In this document: positions 1 to 64,000 of the stretch, piece by piece | Position numbering within the stretch: the first letter of the stretch is position 1 | How the letters are laid out: the number at the start of each line of letters is the position of its first letter | Assembly (NCBI GenBank): GCA_034926225.1 | Contig: JAYFRF010000001.1 | Span: 165,962 to 229,961, forward strand | From: Clostridiaceae bacterium | Lineage (GTDB): Bacteria; Bacillota; Clostridia; Oscillospirales; QAMX01 | Direction: 5' to 3' | DNA length: 64,000 nucleotides | Translations under genes and position numbers: made by a program | Notes under the pieces: generated by a model | Databases searched by the model: none | The model's input: the letters and a program-made list of their open reading frames with translations, nothing else | What the model was told of the DNA's origin: nothing

Positions 1-85
1 TTACAAATATTCAGCTAAGACATCCAGCCTGACCACTTGACTATCAAAACTTCCCTTTTGGACTTGTTCCCAGGAACCTGCTAAA
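1..85 (-). repeat. Conserved intergenic module, copy R0 (partial; central unit missing, distal part cut by window edge)
   Basis: Plus strand reads GACATCCAGCCTGACCAC (19-36), then a CAAAA/TTTTG hairpin, then TTGGACTTGTTCC..GAACC. It aligns with copies R1-R3. Confidence 0.6.
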
Positions 86-89
86 CACC

Positions 90-761
90 TTATTTTATCT
101 GTTTGTTATAAATAATATTACACATGTGTCTATTGGGGTCATTATCAAAGGTAATAATGGCGTCAGAAAGAATAGCGCCCCATTCGCGCAATACACAAAC
201 TGCATCTTCAATAATTCTCAAGGTTGAATCTTCTTCTGTTAATAAATAGCTCAATTCTTTTTTGGGCTGTAATCTGATATTTTCTACTCCCATCTGCGGT
301 AATATTGATTCTAATGTTTTGCACTCAAACAGTGAACTTTTAACGCAACTGAATTGAAACCAACCATAATTATTAAAGTTATAGAGTTCTTTGGTTCCCC
401 ATTTCTCAAAAGCATACTCAACGTGAGTTGTACCTATACCGACTGGACATTTCAAATGCTCCAAGGCGTATGTAACAATCGTACCCAATTCATCTAGTTT
501 CCCTTTTTCACCATAATGGCTCCAATATGCTACTGCAAAATCATTGACCAGCTGTTCCTCGTTGACAGGGTGAGGGCGTGCATCACTATTGAACCACATA
601 AGACCGTGGCCTAATTCATGTATTAGATTATACCAATGAAAGTAGAGCTCAAACCTCTCTTTAGCATCTTCCCCTCCGAAAAGCAGGTCAACGATCTTGT
701 TATCATCAGGCGTTCCTTTCCCGTATCTACCCGTGATTATTTCTATAACTTTTTCATACAT
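90..761 (-). CDS. Hypothetical zincin-like protein with an HExxH motif (IHELGHGLMW)
   Basis: 223-aa ORF with a GGAGGG Shine-Dalgarno about 10 nt upstream of the ATG. It has a single HELGH motif. I do not recognise the family. AT-rich codon usage. Confidence 0.6.
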   Translation of the reverse strand: MYEKVIEIITGRYGKGTPDDNKIVDLLFGGEDAKERFELYFHWYNLIHELGHGLMWFNSDARPHPVNEEQLVNDFAVAYWSHYGEKGKLDELGTIVTYALEHLKCPVGIGTTHVEYAFEKWGTKELYNFNNYGWFQFSCVKSSLFECKTLESILPQMGVENIRLQPKKELSYLLTEEDSTLRIIEDAVCVLREWGAILSDAIITFDNDPNRHMCNIIYNKQIK

Positions 762-802
762 ATCTATACAGCCCTCCTACACATAATAAAAATTTCTTTG
801 TA

Positions 803-852
803 CTATTGCACTTTCTTTGTAATCAATACCACGACTCAACGTGGGATGGCAC
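803..852 (-). pseudogene. Displaced, degenerate copy of the rlmD 3' terminus (copy 3)
   Basis: Minus strand reads ..CACGTTGAGTCGTGGTATTGATTACAAAGAAAGTGCAATAG. This gives HVE then, after a 1-nt deletion, VVLITKKVQ*. The resident rlmD end is HVETVVLMSRVEK*. It shares the GTATTGAT core. Confidence 0.6.
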
Positions 853-915
853 AAATCATCTTAAATATCTTTTACTTAATTCTGCAAGTGCGTTATTTTC
901 TCATAATTTATCCCC

Positions 916-1578
916 CTATTTTGTATTCCACGGAATAGGAGCGTTCAACTCTATTGTTCCGGCCATAATAGGCGTTTTCTCCCCTGTATCCGGATTGGTA
1001 GGCTGGTCGATTTGATACAAAAACCCTGTCTTTCCGTATCTGCCAAGCTTGCTTTGGTTATAGTAGTCGCTGTCCAGGCAAATGTTGACGGTTTTCAATG
1101 CGACCGTCACTTCACGGCACCCAAAAAAACCGGCATTCTCGAATAGTTCATGTTCCCATAAAAACTCACATTCAATGTTGAGAAAACACTCTTTGATCCG
1201 CGGTGCGTTGACCTTCACGGCTCTTTCCGCCGTCAAACCAGTGACGGTAATTTCATCCGTCTCAAATTCATTGTTCCCAATTGTTTTTATACAGCGGTCA
1301 TATATATCATATGAAGGAAAGTTTAGCACGCAAACTCCGGTTTCTTTGAGCGATTGATACATATGTCCGCTTTTTGAGACTGCGCCCATAATACAGATAA
1401 ATTCATCTTTCCCGCCTCCTACAAAAGTTGACCATGATTGTAGACAAGCGTTTTCTTTCCCGTTTGATTTCCAGCCTGTGACGACGAATACCAAAGATGG
1501 CATGGCTGTCAAAAAGCCCTGCCATGTACACCATGGTTCAGTAATTTTTTCAGGTCTTGTAGAAAATTCCTTTTTCAT
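916..1578 (-). CDS. Flavin reductase-like (FMN-binding split-barrel) family protein
   Basis: 220-aa ORF with a GGGAGGG SD. The sequence pattern (..PSLVFVVTG..NG.EN..L.SW.TFV...) is typical of flavin reductase-like domain proteins. AT-rich. Confidence 0.6.
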   Translation of the reverse strand: MKKEFSTRPEKITEPWCTWQGFLTAMPSLVFVVTGWKSNGKENACLQSWSTFVGGGKDEFICIMGAVSKSGHMYQSLKETGVCVLNFPSYDIYDRCIKTIGNNEFETDEITVTGLTAERAVKVNAPRIKECFLNIECEFLWEHELFENAGFFGCREVTVALKTVNICLDSDYYNQSKLGRYGKTGFLYQIDQPTNPDTGEKTPIMAGTIELNAPIPWNTK

Positions 1579-1706
1579 GACATTACCCTCCCATACCGTA
1601 TATAAATTATATGTAATTCAAATCTATCAGAATGTCTGATATCCCTATTAACGTGAATCCATTTTGTTATTTCACAGACAAATAAACATATTATTATATT
1701 TCGAGT

Positions 1707-1877
1707 ATGTTGGTTAGCCTATTCTACTAACCACAAAACCTTGCCAAAATCAAATCACAAACCCATGTTAACTAAACTGACCACTCCCTAAGAGCCGACA
1801 TCTAAAATCGCTCTGTACGGGTCAAAATCATGCCGTTGGACTTGTTTCCACGAACCGAATTATAATGATTTTTACAC
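1707..1877 (-). repeat. Conserved intergenic module, copy R1
   Basis: Plus strand: ATGTTGGTTAGCCTATTCTA ... CTGACCAC ... GACATCTAAAATCGCTCTGT ... hairpin ... TTGGACTTGTTTCCACGAACCGAATTATAATGATTTTTACAC. It aligns with R2 and R3. Confidence 0.7.
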
Positions 1878-1955
1878 AATGGGCTTCGCACCATGTGTGC
1901 TTAACCCTTTATTTTATAAGGGCTATAATCATACCCATCTTTATATAAACTCCAC

Positions 1956-2804
1956 TCAGCAAAATGCGATTATCAAACCTCCGCGCTCGGCATAGAAACT
2001 ATCAAGCCCTCTTGTTTTTAGAATTGTCACTTTTGCGCTTTCCCAAAGTTGGAGAACGCCTGTGCGGACTTTATCAGCCATTTCTTCGTTAAAGCAATGG
2101 CTGATAGCTACCTCACCGCCTTGAAATCCACGCTGCTTCAAGTCGTCCAGTATCATGTCTATAACCTTGTCTGTTCCCCTTGCTTTTCCCTTAATCGCAA
2201 TTTTACCCTCAACGCTTGCTATTCCAACACCCCACATGCCAAATGCCTTAGCAATAAACCCTTTGAGTTTGCTCATTCGTCCGTTCTTTACGAGATTGTT
2301 AAAAGAAGATAGGGCAAAAGTAGTTTTAGTTTCCTCTAAGAACTTTTCTGCTTTTTCTACTATTGTTTCAATGGTTTGGTGACCTTTGATCCATTCAGCA
2401 ATATGATGAATACAGAGAGCGATCTCAGGACCTGTGGAAAGGGAATCCAAAACAACAATTCTCTTTTCCGGATGCTCTGACATTACTATATCGACAGCTG
2501 CCATAGCACTGTTATAACTGCCTGATAAATTGGCAGATATCGTGATCGCTATAGTTGTTTCTGCATTTTTAAACTGCTCTACCCACGCACCCGGGGAAGG
2601 ACAAGCAGAGGAACTAGCAGTGGGAAGTGCTTCCATATCATCAAGCATTTTGAGAACATCCAACTGCTCGTCATCTATATAATCAAGCTTTCCGACACTA
2701 AGGACAAATTCGACGGTAGAAAAACCGACCTCCTCACAGTCCACATCTTTTTTCATCAAATCGCAGGAAGAGTCTGCAACAATGTTCCATTTCATACTTA
2801 TCAT
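1956..2804 (-). CDS. degV: DegV family fatty-acid-binding protein
   Basis: 282-aa ORF with DegV hallmarks (IVADSSCDL near the N-terminus, LSGSYNSA). The start may instead be the ATG at 2795 (MKWNIV..). Confidence 0.85.
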   Translation of the reverse strand: MISMKWNIVADSSCDLMKKDVDCEEVGFSTVEFVLSVGKLDYIDDEQLDVLKMLDDMEALPTASSSACPSPGAWVEQFKNAETTIAITISANLSGSYNSAMAAVDIVMSEHPEKRIVVLDSLSTGPEIALCIHHIAEWIKGHQTIETIVEKAEKFLEETKTTFALSSFNNLVKNGRMSKLKGFIAKAFGMWGVGIASVEGKIAIKGKARGTDKVIDMILDDLKQRGFQGGEVAISHCFNEEMADKVRTGVLQLWESAKVTILKTRGLDSFYAERGGLIIAFC

Positions 2805-2849
2805 TATTTCCTAAACATTTTTTTGTGTAATAATTTTTGAGTACATCAA

Positions 2850-2974
2850 GGTTACCTAACTATGACATCTAACTTGACCACTCGCCAAGCACCGACATCT
2901 AAATCGCTCTGTCAAATTCGAAATCATAGCTTTTGACTTGTTTCCGTGAACCGAATTATCACGATTTTTTACAT
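2850..2974 (-). repeat. Conserved intergenic module, copy R2
   Basis: Plus strand: GGTTACCTAACTA-GACATCTAACTTGACCAC-N11-GACATCTAAATCGCTCTGT-GTCAAA/TTTGAC hairpin-TTGACTTGTTTCCGTGAACCGAATTATCACGATTTTTTACA. It lies directly downstream of rlmD-end copy 1. Confidence 0.7.
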
Positions 2975-3028
2975 TGGTTTGAACTCTCGAATCTTGAAAG
3001 GCTCATATATACTAGACTGTCCATGTAA

Positions 3029-3091
3029 TCATTTTTCGACCTTTGGCATCAATACTACATACCAAACGTGAGTGGTCGATATGGATGTCAC
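3029..3091 (-). pseudogene. Displaced, diverged copy of the rlmD 3' terminus (copy 1)
   Basis: Minus strand reads CACGTTTGGTATGTAGTATTGATGCCAAAGGTCGAAAAATGA, giving HVWYVVLMPKVEK*. The resident end is HVETVVLMSRVEK*. Hand alignment gives about 70% nucleotide identity, with a 12-nt perfect block CATCAATACTAC. Confidence 0.7.
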
Positions 3092-3149
3092 CCGATATTT
3101 TTCGTATAACAGGTGTTGTAGAACGCAAAGTTTATATCTTTCTGTACTT

Positions 3150-3208
3150 TTATGGCTTCATCAATACAACTGTCTCAACCTGTGTGTTCGTGGAAACATG
3201 TCGACATC
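3150..3208 (-). pseudogene. Displaced, diverged copy of the rlmD 3' terminus (copy 2, frameshifted)
   Basis: Minus strand reads GTCGACATGTTTCCACGAACACACAGGTTGAGACAGTTGTATTGATGAAGCCATAA. This gives VDMFPRT.H then, after a frameshift, VETVVLMKP*. The resident end is VDMFPRTAHVETVVLMSRVEK*. Confidence 0.7.
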
Positions 3209-3257
3209 ATTCTATATATGTGTTCATATAAATGATGTATTTATGCTGGTTTAACAT

Positions 3258-3353
3258 TCATTCTGACCTCTCAAGAAATAAGTAAATACCTACACGCTTT
3301 TCTCGCTTTGGAGGTAATGGTGGGATGAAATGAATTGTTTTATTATCAGCCAT
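3258..3353 (-). pseudogene. 31-codon stub resembling the N-terminus of a large serine recombinase (truncated)
   Basis: GGAGG lies 7 nt upstream of the ATG. The product is MADNKTIHFIPPLPPKREKRVGIYLFLERSE*. The ..IP.....KRVGIY.. segment resembles the leader running into the catalytic (K/R)xxxYxRVS motif, but the ORF breaks right after GIY. Assigned from memory of the family only. Confidence 0.35.
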
Positions 3354-3403
3354 TACAAAACCTCCGTTATTACAATTTCATTGTAAAATAGCGGTTTAAT
3401 TTT

Positions 3404-4171
3404 TCAATCTATTTTTCTCCATTTTAAATTTAGCGCTTTGATAAACGAACCCGTATAATTTAAATCCTCTTTATCCAAATCTTCATCTGCCCAAAAAACA
3501 CATTCATCTTCAACGAATAAGCATGCGCCAAAGATTTCTCGGCTATAATTTTCCAGCGCAGGCCTTAAATTCATTGATATCAGACCCTCAAAGTGAAGTT
3601 CGACAATACCATACCAACCGGAATTATTGAAGGTTACAATCAAATTCCTTTGACTATAATCCTCAACATACTGTAATTTATCAAGTGTTGAATCATGAAA
3701 TCCCGTAAACACATTTAATAACGTGTCCGCATCACTTTGAGTCTTAATATATGTCCACTGGTCAGTGTCACTTGGTTCCCTCACTTGAATTGAACACTCA
3801 CTTCTTGGTACGAACCTGTCTCGAAGAATTCTGTGCATAAAATCAAAGTCCTGATAAATCTCAGCATATCCGGAATATTGTTTTATAAAAGCATTTATAC
3901 CATTGCTCTTAAAGAAACGGTTGAGCTTTAAAACATTAACTTTATCATATGTTACCCATTCATTTCTGTCGGAATTGATTATCTCTATCAATGGGAGTAA
4001 CACGCTCTGGTCCTTGGTTTCTTTATCCAGATAATCCACTATCTCGAACGCGTCCTCTCTTGGGTTGAATACGATGTTGCGCTCATAATACCCTATATCA
4101 AGTTTTCCATAAATGATAGATTTATAGAAAAATCCGGTCTTTTTATCAAACACACGCGCAAACATTATCAT
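3404..4171 (-). CDS. Hypothetical protein (no recognisable domain)
   Basis: The ORF is open from 4222, but the AAGAGGAGG SD sits just before the ATGs at 4171 and 4165 (MIMFARVFDKK..). AT-rich. No motif recognised. Confidence 0.6.
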   Translation of the reverse strand: MIMFARVFDKKTGFFYKSIIYGKLDIGYYERNIVFNPREDAFEIVDYLDKETKDQSVLLPLIEIINSDRNEWVTYDKVNVLKLNRFFKSNGINAFIKQYSGYAEIYQDFDFMHRILRDRFVPRSECSIQVREPSDTDQWTYIKTQSDADTLLNVFTGFHDSTLDKLQYVEDYSQRNLIVTFNNSGWYGIVELHFEGLISMNLRPALENYSREIFGACLFVEDECVFWADEDLDKEDLNYTGSFIKALNLKWRKID

Positions 4172-4221
4172 CAACCTCCTCTTAACACTATGGCTATTAA
4201 TCATTTTGGCATATTTCAGCA

Positions 4222-4400
4222 ATGTTGATTAGCCTATTTTAGCTTTTTTATGTTAACATCCAACCTGACCACACAACCTTGGAAAATCCAAAAAACATCT
4301 AAATCGACTACTCGTCAAACACTGACATCTAAATCGCTCTGTCACAAAGAATATCGCTTGTTTCGACCTGTTCCCCCAAGGCAAAGAACCGACAAATTTT
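4222..4400 (-). repeat. Conserved intergenic module, copy R3 (with one extra 30-nt sub-unit)
   Basis: Plus strand: ATGTTGATTAGCCTATTTTA..AACATCCAACCTGACCAC..AACATCTAAATCGAC..GACATCTAAATCGCTCTGT..ACAAG/CTTGT hairpin..GACCTGTTCCC..GAACCGAC. It lies directly downstream of the resident rlmD stop and terminator. Confidence 0.7.
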
Positions 4401-4427
4401 AAGTAACGGTTTTTAGTAACAAATCCT

Positions 4428-4452
4428 GAAAAGCCTTTATTTCAAGGCTTTC
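4428..4452 (-). terminator. Stem-loop just after the rlmD stop (probable terminator)
   Basis: GAAAAGCCTT / AAGGCTTTC inverted repeat with a 6-nt loop, about 8 nt downstream of the rlmD stop. The U-run is weak. Confidence 0.45.
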
Positions 4453-4459
4453 CAAACCT

Positions 4460-5851
4460 CTACTTTTCTACCCTTGACATCAATACTACCGTCTCAACGT
4501 GTGCCGTACGGGGGAACATATCCACCGCTCTTGCGCGTACGGGGGCATAACTCCCGGCAAGGCGTTTGATATCCCGAGCCAGCGTTGCGGGGTCGCAGGA
4601 TACATACACAATCCGTTCGGGAGCCAGCGTAATCAGCATCGCAGCAGCATCCTCGGACAATCCTTTACGCGGGGGATCGACGATGATCGCATCGAAATGG
4701 TCGTTTACGGCGAGGGTTTTGGCATACTCGCCCGCATCTCCACAGTGGAAATCCGCATTCACGATACCATTCGCTGTAGCGTTCTCCCGAGCGTCGCAGA
4801 CGGCAGCTTCTACGATCTCGACGCCGGTCACATGTTCACAGACATCGGCACAGAACAAGCCGATGGTTCCGGTACCGCAGTAAAGATCCAAGAGGCGGCG
4901 GGGATGGTACGGGATACCGGTGTCGGAATGGGTCAGAAACGCTTTGGCACAGGAGTAAAGCTTGGCCGCAGCGAGTGGATTGACTTGAAAAAACGATGCG
5001 GGACGGAGTCGGAACGCAAGGGCGCCGATGGTATCGGTCAGCGTCTCGTCGCCCCAGAGGGTGATAAACTCCCGCCCGAGGATGACATTGGTTCGGACGG
5101 CATTGATGTTTAAAACGATACCGCTGACCGTAAGGCAGGCGGAACGGACAGCGTCGATAAGGGCTTCTTTGTGTGGGATCTCGCGTTTTGCGGCGACGAG
5201 TGTCAGGACAGTGTGTCGATCCTGAAAGGAGGTGCGAACACAGATATGACGGATCAGCCCGTGCCCGGAAAGCTCATTATAAGCGGGAATGCCGTGTGCA
5301 TTCATCCAACCCAGGACAGCCTGTGAAACCGCGGCAGCTTCCGGGGTTTGCAGACGGCAGTATTCTGTGGGTATGACGTCGTGCGTATTGGTACGGTAGA
5401 ATCCGCAGACGGCTTTCCCCGCCTCCCCTGCCACGGGGAACTGTGCGCGGTTGCGGTAGACGTCCACGAGCGGGGATGGAATAATCGGTTCTAACGGGAC
5501 GGAGATACCTGCGATGCGTTCGAAAGCGTCGCGTACCTTTTGTTCCTTATAGCGGAGCTCTTCCGCGTAGGTCATATGCCGTAATGCGCAGCCGCCGCAT
5601 TTGGGATAAACTGCGCAGTCCGGACAGATGCGTTCGGGGGATTCATCAACGACCCGCTCGAGCTTGCCAAAGGCATATGTTTTCTGTACCTTTAAAATAC
5701 GCAGGTCAACCGTTTCCCCAGCGATGGCGCAGGGCGTAAAGACGGCCATGCCATCGATATGGGTTACTCCCGCGCCTTCGCTGGTGTAGCCATCGATGGC
5801 GGCGGTTACGATGTCGTTTTTACGCATGTTCATAAAATACCGCACTTTCAT
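4460..5851 (-). CDS. rlmD: 23S rRNA (uracil-C5)-methyltransferase, RlmD/RumA (TrmA) family
   Basis: It has an N-terminal TRAM-like domain, a Cys cluster (CPDC..C..CGGC) for an Fe-S centre and a class I SAM-MTase core (DLYCGTGTIG; DPPRKG). The start is uncertain: 5851, 5833 or 5827, all overlapping the upstream gene's end. Confidence 0.9.
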   Translation of the reverse strand: MKVRYFMNMRKNDIVTAAIDGYTSEGAGVTHIDGMAVFTPCAIAGETVDLRILKVQKTYAFGKLERVVDESPERICPDCAVYPKCGGCALRHMTYAEELRYKEQKVRDAFERIAGISVPLEPIIPSPLVDVYRNRAQFPVAGEAGKAVCGFYRTNTHDVIPTEYCRLQTPEAAAVSQAVLGWMNAHGIPAYNELSGHGLIRHICVRTSFQDRHTVLTLVAAKREIPHKEALIDAVRSACLTVSGIVLNINAVRTNVILGREFITLWGDETLTDTIGALAFRLRPASFFQVNPLAAAKLYSCAKAFLTHSDTGIPYHPRRLLDLYCGTGTIGLFCADVCEHVTGVEIVEAAVCDARENATANGIVNADFHCGDAGEYAKTLAVNDHFDAIIVDPPRKGLSEDAAAMLITLAPERIVYVSCDPATLARDIKRLAGSYAPVRARAVDMFPRTAHVETVVLMSRVEK

Positions 5852-7583
5852 GGGGAGATAAGGTGACGAAAATCTGACCGTCCGTTGGGTTGAATACGGC
5901 GTCCGTCCATAATTCGTGCATCGGTTTTACTGACGAAAACGTAAAGGTTTCGGATGACTCACCGAAGTTGATGACGATGTACCGTCTCCCCTGCTTCCAG
6001 ATACAGGGATAGTCGCGAACAAACTGATCCAGCGGGACGGCGCTGTCCTCGGAGCGCAGAGACAGGGCCTTTTCGATGATCGAACGGCCTTCGCTGTTTA
6101 AAACAGCGAGTCGGTCGGACAGATTCATGTTGCCGCCGGTCAGGAGAACAACCGCCGCCCAGGAACGAGCCTCCGCGAGGGTGAAGTCCTCTCCCGAACG
6201 CCAGCGGCTGTGATTGGGAGTGTAGCGAGCAGGGTCGATGGTATTGCGCTGCGGGTCGGTATCCGTATTCTGCCCACGTACGACGAGGAAATCGATATCA
6301 TTAACCCAGATACGGCGGTGCTCGCCCCAGTGATGCTGGTAGCATTCCATCGCCCAAAGAACATGGTTCCAGGTGATGTGGATATCGATGCCGGTACGTC
6401 CTGCGTCCGCATCCGGGGACGCCGCTTCAACCGGTAACGAGCAGCCAATGATGACGCTGTCGTGTACGCATTCGCGGATAAGCGAGAATAACCGACGCAG
6501 AGCTTCGTACTGAGAGACGGTTTTATCGTAAAAATATTTGACATGGCGTAAGCAACCGACGTAATCGACCTTATAGAGCCGGAAACCGGCGTCATAGAGC
6601 CTAGTATAAAGCGAACGGATAAAGTCGACGGTATCCGGATGGGTCGGGTCGAGGACATACATGCCGTCCTCCGTGACAGGATTGCTGTATTCGTCGCGCA
6701 GATAGCCCGTCATACGGCGCTGTGCGTAGGAGCAGAGCGTCCAGACGTGCAGAGGGGCTGACCAGATACCGGGAATTAAGCCGTGGGCGCGGATCGTGTC
6801 GGCGGCGGCCTGTAAGCCGTGAGGGAAACGGAAATTCGGGTACCAGTCACCTTGAATGGCCTGCCACCCGTCGTCTAAAGTGAAATAACGAAGATTATCG
6901 CGATATGCCGGCACTTGATCGATAACCGACAGGTTTTCCTCCATGCAGGCTTCGTCAATATCGGTAAAATAGTAATCCCAGGTGTTATAGCCGACGATAC
7001 TTTTTTGGTAATGCCAGAGTTGGGGCAGGAGGGTAAAGTATTCGTCTAACGCGGGGGCGAGCCGGCCGCACGCGAAGTACAGCTCCGCCGACTCGAAGGT
7101 ATCCGACGTAAATGAACGCGGCGGTGTAACAGAGAGAGAGACTTCCGCAACACCGCTGTGACTGCGGATATGGAAGGCTTCGTCAAAACACAAAGGATAA
7201 ATGGAACGCGCCATAAAGCCTTCGCCGTCTTTGTATAGATAAACGGCTGGTGCGGTGATGTCAAACGTATCGGAAAGTGTATGGAAACCGGACTCGATGC
7301 CTTTGGAACGAACGGCATGCGCTCCATCCGGATATGCTACAGCGGCGATGAGGGGTGAAAAAGCGTCGAGTGTGCAGGGCGCGGCAAAATGGATGGTCAG
7401 CCGCGCCGTGTAGCCGAACGGCATAGCGCGCAGCTTCCACTGTGCATAAATGCCGTCATGCGCGTAGGTATATGCGCCGTCGATAAAGGGCAGTTCGGCG
7501 ATGGAGACGATGCTGGCCTTCCCGTCGATGGTGAAGGAGAAACGCGGAAACCCGAGAAAATCAGGCAGTTTTATCTGTGGCAT
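5820..7583 (-). CDS. Alpha-galactosidase-like glycoside hydrolase (clan GH-D, GH36/GH27-like)
   Basis: 587 aa with a GGAGGGG SD. It has the FTLDDGWQ motif and the YKVDY (KxD) motif characteristic of melibiase-type enzymes. Confidence 0.7.
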   Translation of the reverse strand: MPQIKLPDFLGFPRFSFTIDGKASIVSIAELPFIDGAYTYAHDGIYAQWKLRAMPFGYTARLTIHFAAPCTLDAFSPLIAAVAYPDGAHAVRSKGIESGFHTLSDTFDITAPAVYLYKDGEGFMARSIYPLCFDEAFHIRSHSGVAEVSLSVTPPRSFTSDTFESAELYFACGRLAPALDEYFTLLPQLWHYQKSIVGYNTWDYYFTDIDEACMEENLSVIDQVPAYRDNLRYFTLDDGWQAIQGDWYPNFRFPHGLQAAADTIRAHGLIPGIWSAPLHVWTLCSYAQRRMTGYLRDEYSNPVTEDGMYVLDPTHPDTVDFIRSLYTRLYDAGFRLYKVDYVGCLRHVKYFYDKTVSQYEALRRLFSLIRECVHDSVIIGCSLPVEAASPDADAGRTGIDIHITWNHVLWAMECYQHHWGEHRRIWVNDIDFLVVRGQNTDTDPQRNTIDPARYTPNHSRWRSGEDFTLAEARSWAAVVLLTGGNMNLSDRLAVLNSEGRSIIEKALSLRSEDSAVPLDQFVRDYPCIWKQGRRYIVINFGESSETFTFSSVKPMHELWTDAVFNPTDGQIFVTLSPHESAVFYEHA

Positions 7584-7664
7584 AGGAGACCCCTCCGATC
7601 ATTTTGTATTTGTATTATACCCCGTTTTCGGCGGTTTGTCCAGTATAGCAACGATGAGTTTTGA

Positions 7665-7693
7665 TTGACAAACAGGATGTTATCTGCGATAAT
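7665..7693 (+). promoter_or_regulatory. Sigma-A-type promoter for the GH95 operon
   Basis: TTGACA (7665-7670), 17-nt spacer, GATAAT (7688-7693) with TGCG upstream. It is followed by a leader of about 100 nt. Confidence 0.5.
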
Positions 7694-7802
7694 CATGTTA
7701 GCGAGAGCCGTTCGCGGCTGTGTTTTATACGGCAATCCCTGCTGCATACATATGCGGAGATTGCGGATTCAACGCACAAACTCGATAAAGGAAGGTATGT
7801 AT

Positions 7803-10058
7803 ATGAACGCATCCCATGAACTATACTACACCTGCCCGGCGGCGGACTGGAACGCCGCTTTGCCGCTCGGAAACGGGCGCTTGGGCGCGATGGTTTACGG
7901 CGGGGTCGAACGGGAGAGAGTATCCTTAAACGAGGATACGCTCTGGACGGGCTATCCGACCTTTTACGAGCAGCCGGAAGCGCTAGCCGCTTTCAATAAA
8001 GCGCGAGAGCTGACGAAAAAGGGCGAATATGTCGCGGCGCAGATACTGCTGGAGGATAAGCTCACTTCAAAACCGACGCAGATGTATTTGCCGCTTGGCG
8101 ATCTGGAGCTGGATTTCGGGTCGGCAGGCGATATGGCTGCTTATCGACGTACACTGGATTTACGGAATGCCGCCCATACGGTGGAGTACAGCGCAAACGG
8201 CGTAACCTATACAAGGGAAACGATCATTTCCGAGCCGGCGCAGGTGCTTGCCATGCGAATTACAGCTTCGGAACCCGGAAAGGTCGCTTTTACTGCACGG
8301 CTTGTGTCGCAGCTTCGGACGACGGCAACCTCCTGCGGCGAACGGATCACAATGGAGGGAATTTGTCCGTCTACCCAGATCGAACGCGGCGAAAATCAGG
8401 GCGCGGCGGTGCAGATTTATGATGCATTGCATCCGGGCATCCGATTTGCGGCGCAGGTGGGTATTGTCACAGACGGCGAAGTCAAGACGGAAAGGGATGC
8501 CGTTACCGTAAGCGGAGCGAATGCGGCAACGCTGTACCTTGCGGTGCGGACGTCTTTTAACGGCTGGCAAAAAGATCCGACGACGGACGGACGTGCCTAT
8601 CTGGAGCCATGCATAGCCGATATCGACGCCGCGATTGCCACGGGATACGATGCGATCTTTGCGGCGCACGTCGCGGATTACCGGGCGCTGTACGATCGGA
8701 CGGAGCTTTCGCTGCCGGAGAGTGAAAGCAGCGGGCTTGCGACGGATGAGCGGCTTGATGCGCATGAAAACGGCGCGGAAGATCAGGCATTATATGCGCT
8801 GCTGTTCCATTACGGCCGTTACTTAACCATTGCCGCCTCTCGCACCGGAACTCAGCCGACGAATTTGCAGGGTATCTGGAATCATCGCCTGATGCCGCCC
8901 TGGAACTCAAACTATACGATCAACATCAACACGGAGATGAATTATTGGCCGACGCTTATGACGAACCTTTCGGAATGCTATGAGCCGCTGCTGAAGATGA
9001 TCGGTGATATCCGGGTAAACGGTGCAAGGACGGCAAAGACCTATTACGGTGCACGGGGATTTTGCTCGCATCACAATACGGATCTTTGGCGGCTGACGAC
9101 GCCGGTCGGTAATGGTCAGAGGGAGTGCGCGGTATGGTCGTTCTGGCCGCTGTCGGCGGGCTGGTTTATGCGGCATCTATATGAATACTGGGAGTATACT
9201 CAGGACGAGTGCTTCCTGCGGGATACGCTTTTACCGACGCTCAAGGAATGCGCGGAGTTCTATCTTGATATGCTGGATGAGGACAGCGGCGGAATGCTTG
9301 TCTTTCGTCCGTCCACGTCGCCGGAGAACCACTTTGTTCTGCCGGACGGCACGCGCTGTCCGGTGGCGGATCATACGGCGATGACGCAGGCGATTGTGCG
9401 GGATGTGTTCCGCATGACGCTGGACGCGGCGGATAAAACGGGTGCATGCGACTGGACTATCGATAGCATCCGGGAAGCGCTGCCGCGTGTACGCGGGTAT
9501 GAGGGTAACTCGACCGGTTCCCTCAAGGAGTGGAACGAGGACTTTCAGCAAAACGAGCCGCATCACCGGCATCTGTCGCATCTGTACGGACTACATCCCG
9601 GACGGGAACTTGCCTATGGAACGCCCATGGCAGAAGCGGCAAAGCAAAGCCTGATCGAGCGCGGCGACGAAGGTACGGGCTGGTCACTTGGCTGGAAGGT
9701 AAACATGTGGGCGCGGCTTCGTGACGGAGACCACGCATTGAAACTGATTGACATGCAGCTGCGCACTTGCCCGAGCGACGCGGGATATCCGACGCCGGGC
9801 GGTTCGTATCCGAACCTTTTAGACGCGCATCCGCCGTTCCAGATCGACGGTAACTTCGGCGTCTGCGCCGGCATCGCGGAGATGCTTTTGCAGGGCGACA
9901 CGCAGAGTCCCCTATTTCTGCCGGCACTCCCCTCCTCCTGGAAGAAAGGAACCGTAAGAGGGCTTCGCATCCGAGGGGGTAAAACCGTCGATCTTGCATG
10001 GGAAGACGGGAAAATACAATCTGCGGTGATCCGCGAGTCAGGAGATTGTGACATATGA
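7803..10058 (+). CDS. Alpha-L-fucosidase, glycoside hydrolase family 95
   Basis: The N-terminus (..[30 protein letters not shown]) and overall length are typical of GH95. AAGGAAGG SD precedes the ATGs at 7797 and 7803. The longer ORF from 7665 is an upstream extension. Confidence 0.85.
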
Positions 10059-10951
10059 AGATACTGCCGAAAATCGATATCCATGTCCATGTGATTCCGG
10101 AGCCGTTTTTACGCGCTCCGAACGGACACACTTATCCGACGCCGCAGGAGCTGCGCGTGATGTATGATAAGGTTGGCATAGAAAAGGGCGTACAGCTGCC
10201 GGACGGTATTTATTCCTTCGGCGCGATGGATATTTGCTCCCCGCGTGAGGCGCGCAACCTTGTGCGGGATTACCCGGAAACCTTGGGCTGGTGGTTTACC
10301 GGCGTCACGCCGACGATGGGGCACAATACGCCGGATACCGATCTGTCCGTCTATTTAAAACAGTATAAGGCCCTGGGTGCGCGCGGCGTCGGCGAAATTT
10401 CGGAGAACCGTTATTTCGACGACCCGCTGATGCTGAATCTGTTCCGGCATTGCGAGGCCTGCAGCATGCCGGTCATCTTTCACATCGGCAACATGGGCGG
10501 CGATTATGGTATCGTGGACGAGCCCGGCCTTCCTCGTTTTGAGAAGGCGCTTGGGATGTTCCCGAAGCTGAAATTCTTAGGGCATTCGCAAAAATTCTGG
10601 GCGGAGATCTCCGCCGATGAGAACACGGATCGCAACGGGTATCCGAAGGGAAAGGTAACCCCCGGCAGGCTTGTCGAACTGTTCCGCCGGTATCCGAACC
10701 TTTGCGGCGATTTGTCGGCGGGTTCGGGGTATAACGCGCTCGCGCGTGACCCGGAGTTCGCGTATACCTTCCTTGAGGAGTTTGCGGACAGATTATACTT
10801 CGGTACGGACATCTGTTCCCCGACAGATATCGATTCCGATATGTTGAAGCTGTCGAAGTTTTTGGATGACGCGATGCTCGCGGGCAAGATTTCCTACGCG
10901 GTCTATGAAAAGGTATCGCGCGGGAACGCGCTTGATCTTTTGGAGCGATAA
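10055..10951 (+). CDS. Amidohydrolase-2 (metal-dependent TIM-barrel hydrolase) family protein
   Basis: [11 protein letters not shown]-terminal metal-binding motif. The ATG overlaps the GH95 stop (ATGA at 10055-10058), suggesting translational coupling. Confidence 0.75.
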
Positions 10952-11049
10952 AGCGCACAAAATGACGCGATATTGCATTGACATTCGAAGTGGGTAGGGG
11001 TATACTACTATTATTCCCGTATTTTATCCATTTAAGGAGACTTTTCGAT

Positions 11050-11814
11050 ATGGTTAAGGCAATGAAAAAAGACAAGCTCATGGTTGAAATCTACGAAACA
11101 CGTACCGCGATGGGCGCTGCCGCCGCTGAACAGGCTTCCAAAAAGTTAAAGAGCCTGCTCGCCGAGAAAGCAGAGATTAACTGCATGTTCGCTGCCGCGC
11201 CGTCGCAGAACGAGTTCCTCGCTTCCCTGATTGCTGATCCCGACATCGATTGGACGCGCGTCAATGCGTTCCATATGGACGAGTATATCGGTCTCGACGC
11301 TGCGGCGCCGCAGGGCTTTGGCAACTTCCTCCGCGACCGCATCTTTGGCAAGGTGCCCTTCAAGAGCGTCAGCTACTTGAACGGCAACGCCGCCGATCCT
11401 CAAGCCGAGGCAAAGCGGTATAGCGCTCTCCTCGCTGACCGTCCGCTGGACGTTTGCTTCATGGGTATCGGCGAAAACGGCCATATCGCATTTAACGATC
11501 CGCCTGTCGCGAACTTCAAGGATACCGTGCTTGTGAAGGTCGTCGAGCTTGACCAGCGCTGCCGTCAGCAGCAGGTCAACGACGGTTGCTTCGACTGCAT
11601 CTGCAAGGTGCCGACGCATGCCCTAAGCGTCACCTGCCCCGGGCTGATGTCCGCGAAAACGGTGTTCTGTATGGTGCCGGCTTCCACAAAGGCGGAGGCT
11701 GTCCAGCGTACCCTTACCTGGGAGATCAGCGAGAAATGCCCGGCGACGATTCTGCGCACGCATGACGACGCGAAGCTCTACATCGATATGGATTCCGGCA
11801 AGTTTGTTCTGTAA
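11050..11814 (+). CDS. Glucosamine-6-phosphate deaminase/isomerase (NagB) family protein
   Basis: TAAGGAGA SD before the ATG at 11050. Motifs are AAAPSQ, FHMDEY and GIGENGHIAFNDP. Confidence 0.8.
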   Translation: MVKAMKKDKLMVEIYETRTAMGAAAAEQASKKLKSLLAEKAEINCMFAAAPSQNEFLASLIADPDIDWTRVNAFHMDEYIGLDAAAPQGFGNFLRDRIFGKVPFKSVSYLNGNAADPQAEAKRYSALLADRPLDVCFMGIGENGHIAFNDPPVANFKDTVLVKVVELDQRCRQQQVNDGCFDCICKVPTHALSVTCPGLMSAKTVFCMVPASTKAEAVQRTLTWEISEKCPATILRTHDDAKLYIDMDSGKFVL

Positions 11815-11834
11815 GTTAATAAGCTAACCTAATA

Positions 11835-11866
11835 GACGGACGGTGGCATGATTGCTTCCGTCCGTC
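11835..11866. terminator. Bidirectional stem-loop between convergent genes
   Basis: GACGGACGG / CCGTCCGTC 9-bp stem between the nagB-like gene and zupT. Confidence 0.55.
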
Positions 11867-11883
11867 CGGTGTTATATAAGGTG

Positions 11884-12687
11884 TTACATAAAGAGGTAAA
11901 GACTCAATGCCATAACTGCCATGCCAGTGATCAGGCCATAGATGGCGGTATGTTCCTCGCCGTACTCATGCGCGAGAGGCAACAGCTCATCAAAGGAGAT
12001 AAAGACCATGATACCGCCTACCATTGCGTAGATGATACCGAGAAGGGCATCGGTCATGAAGGGGCGAAGAATGAGATATGCAATGAGCCCACCGACAGGC
12101 TCGGCAAGGCCGGAGATGAAAGCCCAACGGAAGGCGTGACGGCGTTTTCCCGTCGCCTTATAGATTGGTGCGGCGACGGCAATGCCCTCGGGGATATTGT
12201 GAATTGCGATGGCCAAGGCAATGGGGATACCGAGGGAGAGGTCAGACGCTGAGGTGGAGAAAGTCGCCATACCTTCGGGAAAGTTGTGGATAGCGATGGC
12301 GATAGCGGTCAGGATACCGGAACGCATGAGCTTATGTTTAAAATTTGCCTCATCGGAGGTATTGACATGGGATAATTCGTGCGGGTTTGTGGAGTCCGGA
12401 ACGAGACGATCGATCAGACCGATCAAGAGCATACCGCCGAAGAAAGCGATCGCAGTAAAGGCGGTGCCGGGTTTGGTATCGAATGCCGAAGTGAGCAGGC
12501 AGCGCGCTTCCGTCATCATTTCGGTCATGGATATATATACCATAACACCGGCGGAAAAACCGAGGGAAAGGGATAAAAAACGCGGGTTTATGTCCTTTTT
12601 AATTAAGACAAATAACCCGCCGATACCGGTGCTTAAGCCCGCAAAGGTTGTTAACAGCAGTGCCGTCCAGAAGGCATGGAAGTCCAT
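11884..12687 (-). CDS. zupT: ZIP-family zinc transporter ZupT
   Basis: 267-aa polytopic membrane protein with the IAIAIHNFPEG and LAIAIHNIPEG ZIP signature repeats. Confidence 0.9.
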   Translation of the reverse strand: MDFHAFWTALLLTTFAGLSTGIGGLFVLIKKDINPRFLSLSLGFSAGVMVYISMTEMMTEARCLLTSAFDTKPGTAFTAIAFFGGMLLIGLIDRLVPDSTNPHELSHVNTSDEANFKHKLMRSGILTAIAIAIHNFPEGMATFSTSASDLSLGIPIALAIAIHNIPEGIAVAAPIYKATGKRRHAFRWAFISGLAEPVGGLIAYLILRPFMTDALLGIIYAMVGGIMVFISFDELLPLAHEYGEEHTAIYGLITGMAVMALSLYLFM

Positions 12688-12728
12688 GAAGTTCCGCTCC
12701 TTTTTGTAAGTTAGCCAAGACTAATTGC

Positions 12729-12757
12729 AGAATATCATACTGGGAGTATTTTGTCAA
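12729..12757 (-). promoter_or_regulatory. Candidate promoter of zupT
   Basis: Minus strand: TTGACA, 17-nt spacer, TATTCT. It lies about 40 nt upstream of the ATG. Confidence 0.45.
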
Positions 12758-12867
12758 TAGACATCGGGAAAGATAGTTCCTGACGAAAAAGGAGAGACTG
12801 TTGCAGAATGCACAAATAGTCCATAGTTTCATCTTGCAAGATATCTGTTTTTCGGCTAGCATTGTGC

Positions 12868-12896
12868 TTGCAGTTTTCAAAGTTTGGTAGTATGAT
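12868..12896 (+). promoter_or_regulatory. Candidate promoter of the mrp operon
   Basis: TTGCAG, 17-nt spacer, TATGAT, followed by a GAGGAGGGG SD. Confidence 0.4.
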
Positions 12897-12923
12897 AGAT
12901 AAGCCAGAGGAGGGGTATGAATT

Positions 12924-13388
12924 GTGTTTTTGACGTTTTTTATTGCCTGGATTATATTAAACGAGCGAATTACGCCGGAAATTGCTATTTTTGGGGTACT
13001 TATCGCAGGACTTTTATATGTATTTTGTCTGCGTTTTTTAAAACTCAGTTTTCGTCAGGATTTACACATGTGTACACATGCATACCTGGGTGTGGCGTAT
13101 GTGGGTCTTCTGCTGTGGGAGATTCTATGCGCGAATCTGGCTGTACTCAAGTGCATTCTGTCAAGGGACTTTCAACCGACGCCGGTCATCGTAACGATAC
13201 GTCCGAAGCTGCGGAAGAAGTTTACGCGCGTTCTGTATGCCAACAGTATCACACTGACGCCGGGGACGATTACCGTCTCGTTAGAGGACGGGGTGTACCG
13301 CGTACATTGTCTGGACGAAGCGTTTTCACATGGAATGGAGGATACGCTGATGGTTCGGCTGCTGCAAAGGATGGAGGGACGGGCATGA
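12924..13388 (+). CDS. mrpE: Na+/H+ antiporter subunit E (MrpE/MnhE)
   Basis: GTG start 8 nt after the GGAGGGG SD. 154 aa with MnhE-like N-terminal TM helices. First gene of a tightly overlapping operon. Confidence 0.8.
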   Translation: MFLTFFIAWIILNERITPEIAIFGVLIAGLLYVFCLRFLKLSFRQDLHMCTHAYLGVAYVGLLLWEILCANLAVLKCILSRDFQPTPVIVTIRPKLRKKFTRVLYANSITLTPGTITVSLEDGVYRVHCLDEAFSHGMEDTLMVRLLQRMEGRA

Positions 13389-13705
13389 GTATAGAGCAGG
13401 CGTATAGCGCGCTCTTTACGGGAGTACTGATAGTGCTTGCCGCGACAGGTATCCTTTGTCTGATCCGTGCGGTGATTGGCCCGCGCATCGCAGACCGTAT
13501 CGTCAGTGTTAACATGATCGGCACGCAGATCATCGTGGCGATAGCGATTTTGGCGATTTTGCTGCGGGAGTCTTGGCTGGCGGATGTATGTATCATCTAT
13601 GCAATGCTGAGCTTTGTCAGCGTAATCGTATTAACGAAGGTTTACATGGGCGTTCATGCCGAACATGAGCGCAAAAAGCAGCAGGATAAGGAGGGAACGC
13701 TGTGA
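13385..13705 (+). CDS. mrpF: Antiporter subunit F (MrpF/MnhF)
   Basis: The ATG overlaps the mrpE stop (ATGA). The product (GPRIADRIVSVNMIGT..) is a typical three-TM MrpF. Only the C-terminal third of track ORF 12917..13705 is real. Confidence 0.8.
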   Translation: MSIEQAYSALFTGVLIVLAATGILCLIRAVIGPRIADRIVSVNMIGTQIIVAIAILAILLRESWLADVCIIYAMLSFVSVIVLTKVYMGVHAEHERKKQQDKEGTL

Positions 13706-14040
13706 GCGATTGGATTCGATTTTGGATTTCCGCTTTTTTCTGTATCGCGGGAGTTCTTGTCATCATCATCTCGACCTTTGGTGTGTACCGCTTCCGGTAT
13801 GTGTTGAATCGAATGCATATCGCGGCGCTGGGGGATACCTTAGGGATCTCGTTTATCCTTCTGGGCCTTGTGATTGCAAAAGGGTTCTCCCCTGTCTCTT
13901 ATAAACTGCTCTTAGTCATCCTGTTTTTTTGGATTGCGTCGCCTGTCGCGGGGCACCTCATTGCGCGCTTGGAAACGACGACTAATGAGAAGCTTACCGA
14001 GCATGTAAAGGTAAAGGAGGATCGGGATGGAAGTCTTTAA
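13702..14040 (+). CDS. mrpG: Antiporter subunit G (MrpG/MnhG)
   Basis: GTG overlapping the mrpF stop. FGVYRFRYVLNRMHIAALGDTLG is the MnhG signature region. Confidence 0.8.
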   Translation: MSDWIRFWISAFFCIAGVLVIIISTFGVYRFRYVLNRMHIAALGDTLGISFILLGLVIAKGFSPVSYKLLLVILFFWIASPVAGHLIARLETTTNEKLTEHVKVKEDRDGSL

Positions 14041-14293
14041 AATTGTCCTTCTGTGCTTCCTCGTAATCTGTGCCATATCGGTGAGCCTGTCGAAAAGTCT
14101 CTTAACATCGATCATCATTTTCATGTCCTACAGCACAGTCATGGCAGTGATATGGGTCATTTTGCGTTCCCCCGACCTTGCGATCACAGAAGCCGCAGTC
14201 GGTGTAGGGGTGACGAGCATTTTGTTCTTTTTAACGCTTAAAAAGATTCATCTGCTCGACGAAAGCGGAGGTAAAGATGAAGATCAACATTAA
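14027..14293 (+). CDS. MbhD-like / MrpB N-terminal-domain membrane protein
   Basis: 88 aa with three TM helices. Contains SPDLAITEAAVG, typical of the MbhD/MnhB-N family. Overlaps its neighbours. Confidence 0.7.
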   Translation: MEVFKIVLLCFLVICAISVSLSKSLLTSIIIFMSYSTVMAVIWVILRSPDLAITEAAVGVGVTSILFFLTLKKIHLLDESGGKDEDQH

Positions 14294-15164
14294 CCGTCTC
14301 CGCTCCTGGATCGAAGGGGAGAATACGGATCGTGAGTATTCCTATATCATACCGGAACAAGGCATAAAAGCCGCGAATACGGAAGTACAAGATCCGAAAA
14401 AGTATGAAAATGCTTTCGAAATCCGCGCGTTTCAGAAAGTATATAATGTTTTCTCAGTGATATTTTGCCTGACGCTGATACTCATCCTGCTGATTACGAT
14501 TTCGTATCTGCCTCGTCTCGGAGAAGCGGATAATCCGGCGAATAACGAGGTGGAGCAGCGGTATATCGAAGCGGGGTTAGAAGAAACGGGTGCGGTTAAT
14601 ATCGTCGCGGGGATGATCCTTGACTACCGTGCGTTTGATACCTTTGGCGAGTCCTGCGTATTATTTACGGCGGTCTCCTGTGTGTTTATCCTGCTGAAGA
14701 AGAAGCCGACGGATGCGGAACGGGAAAATGATCGTATCTATGAGCCAAAAAACGACGCGATTTTACAGTCTGGAGCGACGATTGTTGTGCCGATTGGAAT
14801 ACTGTTCGGCGTATATGTGATATTGAACGGGCACTTGAGCGCGGGCGGCGGTTTTTCAGGCGGCGCGGTGCTGGGGGCATGTTTAGTGCTGTATCTGCTT
14901 GCCTTCGGCTTTGAACGGACGGAGCGTTTCTTTACCGAACGTACCTTCAAGTTCATCACGGTAATACCGCTGACGTTCTACTGCCTGGCGAAAAGTTATT
15001 CCTTCTATACGGGCGCGAATCATCTTGAAAGCTATATCCCACTCGGTACGCCGGGCGCTATTCTGTCGTCAGGGCTGATTCTGCCGCTGAATATCTGCGT
15101 CGGCATGGTCGTCACCTGTACGATGTACGCCTTCTACTGCATGTTCCGTAAGGGCAGCTTTTAA
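14277..15164 (+). CDS. mrpB: Antiporter subunit B (MrpB/MnhB domain)
   Basis: The ETGAVNIVAGMILDYRAFDTFGE motif is characteristic of MnhB. GGAGG SD. Confidence 0.8.
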   Translation: MKININRLRSWIEGENTDREYSYIIPEQGIKAANTEVQDPKKYENAFEIRAFQKVYNVFSVIFCLTLILILLITISYLPRLGEADNPANNEVEQRYIEAGLEETGAVNIVAGMILDYRAFDTFGESCVLFTAVSCVFILLKKKPTDAERENDRIYEPKNDAILQSGATIVVPIGILFGVYVILNGHLSAGGGFSGGAVLGACLVLYLLAFGFERTERFFTERTFKFITVIPLTFYCLAKSYSFYTGANHLESYIPLGTPGAILSSGLILPLNICVGMVVTCTMYAFYCMFRKGSF

Positions 15165-15187
15165 GCGCCTTAGGAGGGAAAAAAACG

Positions 15188-15562
15188 ATGTTTGGAACCA
15201 ATCTGCTGGCCAATTTTGAGGAAGTAGTCGCGATTATCCTGTTTGGTATCGGCTTCTCAACATTACTGCTGCATCGAAACCTTATCAAGAAGATCATCGG
15301 CATGAATATCATGGACACAGCGGTCTACCTCTTTCTAGCGTCGATGGGATACATCGAAGGACGTCTCTCACCGATTCTGCAAAATGGGCTTAGCGGCGAG
15401 GAATACTATGTCAATCCGATTCCGTCGGGCCTTGTGCTGACCGGTATCGTCGTCTCCGTCAGCGTGACCGCGATGATGCTTGCGCTGACGATACGGCTCT
15501 ATCAGCGGTATCATACGCTGAATCTGGACGAAATCTACATGTTCGCACAGCGTGAAAAATAA
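15188..15562 (+). CDS. mrpC: Antiporter subunit C (MrpC/NuoK-like)
   Basis: 124 aa with three TM helices, NuoK/MnhC-like (IIGMNIMDTAV..). Confidence 0.8.
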   Translation: MFGTNLLANFEEVVAIILFGIGFSTLLLHRNLIKKIIGMNIMDTAVYLFLASMGYIEGRLSPILQNGLSGEEYYVNPIPSGLVLTGIVVSVSVTAMMLALTIRLYQRYHTLNLDEIYMFAQREK

Positions 15563-15583
15563 GATCGGGGAGGAAAAGAAAAC

Positions 15584-17080
15584 TTGGACTTTATACGTAA
15601 TTTCCCGTTTTTCTCCATCATGCTTGCGATGCTGGCGGCGATCGTCACTTCGGTATTGCCCAAAAAAGCCGCAAGATTATTAAACAGTGCCGTCGTTTCC
15701 GTCTGTATTCTCCTGAACGCGGCAGTATTGTGGTATACGCTGTATACAGGCGCAAGCTTTACGTACATGATGGGGCATTTCCCTGCGCCGTGGGGCAATG
15801 AGCTTCGGGCGGGTGCTTTGGAAGCGCTGATGGCGACGGTGTTCAGCGGGATTCTGTTGTTTTCCGTGATCGGCGGCGCAAAGCATATCGATCTTGACTT
15901 GGAGGAGCGGAAGGTCAACCTCTATTATGTGATGATCAACCTGCTTGAGGGTGCGCTGCTAGCGATGCTCTATACGAATGACATCTTCACCGGGTACGTC
16001 TTCATCGAAATTTTGACGATCGCCTCCTGCGGCATCCTGATGATCCGGCAGATCGGCAGAACCACGCTCGCGGCGGTGCGCTACATGATCATGAGCCTTT
16101 TGGGATCGGGTCTGTTTTTAATCGGCGTGGTGCTCTTATACGACATGACTGGGCATCTGCTGATGGAGAACATGCACACGGCGATTGCCGCACTGGTGGA
16201 AAGCGGACAGTATACGCTGCCGCTGACCATTGCCGTGGGACTGATCACGATGGGGCTTTGCATCAAATGCGGCTTGTTTCCGTTCCATTTCTGGATGCCG
16301 GACACCTACGGATACTCTACGCCGGCGTCCAGTGCGATTTTGTCGGGGCTGATTTCGAAAATCTATATCATGATGCTGATCAAGGTCTTTTACCGTGTGG
16401 TCGGCGTCGATATCATCCGCGCAAGCAAGATTTTAAACGTGCTGTTCGTGTTCGGACTCTGTGCGATCATCGTCGGATCGATCAGCGCCATTCGCGAGAA
16501 CGATATCCGCCGGATGACGGCATTTTCCTCGGCGGCGCAGATCGGCTACATTTTTGTCGGTATCGGGCTTGGCACGACTGCCGGGATGGTGGCAAGTCTG
16601 TTTCATATCATCACGCACGCGGTTACAAAACCGATGCTCTTTATCAGCGCATCCGGGTTGTCCGATGTGTCCGGCGGCTCGAAGAAATTCCGGGACCTGC
16701 AGGAATCCGGATACCGAAATCGCCCGGCGGGGCTTGCGTTTTCCGTCGGCGCGCTGTCGATGGTAGGTCTGCCACTGTTTGCGGGATTCATCTCGAAGAT
16801 TCTATTTGCGACCGCATCGGTGCAAAATCCTCGGAAGATGCTGCCCACCCTAATCGTTCTCGCAATCAGTACCGTTTTAAACGCGGTCTACTTTCTGCGT
16901 ACGGTCATCCGTATCTACCGTCCCGCGGAAGGGGAAACCCATACGGAGCGCCTGACTGTCCGTAACCAGCGTGCGTTTACCCTTTCGCTGATCGTCTTCG
17001 CGGCGCTGAACATCCTGCTCGGATTATGGTCAACCCCGGTGACTGACATACTGACGGCAGGACTTGCCATGTTTTCATAA
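15584..17080 (+). CDS. Proton-conducting antiporter-like subunit (MrpD/NuoN-type), paralog 1
   Basis: 498 aa, about 14 TM helices. TTG start after a GGGGAGGAAAAG SD. Has the conserved FPFHFWMPD and AILSG blocks of the NuoLMN/MrpAD family. Confidence 0.85.
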   Translation: MDFIRNFPFFSIMLAMLAAIVTSVLPKKAARLLNSAVVSVCILLNAAVLWYTLYTGASFTYMMGHFPAPWGNELRAGALEALMATVFSGILLFSVIGGAKHIDLDLEERKVNLYYVMINLLEGALLAMLYTNDIFTGYVFIEILTIASCGILMIRQIGRTTLAAVRYMIMSLLGSGLFLIGVVLLYDMTGHLLMENMHTAIAALVESGQYTLPLTIAVGLITMGLCIKCGLFPFHFWMPDTYGYSTPASSAILSGLISKIYIMMLIKVFYRVVGVDIIRASKILNVLFVFGLCAIIVGSISAIRENDIRRMTAFSSAAQIGYIFVGIGLGTTAGMVASLFHIITHAVTKPMLFISASGLSDVSGGSKKFRDLQESGYRNRPAGLAFSVGALSMVGLPLFAGFISKILFATASVQNPRKMLPTLIVLAISTVLNAVYFLRTVIRIYRPAEGETHTERLTVRNQRAFTLSLIVFAALNILLGLWSTPVTDILTAGLAMFS

Positions 17081-17099
17081 GAGAAGGAGCTCCATTGAG

Positions 17100-18563
17100 A
17101 TGACTTTTTTATATTGGATACCGCTCCTGCTGCCTCTGCTCGCCGGATGCGCGGTCGGTTTCTGCAAGCCTCTTTCGGGAAGGCGCACGGCACCCGCCAT
17201 CACTATAGTGGCCACAGCATTGTCGCTCGCGGCGTCGGCCGAAATAGCCGTGGCGGAGCCGGGGCGCTGTGAAATCGTATCGATGACGGAAACGCTGACG
17301 CTTGCGATGCGTGCCGACACGCTCTCATCGCTGTTCGCCATTCTGACGGGCTCGTCGTGGCTATTGGTGCTGATCTACGCGTTCTGCTATATGGAAAAGG
17401 ACGCACAGGCTCCCCGCTTTTTCGCATGGCTGATGTTCTCCTACGCCGCGCTGTCCGGCCTTTATTATGCGGAGAACCTTGTCACCATGTATATGTTTTT
17501 TGAATTAGTCACGCTCCTGTCGATGCCGCTGGTGCTGCAGGATCGTACGAAGGAATCGATTGCGGTGGCGGTTAAGTACCTTCTTTACTCGCTTTCTGGC
17601 GCATTTATGGGCCTGTTCGGTGTTTTCGTCCTGTATAGCTGTGCCGGAAATCCCGTTTTTACGGCGGGCGGCGTCGCGCTCGACACAACGGGGCGAGAGG
17701 GACTTCTGCTGGCGGCGTCGTTCCTTGTTTTGGTCGGCTTTGGCGTAAAGGCGGGACTTTTCCCGCTGCATGGCTGGCTCCCGGCGGCGCATCCGGTCGC
17801 ACCGGCGCCGGCAAGCGCGCTTCTTTCCGGTGTTATTGTCAAAGCGGGCGTTTTTGCGACACTGCGGTGGATATATTATACCATCGGCGCCGACGTACTG
17901 CGCGGTACATGGGTGCAGACGGCGTACCTGGTGCTCACGATGATCACAATCTTCATGGGTTCAATGATGGCGTATCGGGAGGACGGCTTTAAGCGCCGAC
18001 TCGCCTACTCCACCGTGAGTCAGGTGTCCTATGCCCTGCTCGGCATCGGGCTTCTCCATCCGGTTGCGCTTGCAGGCGCGCTGTTACATGTGGTATACCA
18101 CTCGGTGACGAAGAACACGCTCTTTTTAACGGCAGGTTCGGTTATCCACAGTACCGGCAAAAAGAACGTTACGGAACTCCGCGGTGTCGGGCAGCAGTTG
18201 CCGGTAACAATGTGGTGCTTTACGATTGCGTCGGTCACTCTCATCGGTATTCCGCCGATGAGCGCGTTTTATAGTAAATGGTATCTTGCGGAGGGCGCGC
18301 TTAGCTCCGGTGCGGGCGCAGCTGTATGGATTGCACCGGTAGAGCTGCTGCTTTCGGCACTCCTGACAGCGGGGTATCTGCTGCCGGTCGCTGTCAAGGC
18401 GTTCTTTCCCGGGCATAATTTTAAAACGGAGAAACGGATGCATGAGGATCTGCGTATGGTTATACCGATGCTCATCTTAACAAGCGGCGCGGCGGTATTT
18501 GGCGTATGGAGCGGCCCTATCGGGAAGGCTGTTTGGCGGATTGCCGGGGCGGTGTTATCGTGA
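17100..18563 (+). CDS. Proton-conducting antiporter-like subunit (MrpD/NuoM-type), paralog 2
   Basis: GAAGGAG SD 10 nt before the ATG at 17100. Motifs include FPLHGWLPAAHPVAPAPASALLSG. Confidence 0.85.
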   Translation: MTFLYWIPLLLPLLAGCAVGFCKPLSGRRTAPAITIVATALSLAASAEIAVAEPGRCEIVSMTETLTLAMRADTLSSLFAILTGSSWLLVLIYAFCYMEKDAQAPRFFAWLMFSYAALSGLYYAENLVTMYMFFELVTLLSMPLVLQDRTKESIAVAVKYLLYSLSGAFMGLFGVFVLYSCAGNPVFTAGGVALDTTGREGLLLAASFLVLVGFGVKAGLFPLHGWLPAAHPVAPAPASALLSGVIVKAGVFATLRWIYYTIGADVLRGTWVQTAYLVLTMITIFMGSMMAYREDGFKRRLAYSTVSQVSYALLGIGLLHPVALAGALLHVVYHSVTKNTLFLTAGSVIHSTGKKNVTELRGVGQQLPVTMWCFTIASVTLIGIPPMSAFYSKWYLAEGALSSGAGAAVWIAPVELLLSALLTAGYLLPVAVKAFFPGHNFKTEKRMHEDLRMVIPMLILTSGAAVFGVWSGPIGKAVWRIAGAVLS

Positions 18564-20038
18564 TGATGCCGATTCTGTTATGGCTGCCGATTACACTGCC
18601 CATCATCGGCGGGTTGTTGCTGCCCGTTCTGCACTTTCGCAGTCCGCGCTTAAGAAATGCCTATGTCATGACGGTCACGCTGGCGGCGTCCATTGTGATG
18701 GGTATACTGGTGTTGATGCCGCCGGAGGGCGCGCATAAGCTGATCCATTTTACAGGTTCTCTGGACTTTGCCATCAGCATAGATGGACTCGGACGGGTTT
18801 TCGCGGCGTTGATGGCGGTACTGTGGCCGCTTGTCACACTGTATGCGTTTTCCTATATGGAGGAAGACGCCGACTCGACGCGCTTTTTCGCGCTTTTTAC
18901 GATGACCTTCGGTATTGCGCTGGGCGTCGCGCTTTCGGCAAACCTTCTGACGATGTATTGCTTCTATGAAATGCTGTCGCTGATTACCGTGCCGCTCGTT
19001 ATGCATGATTTTACGCAGGAAGCTGTCCATGCGGCGCGAAAGTACCTCTACTATATGCTAGGCGGCACGGCGTTTGCCTTTATCGGATTGGTTTTCGTGA
19101 TTGTCTACGGCAGCACAAGTTACTTCACCCCCGGCGGCGTTTTTACATCCGGAACGCTTGCGGCCAGTGCAATGCTACTGCGCGGAGTATACCTGCTCAC
19201 CTTCTTCGGCTTTGGCGCGAAAGCGGCGATATTCCCTCTGCACGCGTGGCTGCCCGACGCATCCGTCGCACCGACGCCGGTTACAGCACTTCTTCATGCG
19301 GTCGCCGTCGTCAATGCCGGCGTGTTTGCGATAACACGAACGACCTATATGATCTTCGGCGCGGAATTGATACAGGGGTCGACGGTTCAAGTATTCCTAT
19401 GGTGCGTGGTGCTGTTCACGATTCTCTACGGATCGTCCATGGCGGTCAAGGAGACTCACCTCAAGCGCCGCCTCGCCTATTCCACCGTCGCGAACCTGTC
19501 CTATATGCTGCTTGGCGTCATTCTGCTGACCCCCGAAGGTCTTGCGGCGGGGATACTGCACATGGTGTTCCATGGCGTGATGAAGATTGCGTTGTTCTGT
19601 TGTGCGGGCGCAATTTTGGTTCGGGCAAAGCGGGCGTATGTCTGTGAGATGAACGGACTTTCCCGCGCGATGCCGGTAACGTTTGCCTGTTTTACGGTAT
19701 CGGTCCTCAGCCTCGTCGGCATACCGCCTTTTTCTGGATTTGTCAGCAAGTGGGCATTGGCGGAGGCATCCTTGCAATCCGCAAACGGGATATTAGGCGC
19801 GCTTTCCGCCGGAATGCTGCTTGTTTCCGCGCTGTTGACTGCGATTTATGGGCTCATGGTCAGCGTTCGTGCGTATTTTTACCCTGTCGATGCGCGGAAT
19901 GAAGCGCTCGGTAATGTCGATCCGGACGGACGGATGTTGTTCCCGATCATCCTGACGACGGTAGCTTGTCTGATACTCGGCCTTTATGCGCAGCCGCTTA
20001 TTCGTTGGCTTACCGCGATGACGGCGGGATTGTTTTAA
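18560..20038 (+). CDS. Proton-conducting antiporter-like subunit (MrpD/NuoM-type), paralog 3
   Basis: The GTG/ATG at 18560/18563 overlaps the upstream stop. Motifs include FPLHAWLPDASVAPTPVTALLHA. Confidence 0.85.
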   Translation: MMMPILLWLPITLPIIGGLLLPVLHFRSPRLRNAYVMTVTLAASIVMGILVLMPPEGAHKLIHFTGSLDFAISIDGLGRVFAALMAVLWPLVTLYAFSYMEEDADSTRFFALFTMTFGIALGVALSANLLTMYCFYEMLSLITVPLVMHDFTQEAVHAARKYLYYMLGGTAFAFIGLVFVIVYGSTSYFTPGGVFTSGTLAASAMLLRGVYLLTFFGFGAKAAIFPLHAWLPDASVAPTPVTALLHAVAVVNAGVFAITRTTYMIFGAELIQGSTVQVFLWCVVLFTILYGSSMAVKETHLKRRLAYSTVANLSYMLLGVILLTPEGLAAGILHMVFHGVMKIALFCCAGAILVRAKRAYVCEMNGLSRAMPVTFACFTVSVLSLVGIPPFSGFVSKWALAEASLQSANGILGALSAGMLLVSALLTAIYGLMVSVRAYFYPVDARNEALGNVDPDGRMLFPIILTTVACLILGLYAQPLIRWLTAMTAGLF

Positions 20039-20055
20039 AAAGGGAGGAAAGCACT

Positions 20056-21924
20056 TTGAATATCGGATTTTCCCTGTCGTTTGAAGGCTTCCATGCCCTG
20101 TATGCCGTCGTCACGCTTGTAATGGCGTTGATGACCACCCTCTTTTCAGTCGAATACCTCGGGCATGAAACGCACCGGCTGCGCTATTGGACGTTTATTG
20201 TGCTGACGCTTGGCGCAACGCTCGGCGTATTCCTGTCAGCCGATCTGATGACCGCTTATGTCTGCTTCGAAATTGTATCGCTGGCGTCGTATCCGATGGT
20301 CACGCAGGAAGAAACTGACGGCGCGATGCGAGCGGGCAAGACTTACATCACGATCTCGGTGATCGGCGGAATAGTCGCGCTCATGGGTATGTTCCTGCTC
20401 TACCATGCCGTAGGCACATTCTCGTTTGCAGCGCTGGAAGAAGCCTGTGCTGCGTGCCCGGACCGCAGGATGCTCGGTGCGGCGGCGGCGTGTCTGCTGT
20501 TCGGCTTCGGCGCGAAAGCCGGTATGTTTCCTCTGCATGTATGGCTGCCGGAAGCGCATTCTGTGGCACCCGCGCCGGCGAGCGCGCTGCTGTCAGGACT
20601 TTTGACAAAGGTCGGTATCTACGGTATACTTGCGACTTCCATCCTTGTCATGACGGGGAATCATAACTGGGGGCTGTGGGTTCTGTGGCTCGGCGTCACA
20701 ACGATGCTTGTCGGCGCGATTTTAGCCATCCTCTCAATCGATTTAAAGCGTATTATCGCCTGCTCGTCGGTATCGCAGATCGGTTTTATCCTGATCGGGG
20801 TCGCCATGACGGTACTGTTGGGGGAGGAAGGACTTGCTGCCGCGCGTGGGACGATACTGCAAATGGTCAACCACTCGCTGTTCAAGCTGACGCTGTTTCT
20901 GTCGGCAGGCGTTGTCGTGATGAACACGCATATGTTCGACTTAAACCGGTTGCGCGGGTACGGCAGGGGCAAGCCGATGCTTGCGATGGGCTTCTTTGCG
21001 GGAGCGTTGGGTCTTGCGGGTGTACCGTTGTTTTCCGGATTTATCAGCAAGTCGCTGCTGCATGAAGCCATCGTTGAGTATGCGAAGCTTAGCGGCGCGG
21101 CGTCGATTACCGTGGTCGAATGGCTGTTTTTATTGGCGGGCGGTATGACGCTTGCCTACATGCTGAAAATTCTTGTTGCGTTGTTCTTCGAGAAACCCAT
21201 CGGGAAGGAGAAAACCTCCAGACGCAAGAATTATGCCCGCCCTCTCACACGCATTGCGGTGATCATACCTGCGCTGATGATACCGCTGCTTGGCTTTTTC
21301 CCGAATCTGTTGATGGATCGGATTGCGGATATCGGAGAGGGATTTCTCGGTTTTACCGCACGGAACACGCTCCCCTACTTCACCGCAGAAAACCTCGAAG
21401 GCAGTGCCGTTTCGCTCGGTATCGGTGTACTGCTTTATTTCACGGTTGTCCGCGGATTGACAATGAAGCGTCGCTCGGACGGACAGCGTGTCTATTTAAA
21501 CCGGATCCCTACATGGCTGTCGCTTGAAAAATACGTTTACCGTCCTCTTGTCGAGCAGATCCTCCCAGCAATCCTGGGATTCATCGCGGAAATCTTTGAT
21601 GTGCTGCCGGATATACTGATAACCATTCTCAAGCGTACGGTGTATCGGGAATGCCGGCAGGAAGTACTACCGGTGGGTACACGGGCAACTTATGCGCTCG
21701 GATGCACGGTGGACTGCTTTGTCGGCGCGTATGCGCGGCTGAGGCATCGCACGCATGAACACAAGATTGCGTTTACCGTACGCTTTGCGCAGGCGTTTGA
21801 AGCGTTCCATAACGAGAACCGCATGATCGTACGGACGCTGAGTTTTGCGATGATGATGGCCTGCGTCGGAATGTTTTTGACGTTTGTCTATTTGCTGTTT
21901 GTTCGTTTCGCAGGATTGCTTTAA
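20056..21924 (+). CDS. MrpA/NuoL-like antiporter subunit with a long C-terminal extension
   Basis: TTG at 20056 after an AAGGGAGGAAAG SD. Contains FPLHVWLPEAHSVAPAPASALLSG. The C-terminal ~200 aa carries extra TM helices or a lateral-helix-like region. Confidence 0.8.
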   Translation: MNIGFSLSFEGFHALYAVVTLVMALMTTLFSVEYLGHETHRLRYWTFIVLTLGATLGVFLSADLMTAYVCFEIVSLASYPMVTQEETDGAMRAGKTYITISVIGGIVALMGMFLLYHAVGTFSFAALEEACAACPDRRMLGAAAACLLFGFGAKAGMFPLHVWLPEAHSVAPAPASALLSGLLTKVGIYGILATSILVMTGNHNWGLWVLWLGVTTMLVGAILAILSIDLKRIIACSSVSQIGFILIGVAMTVLLGEEGLAAARGTILQMVNHSLFKLTLFLSAGVVVMNTHMFDLNRLRGYGRGKPMLAMGFFAGALGLAGVPLFSGFISKSLLHEAIVEYAKLSGAASITVVEWLFLLAGGMTLAYMLKILVALFFEKPIGKEKTSRRKNYARPLTRIAVIIPALMIPLLGFFPNLLMDRIADIGEGFLGFTARNTLPYFTAENLEGSAVSLGIGVLLYFTVVRGLTMKRRSDGQRVYLNRIPTWLSLEKYVYRPLVEQILPAILGFIAEIFDVLPDILITILKRTVYRECRQEVLPVGTRATYALGCTVDCFVGAYARLRHRTHEHKIAFTVRFAQAFEAFHNENRMIVRTLSFAMMMACVGMFLTFVYLLFVRFAGLL

Positions 21925-21953
21925 AAATCGGTGTATTTTGATTGCCACGAGAC

Positions 21954-21983
21954 TTGACAGAAAAGAACGGGATATGTTATAAT
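21954..21983 (+). promoter_or_regulatory. Strong sigma-A-type promoter
   Basis: TTGACA (21954-21959), 18-nt spacer, TATAAT (21978-21983). Confidence 0.6.
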
Positions 21984-21984
21984 A

Positions 21985-22123
21985 ATAAAAACTCCACATG
22001 AAGCGGAGAGTAACAGAATTCCTTGCGCATATAACGATACCACGAAGGTATCGCGGGCCAATACGAACCGGGGCTCGCATCCCCCTCGTGGTATTATTTT
22101 ATGTGAAAGGGATTCTAAAAACC
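21985..22123 (+). promoter_or_regulatory. Structured ~140-nt leader (candidate riboswitch or attenuator, class not identified)
   Basis: There are mutually exclusive pairings. A local hairpin GATACC/GGTATC competes with the long-range helix ATACCACGAAGG (22037-48) / CCCTCGTGGTAT (22083-94), which is followed by TATTTT. There is an inner GGGG..CCCC hairpin and a 5' CTCCAC/GCGGAG hairpin. The leader precedes an ECF S-component gene. Confidence 0.45.
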
Positions 22124-22648
22124 ATGAAAAATCTCAAGAAACTCGTTTTAGCGGCCCTTTTTCTCGCGCTCGCCTATGTTATGCCGTTCTTGACCGGACA
22201 GATACCGCAGTTCGGCAGTATGCTGCTGCCGATGCATTTACCGGTGCTACTGTGCGGCTTTATCTGCGGCTGGCCGTATGCGCTGGCGGTCGGATTACTG
22301 GCTCCGCTGACTCGGCATCTACTGCTGGGGATGCCGCCGCTGATGACGGCAATTTGTATGTCATTCGAGCTGGCGGCATATGGCGCGCTGACGGGTATTT
22401 TCTACCATTTGTTCCCGAAGAAAACGGCGTACATCTATGTTTCGCTGATTCTTGCAATGCTCGGCGGCCGTATTGTCTGGGGACTTACGGCGTGGGCAAT
22501 CTATCCGCTGTTTACACAGGCGTTCACCTGGCAGCTTTTCGCCGCCGGCGCGTTCCTGAATGCGATTCCCGGTATGATCGTCCAGCTTGCGCTGATTCCG
22601 GTACTGGTTCTCGCGCTGCGTCGTGCAAAAGTGACGGCGGACGTATAA
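22124..22648 (+). CDS. ECF-transporter substrate-specific (S) component, substrate unknown
   Basis: About 175 aa with 5-6 TM helices. The pattern (LPMHLPVLLCGFICGWPYALAVGLL..) resembles the ThiW/RibU-type S-component core. No adjacent ECF A/T genes. Confidence 0.6.
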   Translation: MKNLKKLVLAALFLALAYVMPFLTGQIPQFGSMLLPMHLPVLLCGFICGWPYALAVGLLAPLTRHLLLGMPPLMTAICMSFELAAYGALTGIFYHLFPKKTAYIYVSLILAMLGGRIVWGLTAWAIYPLFTQAFTWQLFAAGAFLNAIPGMIVQLALIPVLVLALRRAKVTADV

Positions 22649-22678
22649 ATTTCTGCCGGATGGGAGACATGATCCCTT

Positions 22679-23722
22679 ATGGAAGACCTTCGCGCGGTAT
22701 TTTTGGCGCATTATGACCGATATCCGAAATCCCAGATACAGGATTTCGTCAAGCTTGCGTATCAGAGTACATTCGGCCCCGGGCATATGATATCGAATCC
22801 CGCATCCGCACGGGCTTATTTACAGTATGAGACGGCTGTGGCGCCGAGCACGCCGTGGCAGACGACGCTGGAATCGATCGGCAGTGGATTTTACCGGATG
22901 CATCTGGGTGCGACGCGGGACTATTCTGTCGATGCGATTGCAGCGTTGTTCTTCCTCACGGCGGCGGTCAAAACAGGGTCGCAGGAGGCGCTGATCGATA
23001 AGCTACGTGTCATTGTGCAGCTATCGAAAGAGGAAAAGCTGCCGTGCGACGCTGAAGCATGGATACTCGCTTATCGCGCGTCAGGGTGTCCGGCGATACA
23101 TCACAGCAAGACGTATCGGGAAGCCTATGCGCCGGCTTACCGCGTGGTATCGGAATCAGCGCTACGGGTTTTACCCATGCTGCGGGAGATCGACCGGCTG
23201 CTGCGGGAACGCGATACGGTAACCGTGGCGATTGAGGGCAGCAGCGCGTCGGGCAAGAGCCTTTTGGGAAAGGTGATTGCCGATGCGTATGACGCAAATC
23301 TCTTCCATATGGATGATTTCTTCCTGCGCCCCGAGCAGCGGACACCTGAGCGCTTTGCGCAGCCGGGCGGCAACATCGATTATGAGAGATTCCGACGGGA
23401 GATATTAGTGCCGCTTGGGCAAAATGTGCCGTTTGATTATCGGGTATTCGATTGCAGCACGATGGACTTTGGCGGGAGCGTGACTGTCCGTCCGAAGAAG
23501 CTGCGTATCGTGGAGGGTGCGTACAGTCGGCATCCGTTCTTCGGCGACCCGTATGATCTAAAAATTTATCTCGGCGTTGATCCGGTTACACAGAGCGAAC
23601 GGATACGTGCGCGCAACGGGGAGCGGATGCTGAAACGCTTCCTCAGCGAGTGGATTCCATATGAAAATGCTTATTTCGCGGCGTACAATGTGATTAATTC
23701 ATCGGATTTTGTTATATTATAG
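22679..23722 (+). CDS. Two-domain protein: unknown N-terminal domain (~170 aa) fused to a uridine-kinase/PRK-like P-loop kinase
   Basis: Walker A VAIEGSSASGKS, then DDFF, and an overall Udk/PRK-family layout in the C-terminal half. The N-terminal half is not recognised. Confidence 0.6.
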   Translation: MEDLRAVFLAHYDRYPKSQIQDFVKLAYQSTFGPGHMISNPASARAYLQYETAVAPSTPWQTTLESIGSGFYRMHLGATRDYSVDAIAALFFLTAAVKTGSQEALIDKLRVIVQLSKEEKLPCDAEAWILAYRASGCPAIHHSKTYREAYAPAYRVVSESALRVLPMLREIDRLLRERDTVTVAIEGSSASGKSLLGKVIADAYDANLFHMDDFFLRPEQRTPERFAQPGGNIDYERFRREILVPLGQNVPFDYRVFDCSTMDFGGSVTVRPKKLRIVEGAYSRHPFFGDPYDLKIYLGVDPVTQSERIRARNGERMLKRFLSEWIPYENAYFAAYNVINSSDFVIL

Positions 23723-23723
23723 G

Positions 23724-23763
23724 AAAAGTTTCCGGAAGGTCGATGCTTTCCGGAAACTTTTTT
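23724..23763. terminator. Bidirectional rho-independent terminator
   Basis: Perfect 14-bp stem AAAAGTTTCCGGAA / TTCCGGAAACTTTT, with A-runs and T-runs on both sides, between convergent genes. Confidence 0.8.
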
Positions 23764-25675
23764 ATGCCTTTATGAACTGGCCTTTGACGAAGCGGATGAA
23801 CTCTCCTTCAGGCATGGGGCGGGCATAATAATAGCCCTGCATATAAGGTACGCCCATGGAACGCAGCAGACGGATGTGATTGTCGGTCTCGATGCCTTCG
23901 ACGACGACGGAGATACCCATGTTTGCGAACATCGACGCGAGGCCTGCAAGCAGCGCGGTTTTACGGGGTTCTTCATATGCCGTCCAAAGGATTTCTTTGC
24001 CTACCTTGATATATTGGAACGGAAGCTGTAATATGTAATCCAGATTGGACTGACCCGAGCCATAGTCGTCGAGCGCGAAGCTAAAACCTTCCTGCACGAG
24101 TCGGTTCATATTACGCTCCAGTGTGGACAAAGAGCTTGCTGCGGTGGTTTCTGTGATCTCAAAACAGATCAACTCTGGCTTAACCGTATAACGCTGCACT
24201 GTTTCCATATAGGTATGCGGCAGAGAATCCTGAATACACTGGATTGCCGAAAGATTGACGTTGATGTGATTAATTCCGGCCGCACGAATATCGAAATCGG
24301 AGAGGAAGGCACAGACTTTTTCCAGTATCTGCAGACCTAATCGGTTGATAAGCCCGTTTTGCTCAGCGACATGGATGAACTGATCGGGCGGGATAAACCC
24401 GAGCGTGTCATCGTAAAGGCGGGCGAGAGCCTCGGCGGCGAAAATGTGGCCGTTTGCATCGACAATCGGTTGAAAATATATTTCGATACTGCGTTCCTCC
24501 GCAGCACGGTTGACTGCGGCGACAATGAGCAGCATTTGTTCCAGTTCTTCGCAGACAGAACTGGTGACATACAGGGGACGGTCCGCCGGGATATGAGACG
24601 GATCGGAAAGTAGCAGATCCACGGTTGTGAGCATACGATCGGCAGAGGGGATTTCGACGCTGTCAAAAACGGCCGCGTATAGATTGAACTGAAATTCGAC
24701 GTCATGAAAACGAATGCTGGCGGGGAAGCCGTCCGCCGCCCAGCGAAGATCGCGGAGATCCTCGTCCCGAAGGGTTAACAATGCGAAGGTATTGTCGTTT
24801 AAGCGCGCCGTCATACGGCCATGATTTTGATCTTCAAAGGATTGAGCTACCTGCTCGTAAAATGGCCCACAACATTTTTGTCCGAGAGAGTGGCGGATGC
24901 TGGCAGAATCACTGATCATATAGATGGCAAGGCGGAAGTGGACTCTGCCTGCGGACATTTCATTGATGCTGCGTTCAAGCGCCGCCAGATTGAACAGCTG
25001 CGTCTGTGCATCAAGCAGGTCGCGCGGCGTCTCGAGCGCAATGGACATCATCGTGACGCCGAGCGTCGCGGCAAAGCCAATCAGGATATACTCGGGCTGG
25101 TATTTTTCAATAATAATCGCGGCAAGAATAATGAAGATGAAGGATATCATGGAAACAAAAACCCTGCGGGGCAGGGATCGGCGGCGAACAATCAAGTGTA
25201 TGACACAGGCGAGGATGTACAGCGCTGCGATTCCAAACAGCAGGCAGTTATAGGGCCCACGACGATAGGCGTGCGAAGCATCGATATAGAAAATCCAGTG
25301 ACTCCAAGGTGATGAAATCGTAAGAGCGATGCAGAGCATGCACGGAATTAACAAAAGGACGCAGCCGGAGACGCGCATTCGGTCCTTAGGACTGGTTAGA
25401 ATATGGGTATATAGGCAAAACATGCTTGAAAGTGATATATTTAATGATAAATAAACAGTATTAACTAAATATAACAACCATATAGGGTAAAATTCTGACA
25501 TTTCGAGCATTGAAACGGCGGCAATATCGAGGTATATATCAAAAAAAACAGTCAGCATTAACCCCTCAAAGACCTTGTTTTTTAGGCTCTGGAGCCGACG
25601 CTGACCGAAGTGCAGTATGATTATTAACAAAAGATAGAAGAAAGCGCTAATTTCAAACCATATATTAAAAGCCAT
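23762..25675 (-). CDS. Membrane-anchored c-di-GMP phosphodiesterase (multi-TM sensor, degenerate GGDEF, EAL)
   Basis: About 7 N-terminal TM helices. The GGDEF position reads RLNDNTFAL and is therefore degenerate. The EAL domain carries EALARL, LDDYGSG and VVEGIET motifs. Confidence 0.8.
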   Translation of the reverse strand: MAFNIWFEISAFFYLLLIIILHFGQRRLQSLKNKVFEGLMLTVFFDIYLDIAAVSMLEMSEFYPIWLLYLVNTVYLSLNISLSSMFCLYTHILTSPKDRMRVSGCVLLLIPCMLCIALTISSPWSHWIFYIDASHAYRRGPYNCLLFGIAALYILACVIHLIVRRRSLPRRVFVSMISFIFIILAAIIIEKYQPEYILIGFAATLGVTMMSIALETPRDLLDAQTQLFNLAALERSINEMSAGRVHFRLAIYMISDSASIRHSLGQKCCGPFYEQVAQSFEDQNHGRMTARLNDNTFALLTLRDEDLRDLRWAADGFPASIRFHDVEFQFNLYAAVFDSVEIPSADRMLTTVDLLLSDPSHIPADRPLYVTSSVCEELEQMLLIVAAVNRAAEERSIEIYFQPIVDANGHIFAAEALARLYDDTLGFIPPDQFIHVAEQNGLINRLGLQILEKVCAFLSDFDIRAAGINHINVNLSAIQCIQDSLPHTYMETVQRYTVKPELICFEITETTAASSLSTLERNMNRLVQEGFSFALDDYGSGQSNLDYILQLPFQYIKVGKEILWTAYEEPRKTALLAGLASMFANMGISVVVEGIETDNHIRLLRSMGVPYMQGYYYARPMPEGEFIRFVKGQFIKA

Positions 25676-25833
25676 ATGTGCTTTAAGCCACCTCTTTCCT
25701 AACTATTTTTAGTATATCAGAAAAAAGGGTGCTATTCAAGGAATACTAAAAAAACTGGCTAGATTTGGCATAGCTTACAAATATGAATAGAATAATTATG
25801 CAATGTGTGCAATGAAAAATAGAGCGAATCGTC

Positions 25834-27333
25834 TTAGGGCGTTGCCCAGCCCTTTGCGTGACCGATAGCTTGCTGCCAACGGGCATAACTTGCAGAAGCA
25901 TCGTTTTCCGGATAGAATGTGCGCTCAGTACGGTATAAAGCCAAAAGCTCGTCGGTGTCACGCCATACGCCGGCGGACAGACCCGCCAGATACGCGGCCC
26001 CGGCGGCGGTGGTTTCTGTCATAGCGGGGCGGCGTACCGGAAGCCCGAGCACATCTGCCTGGAAACGCATCATCACATCGCTTCTGCTGGCGCCGCCGTC
26101 GACGCGCAGCTCCGTTAATATACATCCGTCCTCTGCCATGGCACGGACGAGATCGGCGGTCTGATAGGCGATTCCCTCGAGCGCCGCGCGGCACAGGTGC
26201 GCTTTGGCGGTGCCTCGTGTAAGACCAACGATGGCACCCCGGGCATACATATCCCAATGGGGCGCGCCAAGGCCAGTAAATGCAGAAACGAAGTAGATGC
26301 CGCCGGCATCCGGTACCGTTTCGGCAAGGATATCGCATTCATGAGCGGAGGAAATGAGCCCCAGCTCATCGCGCAGCCATTGGATGGAAGAACCGGCGTT
26401 GAAAACGCTGCCTTCAATGGCATAGGTCGTCTTGCCGTCAAGCTGCCATGCCACGCTAGTCAGTAAACCGTTTTTAGAGCGGGGAGAAACGCTGCCGGTA
26501 TTCTGCAACAGAAAGCAGCCGGTGCCGTATGTGTTTTTTGCTTCGCCAGGCGCAAAGCAGCATTGCCCAAACAGGGAAGCGGGCTGATCTCCGGCACATC
26601 CGCGGATAGGAATGCCTGCAAGCGTCTCCAGCCCGGGCAGGTGTTCCGCAAGTACGCCGAAATCACCGGAGGACGGGCGGGCTTCGGGCAGCAGGGACAT
26701 CGGGATGTGCAAGGCTTTGCACATCGTTTCATCCCAGCACAGCCGGTCGATGTCGAACAGCATGGTACGTGAGGCGTTGGAATAGTCCGTGGCGTGGACA
26801 TGTCCGTCTGTAAGATTCCATATAAGCCATGAATCGACGGTGCCGGCGCACAGCTCTCCCCTATCCGCGCGTTCCCGTACCCCGGGGACGTTTTCTAGAA
26901 TCCATGCAAGCTTTGTCGCTGAAAAATAGGCGTCCGGTACAAGGCCGGTTACACGGTGGATCGTGGATTCCAGCCCCATCTCCCGCAGCCGTTCCACGAT
27001 GGGGGCGGTACGGCGGCATTGCCATACGATTGCATTATAGACGGGTTTACCGGTAACGCGATCCCATACGACGGTGGTTTCGCGCTGGTTGGTGATGCCG
27101 ATGGCGGAAATGTCGCATGGAGACAGGCCGGAATCCGCGAAGGCTTCGGCGAAACAGGATACCGTAGTCGAGAGGATATCGTAAGGGTCATGTTCAACCC
27201 AGGCGGGCTGGGGATAGATCTGACGGAAGGATTTTTGAGCCGTGGCGATGACAGAGGTATCCGCACCGAAAAGGATGGCTCGGGAGCTGGTGGTGCCTTG
27301 ATCGAGCGAAACGACGGCGGTTTTCATGGGCAA
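25834..27333 (-). CDS. glpK: Glycerol kinase
   Basis: 499 aa, FGGY kinase family. The N-terminus is VVSLDQGTTSSRAILF, with a full-length match to the GlpK pattern. Confidence 0.95.
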   Translation of the reverse strand: MPMKTAVVSLDQGTTSSRAILFGADTSVIATAQKSFRQIYPQPAWVEHDPYDILSTTVSCFAEAFADSGLSPCDISAIGITNQRETTVVWDRVTGKPVYNAIVWQCRRTAPIVERLREMGLESTIHRVTGLVPDAYFSATKLAWILENVPGVRERADRGELCAGTVDSWLIWNLTDGHVHATDYSNASRTMLFDIDRLCWDETMCKALHIPMSLLPEARPSSGDFGVLAEHLPGLETLAGIPIRGCAGDQPASLFGQCCFAPGEAKNTYGTGCFLLQNTGSVSPRSKNGLLTSVAWQLDGKTTYAIEGSVFNAGSSIQWLRDELGLISSAHECDILAETVPDAGGIYFVSAFTGLGAPHWDMYARGAIVGLTRGTAKAHLCRAALEGIAYQTADLVRAMAEDGCILTELRVDGGASRSDVMMRFQADVLGLPVRRPAMTETTAAGAAYLAGLSAGVWRDTDELLALYRTERTFYPENDASASYARWQQAIGHAKGWATP

Positions 27334-27345
27334 CTCCCCTTTTCA

Positions 27346-27380
27346 TTAAAAAGCGGGGGATTGAAGCCTCAATCCCCCGC
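27346..27380 (-). terminator. Rho-independent terminator after the oxidoreductase gene
   Basis: GCGGGGGATTGA / TCAATCCCCCGC stem followed by TTTTT on the minus strand. Confidence 0.75.
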
Positions 27381-27393
27381 CATATACGCATAA

Positions 27394-28455
27394 TTAGATG
27401 CCGGTCTGACGGTGCGCTTCTTCCATGACATAGATTTGCTGCGCGACCTGCTTAAAGGCAACGGGCAGCGGCTTGCCGTCGGTCAGGTGATTGTACACGT
27501 CGTCATACAGGCAGCGGGTATCGCTGGAGAAGACCTGATCGAGGACATTGGTTTCCTGCCACTCGTTTTCGTACCAGGTGAGCTTCTCGGAGCAATAAGC
27601 GGGCAGTCCGTCGGCGTTAACGAGCGGGGTACGGATGAGATGCTGCTCGGGCGCTTCGGCGGGCTTAAAGTACTTCCAGCGGACGGACTTCGCGTCCGCG
27701 GTCAGCGCGCCGCAGGAACCCTGTACCTGATAGGTAAACAGCGGATAGCCGTCGCAGGACGAAATCTCAACGTCGATGAGCGGACGGCCGGGAGCGGAGA
27801 GAAGGAGCTTGACGAAGTCTTCCGCGTCGCCGTAGGTATTCACGCGATCCATCTTGCAATAGACCTCGGGCTTGCCGTCATAGTAGTTAAGGAACTCAAG
27901 CGCTTGTCCGACGGGATGGGGGCCGGTGTTGAAAAGGGAGCCGGCGGTGTTTTCACGAAGCGTCTGCCAGTCCCAGCGACGGCCGTAGCCGGAGGAGGTG
28001 ATCTTGACCTCGACGATGCGGCCGAGGACGCCGGAGTCGCAGATTTCACGAATCTTCACGAATTGCTTGCGGTAGCGGGACTGGAGGAAGATAGCAAACA
28101 TCTTACCGGTTTCGGCGATGGCTTCCTTCAGTTCTTCGATTTGCGCCATATTCGCGGCGATGGGCTTCTCCTGAAGCACGTTAAAGCCGTGACGCATCAA
28201 ATCAATGGCGATCGGCTGATGGAACTGCGACGGCGTGGCATTGATAACGAAATCGATATCGGTGCGGCCGAACAGCTCGGTGTAGTTTTCGTAGACGTCG
28301 CAGCCGGGGTATTCCTGTAAAGCGCGTTCACGGCGCTCCGGCAGCGGATCGACAACAGCCACTACATGAAAACGATCGTCGGTTTTGATGTGTGCGCCAT
28401 GGATATTCCGTCCCGAACGTCCCTGCCCGAGGATGGCGACATTCAATACCTTCAT
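27394..28455 (-). CDS. Gfo/Idh/MocA family NAD(P)-dependent oxidoreductase
   Basis: AAGGAGA SD before the ATG at 28455. The N-terminal Rossmann motif is VAILGQGRSGR. The upstream ORF extension to 28569 is unlikely to be real. Confidence 0.85.
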   Translation of the reverse strand: MKVLNVAILGQGRSGRNIHGAHIKTDDRFHVVAVVDPLPERRERALQEYPGCDVYENYTELFGRTDIDFVINATPSQFHQPIAIDLMRHGFNVLQEKPIAANMAQIEELKEAIAETGKMFAIFLQSRYRKQFVKIREICDSGVLGRIVEVKITSSGYGRRWDWQTLRENTAGSLFNTGPHPVGQALEFLNYYDGKPEVYCKMDRVNTYGDAEDFVKLLLSAPGRPLIDVEISSCDGYPLFTYQVQGSCGALTADAKSVRWKYFKPAEAPEQHLIRTPLVNADGLPAYCSEKLTWYENEWQETNVLDQVFSSDTRCLYDDVYNHLTDGKPLPVAFKQVAQQIYVMEEAHRQTGI

Positions 28456-28573
28456 GGTGTTCGTCTCCTTATGTGTATTCATCTGGATACTACTTTCAAT
28501 ATACCATATTTGACATTCGTTTGCAAGTGCTTTTTCGCAAAGTGTTGTGAAGACTAAAAAATCAGGCAATAAT

Positions 28574-29428
28574 CTATGTGACTTCGTTTTCGCCGATTAA
28601 AAAGGGACTATATGGATTGTGCCGCGCTGTATTGCGCCGGACGGACGCCGCACTGTAATTGGCGTAGCAATAGACGCATCCGTGCCGGCAGGTATTATAG
28701 ACGCCGATATCGACCGCTTCCGCGCAGCCGCAGCCGGGACGCTGGGAACGATCCTGACGCAAGGGGATCGGACGTCCGCAGACGGCACGAATCAACCCCG
28801 CGTCGATGCAGTGTGCCTGGGTGATACCATAGGGCGACAGATCGGAGGATTCGCAGCAAGCGGTTGGTATAAAGCCGTATGCGCGTGCGGTGTTGCCGAT
28901 AAACTCTGCCAGCGCTGCGATTTCAGAACCCGAAACCGCACGGACAAGCGGGGTACGCAGCTTTGGGTACAGATCCACAAAACTGATTGTCACACGTTCG
29001 GCGGCGCCGGACAGCGCCTGACACAGTGCGGTGAAGGCGGCTTTGTGGTAATCGATGGTGAGGGTATCGTTGAGTATAATCGGGTCATAGCGCCATATCA
29101 CGCGGGAAGGGCCTACTATTTGGCTGAGCGCGTGGAATGTGTGAATCAACGTCGATTTGTCAGGCAATCCCGACTCGATTGTGCGGTCATACGGTGTGAG
29201 TGTGAACTGGAAATAGTATGGAAATATAATCTCACCAAGTCGAGGCAGCATCGGAGCGGGGTCTTTCGTCCAAAAAACGGCACAATCGCACTCGGCGAAC
29301 TCCACGCGGCGTACCTGTGACAGATTAAAAGGATTCCGCGTCATGGCGAAGCCCGCATGAATACGGTTATAAAACCATTCGGAATAAAAGGCGGGAATAT
29401 CGGTGCGTCTCGAGACGGAAAGGATCAT
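28574..29428 (-). CDS. DUF1848 family protein (C-terminal CxxxCxxC cluster)
   Basis: MILSVSRRTDIPAFYSEWF.. is the canonical DUF1848 N-terminus. The C-terminal cluster is NTCRHGCVYCYAN. TAAGGAG SD before the ATG at 29428. Confidence 0.75.
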   Translation of the reverse strand: MILSVSRRTDIPAFYSEWFYNRIHAGFAMTRNPFNLSQVRRVEFAECDCAVFWTKDPAPMLPRLGEIIFPYYFQFTLTPYDRTIESGLPDKSTLIHTFHALSQIVGPSRVIWRYDPIILNDTLTIDYHKAAFTALCQALSGAAERVTISFVDLYPKLRTPLVRAVSGSEIAALAEFIGNTARAYGFIPTACCESSDLSPYGITQAHCIDAGLIRAVCGRPIPLRQDRSQRPGCGCAEAVDIGVYNTCRHGCVYCYANYSAASVRRNTARHNPYSPFLIGENEVT

Positions 29429-29595
29429 ATTGCGCTCCTTAAATACAAGATGATAACCACACACAGTTTAGCTAATCTGTTGCAGAATGTCAAGCGATTT
29501 AGATAAATAATGTCTTATGCGGCACTTGATTTTTCTACATTGATAGGATATACTAAAGCACGAAGTGAATCCGTAAATCCGGGAGGTTTTTAACA

Positions 29596-30483
29596 TTGTC
29601 CGATCATATTGTCCGCGCAACAGCCGCAGATAACCGCATTCGTGCGTTTGCAGCGTCCACACGCGATTTAGTCGAGGAAGCCAGAGCGCGCCATAATACA
29701 AGTCCCGTTATCACGGCAGCCCTTGGCAGACTTCTGACAGCAGCCGCGATGATGGGGGTTACGCTGAAGCGTGAAGATGAAAAGCTTACGCTGAAGATTG
29801 AAGGCGACGGCCCGGTGAAGATGCTGATCGCCCAGTCCGATGCCCATGCAAACGTCCGAGGCTATGCAGCCGAGCCGTGCGTACTTTTGGGTGCGAACGA
29901 GAAGGGTAAACTCGACGTCGCGGGAGCCGTCGGTAAGGGTGTGCTGCGTGTGACGCGTCAGGGAAGCTCGGGCGAGCCGTTTACGGGGACGTCGGAGCTT
30001 GTTTCCGGTGAGATAGCGGAAGATCTGACCTACTACTACGCCCTGTCCGAGCAGACACCGTCGGCGGTAGCGTTGGGGGTGCTGATGAATCACGATAACA
30101 CCGTGCGCGCGGCGGGCGGATTTATCATCCAGCTCATGCCGAATGCGGGAGAGGATATCGTCGCGGCACTGGAAGCGCGGCTTGCGGCGCTGCGTCCGGT
30201 GACGACCCTGCTTGCGGAAGGGAAGAGTGCGGAGGAACTGCTGCGGGAAGCGCTTGGGTGCTTTGAAGTGACGGTCAATGAGACGATGCCAGCGCGGTTT
30301 TATTGCGGCTGCACGCGGGAGAGCGTCGAGCGTGTGCTGTTAAGTCTCGGCTACGATGAGCTTTCCTCCCTTGCGGGAAAGCCGGTGGAGGTTCACTGCG
30401 ATTACTGTTCGAGCGATTATGAGTATTCAGCCCAAGAAGTCGAAGCGTTATTGGAATCATTGCATAAGGAGGAGCGTTCATGA
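29596..30483 (+). CDS. hslO: Redox-regulated chaperone Hsp33
   Basis: TTG start. The C-terminal zinc centre is CGC..(30 aa)..CDYC, with an overall Hsp33 pattern. Confidence 0.9.
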   Translation: MSDHIVRATAADNRIRAFAASTRDLVEEARARHNTSPVITAALGRLLTAAAMMGVTLKREDEKLTLKIEGDGPVKMLIAQSDAHANVRGYAAEPCVLLGANEKGKLDVAGAVGKGVLRVTRQGSSGEPFTGTSELVSGEIAEDLTYYYALSEQTPSAVALGVLMNHDNTVRAAGGFIIQLMPNAGEDIVAALEARLAALRPVTTLLAEGKSAEELLREALGCFEVTVNETMPARFYCGCTRESVERVLLSLGYDELSSLAGKPVEVHCDYCSSDYEYSAQEVEALLESLHKEERS

Positions 30484-31523
30484 GACCATTGAAGACCGGT
30501 TACGCCTATCATGGCAATCGTATGCCCCAACACGTCGAGACCGATCTGCGCGACATGGCGGCGCATAACACGAACCTCGTCGTCCATATGTTTTCCCATA
30601 CCGACTGGGATCGTCACAAGAACATCATGAAGGAAATCGTGGCGATGACTGAGGATTATGGGATGGAGACATGGATAGACAATTGGGGACTCGGAGGCCC
30701 CCCCGGAGATAAGTCCCACTTCCTTGCATATTATCCAGATTCGCACATAATCTACTCCGACGGCTCGATGGATCCGGTGCGCGCGTGCCTGAACAGCCCG
30801 GATTTCCGCAAATTCACTAAAGAGTGGATCGACGCGGTCGAATACATCGGCGGCAAAACGATCTTTTGGGATGAACCGCATCAGCCAAAGAAGAAAACCG
30901 ATGGCGGAGAAGTCTATGGCTGTGCATGCCCGCGCTGCCGCAAGCTTTTCCGCGAAAAGTACGGCTATGACATGCCGCTTACCGCAAACGGAGATGTCGA
31001 GAACTTCCGTATTGATTCCATTGTCGATTATTTCAGCGAAGTAACCGCCTACAGCGCATCCAAGAGTATCTACAACACCGTCTGCGTTATGTTGGGTGAT
31101 TCGCACGGCATCAATCTTGCGACGATTGACCGCATCTGCGGCCTTAAGACGCTCGAGAACATCGGCTCCGATCCCTACTGGGTAGGTTCCGGCGCGGATC
31201 CGTACGAATTTGTGTACAAGGGAACCCGTCGCAACATTGAAGTTTCCGAGAAATTCGGGAAGGACCATAATATCTGGATTCAGACCTTCAACAACCCGCG
31301 CGGAACCGAGGAGGACATCATCACCGCGACGGAGGCTGCTTACGATGCCGGTGCGCGGACAATTATAGCATGGGGTTACTACGGCTCAGCTTCCAACGAT
31401 TACCGTGCCAAGAACCCTGAGGTGACGCGTGGGAAGACTGCCGAAGCATTCCGCCGTATTTGGGACATGGAGCGCGACCGTATCTTAAGAGAAGGCCGCG
31501 CGAAAATGGGACTAACGATATAA
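30480..31523 (+). CDS. Hypothetical protein, possibly a TIM-barrel glycoside-hydrolase-like fold
   Basis: 347 aa. The ATG overlaps the hslO stop (ATGA), with an AAGGAGGAG SD inside the hslO 3' end. No motif securely recognised. Confidence 0.6.
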   Translation: MRPLKTGYAYHGNRMPQHVETDLRDMAAHNTNLVVHMFSHTDWDRHKNIMKEIVAMTEDYGMETWIDNWGLGGPPGDKSHFLAYYPDSHIIYSDGSMDPVRACLNSPDFRKFTKEWIDAVEYIGGKTIFWDEPHQPKKKTDGGEVYGCACPRCRKLFREKYGYDMPLTANGDVENFRIDSIVDYFSEVTAYSASKSIYNTVCVMLGDSHGINLATIDRICGLKTLENIGSDPYWVGSGADPYEFVYKGTRRNIEVSEKFGKDHNIWIQTFNNPRGTEEDIITATEAAYDAGARTIIAWGYYGSASNDYRAKNPEVTRGKTAEAFRRIWDMERDRILREGRAKMGLTI

Positions 31524-31578
31524 AATATACTATTTGGGCGGCGGGTAGGTCTTCTTACCCGCTGTCTGACGGATGTAA

Positions 31579-31614
31579 GCTCTGTTAAGCGAGGAGTATA
31601 CCGCTTAACAGAGC
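31579..31614 (+). terminator. Stem-loop downstream of 30480..31523
   Basis: 13-bp perfect stem GCTCTGTTAAGCG / CGCTTAACAGAGC. The T-tract (GGGTTATTATTC) is weak. Confidence 0.5.
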
Positions 31615-31784
31615 GGGTTATTATTCTAAATCTCTTATATATTTAATGTAAACTCGGTCTTTTTCGTCGAATGCTCCCGTTTTATTTTATGACGGTCAGC
31701 GTTAAGACTATGACCAGCCTAGTTTGTGTGTAACTGTTAGCATGAATAATTATCATGCGATATAATTAATAGGGAGGTTTCTCT

Positions 31785-33875
31785 GTGCAACCGACGCTTT
31801 CGATGTTTTATGTGATCTCCTTTTTAGTCGTGGTTATTGCCTTTTGCTTTGCGTGGTACCTCTATTTATGGGTGAAAAAGCAGAAGAACTGCACCGAAAA
31901 AGTCCAATCCATCGCATTATTAATTCAAAAAGGCGCGAATACCTTTCTGCGCAAAGAGTATGCAGTCCTTGCAAAATTCGCGGTTATCGCTGCTGTTATC
32001 ATTTTTGTACTGCTTCCCCAACCGGTTTGGAAAGGCAACGTCGTCGAAAACCTGACGATGGCGCTGACATATATCGCCGGCACGGTGCTGTCGGCACTGG
32101 CTGGTAAGATCGGTATTCTGGTCGCGACGAACGCCAACCAAAAGGCGGCGGAAGGCGCGCGCGAGGGCATTAAGCCAGCGTTCCTTGCCGGTTTCCGCGG
32201 CGGCGCGGTCATGGGGCTTGCGGTTGTCGGCGCGTCGCTACTCGGCGTCGCGATGGTGCTGATGATTACAAAAAATACAACGGCACTGCTCGGCTTTTCC
32301 TTCGGCGCCAGTTCCCTTGCACTGTTCGCCAAGGCTGGCGGCGGTATCTTTACCAAAACGGCAGACATCAGCGCCGACCTTGTCGGCAAGGTGGAGCTGG
32401 GAATCCCCGAGGACGACCCGCGTAACCCCGCGGTCATCGCCGATAACGTCGGCGATAACGTCGGTGACGTCGCCGGTATGGGCGCGGATCTATTCGACTC
32501 CAACGTCGCATCGATGGCAGCGGCTCTGGTTATGGCGGCGACGCTTGATAAAGCGGCGAACGGCCAGATCAACACGATGATGGTCTTCTGTTATGCGGCA
32601 GCGGGACTTTTAGCCTCCATCATCGGTATCGCGATGGCGCGTATCGGCAAGAACGGAAACCCGACGCACGCCCTGAACTCCTCTACTTATGTGACAACGG
32701 CGCTGTTTCTTGCTCTGACCGCCGGAGCAAACCTCCTGTTTGAGGGGTTCTCCTGGCGCGTATGGGGCGCGTCCGCCGTCGGGCTCCTCATCGGCGTCAT
32801 CATCGGTATCGTAACCGACTACTTTACGGATGATTCCCATAACATCGTCCGGAATGTCGCCCGCGCTTCCGGCTCCGGCCCCGCATTTACGATTTTATCC
32901 GGCGTGTCCTACGGCTTCATCTCCGCTTTACCGGCGATGGTCGGTATCGCGGTCTCCGCGCTCGCGGCGTATAAAATCTGCGAGCCGATGGGAGAAGGCT
33001 ACGCGATGTTCGGTATTTCCATGGCAGCTGTCGGTATGCTTTCCATCGTCGGCATGATCATCAGCAACGACGCTTACGGTCCGATCGTCGACAACGCCAG
33101 AGGTTTAGTTGAAATGGGCGACCTTGGCGATACGGCACTAGATGTAACCGATGAACTGGATTCGGCCGGCAACACGGTCAAAGCGGTTACGAAGGGCTTT
33201 GCCATCGGTGCGGCTGGACTGACGGTCATCAGCCTTTTAGGCGCGTATATGAGCGAGGTCAACGTCGCTGCTGCCGAAATGGGCAAAGAACTGTTAACCG
33301 GTTTTGATATTATGAACCCCACGGTGTTCTTCGGTGTCCTGATCGGCGCAGCAATACCGGCGGTTTTCTCCGCGATGCTGATGCTTGGCGTCGATAAAAA
33401 TGCCCAGCGTATGGTTGCCGAGATTCGTCGTCAGTTCCGTGAAATCGTCGGATTAAAGGAAGGCAAAAAGGATGTGCATCCCGAATACGATAAATGCATT
33501 CAGATTGCAACTACAGGCGCGTTAAAAGAGCTAATTCCGGCGGGTCTTGTTGCAATTATCTCAACGCTTATCGTCGGCTTCATCGGCGGCGTCAGCGCGG
33601 TGGGCGGCTTCCTGCTTGGGAATATCGTCTCCGGTCTGCTGCTTGCGCTTTTCATGTCCAATGCGGGCGGCCTGTGGGATAACTCGAAGAAATATATTGA
33701 AAGCGGCGCGGAGGGTGGAAAAGGCTCGGAAGCGCATAAGGCTGCCGTCGTTGGCGACACCGTCGGCGACCCGTTTAAGGATACGGCAGGTCCTTCCATC
33801 AACACGCAGATTACCGTTGTATCACTGGTAGCATCCTTGATGTCCACGCTGTTCCTTGCGCTGTCTATTTTTTAA
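31785..33875 (+). CDS. hppA: Membrane-bound ion-translocating pyrophosphatase
   Basis: 696 aa. Motifs are GGIFTKTADISADLVGKVE, DNVGDNVGD, the AGNTVKAVTKGFAIG block and GDTVGDPFKDT. GTG start after a GGGAGG SD. Confidence 0.95.
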   Translation: MQPTLSMFYVISFLVVVIAFCFAWYLYLWVKKQKNCTEKVQSIALLIQKGANTFLRKEYAVLAKFAVIAAVIIFVLLPQPVWKGNVVENLTMALTYIAGTVLSALAGKIGILVATNANQKAAEGAREGIKPAFLAGFRGGAVMGLAVVGASLLGVAMVLMITKNTTALLGFSFGASSLALFAKAGGGIFTKTADISADLVGKVELGIPEDDPRNPAVIADNVGDNVGDVAGMGADLFDSNVASMAAALVMAATLDKAANGQINTMMVFCYAAAGLLASIIGIAMARIGKNGNPTHALNSSTYVTTALFLALTAGANLLFEGFSWRVWGASAVGLLIGVIIGIVTDYFTDDSHNIVRNVARASGSGPAFTILSGVSYGFISALPAMVGIAVSALAAYKICEPMGEGYAMFGISMAAVGMLSIVGMIISNDAYGPIVDNARGLVEMGDLGDTALDVTDELDSAGNTVKAVTKGFAIGAAGLTVISLLGAYMSEVNVAAAEMGKELLTGFDIMNPTVFFGVLIGAAIPAVFSAMLMLGVDKNAQRMVAEIRRQFREIVGLKEGKKDVHPEYDKCIQIATTGALKELIPAGLVAIISTLIVGFIGGVSAVGGFLLGNIVSGLLLALFMSNAGGLWDNSKKYIESGAEGGKGSEAHKAAVVGDTVGDPFKDTAGPSINTQITVVSLVASLMSTLFLALSIF

Positions 33876-34031
33876 TTCGCTTTTTTTTAGTACATTTAAG
33901 GTGAAGTAAAATAGCGGGAGCGTTCGACGACGAAGACCAAAGAGAATTTATATAGCATAGAGACGCATAAGCTAGCGGGTGGTATACTCCCATCCGCCGG
34001 ACGGGTAAAAAAACACCTATAATAATAGAAT

Positions 34032-34061
34032 GGGGAACCTACTGTGTTCCCCATAATTTTT
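34032..34061 (+). terminator. Terminator-like hairpin plus T-run 24 nt upstream of the GH38 SD (hppA terminator or attenuator)
   Basis: GGGGAAC / GTTCCCC 7-bp stem with a 7-nt loop, followed by ATAATTTTTA. Confidence 0.5.
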
Positions 34062-34084
34062 ATCCTGCATGGAGGAGGAAACGA

Positions 34085-36835
34085 ATGAATCAAAAATTAG
34101 CGATTCTCCGGGAGACGGAGCTTTGCGGATACACAGCCGAGCGCGCGCTCGCGGAGTTTGAGTACGCGAATGAATTGGTGAAGCTGTATCCGGACTATGC
34201 CATGCTGTTCGACGAAGCCTGCGACAAGCTTTACGCGACATATCAGACCGACGGTGCGATTACAAAGGCGGCGCTCGCGGCGCTGGAGGATATGCTTGCA
34301 CCGCTCTCCCCCATTGCGAAATCGCTGCGCGTACTGCTTGCCGCCCATGCGCATATCGATATGAACTGGATGTGGGGCTATCAGGAAACCGCCTCCGTCA
34401 CGCTCGATACTTTCCGGACGATGCTCGACTTGATGCGCGAATACCCGGAATTCACCTTTTCACAGTCGCAGGCGTCCGTCTACCGTATCGTCGAACGGTA
34501 TGACCCCGCGATGCTCGACGAAATCCGCGTACGCGTCAAGGAAGGCCGCTGGGAGCTGACCGCGTCGACTTGGGTTGAGACGGATAAGAACATGCCCGAT
34601 GGGGAGAGCCTGTCCAGACATATCCTGCTGACAAAACGGTATCTTGAGAGGCTGTTTGGCATCGATTCGCGCGAGCTGAAGATTGATTTCGAACCGGACA
34701 CCTTCGGCCATAACGCCAACGTACCGGAAATCTGTACCGCGGGCGGCGTATCCTATTACTACCACTGCCGCGGCTACGAAGGGCATTCTATTTACCGCTG
34801 GAAAGCGGTGTCCGGCGCGGAACTGCTGTGCTACCGGGAACCGAAATGGTACAACGCCGATGTTACACCGAAAAGTTTCCTGCATCTGCCGTCCTTCTGC
34901 GCGGAAAACGGCATCGACACCGCACTGTTCGTCTACGGCGTGGGGGATCACGGCGGCGGCCCGACGCGGCGGGATATTGAACGCTTACTCGACATGAGCA
35001 CATGGCCGCTGATGCCGGCGCTCGAATTTGGTACATTCCGCCGGTTCTTCGATAGCTTAAACGAGCGGCGTGAGCGCTTCCCCGTCGTCGAAGGAGAACT
35101 GAATTTCGTCTTTACGGGCTGTTACACAACGCAGTCGCGTATTAAGGCAGCAAACCGCATCGCGGAAGCACGGATGAACGAGGCGGAGGCTCTCCTCGCA
35201 ATGGACAACGCCTTGACGGGGAACGCACACCCGGCATCGATGCTGCGCGACGCATGGGAGAGCCTGCTCTTTAACCACTTCCATGACATCATCCCCGGCT
35301 CGGGTACCGTCGATACGCGTGAGTATGCCTTGGGCCAGTTCCAGAACATTCTTGCGGCGGTCGATACACAGGGTGCGGCCGCTATGCGCAGGATTGCGAA
35401 CGCGGTGGACACGTCACAATGGATGAGTGCCGCCGATCGCACATCGCGTGCGGAGGGTGCCGGCGTCGGTTACGGCGTCGGCTCGCGCGATAGCGCGGGT
35501 GACAGAGGCATGTTCACCTTCCCGCAGGCGGAACGCGGGAATGGGGAAACGCGCCTGTTTACAGTTTTTAACACGACGCCATACGAGCGCGACGAGATGC
35601 TCGAGTTGACCGTCTGGGACTACCCCGCCGACGTGGAGCGACTTGCCGTGACGGATGCGGAAGGCACTCCTCTGCCCTTCGAGCTTATCGGTAAAGTGCG
35701 GGGGTATTGGAATCATGAAGCGCTGAAGGTTTCCGTGCGCGTCAGTATGCCACCGTATGCGTATCAGACGGTCGTCCTGTGTGCGGGAGCGCGGCAGGAG
35801 AAGCAGGCTCGTCCTATAGATCCGCGTGTCGACAGCTATTCGGACGACGATATCGTGCTGGAAAACGAGAATCTGCGTGCCGTTTTCGCGCGGGCTACGA
35901 TGGCGTTGATCTCTTTGACAAACAAGTGTCGCAAAAAGACACTGATCGACCAGCCCTCCTGCCTGTTCCGTGACATCCTCGAAAGCAATGAAAACGGTAT
36001 GACCGCATGGCGCGTCGGGCCGTATGAGCAGGTTGACATCCTAAACGAAAAATATCCGACGCATCTTAAACAGCGGGAAGCGCATGGCTTTACCTATGTC
36101 CTCGGCTACCGGGAAAACCTGCTGACCGTGCGGATTACGCTTGCTCCCGGCGCGTTTGCGCTTCGTTTCGACGTGACGGCGGACTGGTTTGAGCGTGGAT
36201 CCGTGACGCGCGGCATCCCGCAGTTGAATTTTACCGTGCCGCTCGCCGAAGAGCCCTTCGAGTACCTTTACGATATCCCCTACGGCGGTATTACACGCAA
36301 GCCTCTGCGCCACGACGTACCGGCTAGCACCTTTGCGGCGTCCCCCTATGGCGTATTCCTCGCGGCGGATACAAAGTACGGTTTCCGCGGTGCGGACGGC
36401 GCGCTTTCCGTAACGCTGCTGCGTGCGGCGTACGACCCCGATCCCTACCCCGAGCTTGGGCGGCACCACTTCACGCTTTACGTCGGCACAGTCATCGACG
36501 GCGACTATCTGCGTGCGTCGGCGCTGCTAAACCATCCGCTCCATGCGATTTCCGTGCCAGCACATGAGGGGACGCTCGCGGCTCAAGGCTCGCTGCTGAC
36601 CATATCCGGCGCGGCGCGGGTATATGCGATCAAACCTGCCGAGGAGGACGGCATCATCGTGAGACTTGTCGGCGAAGGCAGCGGCACGGCGACGCTGCGC
36701 TTTGCAAAGCCCATCGCAGCGTGTGCCGTGACGGATACCGTGGAATACGGCGATACGCCGATCGCCTTTGAGGGCGACCGCGTTGCCGTGCCGGTGGAGG
36801 CCGGACGGCTCACGACACTGCGGGTGACCTTCTAA
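34085..36835 (+). CDS. Alpha-mannosidase, glycoside hydrolase family 38
   Basis: 916 aa. The HAHIDMNWMW and GVGDHGGGP motifs are typical of GH38. GGAGGAGG SD. Confidence 0.9.
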   Translation: MNQKLAILRETELCGYTAERALAEFEYANELVKLYPDYAMLFDEACDKLYATYQTDGAITKAALAALEDMLAPLSPIAKSLRVLLAAHAHIDMNWMWGYQETASVTLDTFRTMLDLMREYPEFTFSQSQASVYRIVERYDPAMLDEIRVRVKEGRWELTASTWVETDKNMPDGESLSRHILLTKRYLERLFGIDSRELKIDFEPDTFGHNANVPEICTAGGVSYYYHCRGYEGHSIYRWKAVSGAELLCYREPKWYNADVTPKSFLHLPSFCAENGIDTALFVYGVGDHGGGPTRRDIERLLDMSTWPLMPALEFGTFRRFFDSLNERRERFPVVEGELNFVFTGCYTTQSRIKAANRIAEARMNEAEALLAMDNALTGNAHPASMLRDAWESLLFNHFHDIIPGSGTVDTREYALGQFQNILAAVDTQGAAAMRRIANAVDTSQWMSAADRTSRAEGAGVGYGVGSRDSAGDRGMFTFPQAERGNGETRLFTVFNTTPYERDEMLELTVWDYPADVERLAVTDAEGTPLPFELIGKVRGYWNHEALKVSVRVSMPPYAYQTVVLCAGARQEKQARPIDPRVDSYSDDDIVLENENLRAVFARATMALISLTNKCRKKTLIDQPSCLFRDILESNENGMTAWRVGPYEQVDILNEKYPTHLKQREAHGFTYVLGYRENLLTVRITLAPGAFALRFDVTADWFERGSVTRGIPQLNFTVPLAEEPFEYLYDIPYGGITRKPLRHDVPASTFAASPYGVFLAADTKYGFRGADGALSVTLLRAAYDPDPYPELGRHHFTLYVGTVIDGDYLRASALLNHPLHAISVPAHEGTLAAQGSLLTISGAARVYAIKPAEEDGIIVRLVGEGSGTATLRFAKPIAACAVTDTVEYGDTPIAFEGDRVAVPVEAGRLTTLRVTF

Positions 36836-36840
36836 ATGCG

Positions 36841-37734
36841 CTACACGCGTTTTGACACCATACGGCTGTATTCCGTGGGGCTTAAGCCCTCATGGGCGCG
36901 GAAGACGCGGGAGAAGTAGCCTGCGGAGGTATAGCCTAGCTCCTCTGCGATCTCTGCGAAATTCAACGCGCTGTGGGCGATGCGCATTTTGGCGTAAGCC
37001 AGCTTCATCTGCGTAAATTCTTCCCCTACAGACACACCGAATTCCCGCTTGTACAATTTCATCAGCGCCGTCTGACTTAAGCCAAACGTCTCTGCCAGCG
37101 TGTCGATGCGGATGCGCTCGCAGACGCGCTCCTCCAGATACCGCCGTATTGCGCCAGCCGTCTGGGACTGGCCGGTATGGCGGTTGCTTTTTTCCGATTC
37201 ATCCGTCAGCAGATCGATGCCCGCAAGACGGCAATTGACCATGATGAGAAAGCGTTCCAGCGATACGCCGACAAATTCCAGCGCCGCTTCCGGTGTGTCG
37301 GGCTTTAACGCAAAGCCCTGTACCGACGCGCTTGCCCGCAGCGGCTCACAGATACGCAGGCCCGTACGGATCAAATCCAGCAGCGTCGCGCGTTCTTCAC
37401 CGTAGAGCTTCACCGGGCGGGCAGGTAGAGACTGCATGGCCTCCGAGCTGCAGGCGAAGCTGATGATGGCATAGCTGACGGGGACACCCGGCACATACGC
37501 GATACGCGACAGACGGTTCGGGCGGCGGAAAAGCACATCGCCGGCGCAAAACGGATAGGTATCCCCGTCTACGGTATAAGTCCCTTCACCGTTTAATAGG
37601 AAGGTGACTTGCCAGAACCAGTACCTTTCGTCGTAAGCGATTGCCGGCATGACGTTTTCACGATGGTACACCGAGAGCACGGTCGTGACCTGAAAGCTCC
37701 GGCGGATATAAATGGGGTTGATCTCTTTGGGCAT
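36841..37734 (-). CDS. AraC family transcriptional regulator
   Basis: N-terminal cupin-like sensor plus a C-terminal double HTH (..IAEELGYTSAGYFSRVFRAHEGLSPTEYS). It is divergent from the oxidoreductase gene at 37914. Confidence 0.9.
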   Translation of the reverse strand: MPKEINPIYIRRSFQVTTVLSVYHRENVMPAIAYDERYWFWQVTFLLNGEGTYTVDGDTYPFCAGDVLFRRPNRLSRIAYVPGVPVSYAIISFACSSEAMQSLPARPVKLYGEERATLLDLIRTGLRICEPLRASASVQGFALKPDTPEAALEFVGVSLERFLIMVNCRLAGIDLLTDESEKSNRHTGQSQTAGAIRRYLEERVCERIRIDTLAETFGLSQTALMKLYKREFGVSVGEEFTQMKLAYAKMRIAHSALNFAEIAEELGYTSAGYFSRVFRAHEGLSPTEYSRMVSKRV

Positions 37735-37913
37735 GGCGCTTCCCCTTCTTTTAGCGTATAGCAGGATTATACCACTAATGTGCAGGATTGTGCATGGACA
37801 AATGCTGAATATTTAGTATACTTTAGCTGTAAGTTTTCTAGCATTGTCGACAACATAACCTGCGCTTACGGGTCAGCAAACCCTAAAAATGAATCCATCA
37901 GGAGGAGTATACT

Positions 37914-38984
37914 ATGGATAAGATTCGTCTCGGTATCATCGGCTGCGGTGGTATGGGAGCGTCGCACTTAGCGGGCATGTCCGAGCTTGGCGACCTTGCA
38001 GACATCACCTCGGCCTGTGACATTGACCCCGACCATGCCGCGAATGCGGCGAAGATACTCGAGGATGTGACAGGACACGCGATCTTCACCTGCACCGACT
38101 ATAAAGACATGCTCGACTATGTGGACGCGGTGGTCGTCGTGCTGCCGCACCATCTGCATTATGAAGTAGGTATGTTTTTCGCGCGCCGCGGGAAGCACAT
38201 TCTGATGGAAAAGCCGATGTGCAACACGGAAGCCGAGTGCGAGAACCTGATCGAGGCATGCGAGGAAAACGGTGTTACACTGATGACGGCGTATCCCGTT
38301 CGGTACTGGCCGGAAACCATTAAGCTCAAGGAGCTGGTCGATTCGGGTGAGTACGGCGAGCTGTTCAACATGTCCATCTGGACGGAGCAATACACCAATT
38401 ACACCGGAACGAAGACATGGCCGATGACGGCAAAGCGTCTCGGCGGCGGTCAGTTCTTCAGCCATGGCTGCCATTACGTCGATATCCTGCTGTGGTTTTT
38501 GGGCAACCCCACCGAGGGTACGCACATCGGTACAAACTACGGTACCCCGTGGATGGAGCGCGAGGGAACGTCAAACGCGATCATGAAGTTTGAGAATGGC
38601 GCGATGGGCTACCATTTTGGCACCTGGGGAGCGCGCGGCACGGAGCATGGCTACTGCTTCCAGCTTCATATGACAAAAGGACTGATCGACTACCACCGCG
38701 CGTCGGGTAAGATCGTCTTTTACGAAAATTGCAATCCGGATCTGCCCGCCGACATGCCGGCGGAGGATAAGATTCATGTCCTTTGGGAGGATCCCGACCG
38801 TACGAAGAAGACGCAGTACGAGACGAGGCACTTCCTCGAGTGTATCCTCGACGGGAAGCGTCCCGACACCGACGGGTATTCGAGCCTGCAAGGTTTGCGG
38901 TGCATTTGGCGTATGTATAACGCCGAGCAAAAGGGTGTCATGGCTGACCTGCATGGGTTGGGTATTGATCAGGGCCGCAAATAA
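37914..38984 (+). CDS. Gfo/Idh/MocA family oxidoreductase
   Basis: The N-terminus LGIIGCGGMGASH is a Rossmann motif, followed by an EKP motif (ILMEKPM). Confidence 0.85.
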   Translation: MDKIRLGIIGCGGMGASHLAGMSELGDLADITSACDIDPDHAANAAKILEDVTGHAIFTCTDYKDMLDYVDAVVVVLPHHLHYEVGMFFARRGKHILMEKPMCNTEAECENLIEACEENGVTLMTAYPVRYWPETIKLKELVDSGEYGELFNMSIWTEQYTNYTGTKTWPMTAKRLGGGQFFSHGCHYVDILLWFLGNPTEGTHIGTNYGTPWMEREGTSNAIMKFENGAMGYHFGTWGARGTEHGYCFQLHMTKGLIDYHRASGKIVFYENCNPDLPADMPAEDKIHVLWEDPDRTKKTQYETRHFLECILDGKRPDTDGYSSLQGLRCIWRMYNAEQKGVMADLHGLGIDQGRK

Positions 38985-38990
38985 GTAAAT

Positions 38991-39033
38991 AATGCCCTCA
39001 AACGAAGGTGTCTTGCCATCGTTTGAGGGCATT
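38991..39033. terminator. Bidirectional terminator
   Basis: 15-bp perfect stem AATGCCCTCAAACGA / TCGTTTGAGGGCATT between convergent genes. Confidence 0.75.
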
Positions 39034-39045
39034 ATATTATGTATA

Positions 39046-39567
39046 TTAGGCTTTTTGCGCGGGGAAGCAAAGGTCTAGAATGACGCAGCCTTTTTCGTCC
39101 GGCGTTGTAAAGCGCGGGCAGACGTAGCGCTCCACACACCAAAGGGCGCCGTCCGGTTCGAGTGCAACGGGAATTCCGGCGGCGGTGAGGGCGTTGATCG
39201 CGATGTCCTCATGGCAGTAAAGCTCATTTTCCTTGCCGTAAATCCATGCGACGGCTAGGTCTCCAGTTGGGAAATCGACACAGGTAAAGCCGTCCGGCAC
39301 CGGGGACCCGGCGGCGGTGAACATGCCGATCCAGTAACGGAAAGGCGCGCCTTCGAGGTACCACATCAAGCCCAGATACGCGTCGGTGTCGTCATAGCCG
39401 GGGACTTTGCCAATGGCGCGTTCGAGCTTGTCGAAGGTGCCGTGCGCGAACCATTCGCCCCATTTTGCGCCAAAGGTGCCGTTTTGCCGATCGGCATCGC
39501 CATATTCGATACCGATGAAGCGGAGTGCGGGGACGGGCTGCCGGTAAGTTTTGATGATTTCTGGCAT
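39046..39567 (-). CDS. GyrI-like / AraC-effector-binding-domain (Cass2-type) small-molecule-binding protein
   Basis: GAGAGGAG SD 8 nt before the ATG at 39567. The pattern (IKTYRQPVPALRFIG..YWIGMF..) is typical of GyrI-like domains. Confidence 0.55.
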   Translation of the reverse strand: MPEIIKTYRQPVPALRFIGIEYGDADRQNGTFGAKWGEWFAHGTFDKLERAIGKVPGYDDTDAYLGLMWYLEGAPFRYWIGMFTAAGSPVPDGFTCVDFPTGDLAVAWIYGKENELYCHEDIAINALTAAGIPVALEPDGALWCVERYVCPRFTTPDEKGCVILDLCFPAQKA

Positions 39568-39732
39568 AGCGGGCGCTCCTCTCAAATATGAATAAGTAAA
39601 TAAAAGCGGTAATAATACAATTTTATAATTAGTTCCGCCATATGCATGCCGGTTGTTTTTGGTTTTTTATAATTTTAAATACAAATTGCTTCATAAACCA
39701 ATAGATGGGATTTTTATGGTATAGTATTATGC

Positions 39733-40086
39733 TTATTTTATAGGCTTAAGATTGTTTTTATCGATCCATGCTTCTTTGAAATCAGATTTTCTTTTACACC
39801 AATACCAACCGTTAAGTTCATAAACTGTTTCAACCGTATCACCATGTAAAACGGACATTTCTTCAGATGTATATGTTTGTTGAACAATAGCAGTACCATC
39901 ACCATTTGCTGTTAATATACCAGCTGCTACCCAACCCGTTTTGCCTGTCCTAACAGAGGTACACTTTATCCAATCGGGATATTGACTATAGGGGTCAGTT
40001 TTTTCTCCTAACTGTACTGTATCCCCTATTTGTAATTCAATAATATGCCCATTATACTTATAGTCGTTTATTACTTCCATTAACAT
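39733..40086 (-). CDS. Hypothetical protein with two SH3-like repeats
   Basis: 117 aa in an AT-rich islet. It has two similar segments, GDTVQLGEK..WIKC..GKTGWVAAGIL and GDTVETVYELNGWYWC..EAWIDKNNL. Confidence 0.45.
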   Translation of the reverse strand: MLMEVINDYKYNGHIIELQIGDTVQLGEKTDPYSQYPDWIKCTSVRTGKTGWVAAGILTANGDGTAIVQQTYTSEEMSVLHGDTVETVYELNGWYWCKRKSDFKEAWIDKNNLKPIK

Positions 40087-40156
40087 TTGCTTTTACCTTT
40101 ATCGTATAAATTATCATAAGAACCTTTTGCTTGGGGAGAACTATATTCCTTATTTA

Positions 40157-40185
40157 ATCTTACACTGTCGTAAGGCCTTTGTCAA
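40157..40185 (-). promoter_or_regulatory. Candidate promoter of the SH3-like gene
   Basis: Minus strand: TTGACA, 17-nt spacer, TAAGAT. Confidence 0.45.
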
Positions 40186-40348
40186 GTAGAACGAATGAAT
40201 TTACCACAGAAATGAATCTTTTCACGATACTTCACACCTTTTCACGAAAGGTAAGCAAGCGTTATAGGACGATTGCATCTTTCCATGATGCGGTTCTATA
40301 AAAAGCAGAAAAGCCGCCTCGAAAGGCAGCTTTATTTTCCCATAAATA

Positions 40349-40379
40349 CAAAAAAGCCAAGTATTACTTGGCTTTTTTG
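40349..40379. terminator. Bidirectional terminator closing the tRNA operon
   Basis: AGCCAAGT / ACTTGGCT stem flanked by an A6 run and a T6 run. Confidence 0.75.
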
Positions 40380-40412
40380 TTGACATTGTATCAATATCAA
40401 CGTCTGTCTTTT

Positions 40413-40488
40413 TGGAGCGGGTTACGAGATTCGAACTCGCTACCTCCACCTTGGCAAGGTGGCGCTCTACCAAATGAGCTAAACCCGC
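40413..40488 (-). tRNA. tRNA-Gly (GCC), copy 2
   Basis: Hand-folded cloverleaf with 7-bp acceptor stem, anticodon loop TTGCCAA, T-loop TTCGAAT and encoded CCA. Identical to the copy at 40587. Confidence 0.9.
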
Positions 40489-40586
40489 AGATAATTGCAA
40501 AAAATAATGTACCAAAAAAATATCGCGGAGAGACACCGTATGTGTTCTACCGATCAACAAGGGAACAACCTTAACGAAAGGAAAAG

Positions 40587-40662
40587 TGGAGCGGGTTACG
40601 AGATTCGAACTCGCTACCTCCACCTTGGCAAGGTGGCGCTCTACCAAATGAGCTAAACCCGC
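40587..40662 (-). tRNA. tRNA-Gly (GCC), copy 1
   Basis: 76 nt, identical to 40413..40488. Confidence 0.9.
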
Positions 40663-40666
40663 AAAT

Positions 40667-40742
40667 TGGTGCCTCCGGGCGGAATTGAACCACCGACACG
40701 GGGATTTTCAGTCCCCTGCTCTACCAACTGAGCTACAGAGGC
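40667..40742 (-). tRNA. tRNA-Phe (GAA)
   Basis: Cloverleaf folded by hand, with anticodon loop CTGAAAA and encoded CCA. Confidence 0.9.
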
Positions 40743-40764
40743 AAATAAAATAAAAAGGGGAGAA

Positions 40765-40841
40765 TGGCGACCCGAATGGGGCTCGAACCCATGACCTCTA
40801 GCGTGACAGGCTAGCGTTCTAACCAGCTGAACTACCGGGCC
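40765..40841 (-). tRNA. tRNA-Asp (GUC)
   Basis: Cloverleaf folded by hand, with anticodon loop CTGTCAC and encoded CCA. Confidence 0.9.
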
Positions 40842-40888
40842 GCATATTGCGTTGCAGTTTGAGGCGCGGTATCCACCTCAAAAAACAT

Positions 40889-40964
40889 TGGTGGAAACAA
40901 CAGGGCTCGAACCTGTGACCCCATGCTTGTAAGGCATGTGCTCTTCCAGCTGAGCTATGCTTCC
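40889..40964 (-). tRNA. tRNA-Val (UAC)
   Basis: Cloverleaf folded by hand, with anticodon loop CTTACAA and encoded CCA. Confidence 0.9.
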
Positions 40965-41150
40965 ATGCCGTATTTCCGGTCATCAGCTTCGCTCTCTCGC
41001 AACCGACGAATGTCATTATACACGATGGGAGGCAATTTGTCAAGAGTTATTTTCGAAAAATTTCGTTATTTTTCCTCCAACCGAGATTTAGTCGAAAATC
41101 AAGAAAAACCGTCGGAAAAGCTTGGATACACTTCCCCGACGGTTTTTATT

Positions 41151-43259
41151 TTAAAGCAACGGCAGCAGTTCCTCGTCGATGGCGCGGCGTGTGACGGCGA
41201 TTTTCCATCGGATTTGTTCCGGTGCCGCGCAGTAGTCCAGCTCCTGATTATAACCTAAGCGGGAGTCCTCCTCCACGAGTGGGAGCGTCGCCTCGGCATT
41301 GGCAATTTCACGCTGTGCGATCTCGATCAACTCGAGTATGATCGGGCGCGGATCCTCCGCCGCCAAAAGCGGCTTCTTTGCACTTGCGGCATCGGGCATG
41401 TTTTTACGTCCGCCGCACCAGATCGGCAATGTATCGACGTAAACGCCGAGCTGCCCTTTGAGAAGATGCCAACGCTTGACATGCGTGATCGTGCGGGCAG
41501 TGTTCGCGATGAACCGCGCAACTCCGAGAAGACGTTGGGCCTCCTCTGCCTTAGGTCCGGTCATGCGGGAGATAACGATGGAGAGCTGCTCGCAGCCTGC
41601 ATCGAACAAACGAGCCATCGTTTCATATTCATCGGCCTCATAGGATAACTTGTCGGAGAGATCAAGATTATACCGATATACGGGGTTTGACTCGGAATTC
41701 GGATTCGCTTTCGATTTTGGCCCGATGGGAATCGGCTCCCAACGCTTGAAAAACAGCGGATACGACGGACCGATGCGCGCCGGGCCGTATTGATCTTCGT
41801 TAGTGGAAACACAGTGCTCCATGCCGTCGGAGAACAGCGAGAACGCGCGCAGGACATCGTCGGCATTTTCCTCGCCAAAGTCGCGGATGACGATGCGACG
41901 CAGAAGCGCATCCAGATCGGGCATGGGGGTCATGTACGCGTACTTTGCAAGAGAGGGCAGGATGGACGGCCAGAAACCGTAGGAGTGGGACTCCTCCACC
42001 CCGTCGAGCCGCAGGGTATCCTGTGCCTCGGCAACCGCTTTCCATCGTTTGATCCACCGCTGCGGCGCCGGCAGATACGGTACCACACCGATATCCCAGG
42101 TGTTGCCGCCGGTGTTCGTCATCGAGTACATACGGATACCCCGTTTACGGGCGATGGCGGATTCCGTCTTGAAGTATTCGCCGGGTCCGATGAACCAAAG
42201 GGTATAATCGGTACAGGTTTCACGGATGCCGGGAGCGATATCGAAGTTTTCGAACATTTCAAAGGTCGCCATCATCGTAATATCGGTCGGCACGGTACGC
42301 AGGAGCTCCTCCCGCAGCTCACGCTTTTCATAACCCCAGTTATAAGTCCAAAAAATAACATCGGCATCCGGCTTATGCGCACGGATAACGTCACGCAGCA
42401 GCGACACGAATTGCGGATAGTCCTCGCATGGAAACCAGCCGGGACTGGGTTTTTCATCATGGATGGATTCACGCCATGTCTTTCCGGTGGTACGGGCGTC
42501 ATGCGACGGGAACTCGCAGCACTCGCCGACGATCATCAAACCCTTCAAGCCGGGACAGACGTCAAACAACTTCCCGTACATCCCGTCGTAGTACTCATAC
42601 GCACCGGGATCGTCCGGGTGATGTTCATTATGAAACGGTGAGAAGGTATACACATCGATGCCGTATTGTGCCGCGCGGGCGATTAGATCATTAACATGTT
42701 CCCGCACCGCCGGGTCGGAAATCGCGTTTCGTGTACCGATTTTTACTCCGTCGATACCGGCATGTGCCAGCATCCGGAGGTGTTCATCGGGATAATTACC
42801 GCTCTCCATGCCGGAATGGATGATACGAGGTGAAAAACGGGCGCAGAGCGTTTTTTCGCACGGGGCTATGATAGGAGCCTCATTTAGATTCAACTCATCC
42901 TCGAGCGCGTAACAGCCCTGTGAGGCGGCGCGCTCATCGGCACCCGTAATTTCGATGCCCTCCCCTACCCTGATTCGGAAAGTGCGGGGCGGCAAGGAAG
43001 GATCGACGGCGACAGTGATCACCTGCCGCCCCGCACAAGCGGATAAATCAAGCGCCAGCGGCAGATCCATAGAGACCGCGAAGTACTCGGCCAAATCCGC
43101 AGCGGCATTGCGCAGCACTTCCTTTGAGTCCCAGGGTATTCCTATTTTCCATTCCGCGGTGATCACAGTGCCGGATAGTTTTTTGACGGCATCTGGATTG
43201 ACGCGATGGGGCTTGTGCACCTGGAGAAGCTTATTTTTAAATTCAAACGGTGTTTCCAT
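41151..43259 (-). CDS. Large uncharacterised protein, probable glycoside-hydrolase-like enzyme
   Basis: About 702 aa from the ATG at 43259 (GGAGGTG SD). The N-terminal region resembles the small alpha/beta domain that precedes catalytic barrels in GH20/GH67-type enzymes, and the central region looks like a TIM barrel. Family not recognised. Confidence 0.55.
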   Translation of the reverse strand: METPFEFKNKLLQVHKPHRVNPDAVKKLSGTVITAEWKIGIPWDSKEVLRNAAADLAEYFAVSMDLPLALDLSACAGRQVITVAVDPSLPPRTFRIRVGEGIEITGADERAASQGCYALEDELNLNEAPIIAPCEKTLCARFSPRIIHSGMESGNYPDEHLRMLAHAGIDGVKIGTRNAISDPAVREHVNDLIARAAQYGIDVYTFSPFHNEHHPDDPGAYEYYDGMYGKLFDVCPGLKGLMIVGECCEFPSHDARTTGKTWRESIHDEKPSPGWFPCEDYPQFVSLLRDVIRAHKPDADVIFWTYNWGYEKRELREELLRTVPTDITMMATFEMFENFDIAPGIRETCTDYTLWFIGPGEYFKTESAIARKRGIRMYSMTNTGGNTWDIGVVPYLPAPQRWIKRWKAVAEAQDTLRLDGVEESHSYGFWPSILPSLAKYAYMTPMPDLDALLRRIVIRDFGEENADDVLRAFSLFSDGMEHCVSTNEDQYGPARIGPSYPLFFKRWEPIPIGPKSKANPNSESNPVYRYNLDLSDKLSYEADEYETMARLFDAGCEQLSIVISRMTGPKAEEAQRLLGVARFIANTARTITHVKRWHLLKGQLGVYVDTLPIWCGGRKNMPDAASAKKPLLAAEDPRPIILELIEIAQREIANAEATLPLVEEDSRLGYNQELDYCAAPEQIRWKIAVTRRAIDEELLPLL

Positions 43260-43374
43260 AAAAGGAATGCACCTCCTGTCAAGGGGTATTTTAACAAGGT
43301 TTTTCGAAAATTGCAAGCACTTTTGTATAAATGAGAAGACTTTCTGCTTTTGCTGAAAATGTCGATTTTCCCCC

Positions 43375-43403
43375 TTGACAAAACAATGAAGATGCGTTAT
43401 AAT
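43375..43403 (+). promoter_or_regulatory. Consensus sigma-A promoter of tRNA-Pro
   Basis: TTGACA, 17-nt spacer, TATAAT, about 40 nt upstream of the tRNA. Confidence 0.65.
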
Positions 43404-43443
43404 ACATGACTGTCGGCAGTTGAAAGTTTCCGATCATAAATAA

Positions 43444-43520
43444 CGGGGTGTAGCTCAGTTTGGTAGAGCGCTTGGTTCGGGACCAAGAGGCCGGAGGTTC
43501 AAGTCCTCTCACTCCGACCA
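43444..43520 (+). tRNA. tRNA-Pro (CGG)
   Basis: Cloverleaf folded by hand, with anticodon loop TTCGGGA and encoded CCA. Confidence 0.9.
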
Positions 43521-43523
43521 TAA

Positions 43524-43575
43524 CTGGACACCAATTTTGATACAGTGGGTATCACGATTGGTGTCCAGTTTATTT
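43524..43575 (+). terminator. Terminator of tRNA-Pro
   Basis: 12-bp stem CTGGACACCAAT / ATTGGTGTCCAG followed by TTTATTTAT. Confidence 0.7.
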
Positions 43576-43613
43576 ATACTCAGATATATTGATTTACTTG
43601 TAGGAAGTATGGT

Positions 43614-44290
43614 ATGTCAGATCGGAAGTATTATGAAGCTTACGATGATCGTTATCGACAGATTCATGAGCAAAACTTGCGATGGTTCGATGAAGTCCAT
43701 CCCCTATCGTAACTGAAACCATTCACGAATTTTCTATCTCGCGTCAACACAAAGTTCTGGAGATAGGATGTGGAGAAGGCCGAGATGCCTACCCGCTACT
43801 CCAACAGGGCTTTGACCTGTTGGCAACCGATGTGTCACCGGAAGCAATCAATTTTTGTCGAAAAAAGATGCCTGATTATGTAGAGCATTTTCAAATTCTT
43901 GATTGTGTTACCGAAAGACTAAGTGGCAGTTATGATTTCATTTACGCTGTGGCTGTTTTGCATATGCTGGTTCCACATGTAGACAGAAACGCATTTTACA
44001 ATTTCGTTCGGAGACATTTGAACTCCAACGGAATTGCTCTTATTTGCACGATGGGCGACGGCAGCGTTGAACGTCAGACCGATATTCGTACTGCTTTTGA
44101 TATTCAGAATCGTATCCATGAGCAGACTGGAAAAGCCGTTCAAATTGCAAGTACCTCTTGTCGAATAGTCAATTCTCATACCTTTGATAAGGAGTTGGAA
44201 CAAAACGGTTTTGTTGTTATTAAGCAAGGTGTTACTGCAATTGAGCCGGACTTCCCACATATGATGTTTGCGGTGGTCAGAGTGCGTTGA
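43614..44290 (+). pseudogene. Class I SAM-dependent methyltransferase, frameshifted
   Basis: Frame 1 gives MSDRKYYEAYDDRYRQIHEQNLRWFDEVHPLS* and stops at 43710-12. The protein continues in another frame (..PSPIVTETIHEF..VLEIGCGEGRD..ATDVS..). The shift lies at or near the CCCC run at 43701-43704. Confidence 0.7.
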
Positions 44291-44863
44291 AATGTTCTGT
44301 GTGCACCTTTTTATTATTTCCACACCTTTTAACGAAAAGTCGGAGAGGTTTGCATTTCGTATCAAAGTAGGTCACTACTTTCAAGAAATAGGACGATTTT
44401 TAATCATGATAACGTCCTATTTCTTTTTGTTTTACCCAAATAGAACTGCCCAATATTGGGCAAAAAACGAAAACATTGTATATGGTTTAGCTCTCATCGT
44501 TTTATAATATTGTTAAATTATCGAGTGATCAGGCACAGAATATTGACTTTAGCATATGACTGTAATATAATATATATAATCTCTTTGCACTGCATTACAT
44601 TTCTTTTATAGAAATGCGAGATCAACAGTACAAACTGAGCAGGCGATGCCTGTAAGGGCATGGGGCTGGGCCGCTCTGCAAGCGGCAGCAGGATGCAATC
44701 ACGCATATCTGTGGGACGGTATGTATGTTCCATGGGATATGCTGTTTTTATACCTATAGCATTATACAGCTATATCGAGGGAACAACCGACCTCAATGGA
44801 GTGCCATAGGAGAAATCAAGACACCGTAATGCCGTACGGCAGCGGAAAACGGAGGATTCTTTT

Positions 44864-47386
44864 ATGACAAACACCCAGAAAAACTATACCGGTCTGACCA
44901 AAGAAGAGGTCAGAATAAGCCAGCAGCAGTATGGCAAAAACGAATTACAGCCGCAGAAGAAGGACAGTTTTCTGAAATTGATACTTCACACACTCTGCGA
45001 GCCGATGTTCCTTTTGTTGATCATTGCTGCTGTCATTTATTTTATTCTCGGAGAGCCGAGAGACGGCGCTATCATGCTCATTTTTGTTATCGGTATCATC
45101 AGCATCGATTTCATTCAGGAGTGGAAAACCGACAAAACGTTGAATGCACTCAAGGATCTGTCTGCACCGCGCATCTCCGTCATCCGTGACGGAATCGAGC
45201 AGCAGATTGCCAGTGCAGACTTGGTTCCCGGCGATCTCATGCTGATCTGTGAGGGAGTGAAGATCCCTGCGGACGGCGTTGTCATTCGCTGTGCCGATTT
45301 GTGCGTTGATGAATCGTCATTGACAGGCGAAGCTGAGGGAGTTTGGAAAACGCCTGCCGAAAATGCAGAACCGAGTATGGATTACTGGCGCAAGGATTAT
45401 TGCTATGCCGGAACCCTTGTTACACTAGGAAGCGCGATGGTTCAGGTTGAAAAGATCGGCGCTGCCACTGAATACGGAAAAATCGGCACGGATGTTGCAT
45501 CTGCACCGAAAGATGAGACACCATTGCAGCAGCAGACCGGAAAGCTGGTTAAAACGTGCGCGATCATTGCAGGCGTACTATTCGTTCTGGTTGGATTATT
45601 TACCTGGTTTAATATACCGAATCACAAATTTGTTGACCGTCTGATAGAAAGTATTTTGTCCGGCGTGACGCTTGCTATGGCCATGATTCCGGAAGAGTTC
45701 CCGGTCATTCTCACCGTATTTCTTTCCATGGGAGCATGGCGTCTGGCAAAGAAGCATTCTCTGGTTCGTAAACTGCCCAGCGTGGAAACACTCGGTGCGG
45801 TTTCGGTACTTTGCGTGGATAAGACTGGCACAATCACAATGAATCAAATGACCGTGCAGCAAACCTGGGTTGCAAACAGGGATGAACACGCATTGCTTGA
45901 AACAATGGGACTAGGCTGTGAAACAGAAGCCTATGACCCCATGGAAAAAGCCATGCTGCGCTGCTGTGAGGAGCATGGAATCTCTAAAGAGAGCCTGTAT
46001 CAAAACGAGTTTGTTTCGGAGTACGCCTTTACCAATGAACTGAAAATGATGGGGCATGTCTGGCGTAAAAATGGCGCGTTGGTGATTGCCGCCAAAGGCA
46101 GCGCCGAACACATCCTGACCATCTGCGATATGACAGACGAAGAACGATCCACCGCCGAAAAGCAAATCAACGCACTGTCTTCCGAAGGCTTGCGCGTCAT
46201 TGCTATAGCGGACGCAAATCCGGAAAATGATGCAGCAATTCCTGCATCAATAACCGATTGTCATCTGACTCTGCTCGGACTTGTCGGTCTTGCCGATCCT
46301 CCGCGTGAAAGCGTAAAGAATGACATTGCAGTCTGCAAAAAAGCCGGTATTCGCGTTGTGATGATCACCGGGGACAACGGCGTGACCGCGTCCGCCATTG
46401 CAAAGAAAATTAATATGGCAAATAACGATCATATCATCACTGGAGATATGCTGAACAATATGAGTGATGATGAACTGCGTGAGGCGGTGAAGGATGTCTC
46501 CATTTTCTCTCGTGTCATACCGGAGCATAAAATGCGCATCGTCAAAGCATTTAAGGAAAACGGAGAGATCGTCGCCATGACCGGAGACGGTGTCAACGAT
46601 GCCCCTGCCCTGAAATATGCCGACATCGGTATCGCCATGGGTAAACGTGGCAGTGAAGTATCCAGAGAAGCTGCCGACCTGATTCTGATGGATGATAAAT
46701 TCACTACTATTGTGGAAACTGTCCGGGACGGTCGCCGTATTTACGATAATATCCGCAAGGCAGTCGGTTATGTATTTACCATTCACATTCCGATTGCGTT
46801 TGCGTCGCTTCTGGCTCCAATCCTCGGAATCGCGCCCGCCGCTCTGCTTCTGCTGCCGTTACATGTTGTGCTACTTGAAGTCTTGATCGATCCGACCTGT
46901 TCCATCGTATTGGAGCGTCAGCCTGCGGAGCGTGATATTATGAATCGCAAGCCCAGAGATCCGAGAGAGAAGCTGCTGACCGGAAAGCTGCTTGCAAAAA
47001 GCATTCAACAGGGACTGTTCATTTTCGCAGCATCATTCGGAGCATATTTTGTTACTCTTGGCGGAAATCCCGAAAATGCGCCTGCTGCACGCGGAATAGG
47101 ACTCGCTGTCATTATGCTAGCAAATCTATTTCTGGTGCAAGTTAATAGCTCAGACCGCGACTTCGCGTTCCTTTCCGTGGTGCGTCTGATTAAAGATAAA
47201 GTGATGTGGGCGGTCAACCTCGGCACACTGGCATTGCTCGGGATTATTCTCTATACGCCGCTTTCCGGTTATCTTAAGCTTGCTCCGCTTTCAGTCAGAC
47301 AGTTGCTTATCGCGTTTATACTGGCGGCTGCATCGGTATTGTGGTATGAGTTTGTAAAACTAGCGCGGAAGCTCCTTAAAAATTGA
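44864..47386 (+). CDS. Cation-transporting P-type ATPase (P2-type, Ca2+/cation pump-like)
   Basis: 840 aa. Motifs are DKTGTITMNQM, MITGDN and GDGVNDAPALK, with 10-TM topology. Confidence 0.9.
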   Translation: MTNTQKNYTGLTKEEVRISQQQYGKNELQPQKKDSFLKLILHTLCEPMFLLLIIAAVIYFILGEPRDGAIMLIFVIGIISIDFIQEWKTDKTLNALKDLSAPRISVIRDGIEQQIASADLVPGDLMLICEGVKIPADGVVIRCADLCVDESSLTGEAEGVWKTPAENAEPSMDYWRKDYCYAGTLVTLGSAMVQVEKIGAATEYGKIGTDVASAPKDETPLQQQTGKLVKTCAIIAGVLFVLVGLFTWFNIPNHKFVDRLIESILSGVTLAMAMIPEEFPVILTVFLSMGAWRLAKKHSLVRKLPSVETLGAVSVLCVDKTGTITMNQMTVQQTWVANRDEHALLETMGLGCETEAYDPMEKAMLRCCEEHGISKESLYQNEFVSEYAFTNELKMMGHVWRKNGALVIAAKGSAEHILTICDMTDEERSTAEKQINALSSEGLRVIAIADANPENDAAIPASITDCHLTLLGLVGLADPPRESVKNDIAVCKKAGIRVVMITGDNGVTASAIAKKINMANNDHIITGDMLNNMSDDELREAVKDVSIFSRVIPEHKMRIVKAFKENGEIVAMTGDGVNDAPALKYADIGIAMGKRGSEVSREAADLILMDDKFTTIVETVRDGRRIYDNIRKAVGYVFTIHIPIAFASLLAPILGIAPAALLLLPLHVVLLEVLIDPTCSIVLERQPAERDIMNRKPRDPREKLLTGKLLAKSIQQGLFIFAASFGAYFVTLGGNPENAPAARGIGLAVIMLANLFLVQVNSSDRDFAFLSVVRLIKDKVMWAVNLGTLALLGIILYTPLSGYLKLAPLSVRQLLIAFILAAASVLWYEFVKLARKLLKN

Positions 47387-47446
47387 TAAGTGGGGCTTAC
47401 TAAATCTGATCTGTTGCCTTGGTATGCTCCAGATGAGTGTAAGAAT

Positions 47447-47487
47447 AAAACCGCTGAAAATGACCTACGTCAGTCTCAGCGGTTTTT
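47447..47487 (+). terminator. Terminator of the P-type ATPase gene
   Basis: AAAACCGCTGA / TCAGCGGTTTT stem followed by a T-run. Confidence 0.7.
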
Positions 47488-47745
47488 ACTGTAGCTATCC
47501 GGAATTCCGATGGGAGGATTATTATTGCGCATCATGTATTCGTGTATACATACTTGTGACAGGTGATATAAGTAAATAGGCAGGGGCTCAATCGGAGAAC
47601 CCTGCCTACTATAAGCAGGTATTTAATTGTCCAAAGGGAAATGCAGTTTTATCAGCTTAACCTTTTCCCGTTAATCATTTTACTAAACAGCTCGAATCAT
47701 AATAGGGTCAAAGATAGATCGATTCAACTGAACCATCTCCTGATT

Positions 47746-47967
47746 TCAAACTAAATATCTGCTGGGCACTTTAGTACCCACCACTATTATAGCCTTATTT
47801 TGAAATGTTATGAATACCATTTTCGAACAAGTAGAAGATTTTTCTGTGACACAGGTTGCCCGCTTCGTTGCAGGTGTCACAGGGGAAGTGAGCCGCGTCC
47901 AACCGTCCACGAAACGGCTGTATAGCTTGGCACCGAACTCTACCGGTTTTCCAGACTTGCCCCGCAC
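47746..47967 (-). pseudogene. Internal fragment of an IS5/IS1182-type DDE transposase
   Basis: The ORF begins ..RGKSGKPVEFGAKL..VDGW.., a block I recognise from IS5-superfamily transposases. The rest is unrelated, and no ends or full ORF are present. Confidence 0.5.
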
Positions 47968-47982
47968 ATTTTTGGTATTATA

Positions 47983-48129
47983 TTAATCGGATTTTTCGTG
48001 CCCGCTTTCATGAACACCAATTTTACGCCCACCAACAATCCCAACATCGGCGTTATTTTTTGGCTGTATCTTCCGAAGCTCTGGGTTGCTTTTTGGGCGG
48101 TCTTTCATTCGATTTTTATTGTTTTTCAT
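47983..48129 (-). CDS. Small hydrophilic protein (48 aa), not in ORF track; possible minor spore protein
   Basis: AGAGGAGAAAG SD 5 nt before the ATG. Product: MKNNKNRMKDRPKSNPELRKIQPKNNADVGIVGGRKIGVHESGHEKSD*. Confidence 0.45.
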   Translation of the reverse strand: MKNNKNRMKDRPKSNPELRKIQPKNNADVGIVGGRKIGVHESGHEKSD

Positions 48130-48280
48130 ATACTTTCTCCTCTCTCGGTGTGAAACCTTTATTCATTTCGCGGCGTTTGCAGTACTGCTTCTTGCCAAAT
48201 CATTGGCTGGACTTAGTTTTTGCTTTCGGTCAGGAATAATGCACTGTATACAGAGAATGCTATTGAAGAGGTGATATTTC

Positions 48281-48430
48281 ATGGCCAAAGACAGTCAAAT
48301 CGATCCGAAAGAAATCCGCAAAAAGAAGGCAAAAGGCGGCCCCACGTCAGCTCAAAGCGCAAACGACGGAGAAGGATGCAACCACAAAAAGCAGTCCGCC
48401 AGCAGACACAAACCGGGCAGTGACAAATAA
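48281..48430 (+). CDS. Small basic hydrophilic protein (49 aa), not in ORF track; possible minor spore protein
   Basis: GAGGTGA SD 7 nt before the ATG. Product: MAKDSQIDPKEIRKKKAKGGPTSAQSANDGEGCNHKKQSASRHKPGSDK*. A strong terminator follows. Confidence 0.5.
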   Translation: MAKDSQIDPKEIRKKKAKGGPTSAQSANDGEGCNHKKQSASRHKPGSDK

Positions 48431-48435
48431 CTACA

Positions 48436-48469
48436 GTAAAGCGGAGGCACCAATGCGACTCCGCTTTAC
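48436..48469. terminator. Bidirectional terminator between convergent small genes
   Basis: 11-bp stem GTAAAGCGGAG / CTCCGCTTTAC. Confidence 0.7.
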
Positions 48470-48475
48470 CTATTC

Positions 48476-48727
48476 TTATTTCTCCAGCTCTTGCTCAATA
48501 TCGCGAATTTCCTTTTCAATACCAGCAATTCCGTGCTGGCGACGGATATTTTTCTGTGTGAGTTTTTCTCGCTGTTCATCCGACGGGGTTTCGGCGATAA
48601 TCTCCTCAGAAACCTCCAGATTGTATCGAGTGGTATCGATTTTTTTCTGGAGTTTCTCAATTATCTCGCGCCCCTGTTCTTCGTGCATTCTTTTAATCAT
48701 ATCAGAGCCGTTATCCATTCCCGACAC
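48476..48727 (-). CDS. tlp: Small acid-soluble spore protein Tlp-like
   Basis: 83 aa. The layout matches my recollection of B. subtilis Tlp (..VEKLQ..I..T..N..EA.E....S.EEQ..I..KN..R..SI...K.EI.DE). The start may be the internal ATG (MDNGSD..). Confidence 0.6.
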   Translation of the reverse strand: MSGMDNGSDMIKRMHEEQGREIIEKLQKKIDTTRYNLEVSEEIIAETPSDEQREKLTQKNIRRQHGIAGIEKEIRDIEQELEK

Positions 48728-48748
48728 CTCCTGTCACGTTTGAGCGGA

Positions 48749-48886
48749 TTAAACGTTCTTTCCCCGGCCGCCAGAGACTGTGTTTTGGCCGAATTTGGCT
48801 CGTGCGCTCTCTGCCTGCGGATCATGCTTGATATTTTTGGAATGGAACTTACCGTCCTGCTTTTTGTTCTGCTTGCTGTTGTTCAT
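48749..48886 (-). CDS. Small hydrophilic protein (45 aa), not in ORF track; possible minor spore protein
   Basis: Product: MNNSKQNKKQDGKFHSKNIKHDPQAESARAKFGQNTVSGGRGKNV*. It sits 21 nt upstream of tlp and 24 nt downstream of the HMA-like gene, so it is probably in the same operon. The SD is weak or distant. Confidence 0.4.
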   Translation of the reverse strand: MNNSKQNKKQDGKFHSKNIKHDPQAESARAKFGQNTVSGGRGKNV

Positions 48887-48910
48887 TTTGTTTTCGCTCA
48901 AACTTTTCAC

Positions 48911-49150
48911 CTACATTCTATGGTTTTCGGTTTTGCATGACTCCACCCGATACCCGAGTTGCTCCAATCGCTTTCCCAGTCGGTCACAGGTGACTCCCGT
49001 ATTATCGTAATCTACCGCCAACATATTTTTTTCAGCATTAACGCTGACCGACAGCACGCCGTGAAAGGCATCCAGCTCTCTCTTCAATTCTTTCGAATCG
49101 TGATTCCCAGTAATATCGCTTATTTGAAAATATGCGCTTTCTTTCGACAT
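48911..49150 (-). CDS. HMA-like (ferredoxin-fold) domain protein lacking the CxxC metal site
   Basis: 79 aa with a beta-alpha-beta-beta-alpha-beta periodicity like copper chaperones. ITGNHDS replaces GMTCxxC. Confidence 0.5.
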   Translation of the reverse strand: MSKESAYFQISDITGNHDSKELKRELDAFHGVLSVSVNAEKNMLAVDYDNTGVTCDRLGKRLEQLGYRVESCKTENHRM

Positions 49151-49388
49151 TTTAATAACCCTTATCTCAGAAACAGTATTGAAACGTTGCCCGCGATGTT
49201 GATATTCCTACCATGACGCAAGCAATCCGCAAAGCTTCATAAAGTAAAACTTAATGCGCGACGATCGTAATTTCACTTAATTCACGGTTAGTTTGGCCGA
49301 CACTTATAGAATTATACAGTGATGAAGACATGCTTCAGAAATCCAAATAAAGTGTGAGAAAGGGACTTGGGATTATATGCTGTAAGGT

Positions 49389-49440
49389 AAAAAAAGGCCG
49401 ACTGGCAGCTCCCGGGAAGGTGGGAACTGACACAGTCGAC
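49389..49440 (-). terminator. Long imperfect hairpin plus T7 run (terminator for ybaK or for a short independent transcript)
   Basis: Minus strand: GTCGACTG..CAG.TCCC / GGGA.CTG..CAGTCGGC, followed by CTTTTTTTAC. Confidence 0.6.
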
Positions 49441-49527
49441 GTTATGCGGTTCTATAGAACCTGTATATTAATATAACATATCTTCTGCTTCTTGTCAACA
49501 TAATTTATTAATAAAAAACATTTTATT

Positions 49528-49995
49528 TTAAACGAATTTGCACACATCCACCCAACCCGCGGCATGGGCGTAGGCTTCCAATTCAAGAATAGTCAGTTCT
49601 ATGGCGCTGTTAGAGCTGCCGCAGGCAGGATAAACGGTAGCAAAACGACGAAGGGAATCGTCGAGATAGACTGAAACCCCGGGATTGACGGCAAACGGAC
49701 AGACGCCGCCGATGGCGTGACCGACGCGGGGAACGACCTCGTCAGGGGTAAGCATTTTCGCTTTGACGCCAAAATGCGCCTTGTATTTTGAGTTGTTAAT
49801 TTTAACATCGCCGGCGGTGACAATTAGAATGGCGCGGTCGTTTTGGGAGAATGATAGGGTCTTTGCGATGCGGGCAGGTTCACAACCAAGCGCGGCGGCG
49901 GCAAGCTCGACGGTAGCGCTGGATGCGTCCAGCTCCAGAATGCGGTTGGCGATACCGAGCCTGTCAAAGTATGCCCGGACTTTTTCGATAGACAA
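49528..49995 (-). CDS. ybaK: YbaK/ProX-type aminoacyl-tRNA deacylase (prolyl-tRNA editing family)
   Basis: GGAGGAG SD 6 nt before the TTG at 49995. Motifs are KTLSF and HAIGGVCPF. The 292-aa track ORF is an artefactual N-terminal extension. Confidence 0.75.
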   Translation of the reverse strand: MSIEKVRAYFDRLGIANRILELDASSATVELAAAALGCEPARIAKTLSFSQNDRAILIVTAGDVKINNSKYKAHFGVKAKMLTPDEVVPRVGHAIGGVCPFAVNPGVSVYLDDSLRRFATVYPACGSSNSAIELTILELEAYAHAAGWVDVCKFV

Positions 49996-50113
49996 GATGG
50001 GCTCCTCCAATATTCTAGATTCGACTGAGAGTAAAAGAAAAGACGGTTGCATTGTGCGATATGCAGTGGTATAGTATAGTAAGACACAATAAATGAAGGG
50101 CGGGTGACTGTTT

Positions 50114-51184
50114 ATGACGGGAAAGGAACGAATACAAAAGCTATTAAGACATGAAAAACCGGACAGGATCGGCGCATATGAGCATTTGTGGGGCGATACG
50201 CAGAAAAAATGGGAGGAAGAAGGACATATCGCACCGGGACAGAGCGTGGAGGACGCGTTCGACTTTGATATCGTCGAGTGCTGGCCGTTTAAGCTGGTTG
50301 CCGATTTGTCATTCGAACCGCAGGTTGTCGCGGAGACAGAGGAGACCATAACTCTTCTTGACGGTAATGGCGCGACGTTGCGGCGGCATAAACAGCGCAC
50401 GGGCACACCGGAGCATATCGGCTACCGGGTGACGGAGCGTGAGGGCTGGGAGCAAATCAAGCATCTGCTGACGCCGGACGACGAGCGGATCCGGTTTGAG
50501 GAATACCGTCAAGCAAGAGAACGCGCGCATGCGGCGGGGCGGTTCTTCACCTGCTCAAGCGTGAATGTGTTTGAGGCGATGCATCCGGTGTGCGGGCATG
50601 TAAATCTACTGATGGGCATGGCGCTTGATCCGGAATGGGTCATGGAGATGGCCCAGACTTATGCGAAACTGCTGGTTAAGCTGCAGGCGAAGCTGTTTGA
50701 GCAGGAGGGGTACCCGGACGCAATCTGGTTTTATGAGGATTTGGGCTTCAAGGAGAAGCCGTTCATGAGTCCGACTATGTATGAGGAGTTGCTGGAGCCG
50801 TATCATAAGTACACGATTGATTATGCGAAGTCCCTCGGCTTGCCGGTGATTATGCATTCATGCGGATATGTGGAGCCGCTGATGCCGGGGATCGTACGGG
50901 CCGGGATCGATTGCCTGCAGGCGATCGAGGTGAAGGCCGGGATGGATTTATGCAAGCTGTGGCGCGAATACGGCGACAAAATCGCATTCATGGGCGGCAT
51001 GGATATCCGGACGCTGCTGTCGAATGATTTGGCCACGGTGGATGCGGAGCTGGAAGCCAAGATTCCGGTGATGAAGGAAGGCTTTAACTATATCCTGCAC
51101 ACCGACCATTCGGTGCCGGGCGAGGTGGAATACGGCACATACCGACATTTCCTTGAACACGGGCTGGCGCTCGGCAGCTATTAA
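50114..51184 (+). CDS. Uroporphyrinogen-decarboxylase (URO-D) family protein
   Basis: 356 aa. The N-terminus is ERIQKLLRHEKPDRIG, and the C-terminal barrel pattern is typical of URO-D/MtaA-like proteins in Clostridia. Confidence 0.7.
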   Translation: MTGKERIQKLLRHEKPDRIGAYEHLWGDTQKKWEEEGHIAPGQSVEDAFDFDIVECWPFKLVADLSFEPQVVAETEETITLLDGNGATLRRHKQRTGTPEHIGYRVTEREGWEQIKHLLTPDDERIRFEEYRQARERAHAAGRFFTCSSVNVFEAMHPVCGHVNLLMGMALDPEWVMEMAQTYAKLLVKLQAKLFEQEGYPDAIWFYEDLGFKEKPFMSPTMYEELLEPYHKYTIDYAKSLGLPVIMHSCGYVEPLMPGIVRAGIDCLQAIEVKAGMDLCKLWREYGDKIAFMGGMDIRTLLSNDLATVDAELEAKIPVMKEGFNYILHTDHSVPGEVEYGTYRHFLEHGLALGSY

Positions 51185-51193
51185 ATATGCGTT

Positions 51194-51234
51194 GAAAGCC
51201 CCGAACCGCAGTTTTTAACTGCGGAGGGGCTTTC
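51194..51234. terminator. Stem-loop between convergent genes
   Basis: GAAAGCCCC..CCGCAG / CTGCGG..GGGGCTTTC composite stem. Confidence 0.5.
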
Positions 51235-51250
51235 TTCATGGACGATCCCC

Positions 51251-52015
51251 TTATTCGAGATTCAACAGACGCTTGAAGTTGCCGGCAAAGATCAATTCAC
51301 GCTCGGCATCGGTTAGGCGCTCATATTCGACGGCGGCTACCTGCATGGCGGGGTTGCAAACGGGGTAGTCGGTGCCAAAGAGGAAGCGTTCTGCGCCGAC
51401 ACGGTTGACGCCGTACCAAAGCATGCGGTTGCGGAACAAGCCTGTGCCGCAGATATCGAGGTAGGCGTTTGGGTAACGCTCCAAACGTTCGAGGTTGCGC
51501 AGGTAGTCGTTATACTCGCCGGGATGGGCGACGATAATGTTCATGTGGGGGAAGGCGGCACAGAGCGCGTCAAGGTCTTCCGGAACGGTGGGATGCACGC
51601 TGACGGTCATGCCAAGCTCCTGAGCGAGGGAGAAGATTTCCAGCGCGCCGGGGCAGGTATAACGCGTCCACCCCATCATGTACGGCACCAGCTCACCGAT
51701 CAAGCGTACGCCCTGTGCGTGGAGACGCGTAAGCTCTTCGCAAGACTCTGCGACATAGTCTGGATGGATATGGATACCGGGGATGTAGCGGCTGCCGTAG
51801 CGGTCACGGAGAGCGAGAGCGTCACGATTGGCACGGGAAACCTCTGCGAAACTGTTCGTCGGACGATAGATGACAGATCCGGCGAAACGGCCGATACCGC
51901 AGCGCGCGAGATCGGCACCGATGTCGGCGGGAGCGGTGTCGAGGGTGTAGTTGTTGACAATTTCCTCTTTGCACGTAAACGGGTGCATATGTGCGTCAAT
52001 AATTTCAAAAGCCAT
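51251..52015 (-). CDS. Amidohydrolase-2 family metal-dependent hydrolase
   Basis: The N-terminus is MAFEIIDAHMHPF, with later HP..E and D motifs. The start at 52015 follows an AGAGGA SD. Confidence 0.75.
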   Translation of the reverse strand: MAFEIIDAHMHPFTCKEEIVNNYTLDTAPADIGADLARCGIGRFAGSVIYRPTNSFAEVSRANRDALALRDRYGSRYIPGIHIHPDYVAESCEELTRLHAQGVRLIGELVPYMMGWTRYTCPGALEIFSLAQELGMTVSVHPTVPEDLDALCAAFPHMNIIVAHPGEYNDYLRNLERLERYPNAYLDICGTGLFRNRMLWYGVNRVGAERFLFGTDYPVCNPAMQVAAVEYERLTDAERELIFAGNFKRLLNLE

Positions 52016-52028
52016 AATAAGTCCTCTT

Positions 52029-52769
52029 TTAACCATAGTAAGGTGTAAAAGTCATCGGATGCAGGGGCGGGAAACGGTTTTGGTTTTCAGCGTAGGAGAC
52101 GGTGCCGTTTTCTCCGGAGATGATATGGTCGAACAGCGCGCCGCCGAGCGTGGACAGACAGGCCGCGACCTGCTCGGTAACGGCGGCATCGCTTGGAGAC
52201 GGTTCCGCAATGCCGCCGGGGTGGTTATGCGCGAGGATAACGCCTGCCGCGTGGTTATCGAACAGGTATGCCGCGACCCATTGGGGGTTTAAGTGCAGCG
52301 AGTCGATGGTGCCGCCCTCCACACGCTGGCATCGGATGACGCGGCGGCGTGAATTCAGGAGCAGCGCGTAGCAGACCTCCGTACGGCAGCCGATAAATAA
52401 GCCGGCAACGTACTTGCAGGCATCCTGAGCATTGAGAAGATAGACCGCATTCGGGTCGGGCGCGGCGGAATCAATCATGTAGCGTCGCGCAACAGCACGG
52501 ATCAGGCTCAGGAAGATGGCGGAGGTCTTCCCGACTCCCTCGACAGAGGCCAGTGCTGCGACGTTTGCATCGAGGACGCCGGGCAGTGAGCCAAACCGCC
52601 GCAGCAGACGGTGAGCGATTTCGTTGGTATCGCGCCGCGGGATGGTATAAAACAACAGCAATTCCAGTACCTGATGAGCTTCGAAGCCGTCAAGACCGGA
52701 CTCGGCAAAGCGTTCTTTTAAGCGGGAGCGATGTCCTTCATGGAGGTTTTCAGATTTCACACAAGGCAC
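52029..52769 (-). CDS. radC: RadC-family JAB-domain protein
   Basis: Helix-hairpin-helix N-terminus (ELLELLL..) and the JAMM motif HNHPGG..EPS..D. Confidence 0.9.
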   Translation of the reverse strand: MPCVKSENLHEGHRSRLKERFAESGLDGFEAHQVLELLLFYTIPRRDTNEIAHRLLRRFGSLPGVLDANVAALASVEGVGKTSAIFLSLIRAVARRYMIDSAAPDPNAVYLLNAQDACKYVAGLFIGCRTEVCYALLLNSRRRVIRCQRVEGGTIDSLHLNPQWVAAYLFDNHAAGVILAHNHPGGIAEPSPSDAAVTEQVAACLSTLGGALFDHIISGENGTVSYAENQNRFPPLHPMTFTPYYG

Positions 52770-52795
52770 CTCCCTTTTTTAGCAGACGTTCAGAA

Positions 52796-52837
52796 AGCAA
52801 AAGAAACGGCCGGCCGGGAAGATGTACGGCCGGCCGT
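52796..52837 (-). terminator. GC-rich terminator after the mutarotase gene
   Basis: ACGGCCGGCC / GGCCGGCCGT 10-bp stem, followed by a T-rich tract on the minus strand. Confidence 0.7.
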
Positions 52838-52856
52838 ATTTCAGGCGAAACGGGGA

Positions 52857-53183
52857 TTATTTTAAATAGAAGACCTCGCGCATCGGATTGATGGGATTAG
52901 CCTTGGAGTAGTCGAAGGAACCTTCGACCATCTTCGAGGTAATCGCGTCCCACTTGCGGCAAGCGGGATCGTTGTTGACATAGGCAAACGCCGCGGCGGG
53001 ATCGTCGCATTCAAAGCAGTAGAAGAATTGGTTGCCGTTCTGGAAGATGGAATAGTTGCGGTAACCGGCCTTGTGGTGAGCGTCTAGAACCTCAGGCCAG
53101 GCATTCAGATGCATTTGGACGTATTCATCAAGGCATTCGGGCTTGATTTTCCAGGTCCACGCGAATTTATTGCTCTTTTCCAT
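52857..53183 (-). CDS. rhaM: L-rhamnose mutarotase (RhaM/DUF718) family protein
   Basis: 108 aa. The layout matches E. coli RhaM, including the C-terminal EVFYL. Confidence 0.8.
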   Translation of the reverse strand: MEKSNKFAWTWKIKPECLDEYVQMHLNAWPEVLDAHHKAGYRNYSIFQNGNQFFYCFECDDPAAAFAYVNNDPACRKWDAITSKMVEGSFDYSKANPINPMREVFYLK

Positions 53184-53209
53184 ACTAAAATCCTCCGAAC
53201 TATTATGAA

Positions 53210-54973
53210 TTACTTATACAGCGGGCCAAATGCGGCACAGGCGCGGTAATCGGCGCCTTCGAGGTCCTTTGTGCCGAACGAGGACCACGCGGCGGGACGA
53301 TAGACACGGGCGTCGCCGACATTGTGGAGGCTGACCGGGATACGCAGGATGGAAGCGAGGGCTAAAAGCTCCGCACCGATGTGTCCGAAGGAGAAGGAAC
53401 AGTGGTTCGCGCCCCAGTTGGCCATGACGGAGTAGACGTCGGTGAAGGCATCTTTACCGGTGAGGATAGGAGCGAAATAGGTCGTCGGCCAGGTCGGATC
53501 GGTACGCAGATTGATTTTATCATAGACGGCGTCTGGTAGTTCAACGGAATAGCCTTCGGCGATCTGGATAACGGGGCCGAGACCGGCGACAATATTCACG
53601 CGCACCATGGTCAAGGGCATACCGCCACGGGTCTTGAAGGTCGAGGAAAATCCGCCGCCGCGGAAATACGGCAGGCTCGCGGGCCCCCACGTCGTTGCCT
53701 TCATCGTGCGGTCAATATCGTCGGGTGTGATTTCCCAGAAGGGCTTCATCGCCGGCTTACCGTCCTGTAAGCATTCGCCGGCGCCGTCGAGAGCGGCCGC
53801 GCCGGAGTTGATCAGATGGATAAAGCCGTTCGCGGCAGCACCCTCGGGCGTCCAGCCGGTAACACGTTTGACGGCGTCGGGAGACCAGTAAGTACGCACG
53901 TCGCAGAAGACAGACGCGGTGTTGGTCAGGAGATTGCCAAAGAGCATGGAAACGCCGTTGAGAGCGTCGTTTTCCGTCGCGAGGAGATACGGCGCGCGCG
54001 GACCGTTCCAGTCAAAGGAGGTATTGGACATCGCTTCCATGAAGTCGCCGTTGGGGAGATAATCCGTCCACTGACGCTGGCCCTGGAAGCCGGAGAGGAT
54101 TGCGTTATGACCGAGGGACTCCTCCTTGAAGCCCATTTCGGCGAGCTTCGGATTGCCGTGCATGAGATCTTTGGCGATCATCGCCATCTTGACGCAGTAG
54201 GCCCATTCATCGTCCTTCTTGGCGCGGTCATGCTGAATCTCGGCGGGGTTACGATCCGCACCTTCGACGCAGTGAGCGCGCGTCCAGGCATAGGCGCGTT
54301 CGAATTCTTCGTGATCGTAGATGCCCTTGTTGATGCGACGGTCGATCTCGATCATATCGATGTACTCATTGCGCATGCCGAGATAGTGTTGGAAGAAGTC
54401 GTCCTTGACGAAGGAACCGCCGATGCCCATCGCGACACCGCCCATGGAGAGGTAGGACTTACCGTGCATGATAGCGGCAGCGAGACCGGCACGGGCGAAG
54501 GTGAGAAGCTTCTTCGAGACGTCGTCCGGGATGCTGGTATCGGACGCGTCGAGGACATCGTGACCGTAAATGGAGAACGCGGGCAGACCCTTTTGCGCAT
54601 AGCTTGCGAGGGCGGCGGCAAGATAGACGGCGCCGGGACGCTCGGTGCCGTTGAAGCCGTAGACAGCCTTCGGCCGGGAGGGATTTGCGTCCATGACCTC
54701 GGTACCGTAGCACCAACAGGGCGTGACGGTGATAGACAGGCCGACGTTTTCGCGGACGAACAGATCCTCGCAGGCGGCGGCTTCGGCGACACGGCCGATG
54801 GTACTCTCCGCGATAATGCAGACGACTGGGTTGCCGTCCGGGTAACGGAGCGTGCCTTCGAGAAGGGCTTTGACGGAGAGCGCCATATTCATGGTCTGGT
54901 CTTCCAGAGTCTCACGCACGCCGGCGCGACCGTCGATTACGGGGCGAATGCCGATTTTCGGGAAGCTTTGCAT
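53210..54973 (-). CDS. fucI: L-fucose isomerase
   Basis: 587 aa. The N-terminus is [24 protein letters not shown], with full-length FucI similarity. Confidence 0.95.
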
Positions 54974-55013
54974 GTCAGAATTACCTCCGAATATATAAAA
55001 TTGTCAAAAGGTA

Positions 55014-56009
55014 TCAGGAACGAACGATGGAATAAAGCGATTGCGCAGCTGTAACGCCGCCGAGCGCGTTGAAATGCAGCCCATCCTCCGCGCGGCAGGA
55101 AGGAAGGTGCGGCGTGAGCGTGCGGCCATCGATATAACAGAAGGTATGCATTGCGGTTAAGGCACGGATGCCTTCGCGATAGGACTCCCGCACGGTATGG
55201 CGCTCCTCGGGGACGGGATTCGCCGCCCAAGGCGTCGAGAGAACATAGACTTTCGCGTATGGATAGATTGCGCGAAGCTTTGCCATGTAGGCGTCCGCAC
55301 GGCCGAGAAGATGCGGCAGATCGGACATGCCGTAATACTGCGGCTGACCGTCGATATAGACAACCTCGCGGTTTTCGCGGCGAACGAGATCGTTTGCTCC
55401 GTATTCGACGAAAATCACATCTGGACGGCAGGTGTCGTCGGGATCGAGCGTGGATTCATCAAAATAAAGGGAGCCGATGCCGCGATTTATGTAACGTGCG
55501 CCCGCCATACGGGAGACCAGTGTCGGGAAGGAGAGCGACGGCGTAGGCGTATAGGCGGACTGCGTGATGGAGTCTCCATAGAAGAGATAAAACGGTTTTC
55601 CATCCTCAGAAAGAGGCTTTGCGTCTCCAAATGAAGGAACCGACAGCGCACATGCGGCATAGGCGGGCAGAAAAATCTCGAGAAGCGTATCGCCGGGGGA
55701 TTCTTTGCGGTATGTAAACCGACCGGAGGCAGGCTCGGGCGGCAGCGGCTCCGTGTGGACGAGTACGCCGTTTTCGTAGACATCGAAGCCGCCGGTGCGG
55801 GTATACAGCCCGGACAGCGTCCAGGAAAAGCCGATTTCCAGCGCGGAGGTGATCAACGCGAGGGAAACTCCGGCGGCGCAGCGCCCGAAGCGCTCATACA
55901 TCAGATGGAGCGCTTCGAGTGAGGAGAGCTGGGACGTTGTAAAGCGGGTGGGAATCCATGCGCCGTCCCGGTGGACGACATCATACGCACCGTGAAAGAA
56001 TTCCTTCAT
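55014..56009 (-). CDS. SGNH/GDSL-type hydrolase (esterase)
   Basis: The C-terminal half has block I YGDSITQ, block III GANDL and a DGLH-type block V. Confidence 0.7.
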   Translation of the reverse strand: MKEFFHGAYDVVHRDGAWIPTRFTTSQLSSLEALHLMYERFGRCAAGVSLALITSALEIGFSWTLSGLYTRTGGFDVYENGVLVHTEPLPPEPASGRFTYRKESPGDTLLEIFLPAYAACALSVPSFGDAKPLSEDGKPFYLFYGDSITQSAYTPTPSLSFPTLVSRMAGARYINRGIGSLYFDESTLDPDDTCRPDVIFVEYGANDLVRRENREVVYIDGQPQYYGMSDLPHLLGRADAYMAKLRAIYPYAKVYVLSTPWAANPVPEERHTVRESYREGIRALTAMHTFCYIDGRTLTPHLPSCRAEDGLHFNALGGVTAAQSLYSIVRS

Positions 56010-56035
56010 GGCTTTTCAAGATAACTCCCTTCGAA

Positions 56036-57151
56036 TCAGTTTAAGAAGTCCTTTAAGCGCTTGGAACGGCTGGGATGACGCAGCTTTCGCAGAGCCTTGG
56101 CTTCGATCTGGCGGATACGCTCACGCGTGACGTTGAACTCGCGGCCGACTTCCTCAAGGGTGCGGGTACGGCCGTCTTCGACGCCGAAACGGAGCTTTAA
56201 GACCTTTTCCTCCCGCGGCGTGAGCGTGGACAACACGTCTACCAGCTGCTCTCGCAGGAGAGTGAAGGACGCGGCTTCGGCGGGTTCCGGGACATCGTCA
56301 TCGGAGATGAAGTCGCCGAGGTGGGAATCCTCTTCCTCGCCGATCGGCGTTTCGAGGGAGACCGGCTCCTGTGCGATCTTCATGATCTCGCGCACCTTGT
56401 CGATTGGCATGTTGATCTCCGCCGCGATTTCCTCGGGGGAGGGGTCATGCCCCAGTTCCTGCAGAAGCTGGCGGGAGACGCGCATCACCTTGTTGATCGT
56501 CTCGACCATGTGGACAGGGATTCGGATGGTACGGGCCTGATCGGCAATAGCGCGCGTGATGGCCTGACGGATCCACCAGGTGGCATAGGTGGAGAATTTG
56601 TAGCCCTTGGTGTGGTCGAATTTTTCGACGGCCTTGATCAGCCCGAAGTTGCCTTCCTGAATCAGATCGAGGAACTGCATGCCACGGCCGACATAGCGCT
56701 TGGCGATGGAAACGACGAGACGGAGGTTTGCTTCCGCGAGACGCTTTTTCGCGGCTTCGTCACCCTGCGCCATCCGCTGCGCAAGTGCTATTTCCTCGTC
56801 CGGCTCAAGGAGATCGACCTTACCGATTTCCTTGAGGTACATGCGTACCGGGTCGTCAAGCGCGTAGTTATCCGCCATCGTCGCGGTTTCGTCAAGATCC
56901 TTCTGCGTGACCTCTTCCACCTCGTCGAGGTCGGCGGGGATATCCTCGATGATCGAGTCGGCGGGATATTCGTCTACAACGATTTCAATGCCGAGCGATT
57001 CGAAGGTGTCGTAGAGCTTGTCGATCTGATCGGACTCAAATTCGAGTTCTTCAAGGACGTCCATCAGCTCCTTGTAGCTGAGCTTCCCCTTTTTTTTGCC
57101 GTATTCGATCAGATCTTTCAATGCTTGCTTTTTTTCTTCAATAGTGGCCAT
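56036..57151 (-). CDS. rpoD: Primary RNA polymerase sigma factor
   Basis: Regions 1.1 to 4.2 are recognisable ([52 protein letters not shown]). Confidence 0.97.
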
Positions 57152-57153
57152 GT

Positions 57154-58881
57154 TTATAGTCCCCCGCTGCCTTTTTTGGCGTCGATCAGAGCCTGAAGCG
57201 ACGCGTTTTTCATATGTTCCTGCCGCATCACGGCCAAGTAGTCGGAAAAAGCCCGGTCGGTTTCCCCGACAGGTGTTTTTGCGAGTATCCGGGAAAGCTG
57301 AGAAGCCTCATCAGGTGTCAGATCCTGTGCGAAAACGTCCGGTGAAACGGTTCCGCCGTCGTGGACACGGGTTTTTATGAGTGTATAAAGCTTTGCGTAA
57401 AGCGGAACCGTAAATAGCGTTCCGGCGTTGTCCTCGTCGAGCTTCAAGATTAGCGTCGGGTCGAAGAACAAGAGCGCGATAATCCCCTCCTCCGCCCGCG
57501 CCGCACGCGGATTATCGTAACGGAGCTCTCTGGCCGCTGGCTGCACCGTTCGCACGGGATTTAAAACACGTCTGGTTTCCTCACGGCGTGACGCGCGATC
57601 CCGGCTTTTACGGGCGGCGTTGACCTGAATGCGCAGGGCGTCTAGGGTCGTATCGGTATCGGCTGCGACACGCTGGAGATAGACATCGCGTTCGATCGGG
57701 TCGTCGACGGTGGCAAGCAGCTCGGCCGCGGCTTTCAGATAGGTGATCTTTTTCTCGGGCGTATCCCGATCCGAAGCGTTCGGCAGCCTGGACAGGCGGT
57801 ACTCGAGATCGCCCTGCGTACCACGCAGAAGCTGCTCAAACTTGTCCGCGCCGTTTTTACGGATAAATTCATCCGGGTCTTTGCCGTCCGGTATGCGCAG
57901 AATACGGACATTGATGCCGGTGGACTTCAGGATGTCGATGCCGCGCGCGGTAGCCTTCTGCCCGGCATTATCGGCGTCATAGACGATCACGACGGTTTCA
58001 GCGTAGGTTTTGATCAGCCGTGCCTGCTCGGGAGTCAGCGCGGTGCCGAGGGAAGCTACGGCGGTACGGAAGCCCGCCTGATGCAGTGCGATGACGTCCA
58101 TGTAGCCTTCGGCAAGAAGGATTTCCGAAGGTCTTTCATTTTTGACGAGGTTCATCGCAAAAAGATTTCGCCCTTTTGCGAAGATCGGTGTTTCCGGGGA
58201 GTTTAAATACTTCGGCTGCGAATCATCCATGACGCGTCCGCCGAAGCCGATCACGTCACCCCTAAGCGACAGAATCGGGAACATCACACGGTTGCGAAAC
58301 CGGTCATAGACGCGGCCCTCACGCCCTTCGACGAGGAGACCCGCTTCCAGCATATCGGTTTTCTCGTAGCCCTTGGCACGCATGGCATCCATGAGGGCAT
58401 CCCAGCGGTTCGGCGCAAAGCCTAGTCCGAAGCGACGGATGATGCCGTCGGATAGTCCGCGCCGTCGCAAATAAGCAAGGCCTTCCCCACCGGTCGGAGA
58501 CTGGAGCGTTGTAAAAAAGAACCGTGCGGCATCGCGGTGAAGGTTCATAAGCGTCTCGCGATGCTTGCGGTATGCGGTATTTTCCGCGTCCTCCGGCACG
58601 GTCAGACCCGCCTGCTTTGCAAGGAACGCCACCGCTTCCGGAAAGGGCAGGTTTTCTGCGCGCATGACAAATTGAATCACGCCGCCGCCGACACCGCAAC
58701 CAAAGCAGTGAAAAAAGCCTTTCTCGCGCTGTACATGAAACGACGGCGTTTTCTCCGAATGAAATGGGCAGAGTCCCACATAGCCGGAGCCTTGTTTTTT
58801 TAATGATACATAACGGGAAACGACGTCTACGATATCGCATCGTTCGACTAGCTCGTCTATGAACCGGTCGGGGATCGCCAT
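57154..58881 (-). CDS. dnaG: DNA primase
   Basis: Zinc ribbon [16 protein letters not shown] and a Toprim domain (EGYMDV, DAD.AG). Confidence 0.95.
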
Positions 58882-58938
58882 ACTATTCTCCTTGAAAACG
58901 GTATTGATTATACCCGAAAAATATAAATATAATGCATA

Positions 58939-59940
58939 TTATGCTTTATTCCAACCTATTGGTATGAAAATATCGCGAAAAGTGGCAACTGCGTACACAT
59001 CGGACATGCCCGCGATATAATCACAGACGCGGCGCTCTACGGAGCCGCGAGTCTCGTCCTGGTATCCCTCCGGCAACTCGGACGGGCTTGCCGTGTAGTA
59101 CCGGTAGAGCATCGCAAGCATTTCCTCCGCTTTCGACTCCTCCGATTTTACGACGGGATTCTTATATACGGTCGCAAAAAGAAACTCGAGCAGCGCCTCC
59201 ATGGCCTCCTCGCGCGAGGACGACAGCGCAATGGACGGACGATCCATGCTTGTCTCGATCATATCGACGACCAGGGTGTTGATGCGTTGCTTATATGTAG
59301 CGCCAAGCGCCGACACAAGGTCGCGCGGCACATCGTCGGGAGAGAGCACACCGGCGTGGATGGCGTCGTCGAGATCGTGATTGATGTAAGCGATGCGGTC
59401 GGAGTAGCGGACGATGCGGCCTTCGAGTGTTGCGGGGAGTCTTGCGCCGGTGTGACAGAGGATGCCATCGCGTACCTCGTTTGAGAGGTTTAAGCCCTGT
59501 CCATGTTTTTCGAGGACGTCCACGACGCGCAAACTCTGTTCGTTGTGAGCAAATCCTTCAGGGCAGAGCCGGGCGAGCGTCCATTCTCCGGCATGGCCGA
59601 ACGGCGGGTGGCCGAGGTCGTGCCCCATCGCGATTGTCTCGACGAGGTCCTCATTCATACGCAAAGCACGGGCGATGACGCGGGCGATCTGCCCCACCTC
59701 CAGAGTATGGGTGAGCCGCGTGCGGTAATGGTCGCCTTCGGGTGAGAGAAAAACCTGCGTCTTATGCTTTAAACGGCGGAAGCTGGAACAATGGATGATA
59801 CTGCCGCGGTCACGTTGGAAGGCGGTACGGACATCGGAAGGTTCTTTCGGGCGTGGTCTGCCGGAGGAATTCACGGCAGCCACCGCATAAGGCGACAAAA
59901 AACGAAGCTCGTCCTGTTCCAGACGTTCACGCACGGTCAT
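58939..59940 (-). CDS. dgt: dGTP triphosphohydrolase-like HD-domain protein
   Basis: Motifs are RTRLTHTLEV and HDLGHPPFGH. GGAGG SD 8 nt before the ATG at 59940. Confidence 0.85.
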   Translation of the reverse strand: MTVRERLEQDELRFLSPYAVAAVNSSGRPRPKEPSDVRTAFQRDRGSIIHCSSFRRLKHKTQVFLSPEGDHYRTRLTHTLEVGQIARVIARALRMNEDLVETIAMGHDLGHPPFGHAGEWTLARLCPEGFAHNEQSLRVVDVLEKHGQGLNLSNEVRDGILCHTGARLPATLEGRIVRYSDRIAYINHDLDDAIHAGVLSPDDVPRDLVSALGATYKQRINTLVVDMIETSMDRPSIALSSSREEAMEALLEFLFATVYKNPVVKSEESKAEEMLAMLYRYYTASPSELPEGYQDETRGSVERRVCDYIAGMSDVYAVATFRDIFIPIGWNKA

Positions 59941-60012
59941 CCACCATACCTCCATTCTACCCTATATATACGAAAAAAGAGGGCAAAAACCCTCTTTTTT
60001 CTCGGATAAATT

Positions 60013-60654
60013 TCAATCGGAAAAGACTCGCTCCGGCAAAAATCGCGTTTCCCCCTCAGTAATGATCGCACGCCCGGCGGTACATTCGGCAACCGCGTCG
60101 GCAATGGGACATTTGAGCGCTTCCGGAATCAGGATGGTATGCGTTACGTCGAGGTCGTACGTCGTATCGGACTCTCGAATGGGATAATCCGAGAGGAGAT
60201 ATTTGAGCTTTTCAAAATATGGGTACTCGATCAGAATTTCCAATCGGCAATACGGCGCCATTTTCGCCTCTCCCGCGGCGTCCAGCGCCAGCGCCGCTGT
60301 CTGCGAGTACGCACGGACAAGGCCGCCCGCACCGAGCAGGATGCCGCCGAAGTAGCGGGTGACGATGCATACGAAATTCGTTATTTTTCGCTTGCGGAAG
60401 ACGTCGAGCACCGGCATACCGGCGGTACCCTTCGGTTCTCCGGCATCGGAGAACCGTGTGATATTCTGCGCGTGGATGTCGTAGGCATAAACGCCGTGGG
60501 TCGCGCTCTGATGACGATGGGCGATCTCCGCAATACGGGCGAGCGCTTCCTCTTCGTTTTCTACGAGGAAAACGTTGCCGATAAAGCGGGACTTCTTCTC
60601 AATCATCTCGATTTCAGAAGCTGTGAACGGAACTAAATAGGTGGAATCGGCCAT
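60013..60654 (-). CDS. yigZ: YigZ / IMPACT family protein
   Basis: Motifs are EKKSRFIG, ATH.VYAY, SDAGEPKGTAG.P and VTRYFGGILLGAGGL. GGAGGA SD before the ATG at 60654. Confidence 0.85.
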   Translation of the reverse strand: MADSTYLVPFTASEIEMIEKKSRFIGNVFLVENEEEALARIAEIAHRHQSATHGVYAYDIHAQNITRFSDAGEPKGTAGMPVLDVFRKRKITNFVCIVTRYFGGILLGAGGLVRAYSQTAALALDAAGEAKMAPYCRLEILIEYPYFEKLKYLLSDYPIRESDTTYDLDVTHTILIPEALKCPIADAVAECTAGRAIITEGETRFLPERVFSD

Positions 60655-60673
60655 GTATTCCTCCAATTTTTGA

Positions 60674-61966
60674 TCAGTTAAGCGTATCGGTAAAGCCGAC
60701 GTCTGTGACGAAGTCGCGCGCCCAGCCGTAAAGCCGGCTGTCACAGATGGCAGTCACTAAAATCGCGTCGTCGGTGTACTCCACCTTCTCCACACGTGCG
60801 TCGCGGTAGAGAATGTCGAGTCTGCCTGCTTCGTTGTAAGGAAGCTTTATGTGGACGCGATGATGCCCCGGGTCGAGCAGTCTTGCGATAGCGGTGCGGA
60901 GGTTGTCAAGCCCCTGCCCCGTCCGCGCGGAAACGATAACGGAGTCTGAGCCGCGCGGTAAAAGCTGCGCGTCGACGAGATCGGCTTTGTTGAAGACCTG
61001 TAAAACGGGCGTCTGCGCAAGCTTGAGCTTTGAGATCAGATCCTCGACGACGGCGGCCTGCTTTGGCCAAGCCGGATTCGACAGGTCGATGACATGCAGC
61101 AGCAGATCGGCGTAGGCAAGCTCCTCAAGCGTCGCGCGGAAGGCGTCGATGAGGGTGTGCGGAAGCTTGTGGATGAAGCCGACCGTATCGGAGATCAGGA
61201 TTTCAAGGGTGTCACTCACAGGGAAACGCCGTAGAGTAGTGTCAAGCGTATCAAAGAGCCGGTCACCGGTGTGGATGTCGGAGCCGGTGAGGGCGTTTAA
61301 AAGCGTCGACTTGCCGGCGTTGGTATAGCCGACGAGCGCTGCGACCGGGGTCTCGGTGGATGCGCGGCGATGGCGGCCGACTTCTCGGACGCGGCCGAGG
61401 TCGTCGATCTGCCGTTCCAGGCGGGTGATACGCGCACGAATGTGACGGCGGTCGGACTCCAGCTTCGATTCACCGGGGCCGCGCGTACCGATACCGCCGC
61501 CGAGACGGGACAGGACGTTACCAAGCCCCTCAAGACGCGGCAGAAGATAGCGATACTGTGCAAGCTCAACTTGCAGCTTGCCTTCGGCGGTCCGGGCGCG
61601 GGAGGCGAAGATATCGAGGATCAGACCGGCACGATCCATCACGCGCAGGCCGGTATCTTCTTCGATTGCCTTAAACTGTGACGGAGACAATTCGTTGTCG
61701 AAGACGAGCAGAGTCGCCTCGTTGGCTTCGGCGAGTGCTTTGATTTCGGCAAGCTTTCCCTCGCCCATCAGAGAGCGCGGATCGGGAGAGGCGCGTTCCT
61801 GCAAGACCTTTGCGGTACAGATGCCGCCGGCAGTTTTTAAGAGTTCCTCCAGCTCGTCTAACGTTTCCCAGGTGGCGTCTTCGTCGGGTGTTAAGACGCG
61901 GGAATGGACGCCTGCGAGGATTGCGCGTTCATTTAGTTCGTCAATGTGAGATGGGTTCATATTCAT
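60674..61966 (-). CDS. hflX: GTPase HflX
   Basis: G1 motif GYTNAGKSTL and an HflX N-terminal domain. The start is at 61966 or 61960. The 572-aa track ORF runs through rpmE and is an artefact. Confidence 0.9.
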   Translation of the reverse strand: MNMNPSHIDELNERAILAGVHSRVLTPDEDATWETLDELEELLKTAGGICTAKVLQERASPDPRSLMGEGKLAEIKALAEANEATLLVFDNELSPSQFKAIEEDTGLRVMDRAGLILDIFASRARTAEGKLQVELAQYRYLLPRLEGLGNVLSRLGGGIGTRGPGESKLESDRRHIRARITRLERQIDDLGRVREVGRHRRASTETPVAALVGYTNAGKSTLLNALTGSDIHTGDRLFDTLDTTLRRFPVSDTLEILISDTVGFIHKLPHTLIDAFRATLEELAYADLLLHVIDLSNPAWPKQAAVVEDLISKLKLAQTPVLQVFNKADLVDAQLLPRGSDSVIVSARTGQGLDNLRTAIARLLDPGHHRVHIKLPYNEAGRLDILYRDARVEKVEYTDDAILVTAICDSRLYGWARDFVTDVGFTDTLN

Positions 61967-62027
61967 GCGGGCAACGGCCCTCCATATTCTATTAAATGTC
62001 AGGGGAAATGCCGCGCCTGGAAAGGGG

Positions 62028-62058
62028 AAAACAAAAACCTGCCGTAAAAAACGGCAGG
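62028..62058 (-). terminator. Terminator of rpmE
   Basis: CCTGCCGT / ACGGCAGG stem followed by TTTTTGTTTT on the minus strand. Confidence 0.75.
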
Positions 62059-62109
62059 CTTTATCGTTATCCCATGACAAAACGGGACAAAACCGGAAAA
62101 AAGGACGTC

Positions 62110-62316
62110 TTACTTGTCCGTCAGACCGAACTTCTTCTTGAAACGGTCGACACGGCCGCCGGTATCCACGAGCTTCTGCTTGCCAGTGAAAAACGGATGG
62201 CACTTGGAGCAAATTTCGACACGGATGTCCTTTTTGGTGGAGCCGGTCTCGATAACCTCGCCGCAGGCGCACCGAATGGTGGTTTGCTCGTACTTGGGAT
62301 GGATTCCTTCCTTCAT
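62110..62316 (-). CDS. rpmE: 50S ribosomal protein L31 (zinc-ribbon type A)
   Basis: [12 protein letters not shown]..(18 aa)..[10 protein letters not shown]. 68 aa. Confidence 0.97.
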
Positions 62317-62505
62317 CGTTTACACCTCTCTTCTGCGCGATGCCCATTTGCGGGAGCCGCGTATTTTGTGCTCCCGATAGAGCATGAGACACAAGATATA
62401 TAACACACAGGTTTTATCTTACCATATTTCGCGCAAAAATGCAAGAGGATTTTTTCGTTTTTCTAAGAAAACTTTCACGCGATTCTCCGCAAAACCCCGT
62501 TGGTA

Positions 62506-62847
62506 TCACCGAAAACCGTACGGACGCAGCACCTCGGCAACCGTTTCGGCAAAGCTGTCCTCCGCGCCCCATGAGAAGCGCAGCAGAGGACCCTGCCCCC
62601 CGCCCGAGCCGATCGCCTCGACCGTCACGCGATCCCCGGCGCCGGAGACGACGACAGTCAGCGACGCGCGGTTACTCGCGCGCCAGAAATATTTCTCAAA
62701 GACCATGACCACGACGCTGAAATCGCCGCTTCCGTGGGAAACGGTATCGATCAGCTCGCAGGAAATTCCGCTGTTTTGGATACCGCTCTTGACGACGCCT
62801 GCGATGTCCGACACGCGGCCCGGGCCGGATAATGTGACAGTTGCCAT
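62506..62847 (-). CDS. Hypothetical small protein
   Basis: AAAGGAG SD before the ATG at 62847. 113 aa, Gly/Ser-rich, with no motif recognised. It starts 12 nt after the upstream oxidoreductase stop. Confidence 0.55.
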   Translation of the reverse strand: MATVTLSGPGRVSDIAGVVKSGIQNSGISCELIDTVSHGSGDFSVVVMVFEKYFWRASNRASLTVVVSGAGDRVTVEAIGSGGGQGPLLRFSWGAEDSFAETVAEVLRPYGFR

Positions 62848-62858
62848 TGAATACTCCT

Positions 62859-63815
62859 TTAGTCGTGAATCGTTGCTATACACCGACGGCACAGTTCAAT
62901 CGATTTGCGGCTTTCCTCGGGCGGACAACGATCGACAGGTGCACCGGTGGCGACATGCGAGGTAAAATAAGCGATTTCGTTATAGTAGCAGTCGTCGCCC
63001 TTGCAGTCATAGACCGCAACCTCATGTCCGCCCGTGACCGCGCGAACAACGGCATCGTCGCCGTTGAAGATCAGATAACCCGTCTCGAAATTAACACGGA
63101 AGAAGCGGGTCATGTGGAGGTTTCCATCGACGGACCACTCGTTGTAGAGATTGACATACATGGTGGGATACTGAAAATTACAGGAAGCGGAATCGTAGAT
63201 ATCGATATCATCTGAGCGGATGGCGGCTGCGTCGACAGATACAGGGTCGCCGAAGAACATGCGGGCTGCGTCGGTATCGTGGATGGCGAGATCGAAGGTC
63301 ACGCCGCCGGAGAGAGAATCCTTGAGGATCCAGTTACCAGGCCGCGCGGGGCGGCAATCGCAGCGATGGAAGAACGCGCTGCGCGATGCGCCAAAGGTTT
63401 TATCACGGATATACCGCTCGATGACCTCGTAGGGCTTATAAAAGCGCATCGGATGGGCAACCATGAGAAGTTTTCCTGCCTTGCGGGACGCGTCGATCAT
63501 TGCGGCACAGTCTTCGGAGGTCAACGCCATCGGCTTTTCGCAGAGGACGTTTGCGCCATAAGAGAAGGCCATCTCCGAAAGGGGGCGATGCAGGAAGGTA
63601 GGTGCGCAGATGTCGACGATATCGGGATGCTCTCGCAGGAGCATTTCCTCCGCGTCGCCGCAGACGGGATAGTCGGCGGCATAGCGTTCTCTCGCGGTGG
63701 GCGACTTGTCACAGATCGCGCATATTTTTATATCATGTCCTTCTTTTATCAGACGATTGTACCCACGCAGATGTTCCAGTGCAATGAAGCCCGCACCGAT
63801 AAGCGCAATTTTCAT
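62859..63815 (-). CDS. Gfo/Idh/MocA family oxidoreductase
   Basis: MKIALIGAGFIALEH Rossmann motif and the CEKPM motif. Start at 63815. Confidence 0.85.
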   Translation of the reverse strand: MKIALIGAGFIALEHLRGYNRLIKEGHDIKICAICDKSPTARERYAADYPVCGDAEEMLLREHPDIVDICAPTFLHRPLSEMAFSYGANVLCEKPMALTSEDCAAMIDASRKAGKLLMVAHPMRFYKPYEVIERYIRDKTFGASRSAFFHRCDCRPARPGNWILKDSLSGGVTFDLAIHDTDAARMFFGDPVSVDAAAIRSDDIDIYDSASCNFQYPTMYVNLYNEWSVDGNLHMTRFFRVNFETGYLIFNGDDAVVRAVTGGHEVAVYDCKGDDCYYNEIAYFTSHVATGAPVDRCPPEESRKSIELCRRCIATIHD

Positions 63816-63934
63816 ATAAGGTAACCCCCCATGCAATTCATTATTCTATATTTTAACATGACGGAGCAGAATAGTCAAATAAAGAATGTTTTATATAATC
63901 AATATGGCAAAGTATTTCAGCGAATACTATCAGT

Positions 63935-64000
63935 TCAGCGAATGGATTCCGGCGGATAAGTTATGGCAGGGATAAACTCCGGCATACCGGTTTCCTCGGA
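63935..64000 (-). CDS. 3' end of a gene cut by the window edge (possibly an AraC-type regulator C-terminus)
   Basis: The minus-strand reading is ..SEETGMPEFIPAITYPPESIR*. Only 21 codons are visible, and ETGM is weakly reminiscent of AraC HTH tails. Confidence 0.25.
   Translation of the reverse strand, partial: SEETGMPEFIPAITYPPESIR

Follow-up and report, generated by a model that had tools for sequence, protein, structure and literature searches.

We conclude, with a probability of about 0.8, that positions 1-4460 of the window (the whole 64,000-nucleotide stretch of Clostridiaceae DNA that was analysed), together with at least 1.2 kb beyond its edge, hold at least five integrative elements in a decayed tandem array and that each element would have inserted site-specifically in the last codons of rlmD. 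The repeated module of this array, R, is identified by sequence comparison as the conserved arm adjoining the crossover site of mobile elements that integrate in these codons. The elements belong to a widespread and apparently undescribed family of serine-recombinase elements, which share a conserved ~190-bp repeat-bearing arm and each carry a single cargo gene of high variability. That elements insert into rumA/rlmD and accrete was known before, whereas neither R nor the 2-kb elements presented below appear to have been described.

In R, an inverted DMFPRT-like motif is followed by four 20-bp direct repeats at spacings of 30, 30 and 39 bp. The GC content falls from 0.55-0.60 inside rlmD to 0.32-0.44 over positions 1-4400, and all genes of the AT-rich region 1-4460 lie on the same strand as rlmD (minus). 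This region contains four R copies, three copies of the rlmD terminus and one serine-recombinase stub; every item that a sequence-only reading of the window had listed downstream of rlmD is present, in the minus-strand order that it gave. That reading ended the series at the window edge; the items up to R0 are there, but the array goes on for at least 1.2 kb, a stretch (L001:4581-5730) in which a GGDEF gene, two further B repeats and, at L001:5686-5730, a partial fifth R are seen. No recognisable native rlmD terminus was found at its far end. The window ORFs gave no PHROG or Pfam match to phage structural, lysis or replication genes, and no conjugation-module, relaxase or oriT domains were detected in the ORFs of 1-4460 or of intact small elements.

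The rlmD gene (4460-5851, minus strand) is intact and encodes a RumA-type 23S rRNA m5U methyltransferase of 463 aa in which Pfam recognises tRNA_U5-meth_tr, TRAM and methyltransferase domains, the match extending to profile position 356 of 357. The final ~7 codons have the form found in the elements, the terminus being identical to the element consensus, and the gene contains the att core GTTGAGACGGTAGTATTGATG (4478-4498, minus), with the crossover within GGTATTGATGTC. The replacement terminus is followed by a terminator hairpin (4425-4456, minus; terminator scan), a conserved part of the junction module that is kept in 50 junctions with compensatory stem variants. R3 (4256-4400, minus) retains the inverted motif A and repeats B1 (4325-4344), B3 (4295-4314) and B4 (4256-4275) and is devoid of B2. 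After it lies a 'box', AATAGGCTAAYCAACAT..GAAATAT (4198-4241, minus), which is also present after R1 (1683-1726) and after the R of SR307-type elements. The cargo gene of this first unit (3404-4222, minus) encodes a product of at most 272 aa. The recombinase-like stub that had been suspected further on is real (3258-3353, minus): its first 24 codons (MADNKTIHFIPPLPPKREKRVGIY) match the N-terminus of a family of 307-aa serine recombinases, and an internal deletion of ~0.95 kb joins them to the element's right-hand end. This end carries one direct B repeat (3254-3273, minus; PWM 13.5 bits, background frequency 2.6e-6), found at the equal position in L120, L148, L158, L133, L126 and L219. The attR-type junction of the unit, rlmD-end copy 2 (3159-3202, minus), is composed of motif A in direct orientation (3185-3202) and the core (3159-3179). 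Since the stub matches the recombinase N-terminus and the right-end sequence comes directly after it, the unit next to rlmD is recognised as a mini-element whose recombinase gene has been deleted internally. It is the only unit with a co-oriented serine recombinase distal to rlmD, in the form of this 24-codon remnant; the ORFs and Pfam matches of the other window units revealed no serine recombinase gene.

The other units follow on the minus strand. An inverted B repeat (3069-3088, plus strand; PWM 28 bits) abuts rlmD-end copy 1 (3030-3068, minus), an arrangement that recurs in L203; this copy is a degenerate core with the replacement terminus (..GTAGTATTGATGCCAAAGGTCGAAAAATGA), followed by a hairpin remnant and R2. 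R2 (2862-2985, minus) has motif A (2935-2952), B1 (2895-2914) and B2 (2865-2884), after which it ends, and its cargo is a DegV family gene (1956-2804, minus; Pfam DegV 3.5e-42, TIGR00762). R1 (module copy 1690-1917, in all 1690-1930, minus) possesses a complete hairpin of its own (CCCTTataaaataAAGGG), motif A (1839-1856), a B1 with a 1-nt insertion, B2 (1768-1787), B4 in degenerate form and the box, whereas the att core is lost. The following gene (916-1578, minus) is flavin-reductase-like (Pfam Flavin_Reduct 6.8e-12), Pfam thus confirming this assignment and that of degV, both already proposed from the sequence. A degenerate rlmD-end copy 3 (CACGTTGAGTCGTGGTATTGAT; 822-843, minus) shows a 1-nt deletion and a short terminus-like tail and is not followed by R. 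The next cargo gene (90-761, minus) encodes a 223-aa protein with an HExxH motif; a family match was sought for it and for the cargo of the first unit, and none was obtained. R0 (20-98, minus) comprises a hairpin remnant, motif A (61-78) and a single B repeat (20-39). The units headed by R1 and R0 had been described as devoid of an rlmD-end copy: the core is indeed absent, but remnants of the terminator hairpin of the junction module are kept. From these junction remnants we infer that both units probably arrived site-specifically.

Two signature motifs of R occur 3 and 4 times in the 64 kb, against 0.11 and 0.01 occurrences expected by chance, and all of them lie inside positions 1-4400. A genome-wide dispersed repeat, which the sequence-only reading had named as fatal to its interpretation, is not what is seen in the 64-kb window, where R and its motifs are restricted to the rlmD locus; the recombinase neighbourhood that it had suggested looking for exists, as R adjoins serine recombinases in other contigs. 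About 110 copies of R were found in public contigs, 23 of the 66 scorable ones directly after rlmD, and R lies ~50 bp past rlmD even where the homologs are only 44-49% identical to the window protein (L004, L017, L030). In 52 distinct junctions the conserved stretch runs exactly from the core up to repeat four, with variable sequence on either side. R contains no inverted repeat or attC-like palindrome, and the att core, scored as a 20-mer, gave no match. A structured RNA (riboswitch, sRNA or leader) was ruled out: R has no Rfam match, and covariation is almost nil in the RNAalifold consensus (-5.6 kcal/mol). We suggest that R could be a DNA-level array of putative protein-binding sites and, by analogy with res accessory sites or arm-type sites, may assist or regulate the recombinases as an arm. 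It should be noted that one mini-element (L223) has a recombinase with 88% identity and a diverged repeat array, which weakens a simple recombinase-repeat specificity.

The excised and integrated forms of one temperate phage locate the crossover. In the attP form (L095) the order is lysogeny genes, attP, terminus, hairpin, R, GGDEF, three recombinases, lysin and tail; in the attL form (L085) the phage is integrated into rlmD. The two sequences diverge to the left of the GGTATTGATGTC block and are identical to its right, indicating that the arm is element-borne and narrowing the crossover to GGTATTGATGTC, GA included, within a core of which the window holds copies. This pair bears out the proposal that elements enter the rlmD 3' end with a replacement terminus. 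The terminus is identical across hosts whose RlmD proteins share ~45% identity. The family arm next to the attachment site spans ~280 bp, made of replacement rlmD terminus, terminator hairpin and R, and the arm in the window is of the kind seen beside attP of this phage; temperate phages with a three-gene serine-recombinase module belong to the family.

The intact small members, or mini-elements, measure ~2 kb and comprise the replacement terminus, the terminator, R, one cargo gene, a serine recombinase gene (307 aa) and, in the right end, one further 20-mer. They were found in L120, L126, L133, L148, L158, L206 and L221, and an attR in L219. The recombinase has catalytic and 'Recombinase' domains and is devoid of a zinc ribbon; over 120 recombinase clusters show 86% identity or more, nearly all of 305-310 aa. 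Its gene ends ~130 bp short of the core, so that attR does not lie inside it. Large single recombinases (558-595 aa) that do run into the core are encoded beside R in L148, L158, L206 and L113. Two hosts without any blastn similarity between their rlmD genes share one mini-element of 2.7 kb at 99.85% identity, and its downstream neighbours differ between the contigs. Circular forms were looked for and not found. Repeated insertion, as proposed for the window, has counterparts in tandem stacks in many other contigs (L120, L148, L158, L206 and L228, the last with three elements). The small size of the window units had been taken to speak against their being whole elements; they look tiny because intact members are only ~2 kb, or because a unit corresponds to the att-proximal end of a prophage. 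The first genes after R fall into 55 families among 66 genes, are co-oriented in 54 of 61 cases and include Gabija GajA, HEPN, Fic, SUKH, NACHT and cyclase proteins.

These data favour a stepwise origin of the array. Each incoming element would have recombined with the functional rlmD end, which would remain available for insertion since the arm imitates the native terminus, and older units would have been displaced downstream by newer ones. Later deletions would have eliminated the recombinase genes, as well as the att cores of two units, and spared the cargo genes. Mini-elements may also spread in tandem with phages or ICEs using the same site and be co-excised with them. For this species, neither an empty site nor a differently filled array was recovered: exact sequence look-ups for other versions of the locus returned the same assembly only, and the closest rlmD locus (78% identity) stops at a contig edge.

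The array could instead have been built elsewhere, for instance on a phage or island, by R-R recombination or earlier accretion, and have arrived as one or a few composite elements. R1 and R0, both devoid of an att core, have in common a hairpin subtype and an extra 20-bp stretch; partial Rs breaking at 20-mers and recombinase-less R-cargo-R stretches occur in L146, L161, L109 and L099, and accreted tandems are co-transferred in other systems (PMC5704250). We nevertheless regard such an origin as unlikely, since three separate core/terminus copies in unequal states of decay are the expected trace of stepwise integration, and the cargo-gene combination of the window was found at no other locus examined.

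The sequence-only reading had favoured a cassette or gene-capture platform over whole elements. An integron-like platform, in which a resident recombinase places promoterless cassettes at R sites, would account for co-oriented single-gene units of very diverse cargo with a repeated module between them. It is, however, highly improbable: no integrase gene lies at or near the locus, an IntI tyrosine integrase, which integrons carry with attI and a Pc promoter next to the array, being absent among the ORFs of 1-8000 and of the 10 kb past the edge, R has no attC-like palindrome or fold, and the platform is contradicted by the presence of R inside mobile elements, including a phage genome, beside their own attP and recombinases, intact units bringing their own recombinase. 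Of that earlier interpretation, the rlmD 3'-end elements with a replacement terminus are thus retained and the platform is abandoned. The fixed distance between R and rlmD in many genomes might also suggest a native regulatory or structural part of the rlmD downstream region (an RNA or a host-factor site), locally duplicated and vertically inherited. This we find scarcely credible: only 3 of the 80 rlmD loci from species representatives have R, which is AT-rich foreign DNA, far more conserved than the adjoining rlmD genes and present in phage genomes away from rlmD, as in the contradicting attP form L095, and which shows neither Rfam match nor covariation.

What the ~2-kb units represent is a more tentative matter. 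They might form a distinct class of minimal integrative 'self-inserting cassettes', a serine-recombinase counterpart of integron cassettes, sharing the rlmD site and the arm with temperate phages and spreading by tandem accretion and co-excision; R would then be a new multi-site accessory arm (four plus one 20-mers) that gives directionality or regulation to recombinases lacking the coiled-coil control of large serine integrases. We consider this whole proposal possible, though doubtful. If the 307-aa recombinase acts alone on the ~40-bp core and a defined arm, it would be a compact integrase, site-specific and with a natural target that is conserved, and the five 20-mers would then allow a test of how accessory sites control serine integrases. 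Cargo replacement in the family is extremely rapid, with 55 families at 66 loci. The attachment arm is shared with phages, and the conserved arm could serve as a practical metagenome probe for variable cargo, candidate defence genes included.

In streptococci and clostridia, ICEs that carry resistance are already known to land at the 3' end of rumA/rlmD; the much smaller and very abundant family described here also uses it, in Clostridia of gut and digester origin. The literature supports the statement, in the sequence-only reading, that this gene end is a streptococcal ICE target: insertion of serine-recombinase ICEs and IMEs into rumA is documented, tandem insertions included (PMC4120198, PMC4701971, PMC5704250), with CIME accretion (also PMC11578063). 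Such elements (vanG elements, ICE-r, ICE_Spy2096_rumA, IME_SpnAP200_rumA, CTn5) use the same target codons, replace the methyltransferase C-terminus, carry a co-oriented recombinase distal to rlmD and insert in tandem. By contrast, the mini-elements are of ~2 kb without conjugation or mobilisation genes, and their 307-aa recombinase has neither zinc ribbon nor coiled coil. In rumA elements, attR lies inside the recombinase gene, the 3' ends being reciprocally exchanged (PMC4701971), unlike in the mini-elements. The rumA elements are flanked by a repeated core with a GA crossover dinucleotide; in the present family the crossover is narrowed no further than GGTATTGATGTC, a stretch that contains GA. 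Accounts of the streptococcal elements mention no multi-repeat arm such as R.

The tandem units of the window, at one att site with att copies between them and without recombination or transfer genes, resemble CIMEs of the ICESt1/ICESt3 type (PMC5704250), decayed elements stacked by successive site-specific integration for which cis-mobilisation with a functional neighbour is possible, as it would be here. Those cases involve tyrosine integrases at the ends of tRNA or other genes, whereas serine recombinases are involved here, and the units headed by R1 and R0, devoid of att cores and thus of the two att sites of a cis-mobilisable CIME, no longer qualify in the strict sense. SCC and pseudo-SCC elements of staphylococci are likewise inserted by serine recombinases at the 3' end of a gene that encodes an rRNA methyltransferase, rlmH (orfX), in tandem arrays with recombinase-less units; their ends are not known to have anything beyond short direct repeats, such as an R-like arm. 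Ccr proteins are large serine recombinases, and the 307-aa protein scores 95 bits with the CcrB model, whose cut-off is 900; together with the RumA-type target, this score rules out an SCC array. Defence genes travel alongside in SCC arrays (PMC11470126). Integron arrays share with the window co-oriented single-gene units, diverse cargo and a repeated module between them, but rely on a single resident tyrosine integrase and a folded single-stranded attC, whereas here each intact unit has a serine recombinase and R is non-palindromic. For R alone, the res sites of Tn3/gamma-delta resolvase and Sin provide a working analogy: both place repeated sites within ~200 bp of a serine-recombinase crossover, upstream of the transcription unit containing the recombinase, the res subsites being inverted-repeat dimer sites and R presenting four direct 20-mers, with one more at the other end, as putative binding sites.

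Downstream of the rlmD stop codon (position 4460) the G+C content of the window is 32-44%, against 55-60% in rlmD and beyond, and all sizeable ORFs there lie on the minus strand. Repeat search and direct alignment placed four copies of the module R, an inverted motif followed by 20-bp repeats, on this strand at 4256-4400 (R3), 2862-2985 (R2), 1690-1917 (R1) and 20-98 (R0), together with rlmD terminus copies, likewise on the minus strand, at 3159-3202, 3030-3068 and, in degenerate form, 822-843. Two signature motifs of R occur 3 and 4 times in the 64-kb window, where 0.11 and 0.01 occurrences are expected, and all of them fall within 1-4400. The window RlmD is an intact RumA-type methyltransferase according to Pfam, which also upheld the identities of the DegV and flavin-reductase-like genes. 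The four R modules, the three rlmD-end copies and the two named cargo genes of the sequence-only reading were all borne out. The 223-aa HExxH protein and the 272-aa protein gave no family match, and PADLOC returned no meaningful match for the window cargo. Outside the array, the 20-mer matrix gave a single weak match, probably due to chance (16394-16413, plus strand, 12.3 bits). The window also carries a NiCo riboswitch (44625-44721, plus strand, 72.9 bits), a cluster of five tRNAs (Gly, Gly, Phe, Asp, Val; 40413-40964, minus strand) and a tRNA-Pro (43444-43520, plus strand), all unrelated to the array.

Among 80 rlmD loci fetched from species representatives, R was found about 50 bp downstream of rlmD in three (L004, L017 and L030). 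The RlmD proteins of these loci are only 44-47% identical to that of the window, and the final ~25 nt of rlmD and the hairpin are near-identical to the window. In L017 and L030, R is followed by one or two cargo genes and then by a convergent recombinase trio composed of a 520-aa serine recombinase, a 138-aa 'Recombinase'-domain protein and a second 520-aa serine recombinase. Further copies were sought with an 18-nt pattern taken from R, which yielded 13 full-length copies in viral contigs and 93 true copies among 120 matches in metagenomes. R is present in elements that carry serine recombinases (L085, L095 and L120). L085 is a prophage: next to the rlmD end it has R and a GGDEF gene, then the recombinase trio, and after these the SHOCT, endolysin and tail genes. 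The attP form of this phage is represented by L095, in which lysogeny-type HTH genes precede attP, and attP is followed by the same terminus and hairpin, then by R, the GGDEF gene and the recombinases. Comparison of the two placed the crossover within GGTATTGATGTC. All DNA to the right of it belongs to the phage, R included, along with the replacement terminus and the terminator, which makes R the att-proximal arm of a mobile element and not a chromosomal structure. These results show that the arm is element-borne and that the attachment core lies in rlmD.

It should be noted that an R-GGDEF segment identical to that of this phage also occurs in L087 (2820-4130), where a different left arm lies upstream, beside a type I restriction-modification and SIR2 island, and an IS3-family element stands downstream in place of the recombinases. 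Three further junctions (L091:8200-8340, L099:1010-1400 and L105:3350-3650) have, upstream of the core, a pair of direct DMFP-like motifs together with a core-like sequence and a 20-mer that are both inverted, an arrangement which points to a left (P) arm of greater complexity in some members of the family.

The arm is conserved in 52 distinct junctions over about 280 bp that reach from CACGTTGAGACGGTAGTATTGATGTCAAGGG through the fourth repeat; identity exceeds 90% in many columns, and the flanks on both sides are unrelated. R itself contains motif A, an inverted copy of a motif resembling the DMFPRT-coding stretch of rlmD, and four direct 20-mers, of consensus close to GAGTGGTCAGGTTAGATGT, at constant start-to-start spacings of 30, 30 and 39 bp; in some members only, a 'box' (AATAGGCTAAYCAACAT) comes after the repeats. 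Matches to the 20-mer matrix of such strength have a frequency of 1e-5 to 1e-6 in a 2.3-Mb background. A diverged arm in L223 (4700-4960) still has the hairpin, an A-like motif, four repeats spaced by about 30 bp and the box, its repeats reading GAGTGGACATTATTACT, GAGTTGACGGTATAGATG and similar, which the R profile fails to detect; for the accompanying recombinase the identity is 88%.

Several readings of R and its repeats were considered. R might act as an RNA; no Rfam match was found at E<=1 or at gathering score, and RNAalifold on 50 copies gave a consensus fold of -5.6 kcal/mol with 2 covarying pairs, so the conservation of R acts on DNA. The 20-mers might be degenerate copies of the att core, with which they agree by eye at 13 of 20 positions, yet the core region, scored with a PWM of 146 repeats, fails by reaching only the 1% background level. 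An obvious sigma-70 promoter is not supported either, since 18 sites were counted where 12.6 +/- 3.3 were expected and no site is common to the repeats; candidate promoters are the box that follows R and a site that precedes the recombinase stub in the window. The repeats have a fixed spacing, the opposite end of the element has one 20-mer as well (direct or sometimes inverted), R lies beside the crossover, and the architecture persists in L223 despite diverged repeats; these four features suggest that R is a putative protein-binding array that may aid or regulate recombination, which is the weakest step of our interpretation.

Downstream context was scored wherever an R copy had 4 kb or more of sequence on that side (36 copies): 20 face a convergent large-recombinase module, three precede a gene for a 307-aa serine recombinase, and 13 have neither. 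Upstream of R, scored in the 66 copies with sequence there, rlmD lies directly adjacent in 23, a co-oriented large recombinase runs into the core in six, and 37 show another context, either an attP form or a different junction. In 54 of 61 loci the gene that comes first after R is co-oriented. These first genes usually start no more than 120 bp away, and 66 of them belong to 55 families; cargo families include GGDEF, GajA, HEPN, Fic/Bro-N, SUKH, SRA, nucleotide cyclase, NACHT and SF0329.

The 307-aa recombinase gene, co-oriented with R and rlmD in many loci, encodes Resolvase and Recombinase domains without a zinc ribbon. Its family comprises more than 120 clusters, at least 86% identical and nearly all of 305-310 aa, and bears only generic names in the source databases. 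L120 holds a complete 2.0-kb unit, in which core, terminus, hairpin, R, box, a 171-aa SF0329 gene and the recombinase (L120:6509-7432) are followed by a right end with one further 20-mer and by the core again; a second arm with a Gabija gajA gene comes directly after. Such elements are abundant in some digester or gut samples, for instance ERZ27245371 and SRR27243473. One 2.7-kb mini-element, with genes for a 121-aa protein, a WapI-domain protein, the 307-aa recombinase and a 110-aa protein, is 99.85% identical in two hosts (L223:4690-7400 and L225:4690-7400) whose rlmD genes and flanks have no blastn similarity to each other, and its downstream neighbours vary between contigs. L228 carries a tandem of two mini-elements and a phage-type unit, L219 an attR with a non-element terminus, and L221 is a contig with cores at its bounds. 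Three short contigs with the 307-aa recombinase, inspected for circular forms, had no terminal overlap. Taken together, these loci and the phage show that intact small and phage-sized family members exist, that they stand in tandem with one another and that they move between hosts.

The window can be read unit by unit along the minus strand. Unit 1 (about 4498 to 3159) comprises the core within rlmD with the terminus and terminator, next R3 (without repeat 2), the box and a cargo gene; a recombinase remnant, the 20-mer of the right end, motif A and core copy 2 close the unit. The remnant reads MADNKTIHFIPPLPPKREKRVGIY, the N-terminus of the 307-aa recombinase being VADNKRIHYIPPLPQKREKRVGIYCRVST, and is directly continued by the conserved right-end sequence (..atttcttgagaggtcagaatgaatgttaaaccagcataaa..), so that an internal deletion of about 0.95 kb took out the recombinase gene. 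The ~70 bp (3089-3158) that separate core copy 2 from an inverted 20-mer match no part of the junction consensus; the codons that come first after the core, AAG CCA TAA, may be the end of an older gene. Beyond this spacer, the inverted 20-mer abuts core copy 1; then come a terminus, what is left of a hairpin, R2, cut off after repeat 2, and degV. The degV stop codon is fused to the tail of a further terminus with a hairpin that is complete, after which R1 and the flavin-reductase-like gene are found. Core copy 3 precedes a terminus-like tail and the HExxH gene, without R. The last part consists of a hairpin remnant, R0, a GGDEF gene and two more 20-mers; the GGDEF gene and these 20-mers are seen in L001, from a second assembly of the same organism, which runs past the window edge, and the array is therefore longer than the window shows. 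All cargo ORFs of the window are intact, and none of the recombinases is.

We infer that the arm terminus imitates the native rlmD terminus, so that an occupied rlmD end would stay a target. Newcomers at this end would push older units downstream, and later deletions would have removed the recombinase genes and some of the cores, the cargo being kept. The 2-kb mini-element has no transfer genes; the simplest account of its spread would be that it is excised together with a neighbouring phage or ICE using the same core, and cis-mobilisation of accreted elements is documented in other systems (PMC5704250).

An exact look-up of the window RlmD in other strains gave no match, a look-up by neighbouring genes gave one other sample only, with contigs broken exactly at the core, and the contig of the nearest species representative ends 31 bp past rlmD. 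Two contigs of the Logan assembly of this organism have their breakpoint precisely at the att core, L218 ending ~33 nt and L001 starting ~25 nt before the rlmD stop, and many metagenome contigs start or end there too (L085, L088, L092, L094, L221). These breaks likely reflect a ~30-nt core and terminus common to many elements within one sample. In other Oscillospiraceae the rlmD end has received insertions of one or two genes (L032:11306-12700, L058:11330-13240, L022:11300-12660, L019 and L010), flanked by a duplicated terminus but without R, the duplicate in L022 spanning about 65 codons of rlmD. In L007, L012 and L027, also without R, recombinase genes lie on the opposite strand 1.0-1.5 kb after rlmD; their products, ~42% identical to large serine recombinases over ~300 residues, may represent another rlmD-associated lineage.

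Single-serine-integrase ICEs and IMEs that insert into rumA, exchange its 3' end on integration and use a GA target dinucleotide have been described, as have tandem vanG/ICE-r insertions at this gene (PMC4120198, PMC4701971, PMC5704250), and Dehalobacter has a rumA hotspot with 'nested recombinase islands' (PMC11578063). In the streptococcal rumA elements, a large recombinase runs into the core, as in the six junctions scored upstream of R. Since insertion into rumA and tandems are already described, the window is a new instance of a known process. Recent work (2025-26) on small serine recombinases that mark defence systems concerns Gin/Hin-like enzymes of ~190 aa and does not address rlmD or R (PMC13552941). 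In a full-text literature search, neither the arm R nor the 307-aa recombinase mini-elements, nor an arm shared by these and triple-recombinase phages, was seen described. The accretion process itself is known; these three features appear to be undescribed.

Follow-up and report, generated by a model that had tools for sequence, protein, structure and literature searches.

The repeated module next to rlmD/rumA in this Clostridiaceae genome is an element end at the rumA integration hot spot and is associated with serine recombinases, and its copies record the accretion and subsequent decay of such elements. They are probably the left (P'-side) arms of serine-recombinase elements that integrate at the 3' end of rlmD/rumA. 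The stretch of DNA analyzed here (64,000 nt, hereafter the window) carries four copies, all found on the minus strand by an HMM of the 107-sequence family, and none in its other 59 kb. They lie within an island of 35-40% GC adjoining rlmD/rumA, in a host of about 55% GC (Table 1). A first-pass annotation had described these copies as a conserved junction module, and they are genuine and not a product of chance: HMM, repeat finder and alignment agree on them, GACATCTAAATCGCTCTGT occurs exactly twice (zero expected), and ACATCYAA occurs seven times, always on the plus strand (3.0 expected), with six of the seven inside modules. A fifth copy, also partial, lies just beyond the window edge (L001 5682-5734). 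The copies share one orientation and have no inverted-repeat structure at their boundaries, which bears out the earlier statement that the module is neither an inverted-repeat MITE nor an integron attC.

Table 1. Features of the rlmD/rumA-proximal island in the window (coordinates counted from the first nucleotide of the window; the parts of a module are listed under the strand of that module).
Feature	Position	Strand	Basis
rlmD/rumA, encoding a 23S rRNA (uracil-5) methyltransferase; integration target	4460..5851	-	Pfam tRNA_U5-meth_tr + TRAM
Crossover core CACGTTGAG with element-supplied last 11 rumA codons and stop	4460..4501	-	family conservation, GC shift
Intrinsic terminator after replaced rumA end	4425..4456	-	terminator scan: 13-pair stem, T-rich tail
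Module R3, full left arm	4182..4501	-	HMM match 4538-4182, positions 13-420, E 3e-84; residue-level alignment
R3 inverted rumA-arm mimic	4361-4391	-	residue-level alignment
R3 box 1	4324-4343	-	residue-level alignment
R3 further boxes	4294-4313, 4255-4274	-	residue-level alignment
R3 AATAGGCTAAT motif	4222-4240	-	residue-level alignment
Cargo ORF, 272 aa (253 aa per gene caller)	3404..4222	-	no Pfam or PHROG match
Serine recombinase gene stub, 24 codons (MADNKTIHFIPPLPPKREKRVGIY), truncated by internal deletion	3282..3353	-	
Type A mini-element right-end remnant	3227..3281	-	right-end HMM positions 128-182, E 3e-10
Internal junction 1	3159..3210	-	HMM positions 21-73, E 1e-5; repeat families D4, D8
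Internal junction 2 and module R2	2860..3091	-	HMM positions 27-263, E 2e-54
Junction 2 inverted box as P arm	3070-3089	-	
Junction 2 core and 11 codons	3037-3071	-	
R2 inverted rumA-arm mimic	2933-2956	-	
R2 box 1	2894-2913	-	
R2 box 2	2864-2883	-	
Cargo, DegV-family protein	1956..2804	-	Pfam PF02645, E 3.5e-42
Module R1, partial, without crossover core	1670..1886	-	HMM positions 140-417, E 2e-39
R1 inverted rumA-arm mimic	1836-1861	-	
R1 box 1	1797-1817	-	
R1 box 2	1767-1786	-	
R1 AATAGGCTAAC motif	1707-1727	-	
Cargo, flavin-reductase-like protein	916..1578	-	Pfam PF01613, E 7e-12
Probable crossover-core remnant CACGTTGAGTCGTGGTATTGATTAC	821..845	-	direct reading of sequence; below HMM threshold
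Cargo ORF, 223 aa, HELGH motif	90..761	-	no Pfam or PHROG match
Module R0, partial	10..78	-	inverted rumA-arm mimic then single box; repeat families D5, D7

Across the family, conservation is about 0.3-0.6 ahead of CACGTTGAG and exceeds 0.9 from there on, the step falling exactly at this sequence in the HVE codons; in the window this sequence occupies 4493-4501, 11 codons ahead of the rumA stop, and GC content changes at 4460..4501. Serine recombinases have a published target in this gene, the GA of the 11th codon counted back from the rumA stop (PMC4120198), and the element boundary seen here falls at the same place (HV|E, GAG, 11th codon from the stop). Since conservation starts at the published hot spot, we take the module to be the left arm of the element. 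In at least 44 of 122 copies the rumA DMFP codons are found upstream of box 1 at a fixed distance of 183-184 nt, the window RlmD/RumA protein ends in VDMFPRTAHVETVVLMSRVEK directly before the stop, the P' half-site within 4460..4501 reads GAGACGGTAGTATTGATGTC, and a hairpin is kept across the family at the position of the window's terminator (4425..4456).

Crossover sequences are repeated in the window, at 4493-4501, 3159-3210, 3037-3091 and 821-845. The last three, as duplicated rumA 3' ends, were missed in the first-pass annotation, as were the link to rlmD/rumA itself and the recombinase stub at 3282-3353. Internal junction 1 reads, in order, a rumA-like arm (VDMFPRTH), the core and the 11 codons (TVVLMKP and stop), and the probable remnant CACGTTGAGTCGTGGTATTGATTAC is the family core variant CACGTTGAGTGCGTGGTATTGAT minus 1 nt. 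The stub matches the N-terminus of intact 307-aa recombinases (L051 and related loci) at 23 of 24 residues (E 1e-16) and is the only recombinase gene in the window, with none within 13.5 kb; because nothing but these 24 codons of the 307-aa enzyme is left, we read the array as a decayed tandem accretion. Neither the outermost right end of the island nor the displaced native rumA end was found in the island, the HMM matches of R0 are weak (positions 171-208, E 1e-3, and 309-337, E 0.2), and exact-protein look-ups with the window cargo proteins matched the same genome only.

The first-pass annotation had proposed a scan for further copies and a test for an accompanying recombinase. A pattern derived from the module matches more than 118 species, which defeats the refuting alternative of a locus-specific segmental duplication that the annotation itself had named; the carriers are mostly Bacillota (Clostridia, Bacilli, Negativicutes and Tissierellia), with a few other phyla and 14 viral contigs, and identical modules occur in MAGs of different assigned taxa. 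The conserved arm is about 300 bases long. Collections of phages and plasmids held no match to the module of the window itself, the family consensus matched there over its first ~85 nt alone (the rumA end and terminator), and the box region was absent from the curated records searched. A serine recombinase is encoded within the fetched stretch in 64 of 133 loci, its domain content having been confirmed, and the nearest one downstream of the module is a convergent large enzyme for 35 copies and a co-oriented 307-aa enzyme for 12. The relatives fall into two types. One has cargo followed by two large serine recombinases and carries tail, holin and amidase genes, which identify it as a prophage; the other has cargo followed by a 307-aa serine recombinase that closes a mini-element of 2-3 kb. 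The intact 307-aa protein has Resolvase and Recombinase domains and is without zinc-ribbon and coiled-coil domains. Complete units with left and right ends are present at L019, L068 and L095, the second of which has two complete 2-kb mini-elements in tandem, and internal junctions run in the order right end, core, left end. Counting against the element-arm reading, neither the prophages' far (right) ends nor the displaced native end of rumA turned up in the 8-kb loci. Two other candidates were set aside: the supposed hidden att junction between cargo and large recombinase genes held only a conserved terminator, and L133, considered as an excised phage form, has as its left flank a different element with a tyrosine integrase and so does not show attP.

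The cargo that follows the arm is extremely diverse, including nucleotidyltransferases, GNAT acetyltransferases, a methyltransferase, glyoxalase/bleomycin-resistance-fold and beta-lactamase-fold proteins, VanZ, Fic, TIR and GGDEF proteins. Several of these (GNAT, glyoxalase, nucleotidyltransferase, methyltransferase) resemble integron cassettes in kind, and an integron-like system, in which the boxes would be crossover sites for insertion and excision of single-gene cassettes, would also fit the observations that some modules stop just past box 2 while others begin just before it and that modules can be split around cargo, as with R2 and the partial copy at the window edge. We nevertheless consider it very unlikely. 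The left breakpoints of partial modules are heterogeneous among loci (HMM positions 110, 137-158, 176-189 and 235-239) and abut unrelated gene ends, as is typical of deletion and not of precise recombination, so that precise cassette exchange at the boxes is rejected; a box is a lone half-site without a partner arm; there is no tyrosine IntI gene and there are no attC-like hairpins (no tyrosine recombinase of any kind was found in the window's island or within its 13.5 kb flank); and a complete unit brings its own recombinase and recombines at the rumA core. The modules are element ends that were piled up by tandem integration and decayed afterwards, not in-place junctions of a cassette system, a point that the first-pass annotation missed. 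More than one module lies within 8 kb in 17 of 119 loci.

Within the arm, the replacement rumA C-terminus and terminator are followed by an inverted mimic of the rumA arm, then by the boxes and finally by the variable cargo. The boxes are up to four direct 20-nt repeats (cGAGTGGTCGATTTAGATGT) spaced by 30 or 39-41 nt, and the ACATCYAA 8-mers of the first-pass annotation are their ends. In 133 related loci the distance from one box to the next is quantised (30 nt, n=82; 39-41 nt, n=84), and 494 of the matches in 901 kb are in plus orientation versus 10 (of 504) in minus. Scored on the host rumA-arm PWM, the inverted segment reaches a median of 13.8 bits, against 2.6 for the 99th percentile of controls. 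On the box-3 PWM the P' half-site ranks within the top 0.6% of background, in constant register, and matches the box consensus at 16 of 24 positions (shuffle p ~0.013), a similarity that is significant yet modest and far weaker than that between boxes. Boxes 3 and 4 are better conserved than the spacers between them; the search pattern contained GTRGTC, close to where box 2 begins, as well as box 1, so the conservation of those two is ascertainment-biased. In window junction 2 a minus-orientation box (25.5 bits) abuts the core as its P arm, and L008 and L092 also have an inverted box near the core, the distance to the core differing among loci (18, 24 and 37 nt). One reading frame is kept by boxes at 30-nt spacing, but spacings of 39, 40 and 41 nt are not multiples of three, and the module was accordingly judged non-coding and a degenerate inverted rumA pseudogene rejected.

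Phased repeats of this kind had been likened to iterons, recombinase or transposase arm sites, or activator boxes. The phasing is real, and recombinase arm sites are the best fit, given the likeness of the boxes to the crossover half-site and the membership of the module in serine-recombinase elements; iterons do not hold up, there being no Rep gene and no origin features. That the boxes serve as replication-origin iterons, or as transposase sites at the end of a Tn7/Mu-type transposon, is favoured by their being direct 20-nt repeats in one orientation with regular spacing and by the conserved housekeeping gene beside them, but we regard this as most improbable: no Rep, TnsB-like or DDE transposase gene adjoins the modules examined, the other end has no inverted array, spacings of 30 and 39-41 nt do not amount to whole helical turns, and the duplicated rumA 3' ends point to recombination within the gene and not to insertion downstream of it. 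A Tn7-like end, suggested by direct repeats beside a conserved gene, was rejected on the duplicated ends, the missing DDE transposase and the missing inverted array.

From their resemblance to the crossover site, the boxes and the inverted mimic have close to an even chance of being accessory recombinase-binding sites, and such putative sites, in marking the element arm, would regulate synapsis or directionality. Accessory sites would be unusual, since the known large serine integrases make do with simple att sites of some 40-50 bp. In this family the right halves of the phage (or element) and bacterial sites are equal, and integration products consequently resemble their substrates. The further proposal that the boxes and the inverted mimic are true arm-type sites, the flanking box array signalling to the recombinase which partner is the element, is tentative and rather doubtful. 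Recombinases of two different types go with the same boxes, which fits a shared rumA-side specificity and fits a function unrelated to the recombinase as well.

Under a promoter/operator reading, the modules would be cassettes whose boxes bind a transcription factor for the cargo (moron) genes, with the TTGGAT of box 4 as the -35 element. Modules always stand ahead of cargo genes on the same strand, TTGGAT-16-TAAAAT occurs in the copy at 4182-4501, a sigma-70-like site is predicted in 57 of 125 modules versus about 41 expected, and one subfamily has the inverted motif AATAGGCTAAT...ATAGCCAT after box 4. However, TTGGAT-16-TAAAAT is not conserved, nor is any -35/-10 pair; the predicted sites, slightly above the shuffled expectation, spread across 160 nt; a scan of the window showed no enrichment (18 sites vs 12.6 +/- 3.3 expected); mini-elements encode no regulator-type gene besides the recombinase; and a purely regulatory role would leave the likeness of box to half-site and the inverted rumA-arm mimic unexplained. 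We therefore hold this reading to be unlikely, and the suggestion that each copy supplies a promoter is weakly supported, although the reading is compatible with the element-arm explanation and an outward promoter for the cargo is possible.

A covarying structural hairpin had also been claimed for the module. Short stems are present in the window copies, but the signal is weak and not universal. The best named helix (5 bp) is paired in 59% of cells, with some compensatory changes, compared with 48% in shuffled or slid controls (covariation 0.29 vs 0.17); this speaks for an encoded structured RNA (a leader or small RNA, with the hairpin under selection). Against this, RNAalifold gave no consensus structure across the family (-0.58 kcal/mol, no compensatory pairs), pairing fails in 40% of the cells of the named helix, a 4-bp alternative fares no better, Rfam searches at the gathering threshold and at E <= 1 were both negative, and most of the covariation coincides with a split into two sequence subfamilies that go with recombinase type. 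An RNA role is, in our estimation, barely plausible.

Returning to the element-arm explanation, the following course of events is proposed. On integration, the arm rebuilds the last 11 rumA codons and supplies a terminator, so that the host gene remains intact. It bears one inverted copy that mimics the rumA side of the target and as many as four 20-nt boxes, direct and phased, which imitate the crossover half-site, and it leads into a slot for highly variable cargo genes. Because the rebuilt junction still resembles an unoccupied target, further elements can integrate there and build up head-to-tail arrays (tandem accretion). In the window at least four such elements were stacked; recombinase genes and portions of the element ends were later lost, which left an immobile array of arms and cargo.

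The closest known systems are the rumA serine-recombinase ICEs and IMEs, among them the vanG elements, ICE-r, ICESp2905, IME_SpnAP200_rumA and C. difficile CTn5, which share the target at the 11th codon from the rumA end and the use of serine recombinases and are often in tandem (PMC4120198, PMC4701971, PMC5704250). They differ in that the RumA C-terminus is swapped for a different, longer or frameshifted tail, whereas here a native-like 11-codon end and a terminator are restored, and in that attR lies inside the recombinase gene, whereas no recombinase gene spans the junction here; the present arm also has phased boxes resembling half-sites and an inverted mimic of the target, which are not described in those reports (PMC4120198, PMC4701971, PMC5704250). 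A report on small serine recombinases as markers of defence islands mentions neither rumA nor these repeats (PMC13552941). The window array is also in exactly the state of the CIMEs and tandem accretion of ICESt1/ICESt3 in Streptococcus thermophilus, decayed elements that keep att-type ends, have lost recombination genes and stack by repeated integration at a regenerated att site (PMC5704250). Att-type ends kept, recombination and transfer genes lost and a tandem arrangement are all found in the window, although only part of the array would still qualify as a CIME since R1 and R0, with eroded ends, are without a core. Several ends being eroded, mobility in cis is doubtful, and the array is a fossil whose remaining mobility is not obvious. 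Classic CIMEs, moreover, depend on tyrosine integrases at fda or tRNA genes, in contrast to a serine recombinase at rlmD.

More distant parallels can be drawn as well. In SCCmec and other SCC elements, serine recombinases (Ccr, often a pair) integrate cargo at the 3' end of rlmH (orfX) with the gene preserved, and the composite islands of staphylococci are tandem and bounded by repeated att sequences. The present elements are alike in placing cargo in the 3' end of an rRNA methyltransferase gene, in tandem islands and in using serine recombinases, but differ in gene, host range and recombinase family, and SCC ends have short direct and inverted repeats in place of an arm of 300 nt that bears four phased boxes. 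Subsites II and III of res (Tn3/gamma-delta, Sin) and the arm-type sites of lambda attP are extra recombinase sites that impose directionality or topology, the function that by analogy the boxes may have. The accessory sites of res are inverted-repeat dimer sites and those of lambda serve a tyrosine integrase, unlike the boxes, which are direct mimics of a single half-site and whose binding is putative. With integron attI and its cassette array the elements share a conserved platform, variable small adaptive genes and arrays; integrons have IntI and attC, and here there is neither, complete units inserting at the rumA core with their own serine recombinase.

Serine integrases are widely used genome-engineering tools, and if half-site arrays control recombination, this would be a new regulatory principle for them; if the arm-type sites are true, there would be a serine-recombinase system, including a 307-aa enzyme, that relies on reiterated half-sites for its directionality or regulation. 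Resistance-carrying elements were known before to use rlmD/rumA as a landing pad in streptococci, enterococci and clostridia. The hot spot is now extended to more than 118 species, with one conserved arm common to prophages with paired large recombinases and to 2-3 kb mini-elements with a short recombinase, and this arm, fronting a very diverse cargo slot, offers a practical marker for gene-capture hot spots in anaerobe genomes. If true, the proposal would also define a class of self-mobile single-gene elements of 2-3 kb that build integron-like arrays at rlmD across Bacillota.

Window positions 1-4440 form a low-GC island (35-40% GC vs ~55% in the remainder) abutting the 3' end of rlmD/rumA, and the ORF and domain listing places all of its genes on the minus strand (see table). 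The four module copies (R0 to R3) reported in the first-pass annotation were borne out by a repeat finder and alignment, and a profile built from 107 relatives found no further copies elsewhere in the 64 kb. The ACATCYAA repeats of that annotation likewise held up, with 7 occurrences on one strand only vs 3 expected, and the 19-mer GACATCTAAATCGCTCTGT occurs twice vs none expected. Missed at that stage were stretches within the island that repeat the 3' coding sequence of rumA (...HVETVVLM...stop); such duplicated target-gene ends are a signature of site-specific integration into rumA, a gene whose 3' end serves as a cross-species target of serine-recombinase elements, often in tandem (PMC4120198, PMC4701971, PMC5704250, PMC11578063).

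Features of the rumA-adjacent island, and ORFs lying between recombinase genes at related loci (L numbers)
Feature	Position	Strand	Basis or remark
rlmD/rumA	4460-5851	minus	tRNA_U5-meth_tr and TRAM domains; 3' end adjoins island
R3	4538-4182	minus	profile from 107 relatives, E 3e-84
272-aa protein, no assigned function	3404-4222	minus	no Pfam or PHROG match
rumA 3'-end copy	3159-3210	minus	repeat finder and profile
rumA 3'-end copy	3037-3091	minus	repeat finder and profile
R2	3091-2860	minus	profile from 107 relatives, E 2e-54
DegV protein		minus	between R2 and R1
R1	1886-1670	minus	profile from 107 relatives, E 2e-39
Flavin-reductase-like protein		minus	after R1
rumA 3'-end copy, degenerate	821-845	minus	read in sequence
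223-aa HExxH protein	90-761	minus	HELGH metalloprotease-like motif; no Pfam/PHROG match
R0	78-10	minus	profile from 107 relatives; weak, partial
~140-aa ORF	L008 3678-4100		always between large recombinase genes
~140-aa ORF	L114 5020-5451		always between large recombinase genes
~140-aa ORF	L133 6765-7181		always between large recombinase genes

Read outward from rumA, the array resolves into four elements. The first consists of R3, cargo, a dead recombinase and a right end: directly after the 272-aa gene (for a shorter, 256-aa form of which, 3404-4174, an exact-sequence look-up returned no record), positions 3282-3353 encode MADNKTIHFIPPLPPKREKRVGIY, matching the N-terminus of the 307-aa recombinases of related elements at 23 of 24 residues, and a type-A right-end remnant at 3227-3281 is joined to this stub by an internal deletion. 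The second is a remnant of ~110 nt flanked by two cores (the crossover sites in the rumA 3' end), and the third comprises a core, R2, the DegV gene, a coreless R1 and the flavin reductase-like gene. The fourth opens with a probable core, the degenerate rumA copy, followed by the HExxH gene and R0 and, beyond the window, by a GGDEF gene and the last partial module. On a public-run contig over the same locus, which continues past window position 1, this GGDEF gene follows R0, and beyond the partial module the sequence turns host-like; within 13.5 kb there is no gene for a recombinase. From locus to locus, partial modules break off on the left at scattered points (HMM positions 110, 137-158, 176-189 and 235-239) that abut unrelated gene ends, which points to erosion by deletion and not to a precise cassette reaction. 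The window array is a fossil, with decayed, CIME-like remnants in tandem.

Some further observations concern the assembly and the rest of the window. The 86.7-kb contig from run SRR27243473 whose position 1 is window 4496 ends exactly at the crossover core (first bases TGAGACGGTAG...); alternative arrangements or related elements in the sample could account for this break, and the repeated core sequence alone could do so equally. GC also falls to 44-47% between 39 and 41 kb and to 44-46% between 47 and 50 kb, which might mark further islands. A cluster of five tRNAs lies at 40416-40964 (minus) and one more tRNA at 43444-43517 (plus), while a NiCo (nickel/cobalt) riboswitch aptamer at 44625-44721 (plus; 72.9 bits vs a gathering score of 37) sits in a stretch of lower GC (41-45% around 43-45 kb).

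Across the family, the boundary of the module is sharp. An alignment of 107 sequences shows 0.3-0.6 identity across the rumA body and more than 0.9 from exactly CACGTTGAG (the H-V-E codons), an onset that coincides with the published rumA insertion site, the GA of the eleventh-last codon, counted from the stop (PMC4120198). As for the exact crossover dinucleotide, the symmetry seen in two site types favours ACGT (within CACGTT), probably over the published GA. From this boundary the conserved block runs through eleven replacement codons and a stop, a terminator hairpin, ~70 nt containing CGGTTCGTGGGAACAAGTCCAA, a 20-nt direct repeat (box 1, GACAGAGCGATTTAGATGTC) and up to three further boxes (consensus cGAGTGGTCGATTTAGATGT) into variable sequence, with AATAGGCTAAYCAACAT following the last box in one subfamily. 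Of 122 copies, at least 44 have the rumA DMFP codons at a fixed distance of 183-184 nt on the upstream side of box 1. The ACATCYAA units correspond to box ends in reverse complement. Over the whole family, neighbouring boxes are 30 nt apart in 82 cases and 39-41 nt apart in 84, and 494 boxes are on one strand vs 10 on the other.

The covarying hairpin proposed in the first-pass annotation fared less well, since RNAalifold gave no consensus structure for 67 diverse copies. The stem maps to a 5-bp helix whose pairing exceeds that of controls (59% of cells vs 48% when shuffled and 23-45% when the partner was slid), with real compensatory changes at one pair (AU in 19 sequences, GC in 18). An alternative 4-bp helix is similar. 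The two sequence versions of the stem follow two recombinase types, so shared ancestry explains much of the covariation signal, and we consider the hairpin a weak candidate. At the place after the last box where the same annotation had put a promoter, no site was predicted, and the window scan was not enriched; over the family, sigma-70-like sites occur in 57 of 125 modules vs ~41 expected, at scattered positions. A promoter for the cargo is plausible but putative.

Past the cargo, two architectures recur, both with serine recombinases. In the first, a prophage (35 module copies), large serine recombinases of ~522 and ~520 aa, each with Resolvase, Recombinase and Zn-ribbon domains, are encoded on the strand opposite the module and are followed by a holin, an amidase and a minor tail protein (phrog_3475, E 5e-294). 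Between the two recombinase genes lies a ~140-aa protein (phrog_7701, E 2e-52). It can be aligned to the DNA-binding Recombinase domain of its two large neighbours (E 5e-7), and it may act in directionality or bind the boxes. Between cargo and recombinase genes there is a conserved terminator alone and no second junction, so module and cargo belong to the prophage left arm; within the 8-13 kb loci, neither a prophage right end nor a displaced native rumA end was seen. In the second architecture, a mini-element of only 2-3 kb per unit (12 module copies), a serine recombinase of ~307 aa that has the Resolvase and Recombinase domains and lacks the zinc ribbon lies on the module strand, followed by a conserved right end of ~130 nt and the next core. 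Anaerovirgula multivorans (SCA, L068 216-4552) carries two complete mini-elements in tandem, 2.0-2.2 kb each. Both combine a module and the conserved right end with a serine recombinase of ~307 aa and a single gene of cargo (a metallo-beta-lactamase-like protein, read from sequence, and a GNAT acetyltransferase, identified with Pfam); their recombinases are divergent (77% and 86% identity to the query). In a separate observation, an element with a 370-aa tyrosine integrase (read from sequence) and a probable helix-turn-helix regulator (from C-terminal sequence alone) ends exactly at a rumA-type core (L133 1801-3780), so that this core may also be used by a tyrosine-recombinase element.

The cargo itself is extremely diverse. 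The first two ORFs downstream of modules (144 ORFs) fall into 111 clusters, among them nucleotidyltransferase, SAM methyltransferase, GGDEF, DUF7000, glyoxalase/bleomycin-resistance-fold, GNAT, Fic/Bro-N, beta-lactamase-fold, VanZ and TIR-domain proteins. The cargo beside the prophage recombinases includes a CAP12/Pycsar-type TIR-domain protein (Pfam) and a separate protein of 513 aa (L008 804-2024; L114 1849-3390), and the cargo slot may often hold anti-phage defence genes.

Several features suggest what the boxes might do. The rumA arms of 42 hosts, taken as the 27 nt immediately left of the core that encode (P)VDMFPxT, gave a weight matrix on which the reverse complement of CGGTTCGTGGGAACAAGTCCAA scores a median of 13.8 bits vs a control at -10.6 (99th percentile 2.6); by its sequence, this inverted segment is a mimic of the host target arm. 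A right-end variant in three viral contigs (L123, ~370-540; L124; L129) carries 2-3 direct mimics of the rumA VDMFP arm, TTGACCTGTTCCCGNGAACGG (GTCGATATGTTCCC... in L129), spaced by 31 and 43 nt, which mirror the left-arm box array. The half-site right of the core, GAGACGGTAGTATTGATGTC, shares one constant register with the boxes (GAG-N11-GATGT), matches their consensus at 16 of 24 positions (shuffle p ~0.013) and falls in the top 0.6% of background on the matrix from box 3 only. At the second junction in the window an inverted box abuts the core, making a near-palindromic site of 45 bp, and at two other loci (L008 and L092) the distance between inverted box and core is 24 and 37 nt; conservation in boxes 3 and 4, neither of which contributed to the search pattern, exceeds that of the intervening spacers. 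Taken together, the mimicry, the half-site likeness and the inverted boxes beside cores lead us to infer that boxes and inverted mimic are putative accessory sites that would bind the recombinases. The right half-site is identical in element and chromosome, which would make the products of recombination resemble the substrates, and an array that flanks the site on the element arm but not on the chromosome could provide the asymmetry that is otherwise lacking. Against accessory sites, however, stands the fact that known large serine integrases use simple sites; the boxes are common to both recombinase types, which fits a common rumA-side specificity but would fit an unrelated function as well.

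That the modules were a duplication confined to this locus, the alternative allowed for initially, is contradicted by their spread. A scan of one genome per species with a pattern of box 1 plus the start of box 2 matched at least 118 loci, in a sample tilted by that pattern toward intact copies of these two boxes, and viral contigs added 14 loci. Among the matches listed, the hosts include many Clostridia families, Bacilli, Negativicutes, Tissierellia and Acholeplasmataceae, one isolate of Bifidobacterium and a small number of MAGs from other phyla, some of whose assignments may be binning errors; 10 of the hosts listed are cultured isolates. Complete genomes in which the module occurs include CP176394.1, OY781100.1, OY762275.1 and NZ_JBCFAS010000002.1. 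Identical modules occur in several MAGs of different assigned taxa, and the module is widespread and mobile. Arrays of several modules are common, with more than one within 8 kb in 17 of the 119 loci listed.

The target site, the serine recombinases and tandem accretion with decay to CIME-like remnants are already known. In the literature compared and in phage and plasmid collections (where the family consensus matches over its first 85 nt only), we found no description of the conserved 300-nt arm with its native-like rumA replacement, of phased half-site-like boxes, of the inverted target mimic, or of one arm common to prophages, which have a pair of large recombinases, and 2-3 kb mini-elements, whose short recombinase lacks the zinc ribbon. 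To the right of the core, the element codes for 11 residues identical to those of native rumA, so an occupied junction still resembles the empty target. Such a rebuilt junction would take in another element, leading to head-to-tail accretion, a model described for ICEs, IMEs and CIMEs (PMC5704250), and the published tandem elements at rumA (PMC4120198) are consistent with it.

Follow-up and report, generated by a model that had tools for sequence, protein, structure and literature searches.

Candidate attachment-site junctions of serine-recombinase elements stacked behind the 23S rRNA methyltransferase gene rlmD in a clostridial genome

Results

The rlmD locus and the AT-rich island downstream of it

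The window, a stretch of 64,000 nucleotides of a Clostridiaceae genome (contig JAYFRF010000001.1), carries on its minus strand, at 4460-5851, a gene whose TRAM and tRNA_U5-meth_tr (PF05958) domains identify it as rlmD/rumA. Downstream of this gene, positions 1-4459 form an AT-rich island with a GC content of 35-41%, compared with ~55% in host DNA, and the reverse complement of the island is present in the Logan contig L001, which reaches past the window start (window coordinates equal 4497 minus those of L001). Four copies of the rlmD terminus (T), all in one orientation, lie in the window together with four blocks of short repeats (R blocks) of ~80-150 bp, a fifth R block being located past the window start. 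Between the R blocks there are single genes, namely ORF A, a DegV-family gene, a flavin reductase-like gene, ORF D and a GGDEF gene (Table 1), and three of the blocks (R3, R4 and R5) have no T. No recombinase gene was found in the 64-kb window except for a 27-codon remnant at 3258-3353, which was detected solely by alignment to the metagenome contigs L107 and L110, and none within 12.5 kb beyond the window start in L001; tblastn with recombinases against the island and the window gave no significant match. A promoter scan of the island showed no enrichment (18 compared with 12.6 +/- 3.3). Elsewhere in the window, further stretches of low GC content (0.41-0.47 compared with ~0.55) occur at 25001-26000, 39001-41000, 43001-45000 and 47001-50000. 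The family of ORF A (~250 aa, no Pfam domain) also has a member in a siphophage with a large serine recombinase, as an extra gene between those for the tail (L111, 10001-10762), and its homologues are mostly found on contigs of ~1-2 kb.

Table 1. Features of the island downstream of rlmD (window coordinates unless a contig is named).
Feature	Position	Strand	Remark
Resident site S1 (attL-type)	4460..4525	-	Host DMFPRT codons, CA, terminus T1
S1 D-type left half	4504-4522	-	Host rlmD DMFPRT codons
T1	4479-4501, on to stop at 4460	-	T pattern matched exactly
Terminator-like hairpin	4425..4456	-	13-pair stem and T-rich tail, directly after the rlmD stop
R1 block	4255..4401	-	Inverted DMFP-like site 4365-4383 and three direct sites
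R1 direct R-type sites	4324-4342, 4290-4311, 4255-4274	-	
ORF A	3404..4171	-	E1 cargo, 255 aa, no Pfam family
E1 serine recombinase remnant	3258..3353	-	First ~27 codons, MADNKTIHFIPPLPPKREKRVGIY...
Lone direct R-type site	3250..3269	-	GAGAGGTCAGAATGAATGTT, family D6; follows the recombinase gene in intact relatives
Copy 2, candidate junction S2	3150..3208	-	rlmD-like D-type left half, CA, T2
S2 D-type left half	3183-3208	-	
T2	3160-3182, on to TAA at 3150	-	1-nt deletion
Spacer between copies 2 and 1	3092..3149	-	58 nt
Copy 1, candidate junction S3	3027..3091	-	Inverted R-type half-site, then T3
S3 inverted R-type half-site (I2)	3070-3090	-	25 bits
T3	3048-3070, on to TGA at 3027	-	
R2 block	2860..2977	-	Inverted DMFP-like site 2935-2953 and two direct sites
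DegV-family cargo gene	1956..2804	-	PF02645, E = 3.5e-42
R3 block	1765..1877	-	No terminus copy in front
Flavin reductase-like cargo gene	916..1578	-	PF01613
Copy 0, candidate junction S4	803..870	-	Left arm not rlmD-like
T4	821-843, on to TAG at 803	-	1-nt deletion
ORF D cargo	90..761	-	223 aa, no Pfam family
R4 truncated block	17..97	-	Inverted DMFP-like site and one direct site
Array past the window start	L001 4581-5720		GGDEF gene and two-site R5 remnant

The copies of the rlmD terminus are composite

The first-pass annotation had recognised, by hand alignment, diverged pseudo-copies of the end of rlmD at the sites of copies 2 and 1, and this resemblance holds up under formal alignment, as does that of the 803-852 region, which the annotation had listed for comparison. 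When the last 71 nt of rlmD were aligned with the minus strand (Smith-Waterman), the scores were 45 for copy 2 (3140-3215), 37 for copy 1 (3020-3100) and 29 for copy 0 (795-860), whereas 2000 shuffles of each target averaged 13 (sd 2.1-2.2; 12.9 +/- 2.2 for copy 0), peaked at 23-25 and in no case equalled the observed score. No further match to the rlmD end scoring above 21 was found in a scan of both strands of the whole island, and the pattern CAYGTTGAGNNNGTNGTATTGAT, at up to three mismatches, matches only the T1, T2 and T3 stretches of Table 1, all on the minus strand, with a chance expectation of 0.01 over 64 kb. The copies have their orientation and reading frame in common, and a stop codon closes each of them. 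The translations given earlier are correct: copy 2 reads VDMFPRT, a 1-nt deletion, then VETVVLMKP and a stop, and copy 1 reads HVWYVVLMPKVEK and a stop.

Neither copy is simply a host terminus. The best matches of copy 2 are the rlmD ends of other, low-GC Clostridia (L073, 86%), to which it is nearer than to the resident terminus, and no rlmD sequence precedes its rlmD-like left half. Sites that begin at this left edge, (V)DM, are also found as orphans in L122 and L204, and we read this left half as a putative element-borne arm that mimics the target. T2 is followed neither by a terminator nor by an R block. As for copy 1, its 3' part is indeed an rlmD terminus (T3), but its 5' third, 3070-3090, is an inverted R-type repeat that scores 25 bits on a position weight matrix of 91 R sites, compared with a null maximum of 16.6. 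This architecture recurs in L083, and R2 follows T3 at the canonical distance (117 nt), suggesting that copy 1 is a joint between the arm of an upstream element and a T3-R2-DegV unit. The gap between the two copies is short, as described earlier, although it measures 58 nt (3092-3149) rather than ~55 bp. It is flanked by a T without terminator or R block on one side and by an element-type left arm on the other, and no homologue of it was found in ~230 loci by which a lost element could be identified; it may be all that remains of the body of an element, which we call E2.

The resident terminus has a similar provenance, a point that was missed in the first-pass annotation together with the element-arm character of the left halves of the copies. 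The 32 nt of T1 from CAC onward are identical to the terminus of the viral contigs L086, L087, L095 and L099, whereas the rlmD termini of relatives without R blocks (41-50% identical, from a scan of genome contigs with RlmD) match T1 at just 19-29 of 32 positions, and the GC content drops from 0.58 to 0.43 in the last 42 nt of the gene. Since it agrees fully with the mobile consensus and differs from the termini of R-free relatives, the resident terminus appears to be itself element-derived, the last 13 codons of the gene having been imported. Exact look-ups of rlmD with two start codons gave no match, and the gene next to rlmD is present in one sample only, on a contig that stops inside rlmD, making a comparison within the species impossible; it is thus from relatives that we infer integration at this locus.

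A terminus-repeat module in viral and metagenome contigs

The order of features behind rlmD recurs elsewhere as a module: T (the rlmD terminus, CAYGTTGAGACGGTAGTATTGATGTC...stop, where CAYGTTGAGACGGTAGTATTGATGTCAAGGGT..stop corresponds to the last 13 rlmD codons), a terminator, an R block and a cargo gene. The R block consists of one inverted DMFP-like site, in which the rlmD DMFP codons appear as their reverse complement (GGTTCGTGGAAACAAGTC), and of direct sites (GAGTGGTCAGGTTAGATGTC), four at most, at intervals of 29-30 or 39-41 bp, after which a variable cargo gene follows. Exact-pattern scans found the module in 22 IMG/VR contigs and in at least 120 metagenome contigs, giving at least 140 viral and metagenome contigs overall, and the source habitats of these R blocks are digesters, fermenters and guts. 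Among the matches listed, R-type sites lie downstream of T in 115 of 126 T sites, and the inverted site lies 118-122 nt after T in all 65 modules (65/65) and ~118 nt after it in R1 of the window. A terminator hairpin occupies the equivalent place in viral loci. The module lies directly behind rlmD in 39 of the 120 metagenome loci among the matches listed, and a left half of rlmD type is found 21 nt upstream of T at 40 T sites among the viral and metagenome matches listed; at the remaining loci T abuts unrelated DNA or element arms. Cargo is wholly different between loci while the modules are conserved. The recurrence of this terminus and repeat block in at least 140 contigs, next to rlmD in some and to unrelated DNA in others, bears out the earlier contention that the copies did not arise by duplication of the host gene.

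The region between T and R shows no significant single-strand fold: folding 2850-3100 as single-stranded DNA gave -23.4 kcal/mol, compared with -21.5 +/- 3.0 for shuffles (z = -0.65). An Rfam search gave nothing above noise. The inverted DMFP-like site covaries with the rlmD DMFP codons in R1, but not in L107 and L085. The R1 inverted site at 4365-4383 (TGCCTTGGGGGAACAGGTC) has TTCCCCC..GGCA in common with the resident DMFPRT codons at 4504-4522, whereas the inverted sites of R2 and R3 match the version of copy 2 instead (TTTCCACGAAC), a correspondence that could be due to chance, gene conversion or co-selection. Two other arrangements deserve mention. In a Ruminococcus metagenome-assembled genome (L035, 11430-11580), the inverted DMFP-like site is present three times in direct orientation (..GAGAACAAGTCA, ..GGGAACAAATCA and ..AGGAACAAGTCA) right after the rlmD terminator, without R-type sites, and an AraC-family gene follows in low-GC DNA. 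Upstream of the T-R module of L101 (minus strand, 1786-7349) there are a SNF2-type helicase-like ORF of 891 aa and an ORF of 501 aa that is PglZ-like by eye, possibly representing defence cargo.

Left flanks switch at the CAY codon

Right arms at least 97% identical with unrelated left flanks characterise 32 pairs of T sites, and in 24 of these pairs the switch point lies between -2 and +3 of the C in CAYGTT; the pairs outside this interval are mostly two rlmD genes. The left rlmD flanks of L141 and L147 are 100% identical over 150 nt, yet the two contigs carry different modules and diverge from the Y of CAY onward. In L093 the module is joined to the interior of L085-type phage DNA, reading ...GTCCA joined to CGTTGAG, where L085 itself reads ...GTCCA followed by AGTGGAGAGG, and we regard this joint as a likely secondary insertion into a look-alike pseudo-site. 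The first-pass annotation had proposed the GTATTGAT block, which all copies keep, as the crossover core. Since the left flanks switch at CAY, ~14 bp upstream, GTATTGAT is not that core and is better explained as a half-site, and GTATTGATGTC would belong to the right half-site. The joint between L093 and L085, at the CA that precedes CGTT, also lies ~14 bp upstream of GTATTGAT. Crossover thus probably falls on the CA of the His codon (CAY) or right next to it. Its position can be narrowed down no further than to a few bases, as the T of L085 differs at 5 positions while its next 300 nt are identical to other copies, and as the Y of CAY segregates with either side depending on the pair.

In 96 of 101 cases the right half of T is similar to R sites at one constant offset, exceeding the 95th percentile of the null in 75 of the 101, but this resemblance is only moderate (mean -0.1 compared with -13 for the null). 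An inverted R-type half next to T scores 25 bits in copy 1, 12 bits in L083 and 15 bits in L102, against the null maximum of 16.6, whereas the sequence of the D-type left half is of another class. The inverted R-type half and the right half of T would together conform in part to the inverted-repeat layout expected of a serine-recombinase site. No occupied and empty version of the same locus was found among the ~230 loci.

Neighbouring recombinases and the decayed element E1

In 16 of the 22 viral loci, a pair of large serine recombinases that are paralogues of each other is encoded 1-5 kb from the module. Both enzymes have Resolvase, Recombinase and Zn_ribbon_recom domains, a Recombinase-domain protein of 138-143 aa is encoded between them, and holin and GH25 lysin genes are found beside these clusters. 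Serine recombinase matches were also obtained in 52 of the 120 metagenome loci among those listed. A smaller architecture of ~2-2.2 kb recurs in L107, L136, L149, L151, L174 and L188, in which T, R and a cargo gene are followed by a gene for a 307-aa recombinase (Resolvase and Recombinase domains only), a lone R-type site, ~85 nt and the next T. The proposal that the termini stem from separate integration events gains support from these modules that adjoin serine recombinase genes, and from the two modules carried by one rlmD allele (L141/L147).

The first unit of the island, E1 (T1, R1, ORF A and the recombinase remnant), belongs to this small class. L107 carries an intact 2.2-kb unit in the order rlmD, T, R, ORF A, 307-aa recombinase, lone R site and next T, and in L107 and L108 a homologue of ORF A, 87% identical, lies between rlmD with R and the serine recombinase. 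Positions 1-1216 of L001, which span T1, R1, ORF A and 73 nt past its stop, are 83% identical to L107/L108 and 80% identical to L110. The remnant behind ORF A aligns with the recombinase starts of L107 and L110 (VADNKIVHYIPQLPPKREKRVGIYCRVST...), but the homology breaks at GGTATTTAC, codon 27, and resumes at the lone R site, whose region is 92% identical to L110 11336-11387 and whose arrangement recurs in L107, L110 and L089. Therefore ~880 bp have been deleted from E1, which is evidently a recombinase-deleted derivative of an L107-type element of 2.2 kb. The island thus presents units without a recombinase between T copies of the same orientation, while an autonomous relative, L107, occupies the same type of site.

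Discussion

Why should the window hold four copies of the end of rlmD? We consider it likely that the pseudo-copies are attachment-site junctions left by elements that a site-specific serine recombinase integrated, one after another, into the last 13 codons of rlmD. The target would be a site of ~50 bp inside rlmD, with the DMFPRT codons as its left half, crossover at or next to the CA of CAY and ...GAGACGGTAGTATTGATGTC as its right half. An incoming element would bring its own near-identical right half (T), a terminator, an R block and cargo. Because the element brings its own T, integration would restore a full-length RlmD and push the old terminus downstream, where it would now be joined to the left arm of the element. 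The new joint behind rlmD would again consist of an rlmD left half and a consensus T and hence still be a target, so that elements would pile up with the newest beside rlmD.

Applied to the island, this scheme suggests a history in which the T3-R2-DegV element was once joined directly to rlmD. E2 would then have inserted, contributing the T of copy 2 as its terminus and the inverted R-type half in copy 1 as its right arm, and later have lost nearly all its body, leaving the 58-nt spacer. E1, comprising T1, R1, ORF A and the recombinase gene, would have inserted last and then lost ~880 bp of that gene, while R3, copy 0, R4 and R5 would be older, further truncated units. This order is our reading of the arrangement. 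The most economical reading is still the one suggested earlier, that almost a whole element was probably lost between copies 1 and 2. The arms of the E1 relatives are of AATAGCCT type, unlike the rlmD-like left half of copy 2; a simple history thus needs a variant arm or an extra rearrangement. As no recombinase is left, the array would now be fixed unless a recombinase is supplied in trans.

It is possible, though in our view rather unlikely, that we are instead dealing with an integron-like cassette platform that uses serine recombinases, in which the R blocks recombine and the T copies are by-products. Integrons rely on the tyrosine recombinase IntI, an attI site and attC sites that fold as single strands. 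Like an integron, the island starts from a fixed anchor, behind which units of one gene each alternate with members of a repeated site family of ~100-150 bp. R blocks bracket single genes in the window (R2-DegV-R3), two or more R blocks are present in 27 of the 120 metagenome loci among those listed, typically 0.8-2.9 kb apart, and cargo is unlike from locus to locus behind modules that are conserved. In addition, many ORF A homologues lie on contigs of ~1 kb, as if flanking repeats had broken the assemblies. A methyltransferase cassette is identical behind four different rlmD alleles, with identity extending from R site 2 to a hybrid site. This cassette of ~0.9 kb is found in L135 (4650-5929), L224 (6390-7800), L228 (1930-3350), L159 (370-1780) and L164 (1-1200); the identity starts inside R, at the second direct site, and runs up to a block of two sites, the second of which resembles a hybrid between sites 2 and 4. 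The absence of T from R3-R5 and the cassette boundaries inside R indicate that some reshuffling takes place within R and not at T. However, the hybrid sites would be explained by homologous or unequal recombination, to which tandem 30-bp repeats are prone. Moreover, the R sites are direct repeats of one half-site type and not dimer sites, the region between T and R lacks a significant single-strand fold, and the sharp breakpoints with unrelated flanks are at T and not in R. In L110, regular repeats are absent between the small genes of the long row behind T, and no IntI tyrosine recombinase with attI was found beside rlmD or in the array. The units here also differ from integron cassettes in that they appear to be separately transcribed modules, each with a predicted terminator.

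There is also a small chance that the T-R module serves as site system to a gene-capture platform, widespread and so far undescribed, that is driven by serine recombinases in anaerobic Clostridia. Phages and minimal elements of ~2 kb (att, R, one cargo gene and a 307-aa recombinase without zinc ribbon) would then share the module, and the direct half-sites of R would act as accessory or exchange sites for swaps of single genes behind rlmD. If true, this would amount to an integron-like function built on a different chemistry.

Very unlikely, to our minds, is that the island holds remnants of tyrosine-integrase elements, with T as the core site and R as arm-type binding sites of a lambda-like attP. 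Direct repeats on one arm and inverted repeats on the other do resemble an attP with arm sites, and a conserved gene is hit at its 3' end and has its terminus restored, but the recurrent neighbours are serine recombinases, no tyrosine recombinase is recurrent and the remnant in the window is of the serine type. Transposon ends (TG...CA termini, nested inverted repeats) were considered and rejected: the inverted pairs interleave and do not nest, and serine recombinases are the neighbours. That the copies arose by local duplication and divergence of the host 3' end, or by chance similarity in AT-rich DNA, is barely credible despite their common orientation, frame and stop codon, given alignment scores far above shuffles, the match of copies and resident terminus alike to the mobile consensus of at least 140 unrelated contigs, the greater proximity of copy 2 to foreign rlmD ends (86%) and left arms that are not rlmD sequence.

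Serial integration of serine-recombinase elements, the reading that we favour, has precedents. Serine integrases of streptococcal ICEs and of C. difficile CTn5 target rumA (PMC4701971, PMC4320837), and the rum/rlmD locus is a known hotspot of tandem accretion (PMC13651849). The rumA ICEs resemble the elements described here in having a serine enzyme with Resolvase and Recombinase domains, in inserting into the 3' part of the same 23S rRNA uracil-5-methyltransferase gene, in exchanging the 3' end of that gene and in forming tandem arrangements at the site. However, their site lies inside the integrase gene and RumA gains a different or longer C-terminus, whereas here a near-identical terminus and a terminator are supplied, followed by the R repeat block, and the recombinases come as a triplet cluster or as the 307-aa enzyme, in elements as small as ~2 kb. 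Tandem accretion is also described for ICESt1/ICESt3-type CIMEs, remnants that can be mobilised in cis, and for phage-ICE tandems at rum (cited in PMC13651849). Such elements stack at one att site with direct att copies at the internal junctions and include remnants without recombinase that are flanked by att sites; the classic cases involve tyrosine integrases and units of tens of kb, whereas the units here are of 0.1-2 kb, heavily truncated and of the serine-recombinase type.

A junction of the ICE type, after ETVV, is present in L007 and L008. In many Oscillospiraceae rlmD is extended past HVETVV by ~90 codons (..LSKGEI.SKK..LEDMDMSGFQKG..KQPKCPPEKEAAITEALKHFGMI and a stop), namely in L004, L008, L010, L017, L019, L022, L024, L025, L037 and L040, further in L042, L075, L081 and L082, and in truncated form in L007 (1458-1592) and L059. 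The extended gene is similar to the rumA-CD1844A fusion that CTn5 creates in C. difficile, and the extension is probably the mark of a second family of rumA-targeting elements whose joint lies after ETVV. In L016 (11350-12665), an insert of 1.2 kb with a lipoprotein-like ORF stands behind rlmD, and past it the N-terminal part of an ABC ATPase runs in frame into a second copy of the rlmD 3' end, 190 nt long, that has diverged slightly.

SCC elements, which use the paired large serine recombinases CcrA and CcrB, insert at the 3' end of rlmH (orfX) in staphylococci, so that the last codons of an rRNA methyltransferase gene are the target and are restored, and they form composite arrays that are bounded by gene-end repeats and include units without recombinase genes. 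The likeness extends to the paired recombinases, the restored end of a methyltransferase gene and the repeat-bounded arrays, but the target here is rlmD/rumA (PF05958 and TRAM) and not rlmH (orfX), and the hosts differ. We know of no R-like half-site array in SCC. Nor are large serine recombinases in general known to need repeat arrays or anything else beyond simple sites.

The kind of event described here is thus a known one, combining serine integrases at rumA with tandem accretion, while the R block and the mini-elements of ~2 kb appear to be undescribed so far. For annotation, it follows that the last 13 codons of this rlmD are probably imported and that the 4.5 kb downstream would be a graveyard of mobile units with accessory genes (DegV, flavin reductase, GGDEF and unknowns). 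Less ordinary are the strongly conserved R block adjacent to the att site, at fixed spacing in at least 140 contigs, and mini-elements of just ~2 kb. Should R prove to have a function, this would be relevant to directional control in serine integrases and to the spread of small cargo genes among anaerobes, and it could offer compact, naturally re-usable landing pads.
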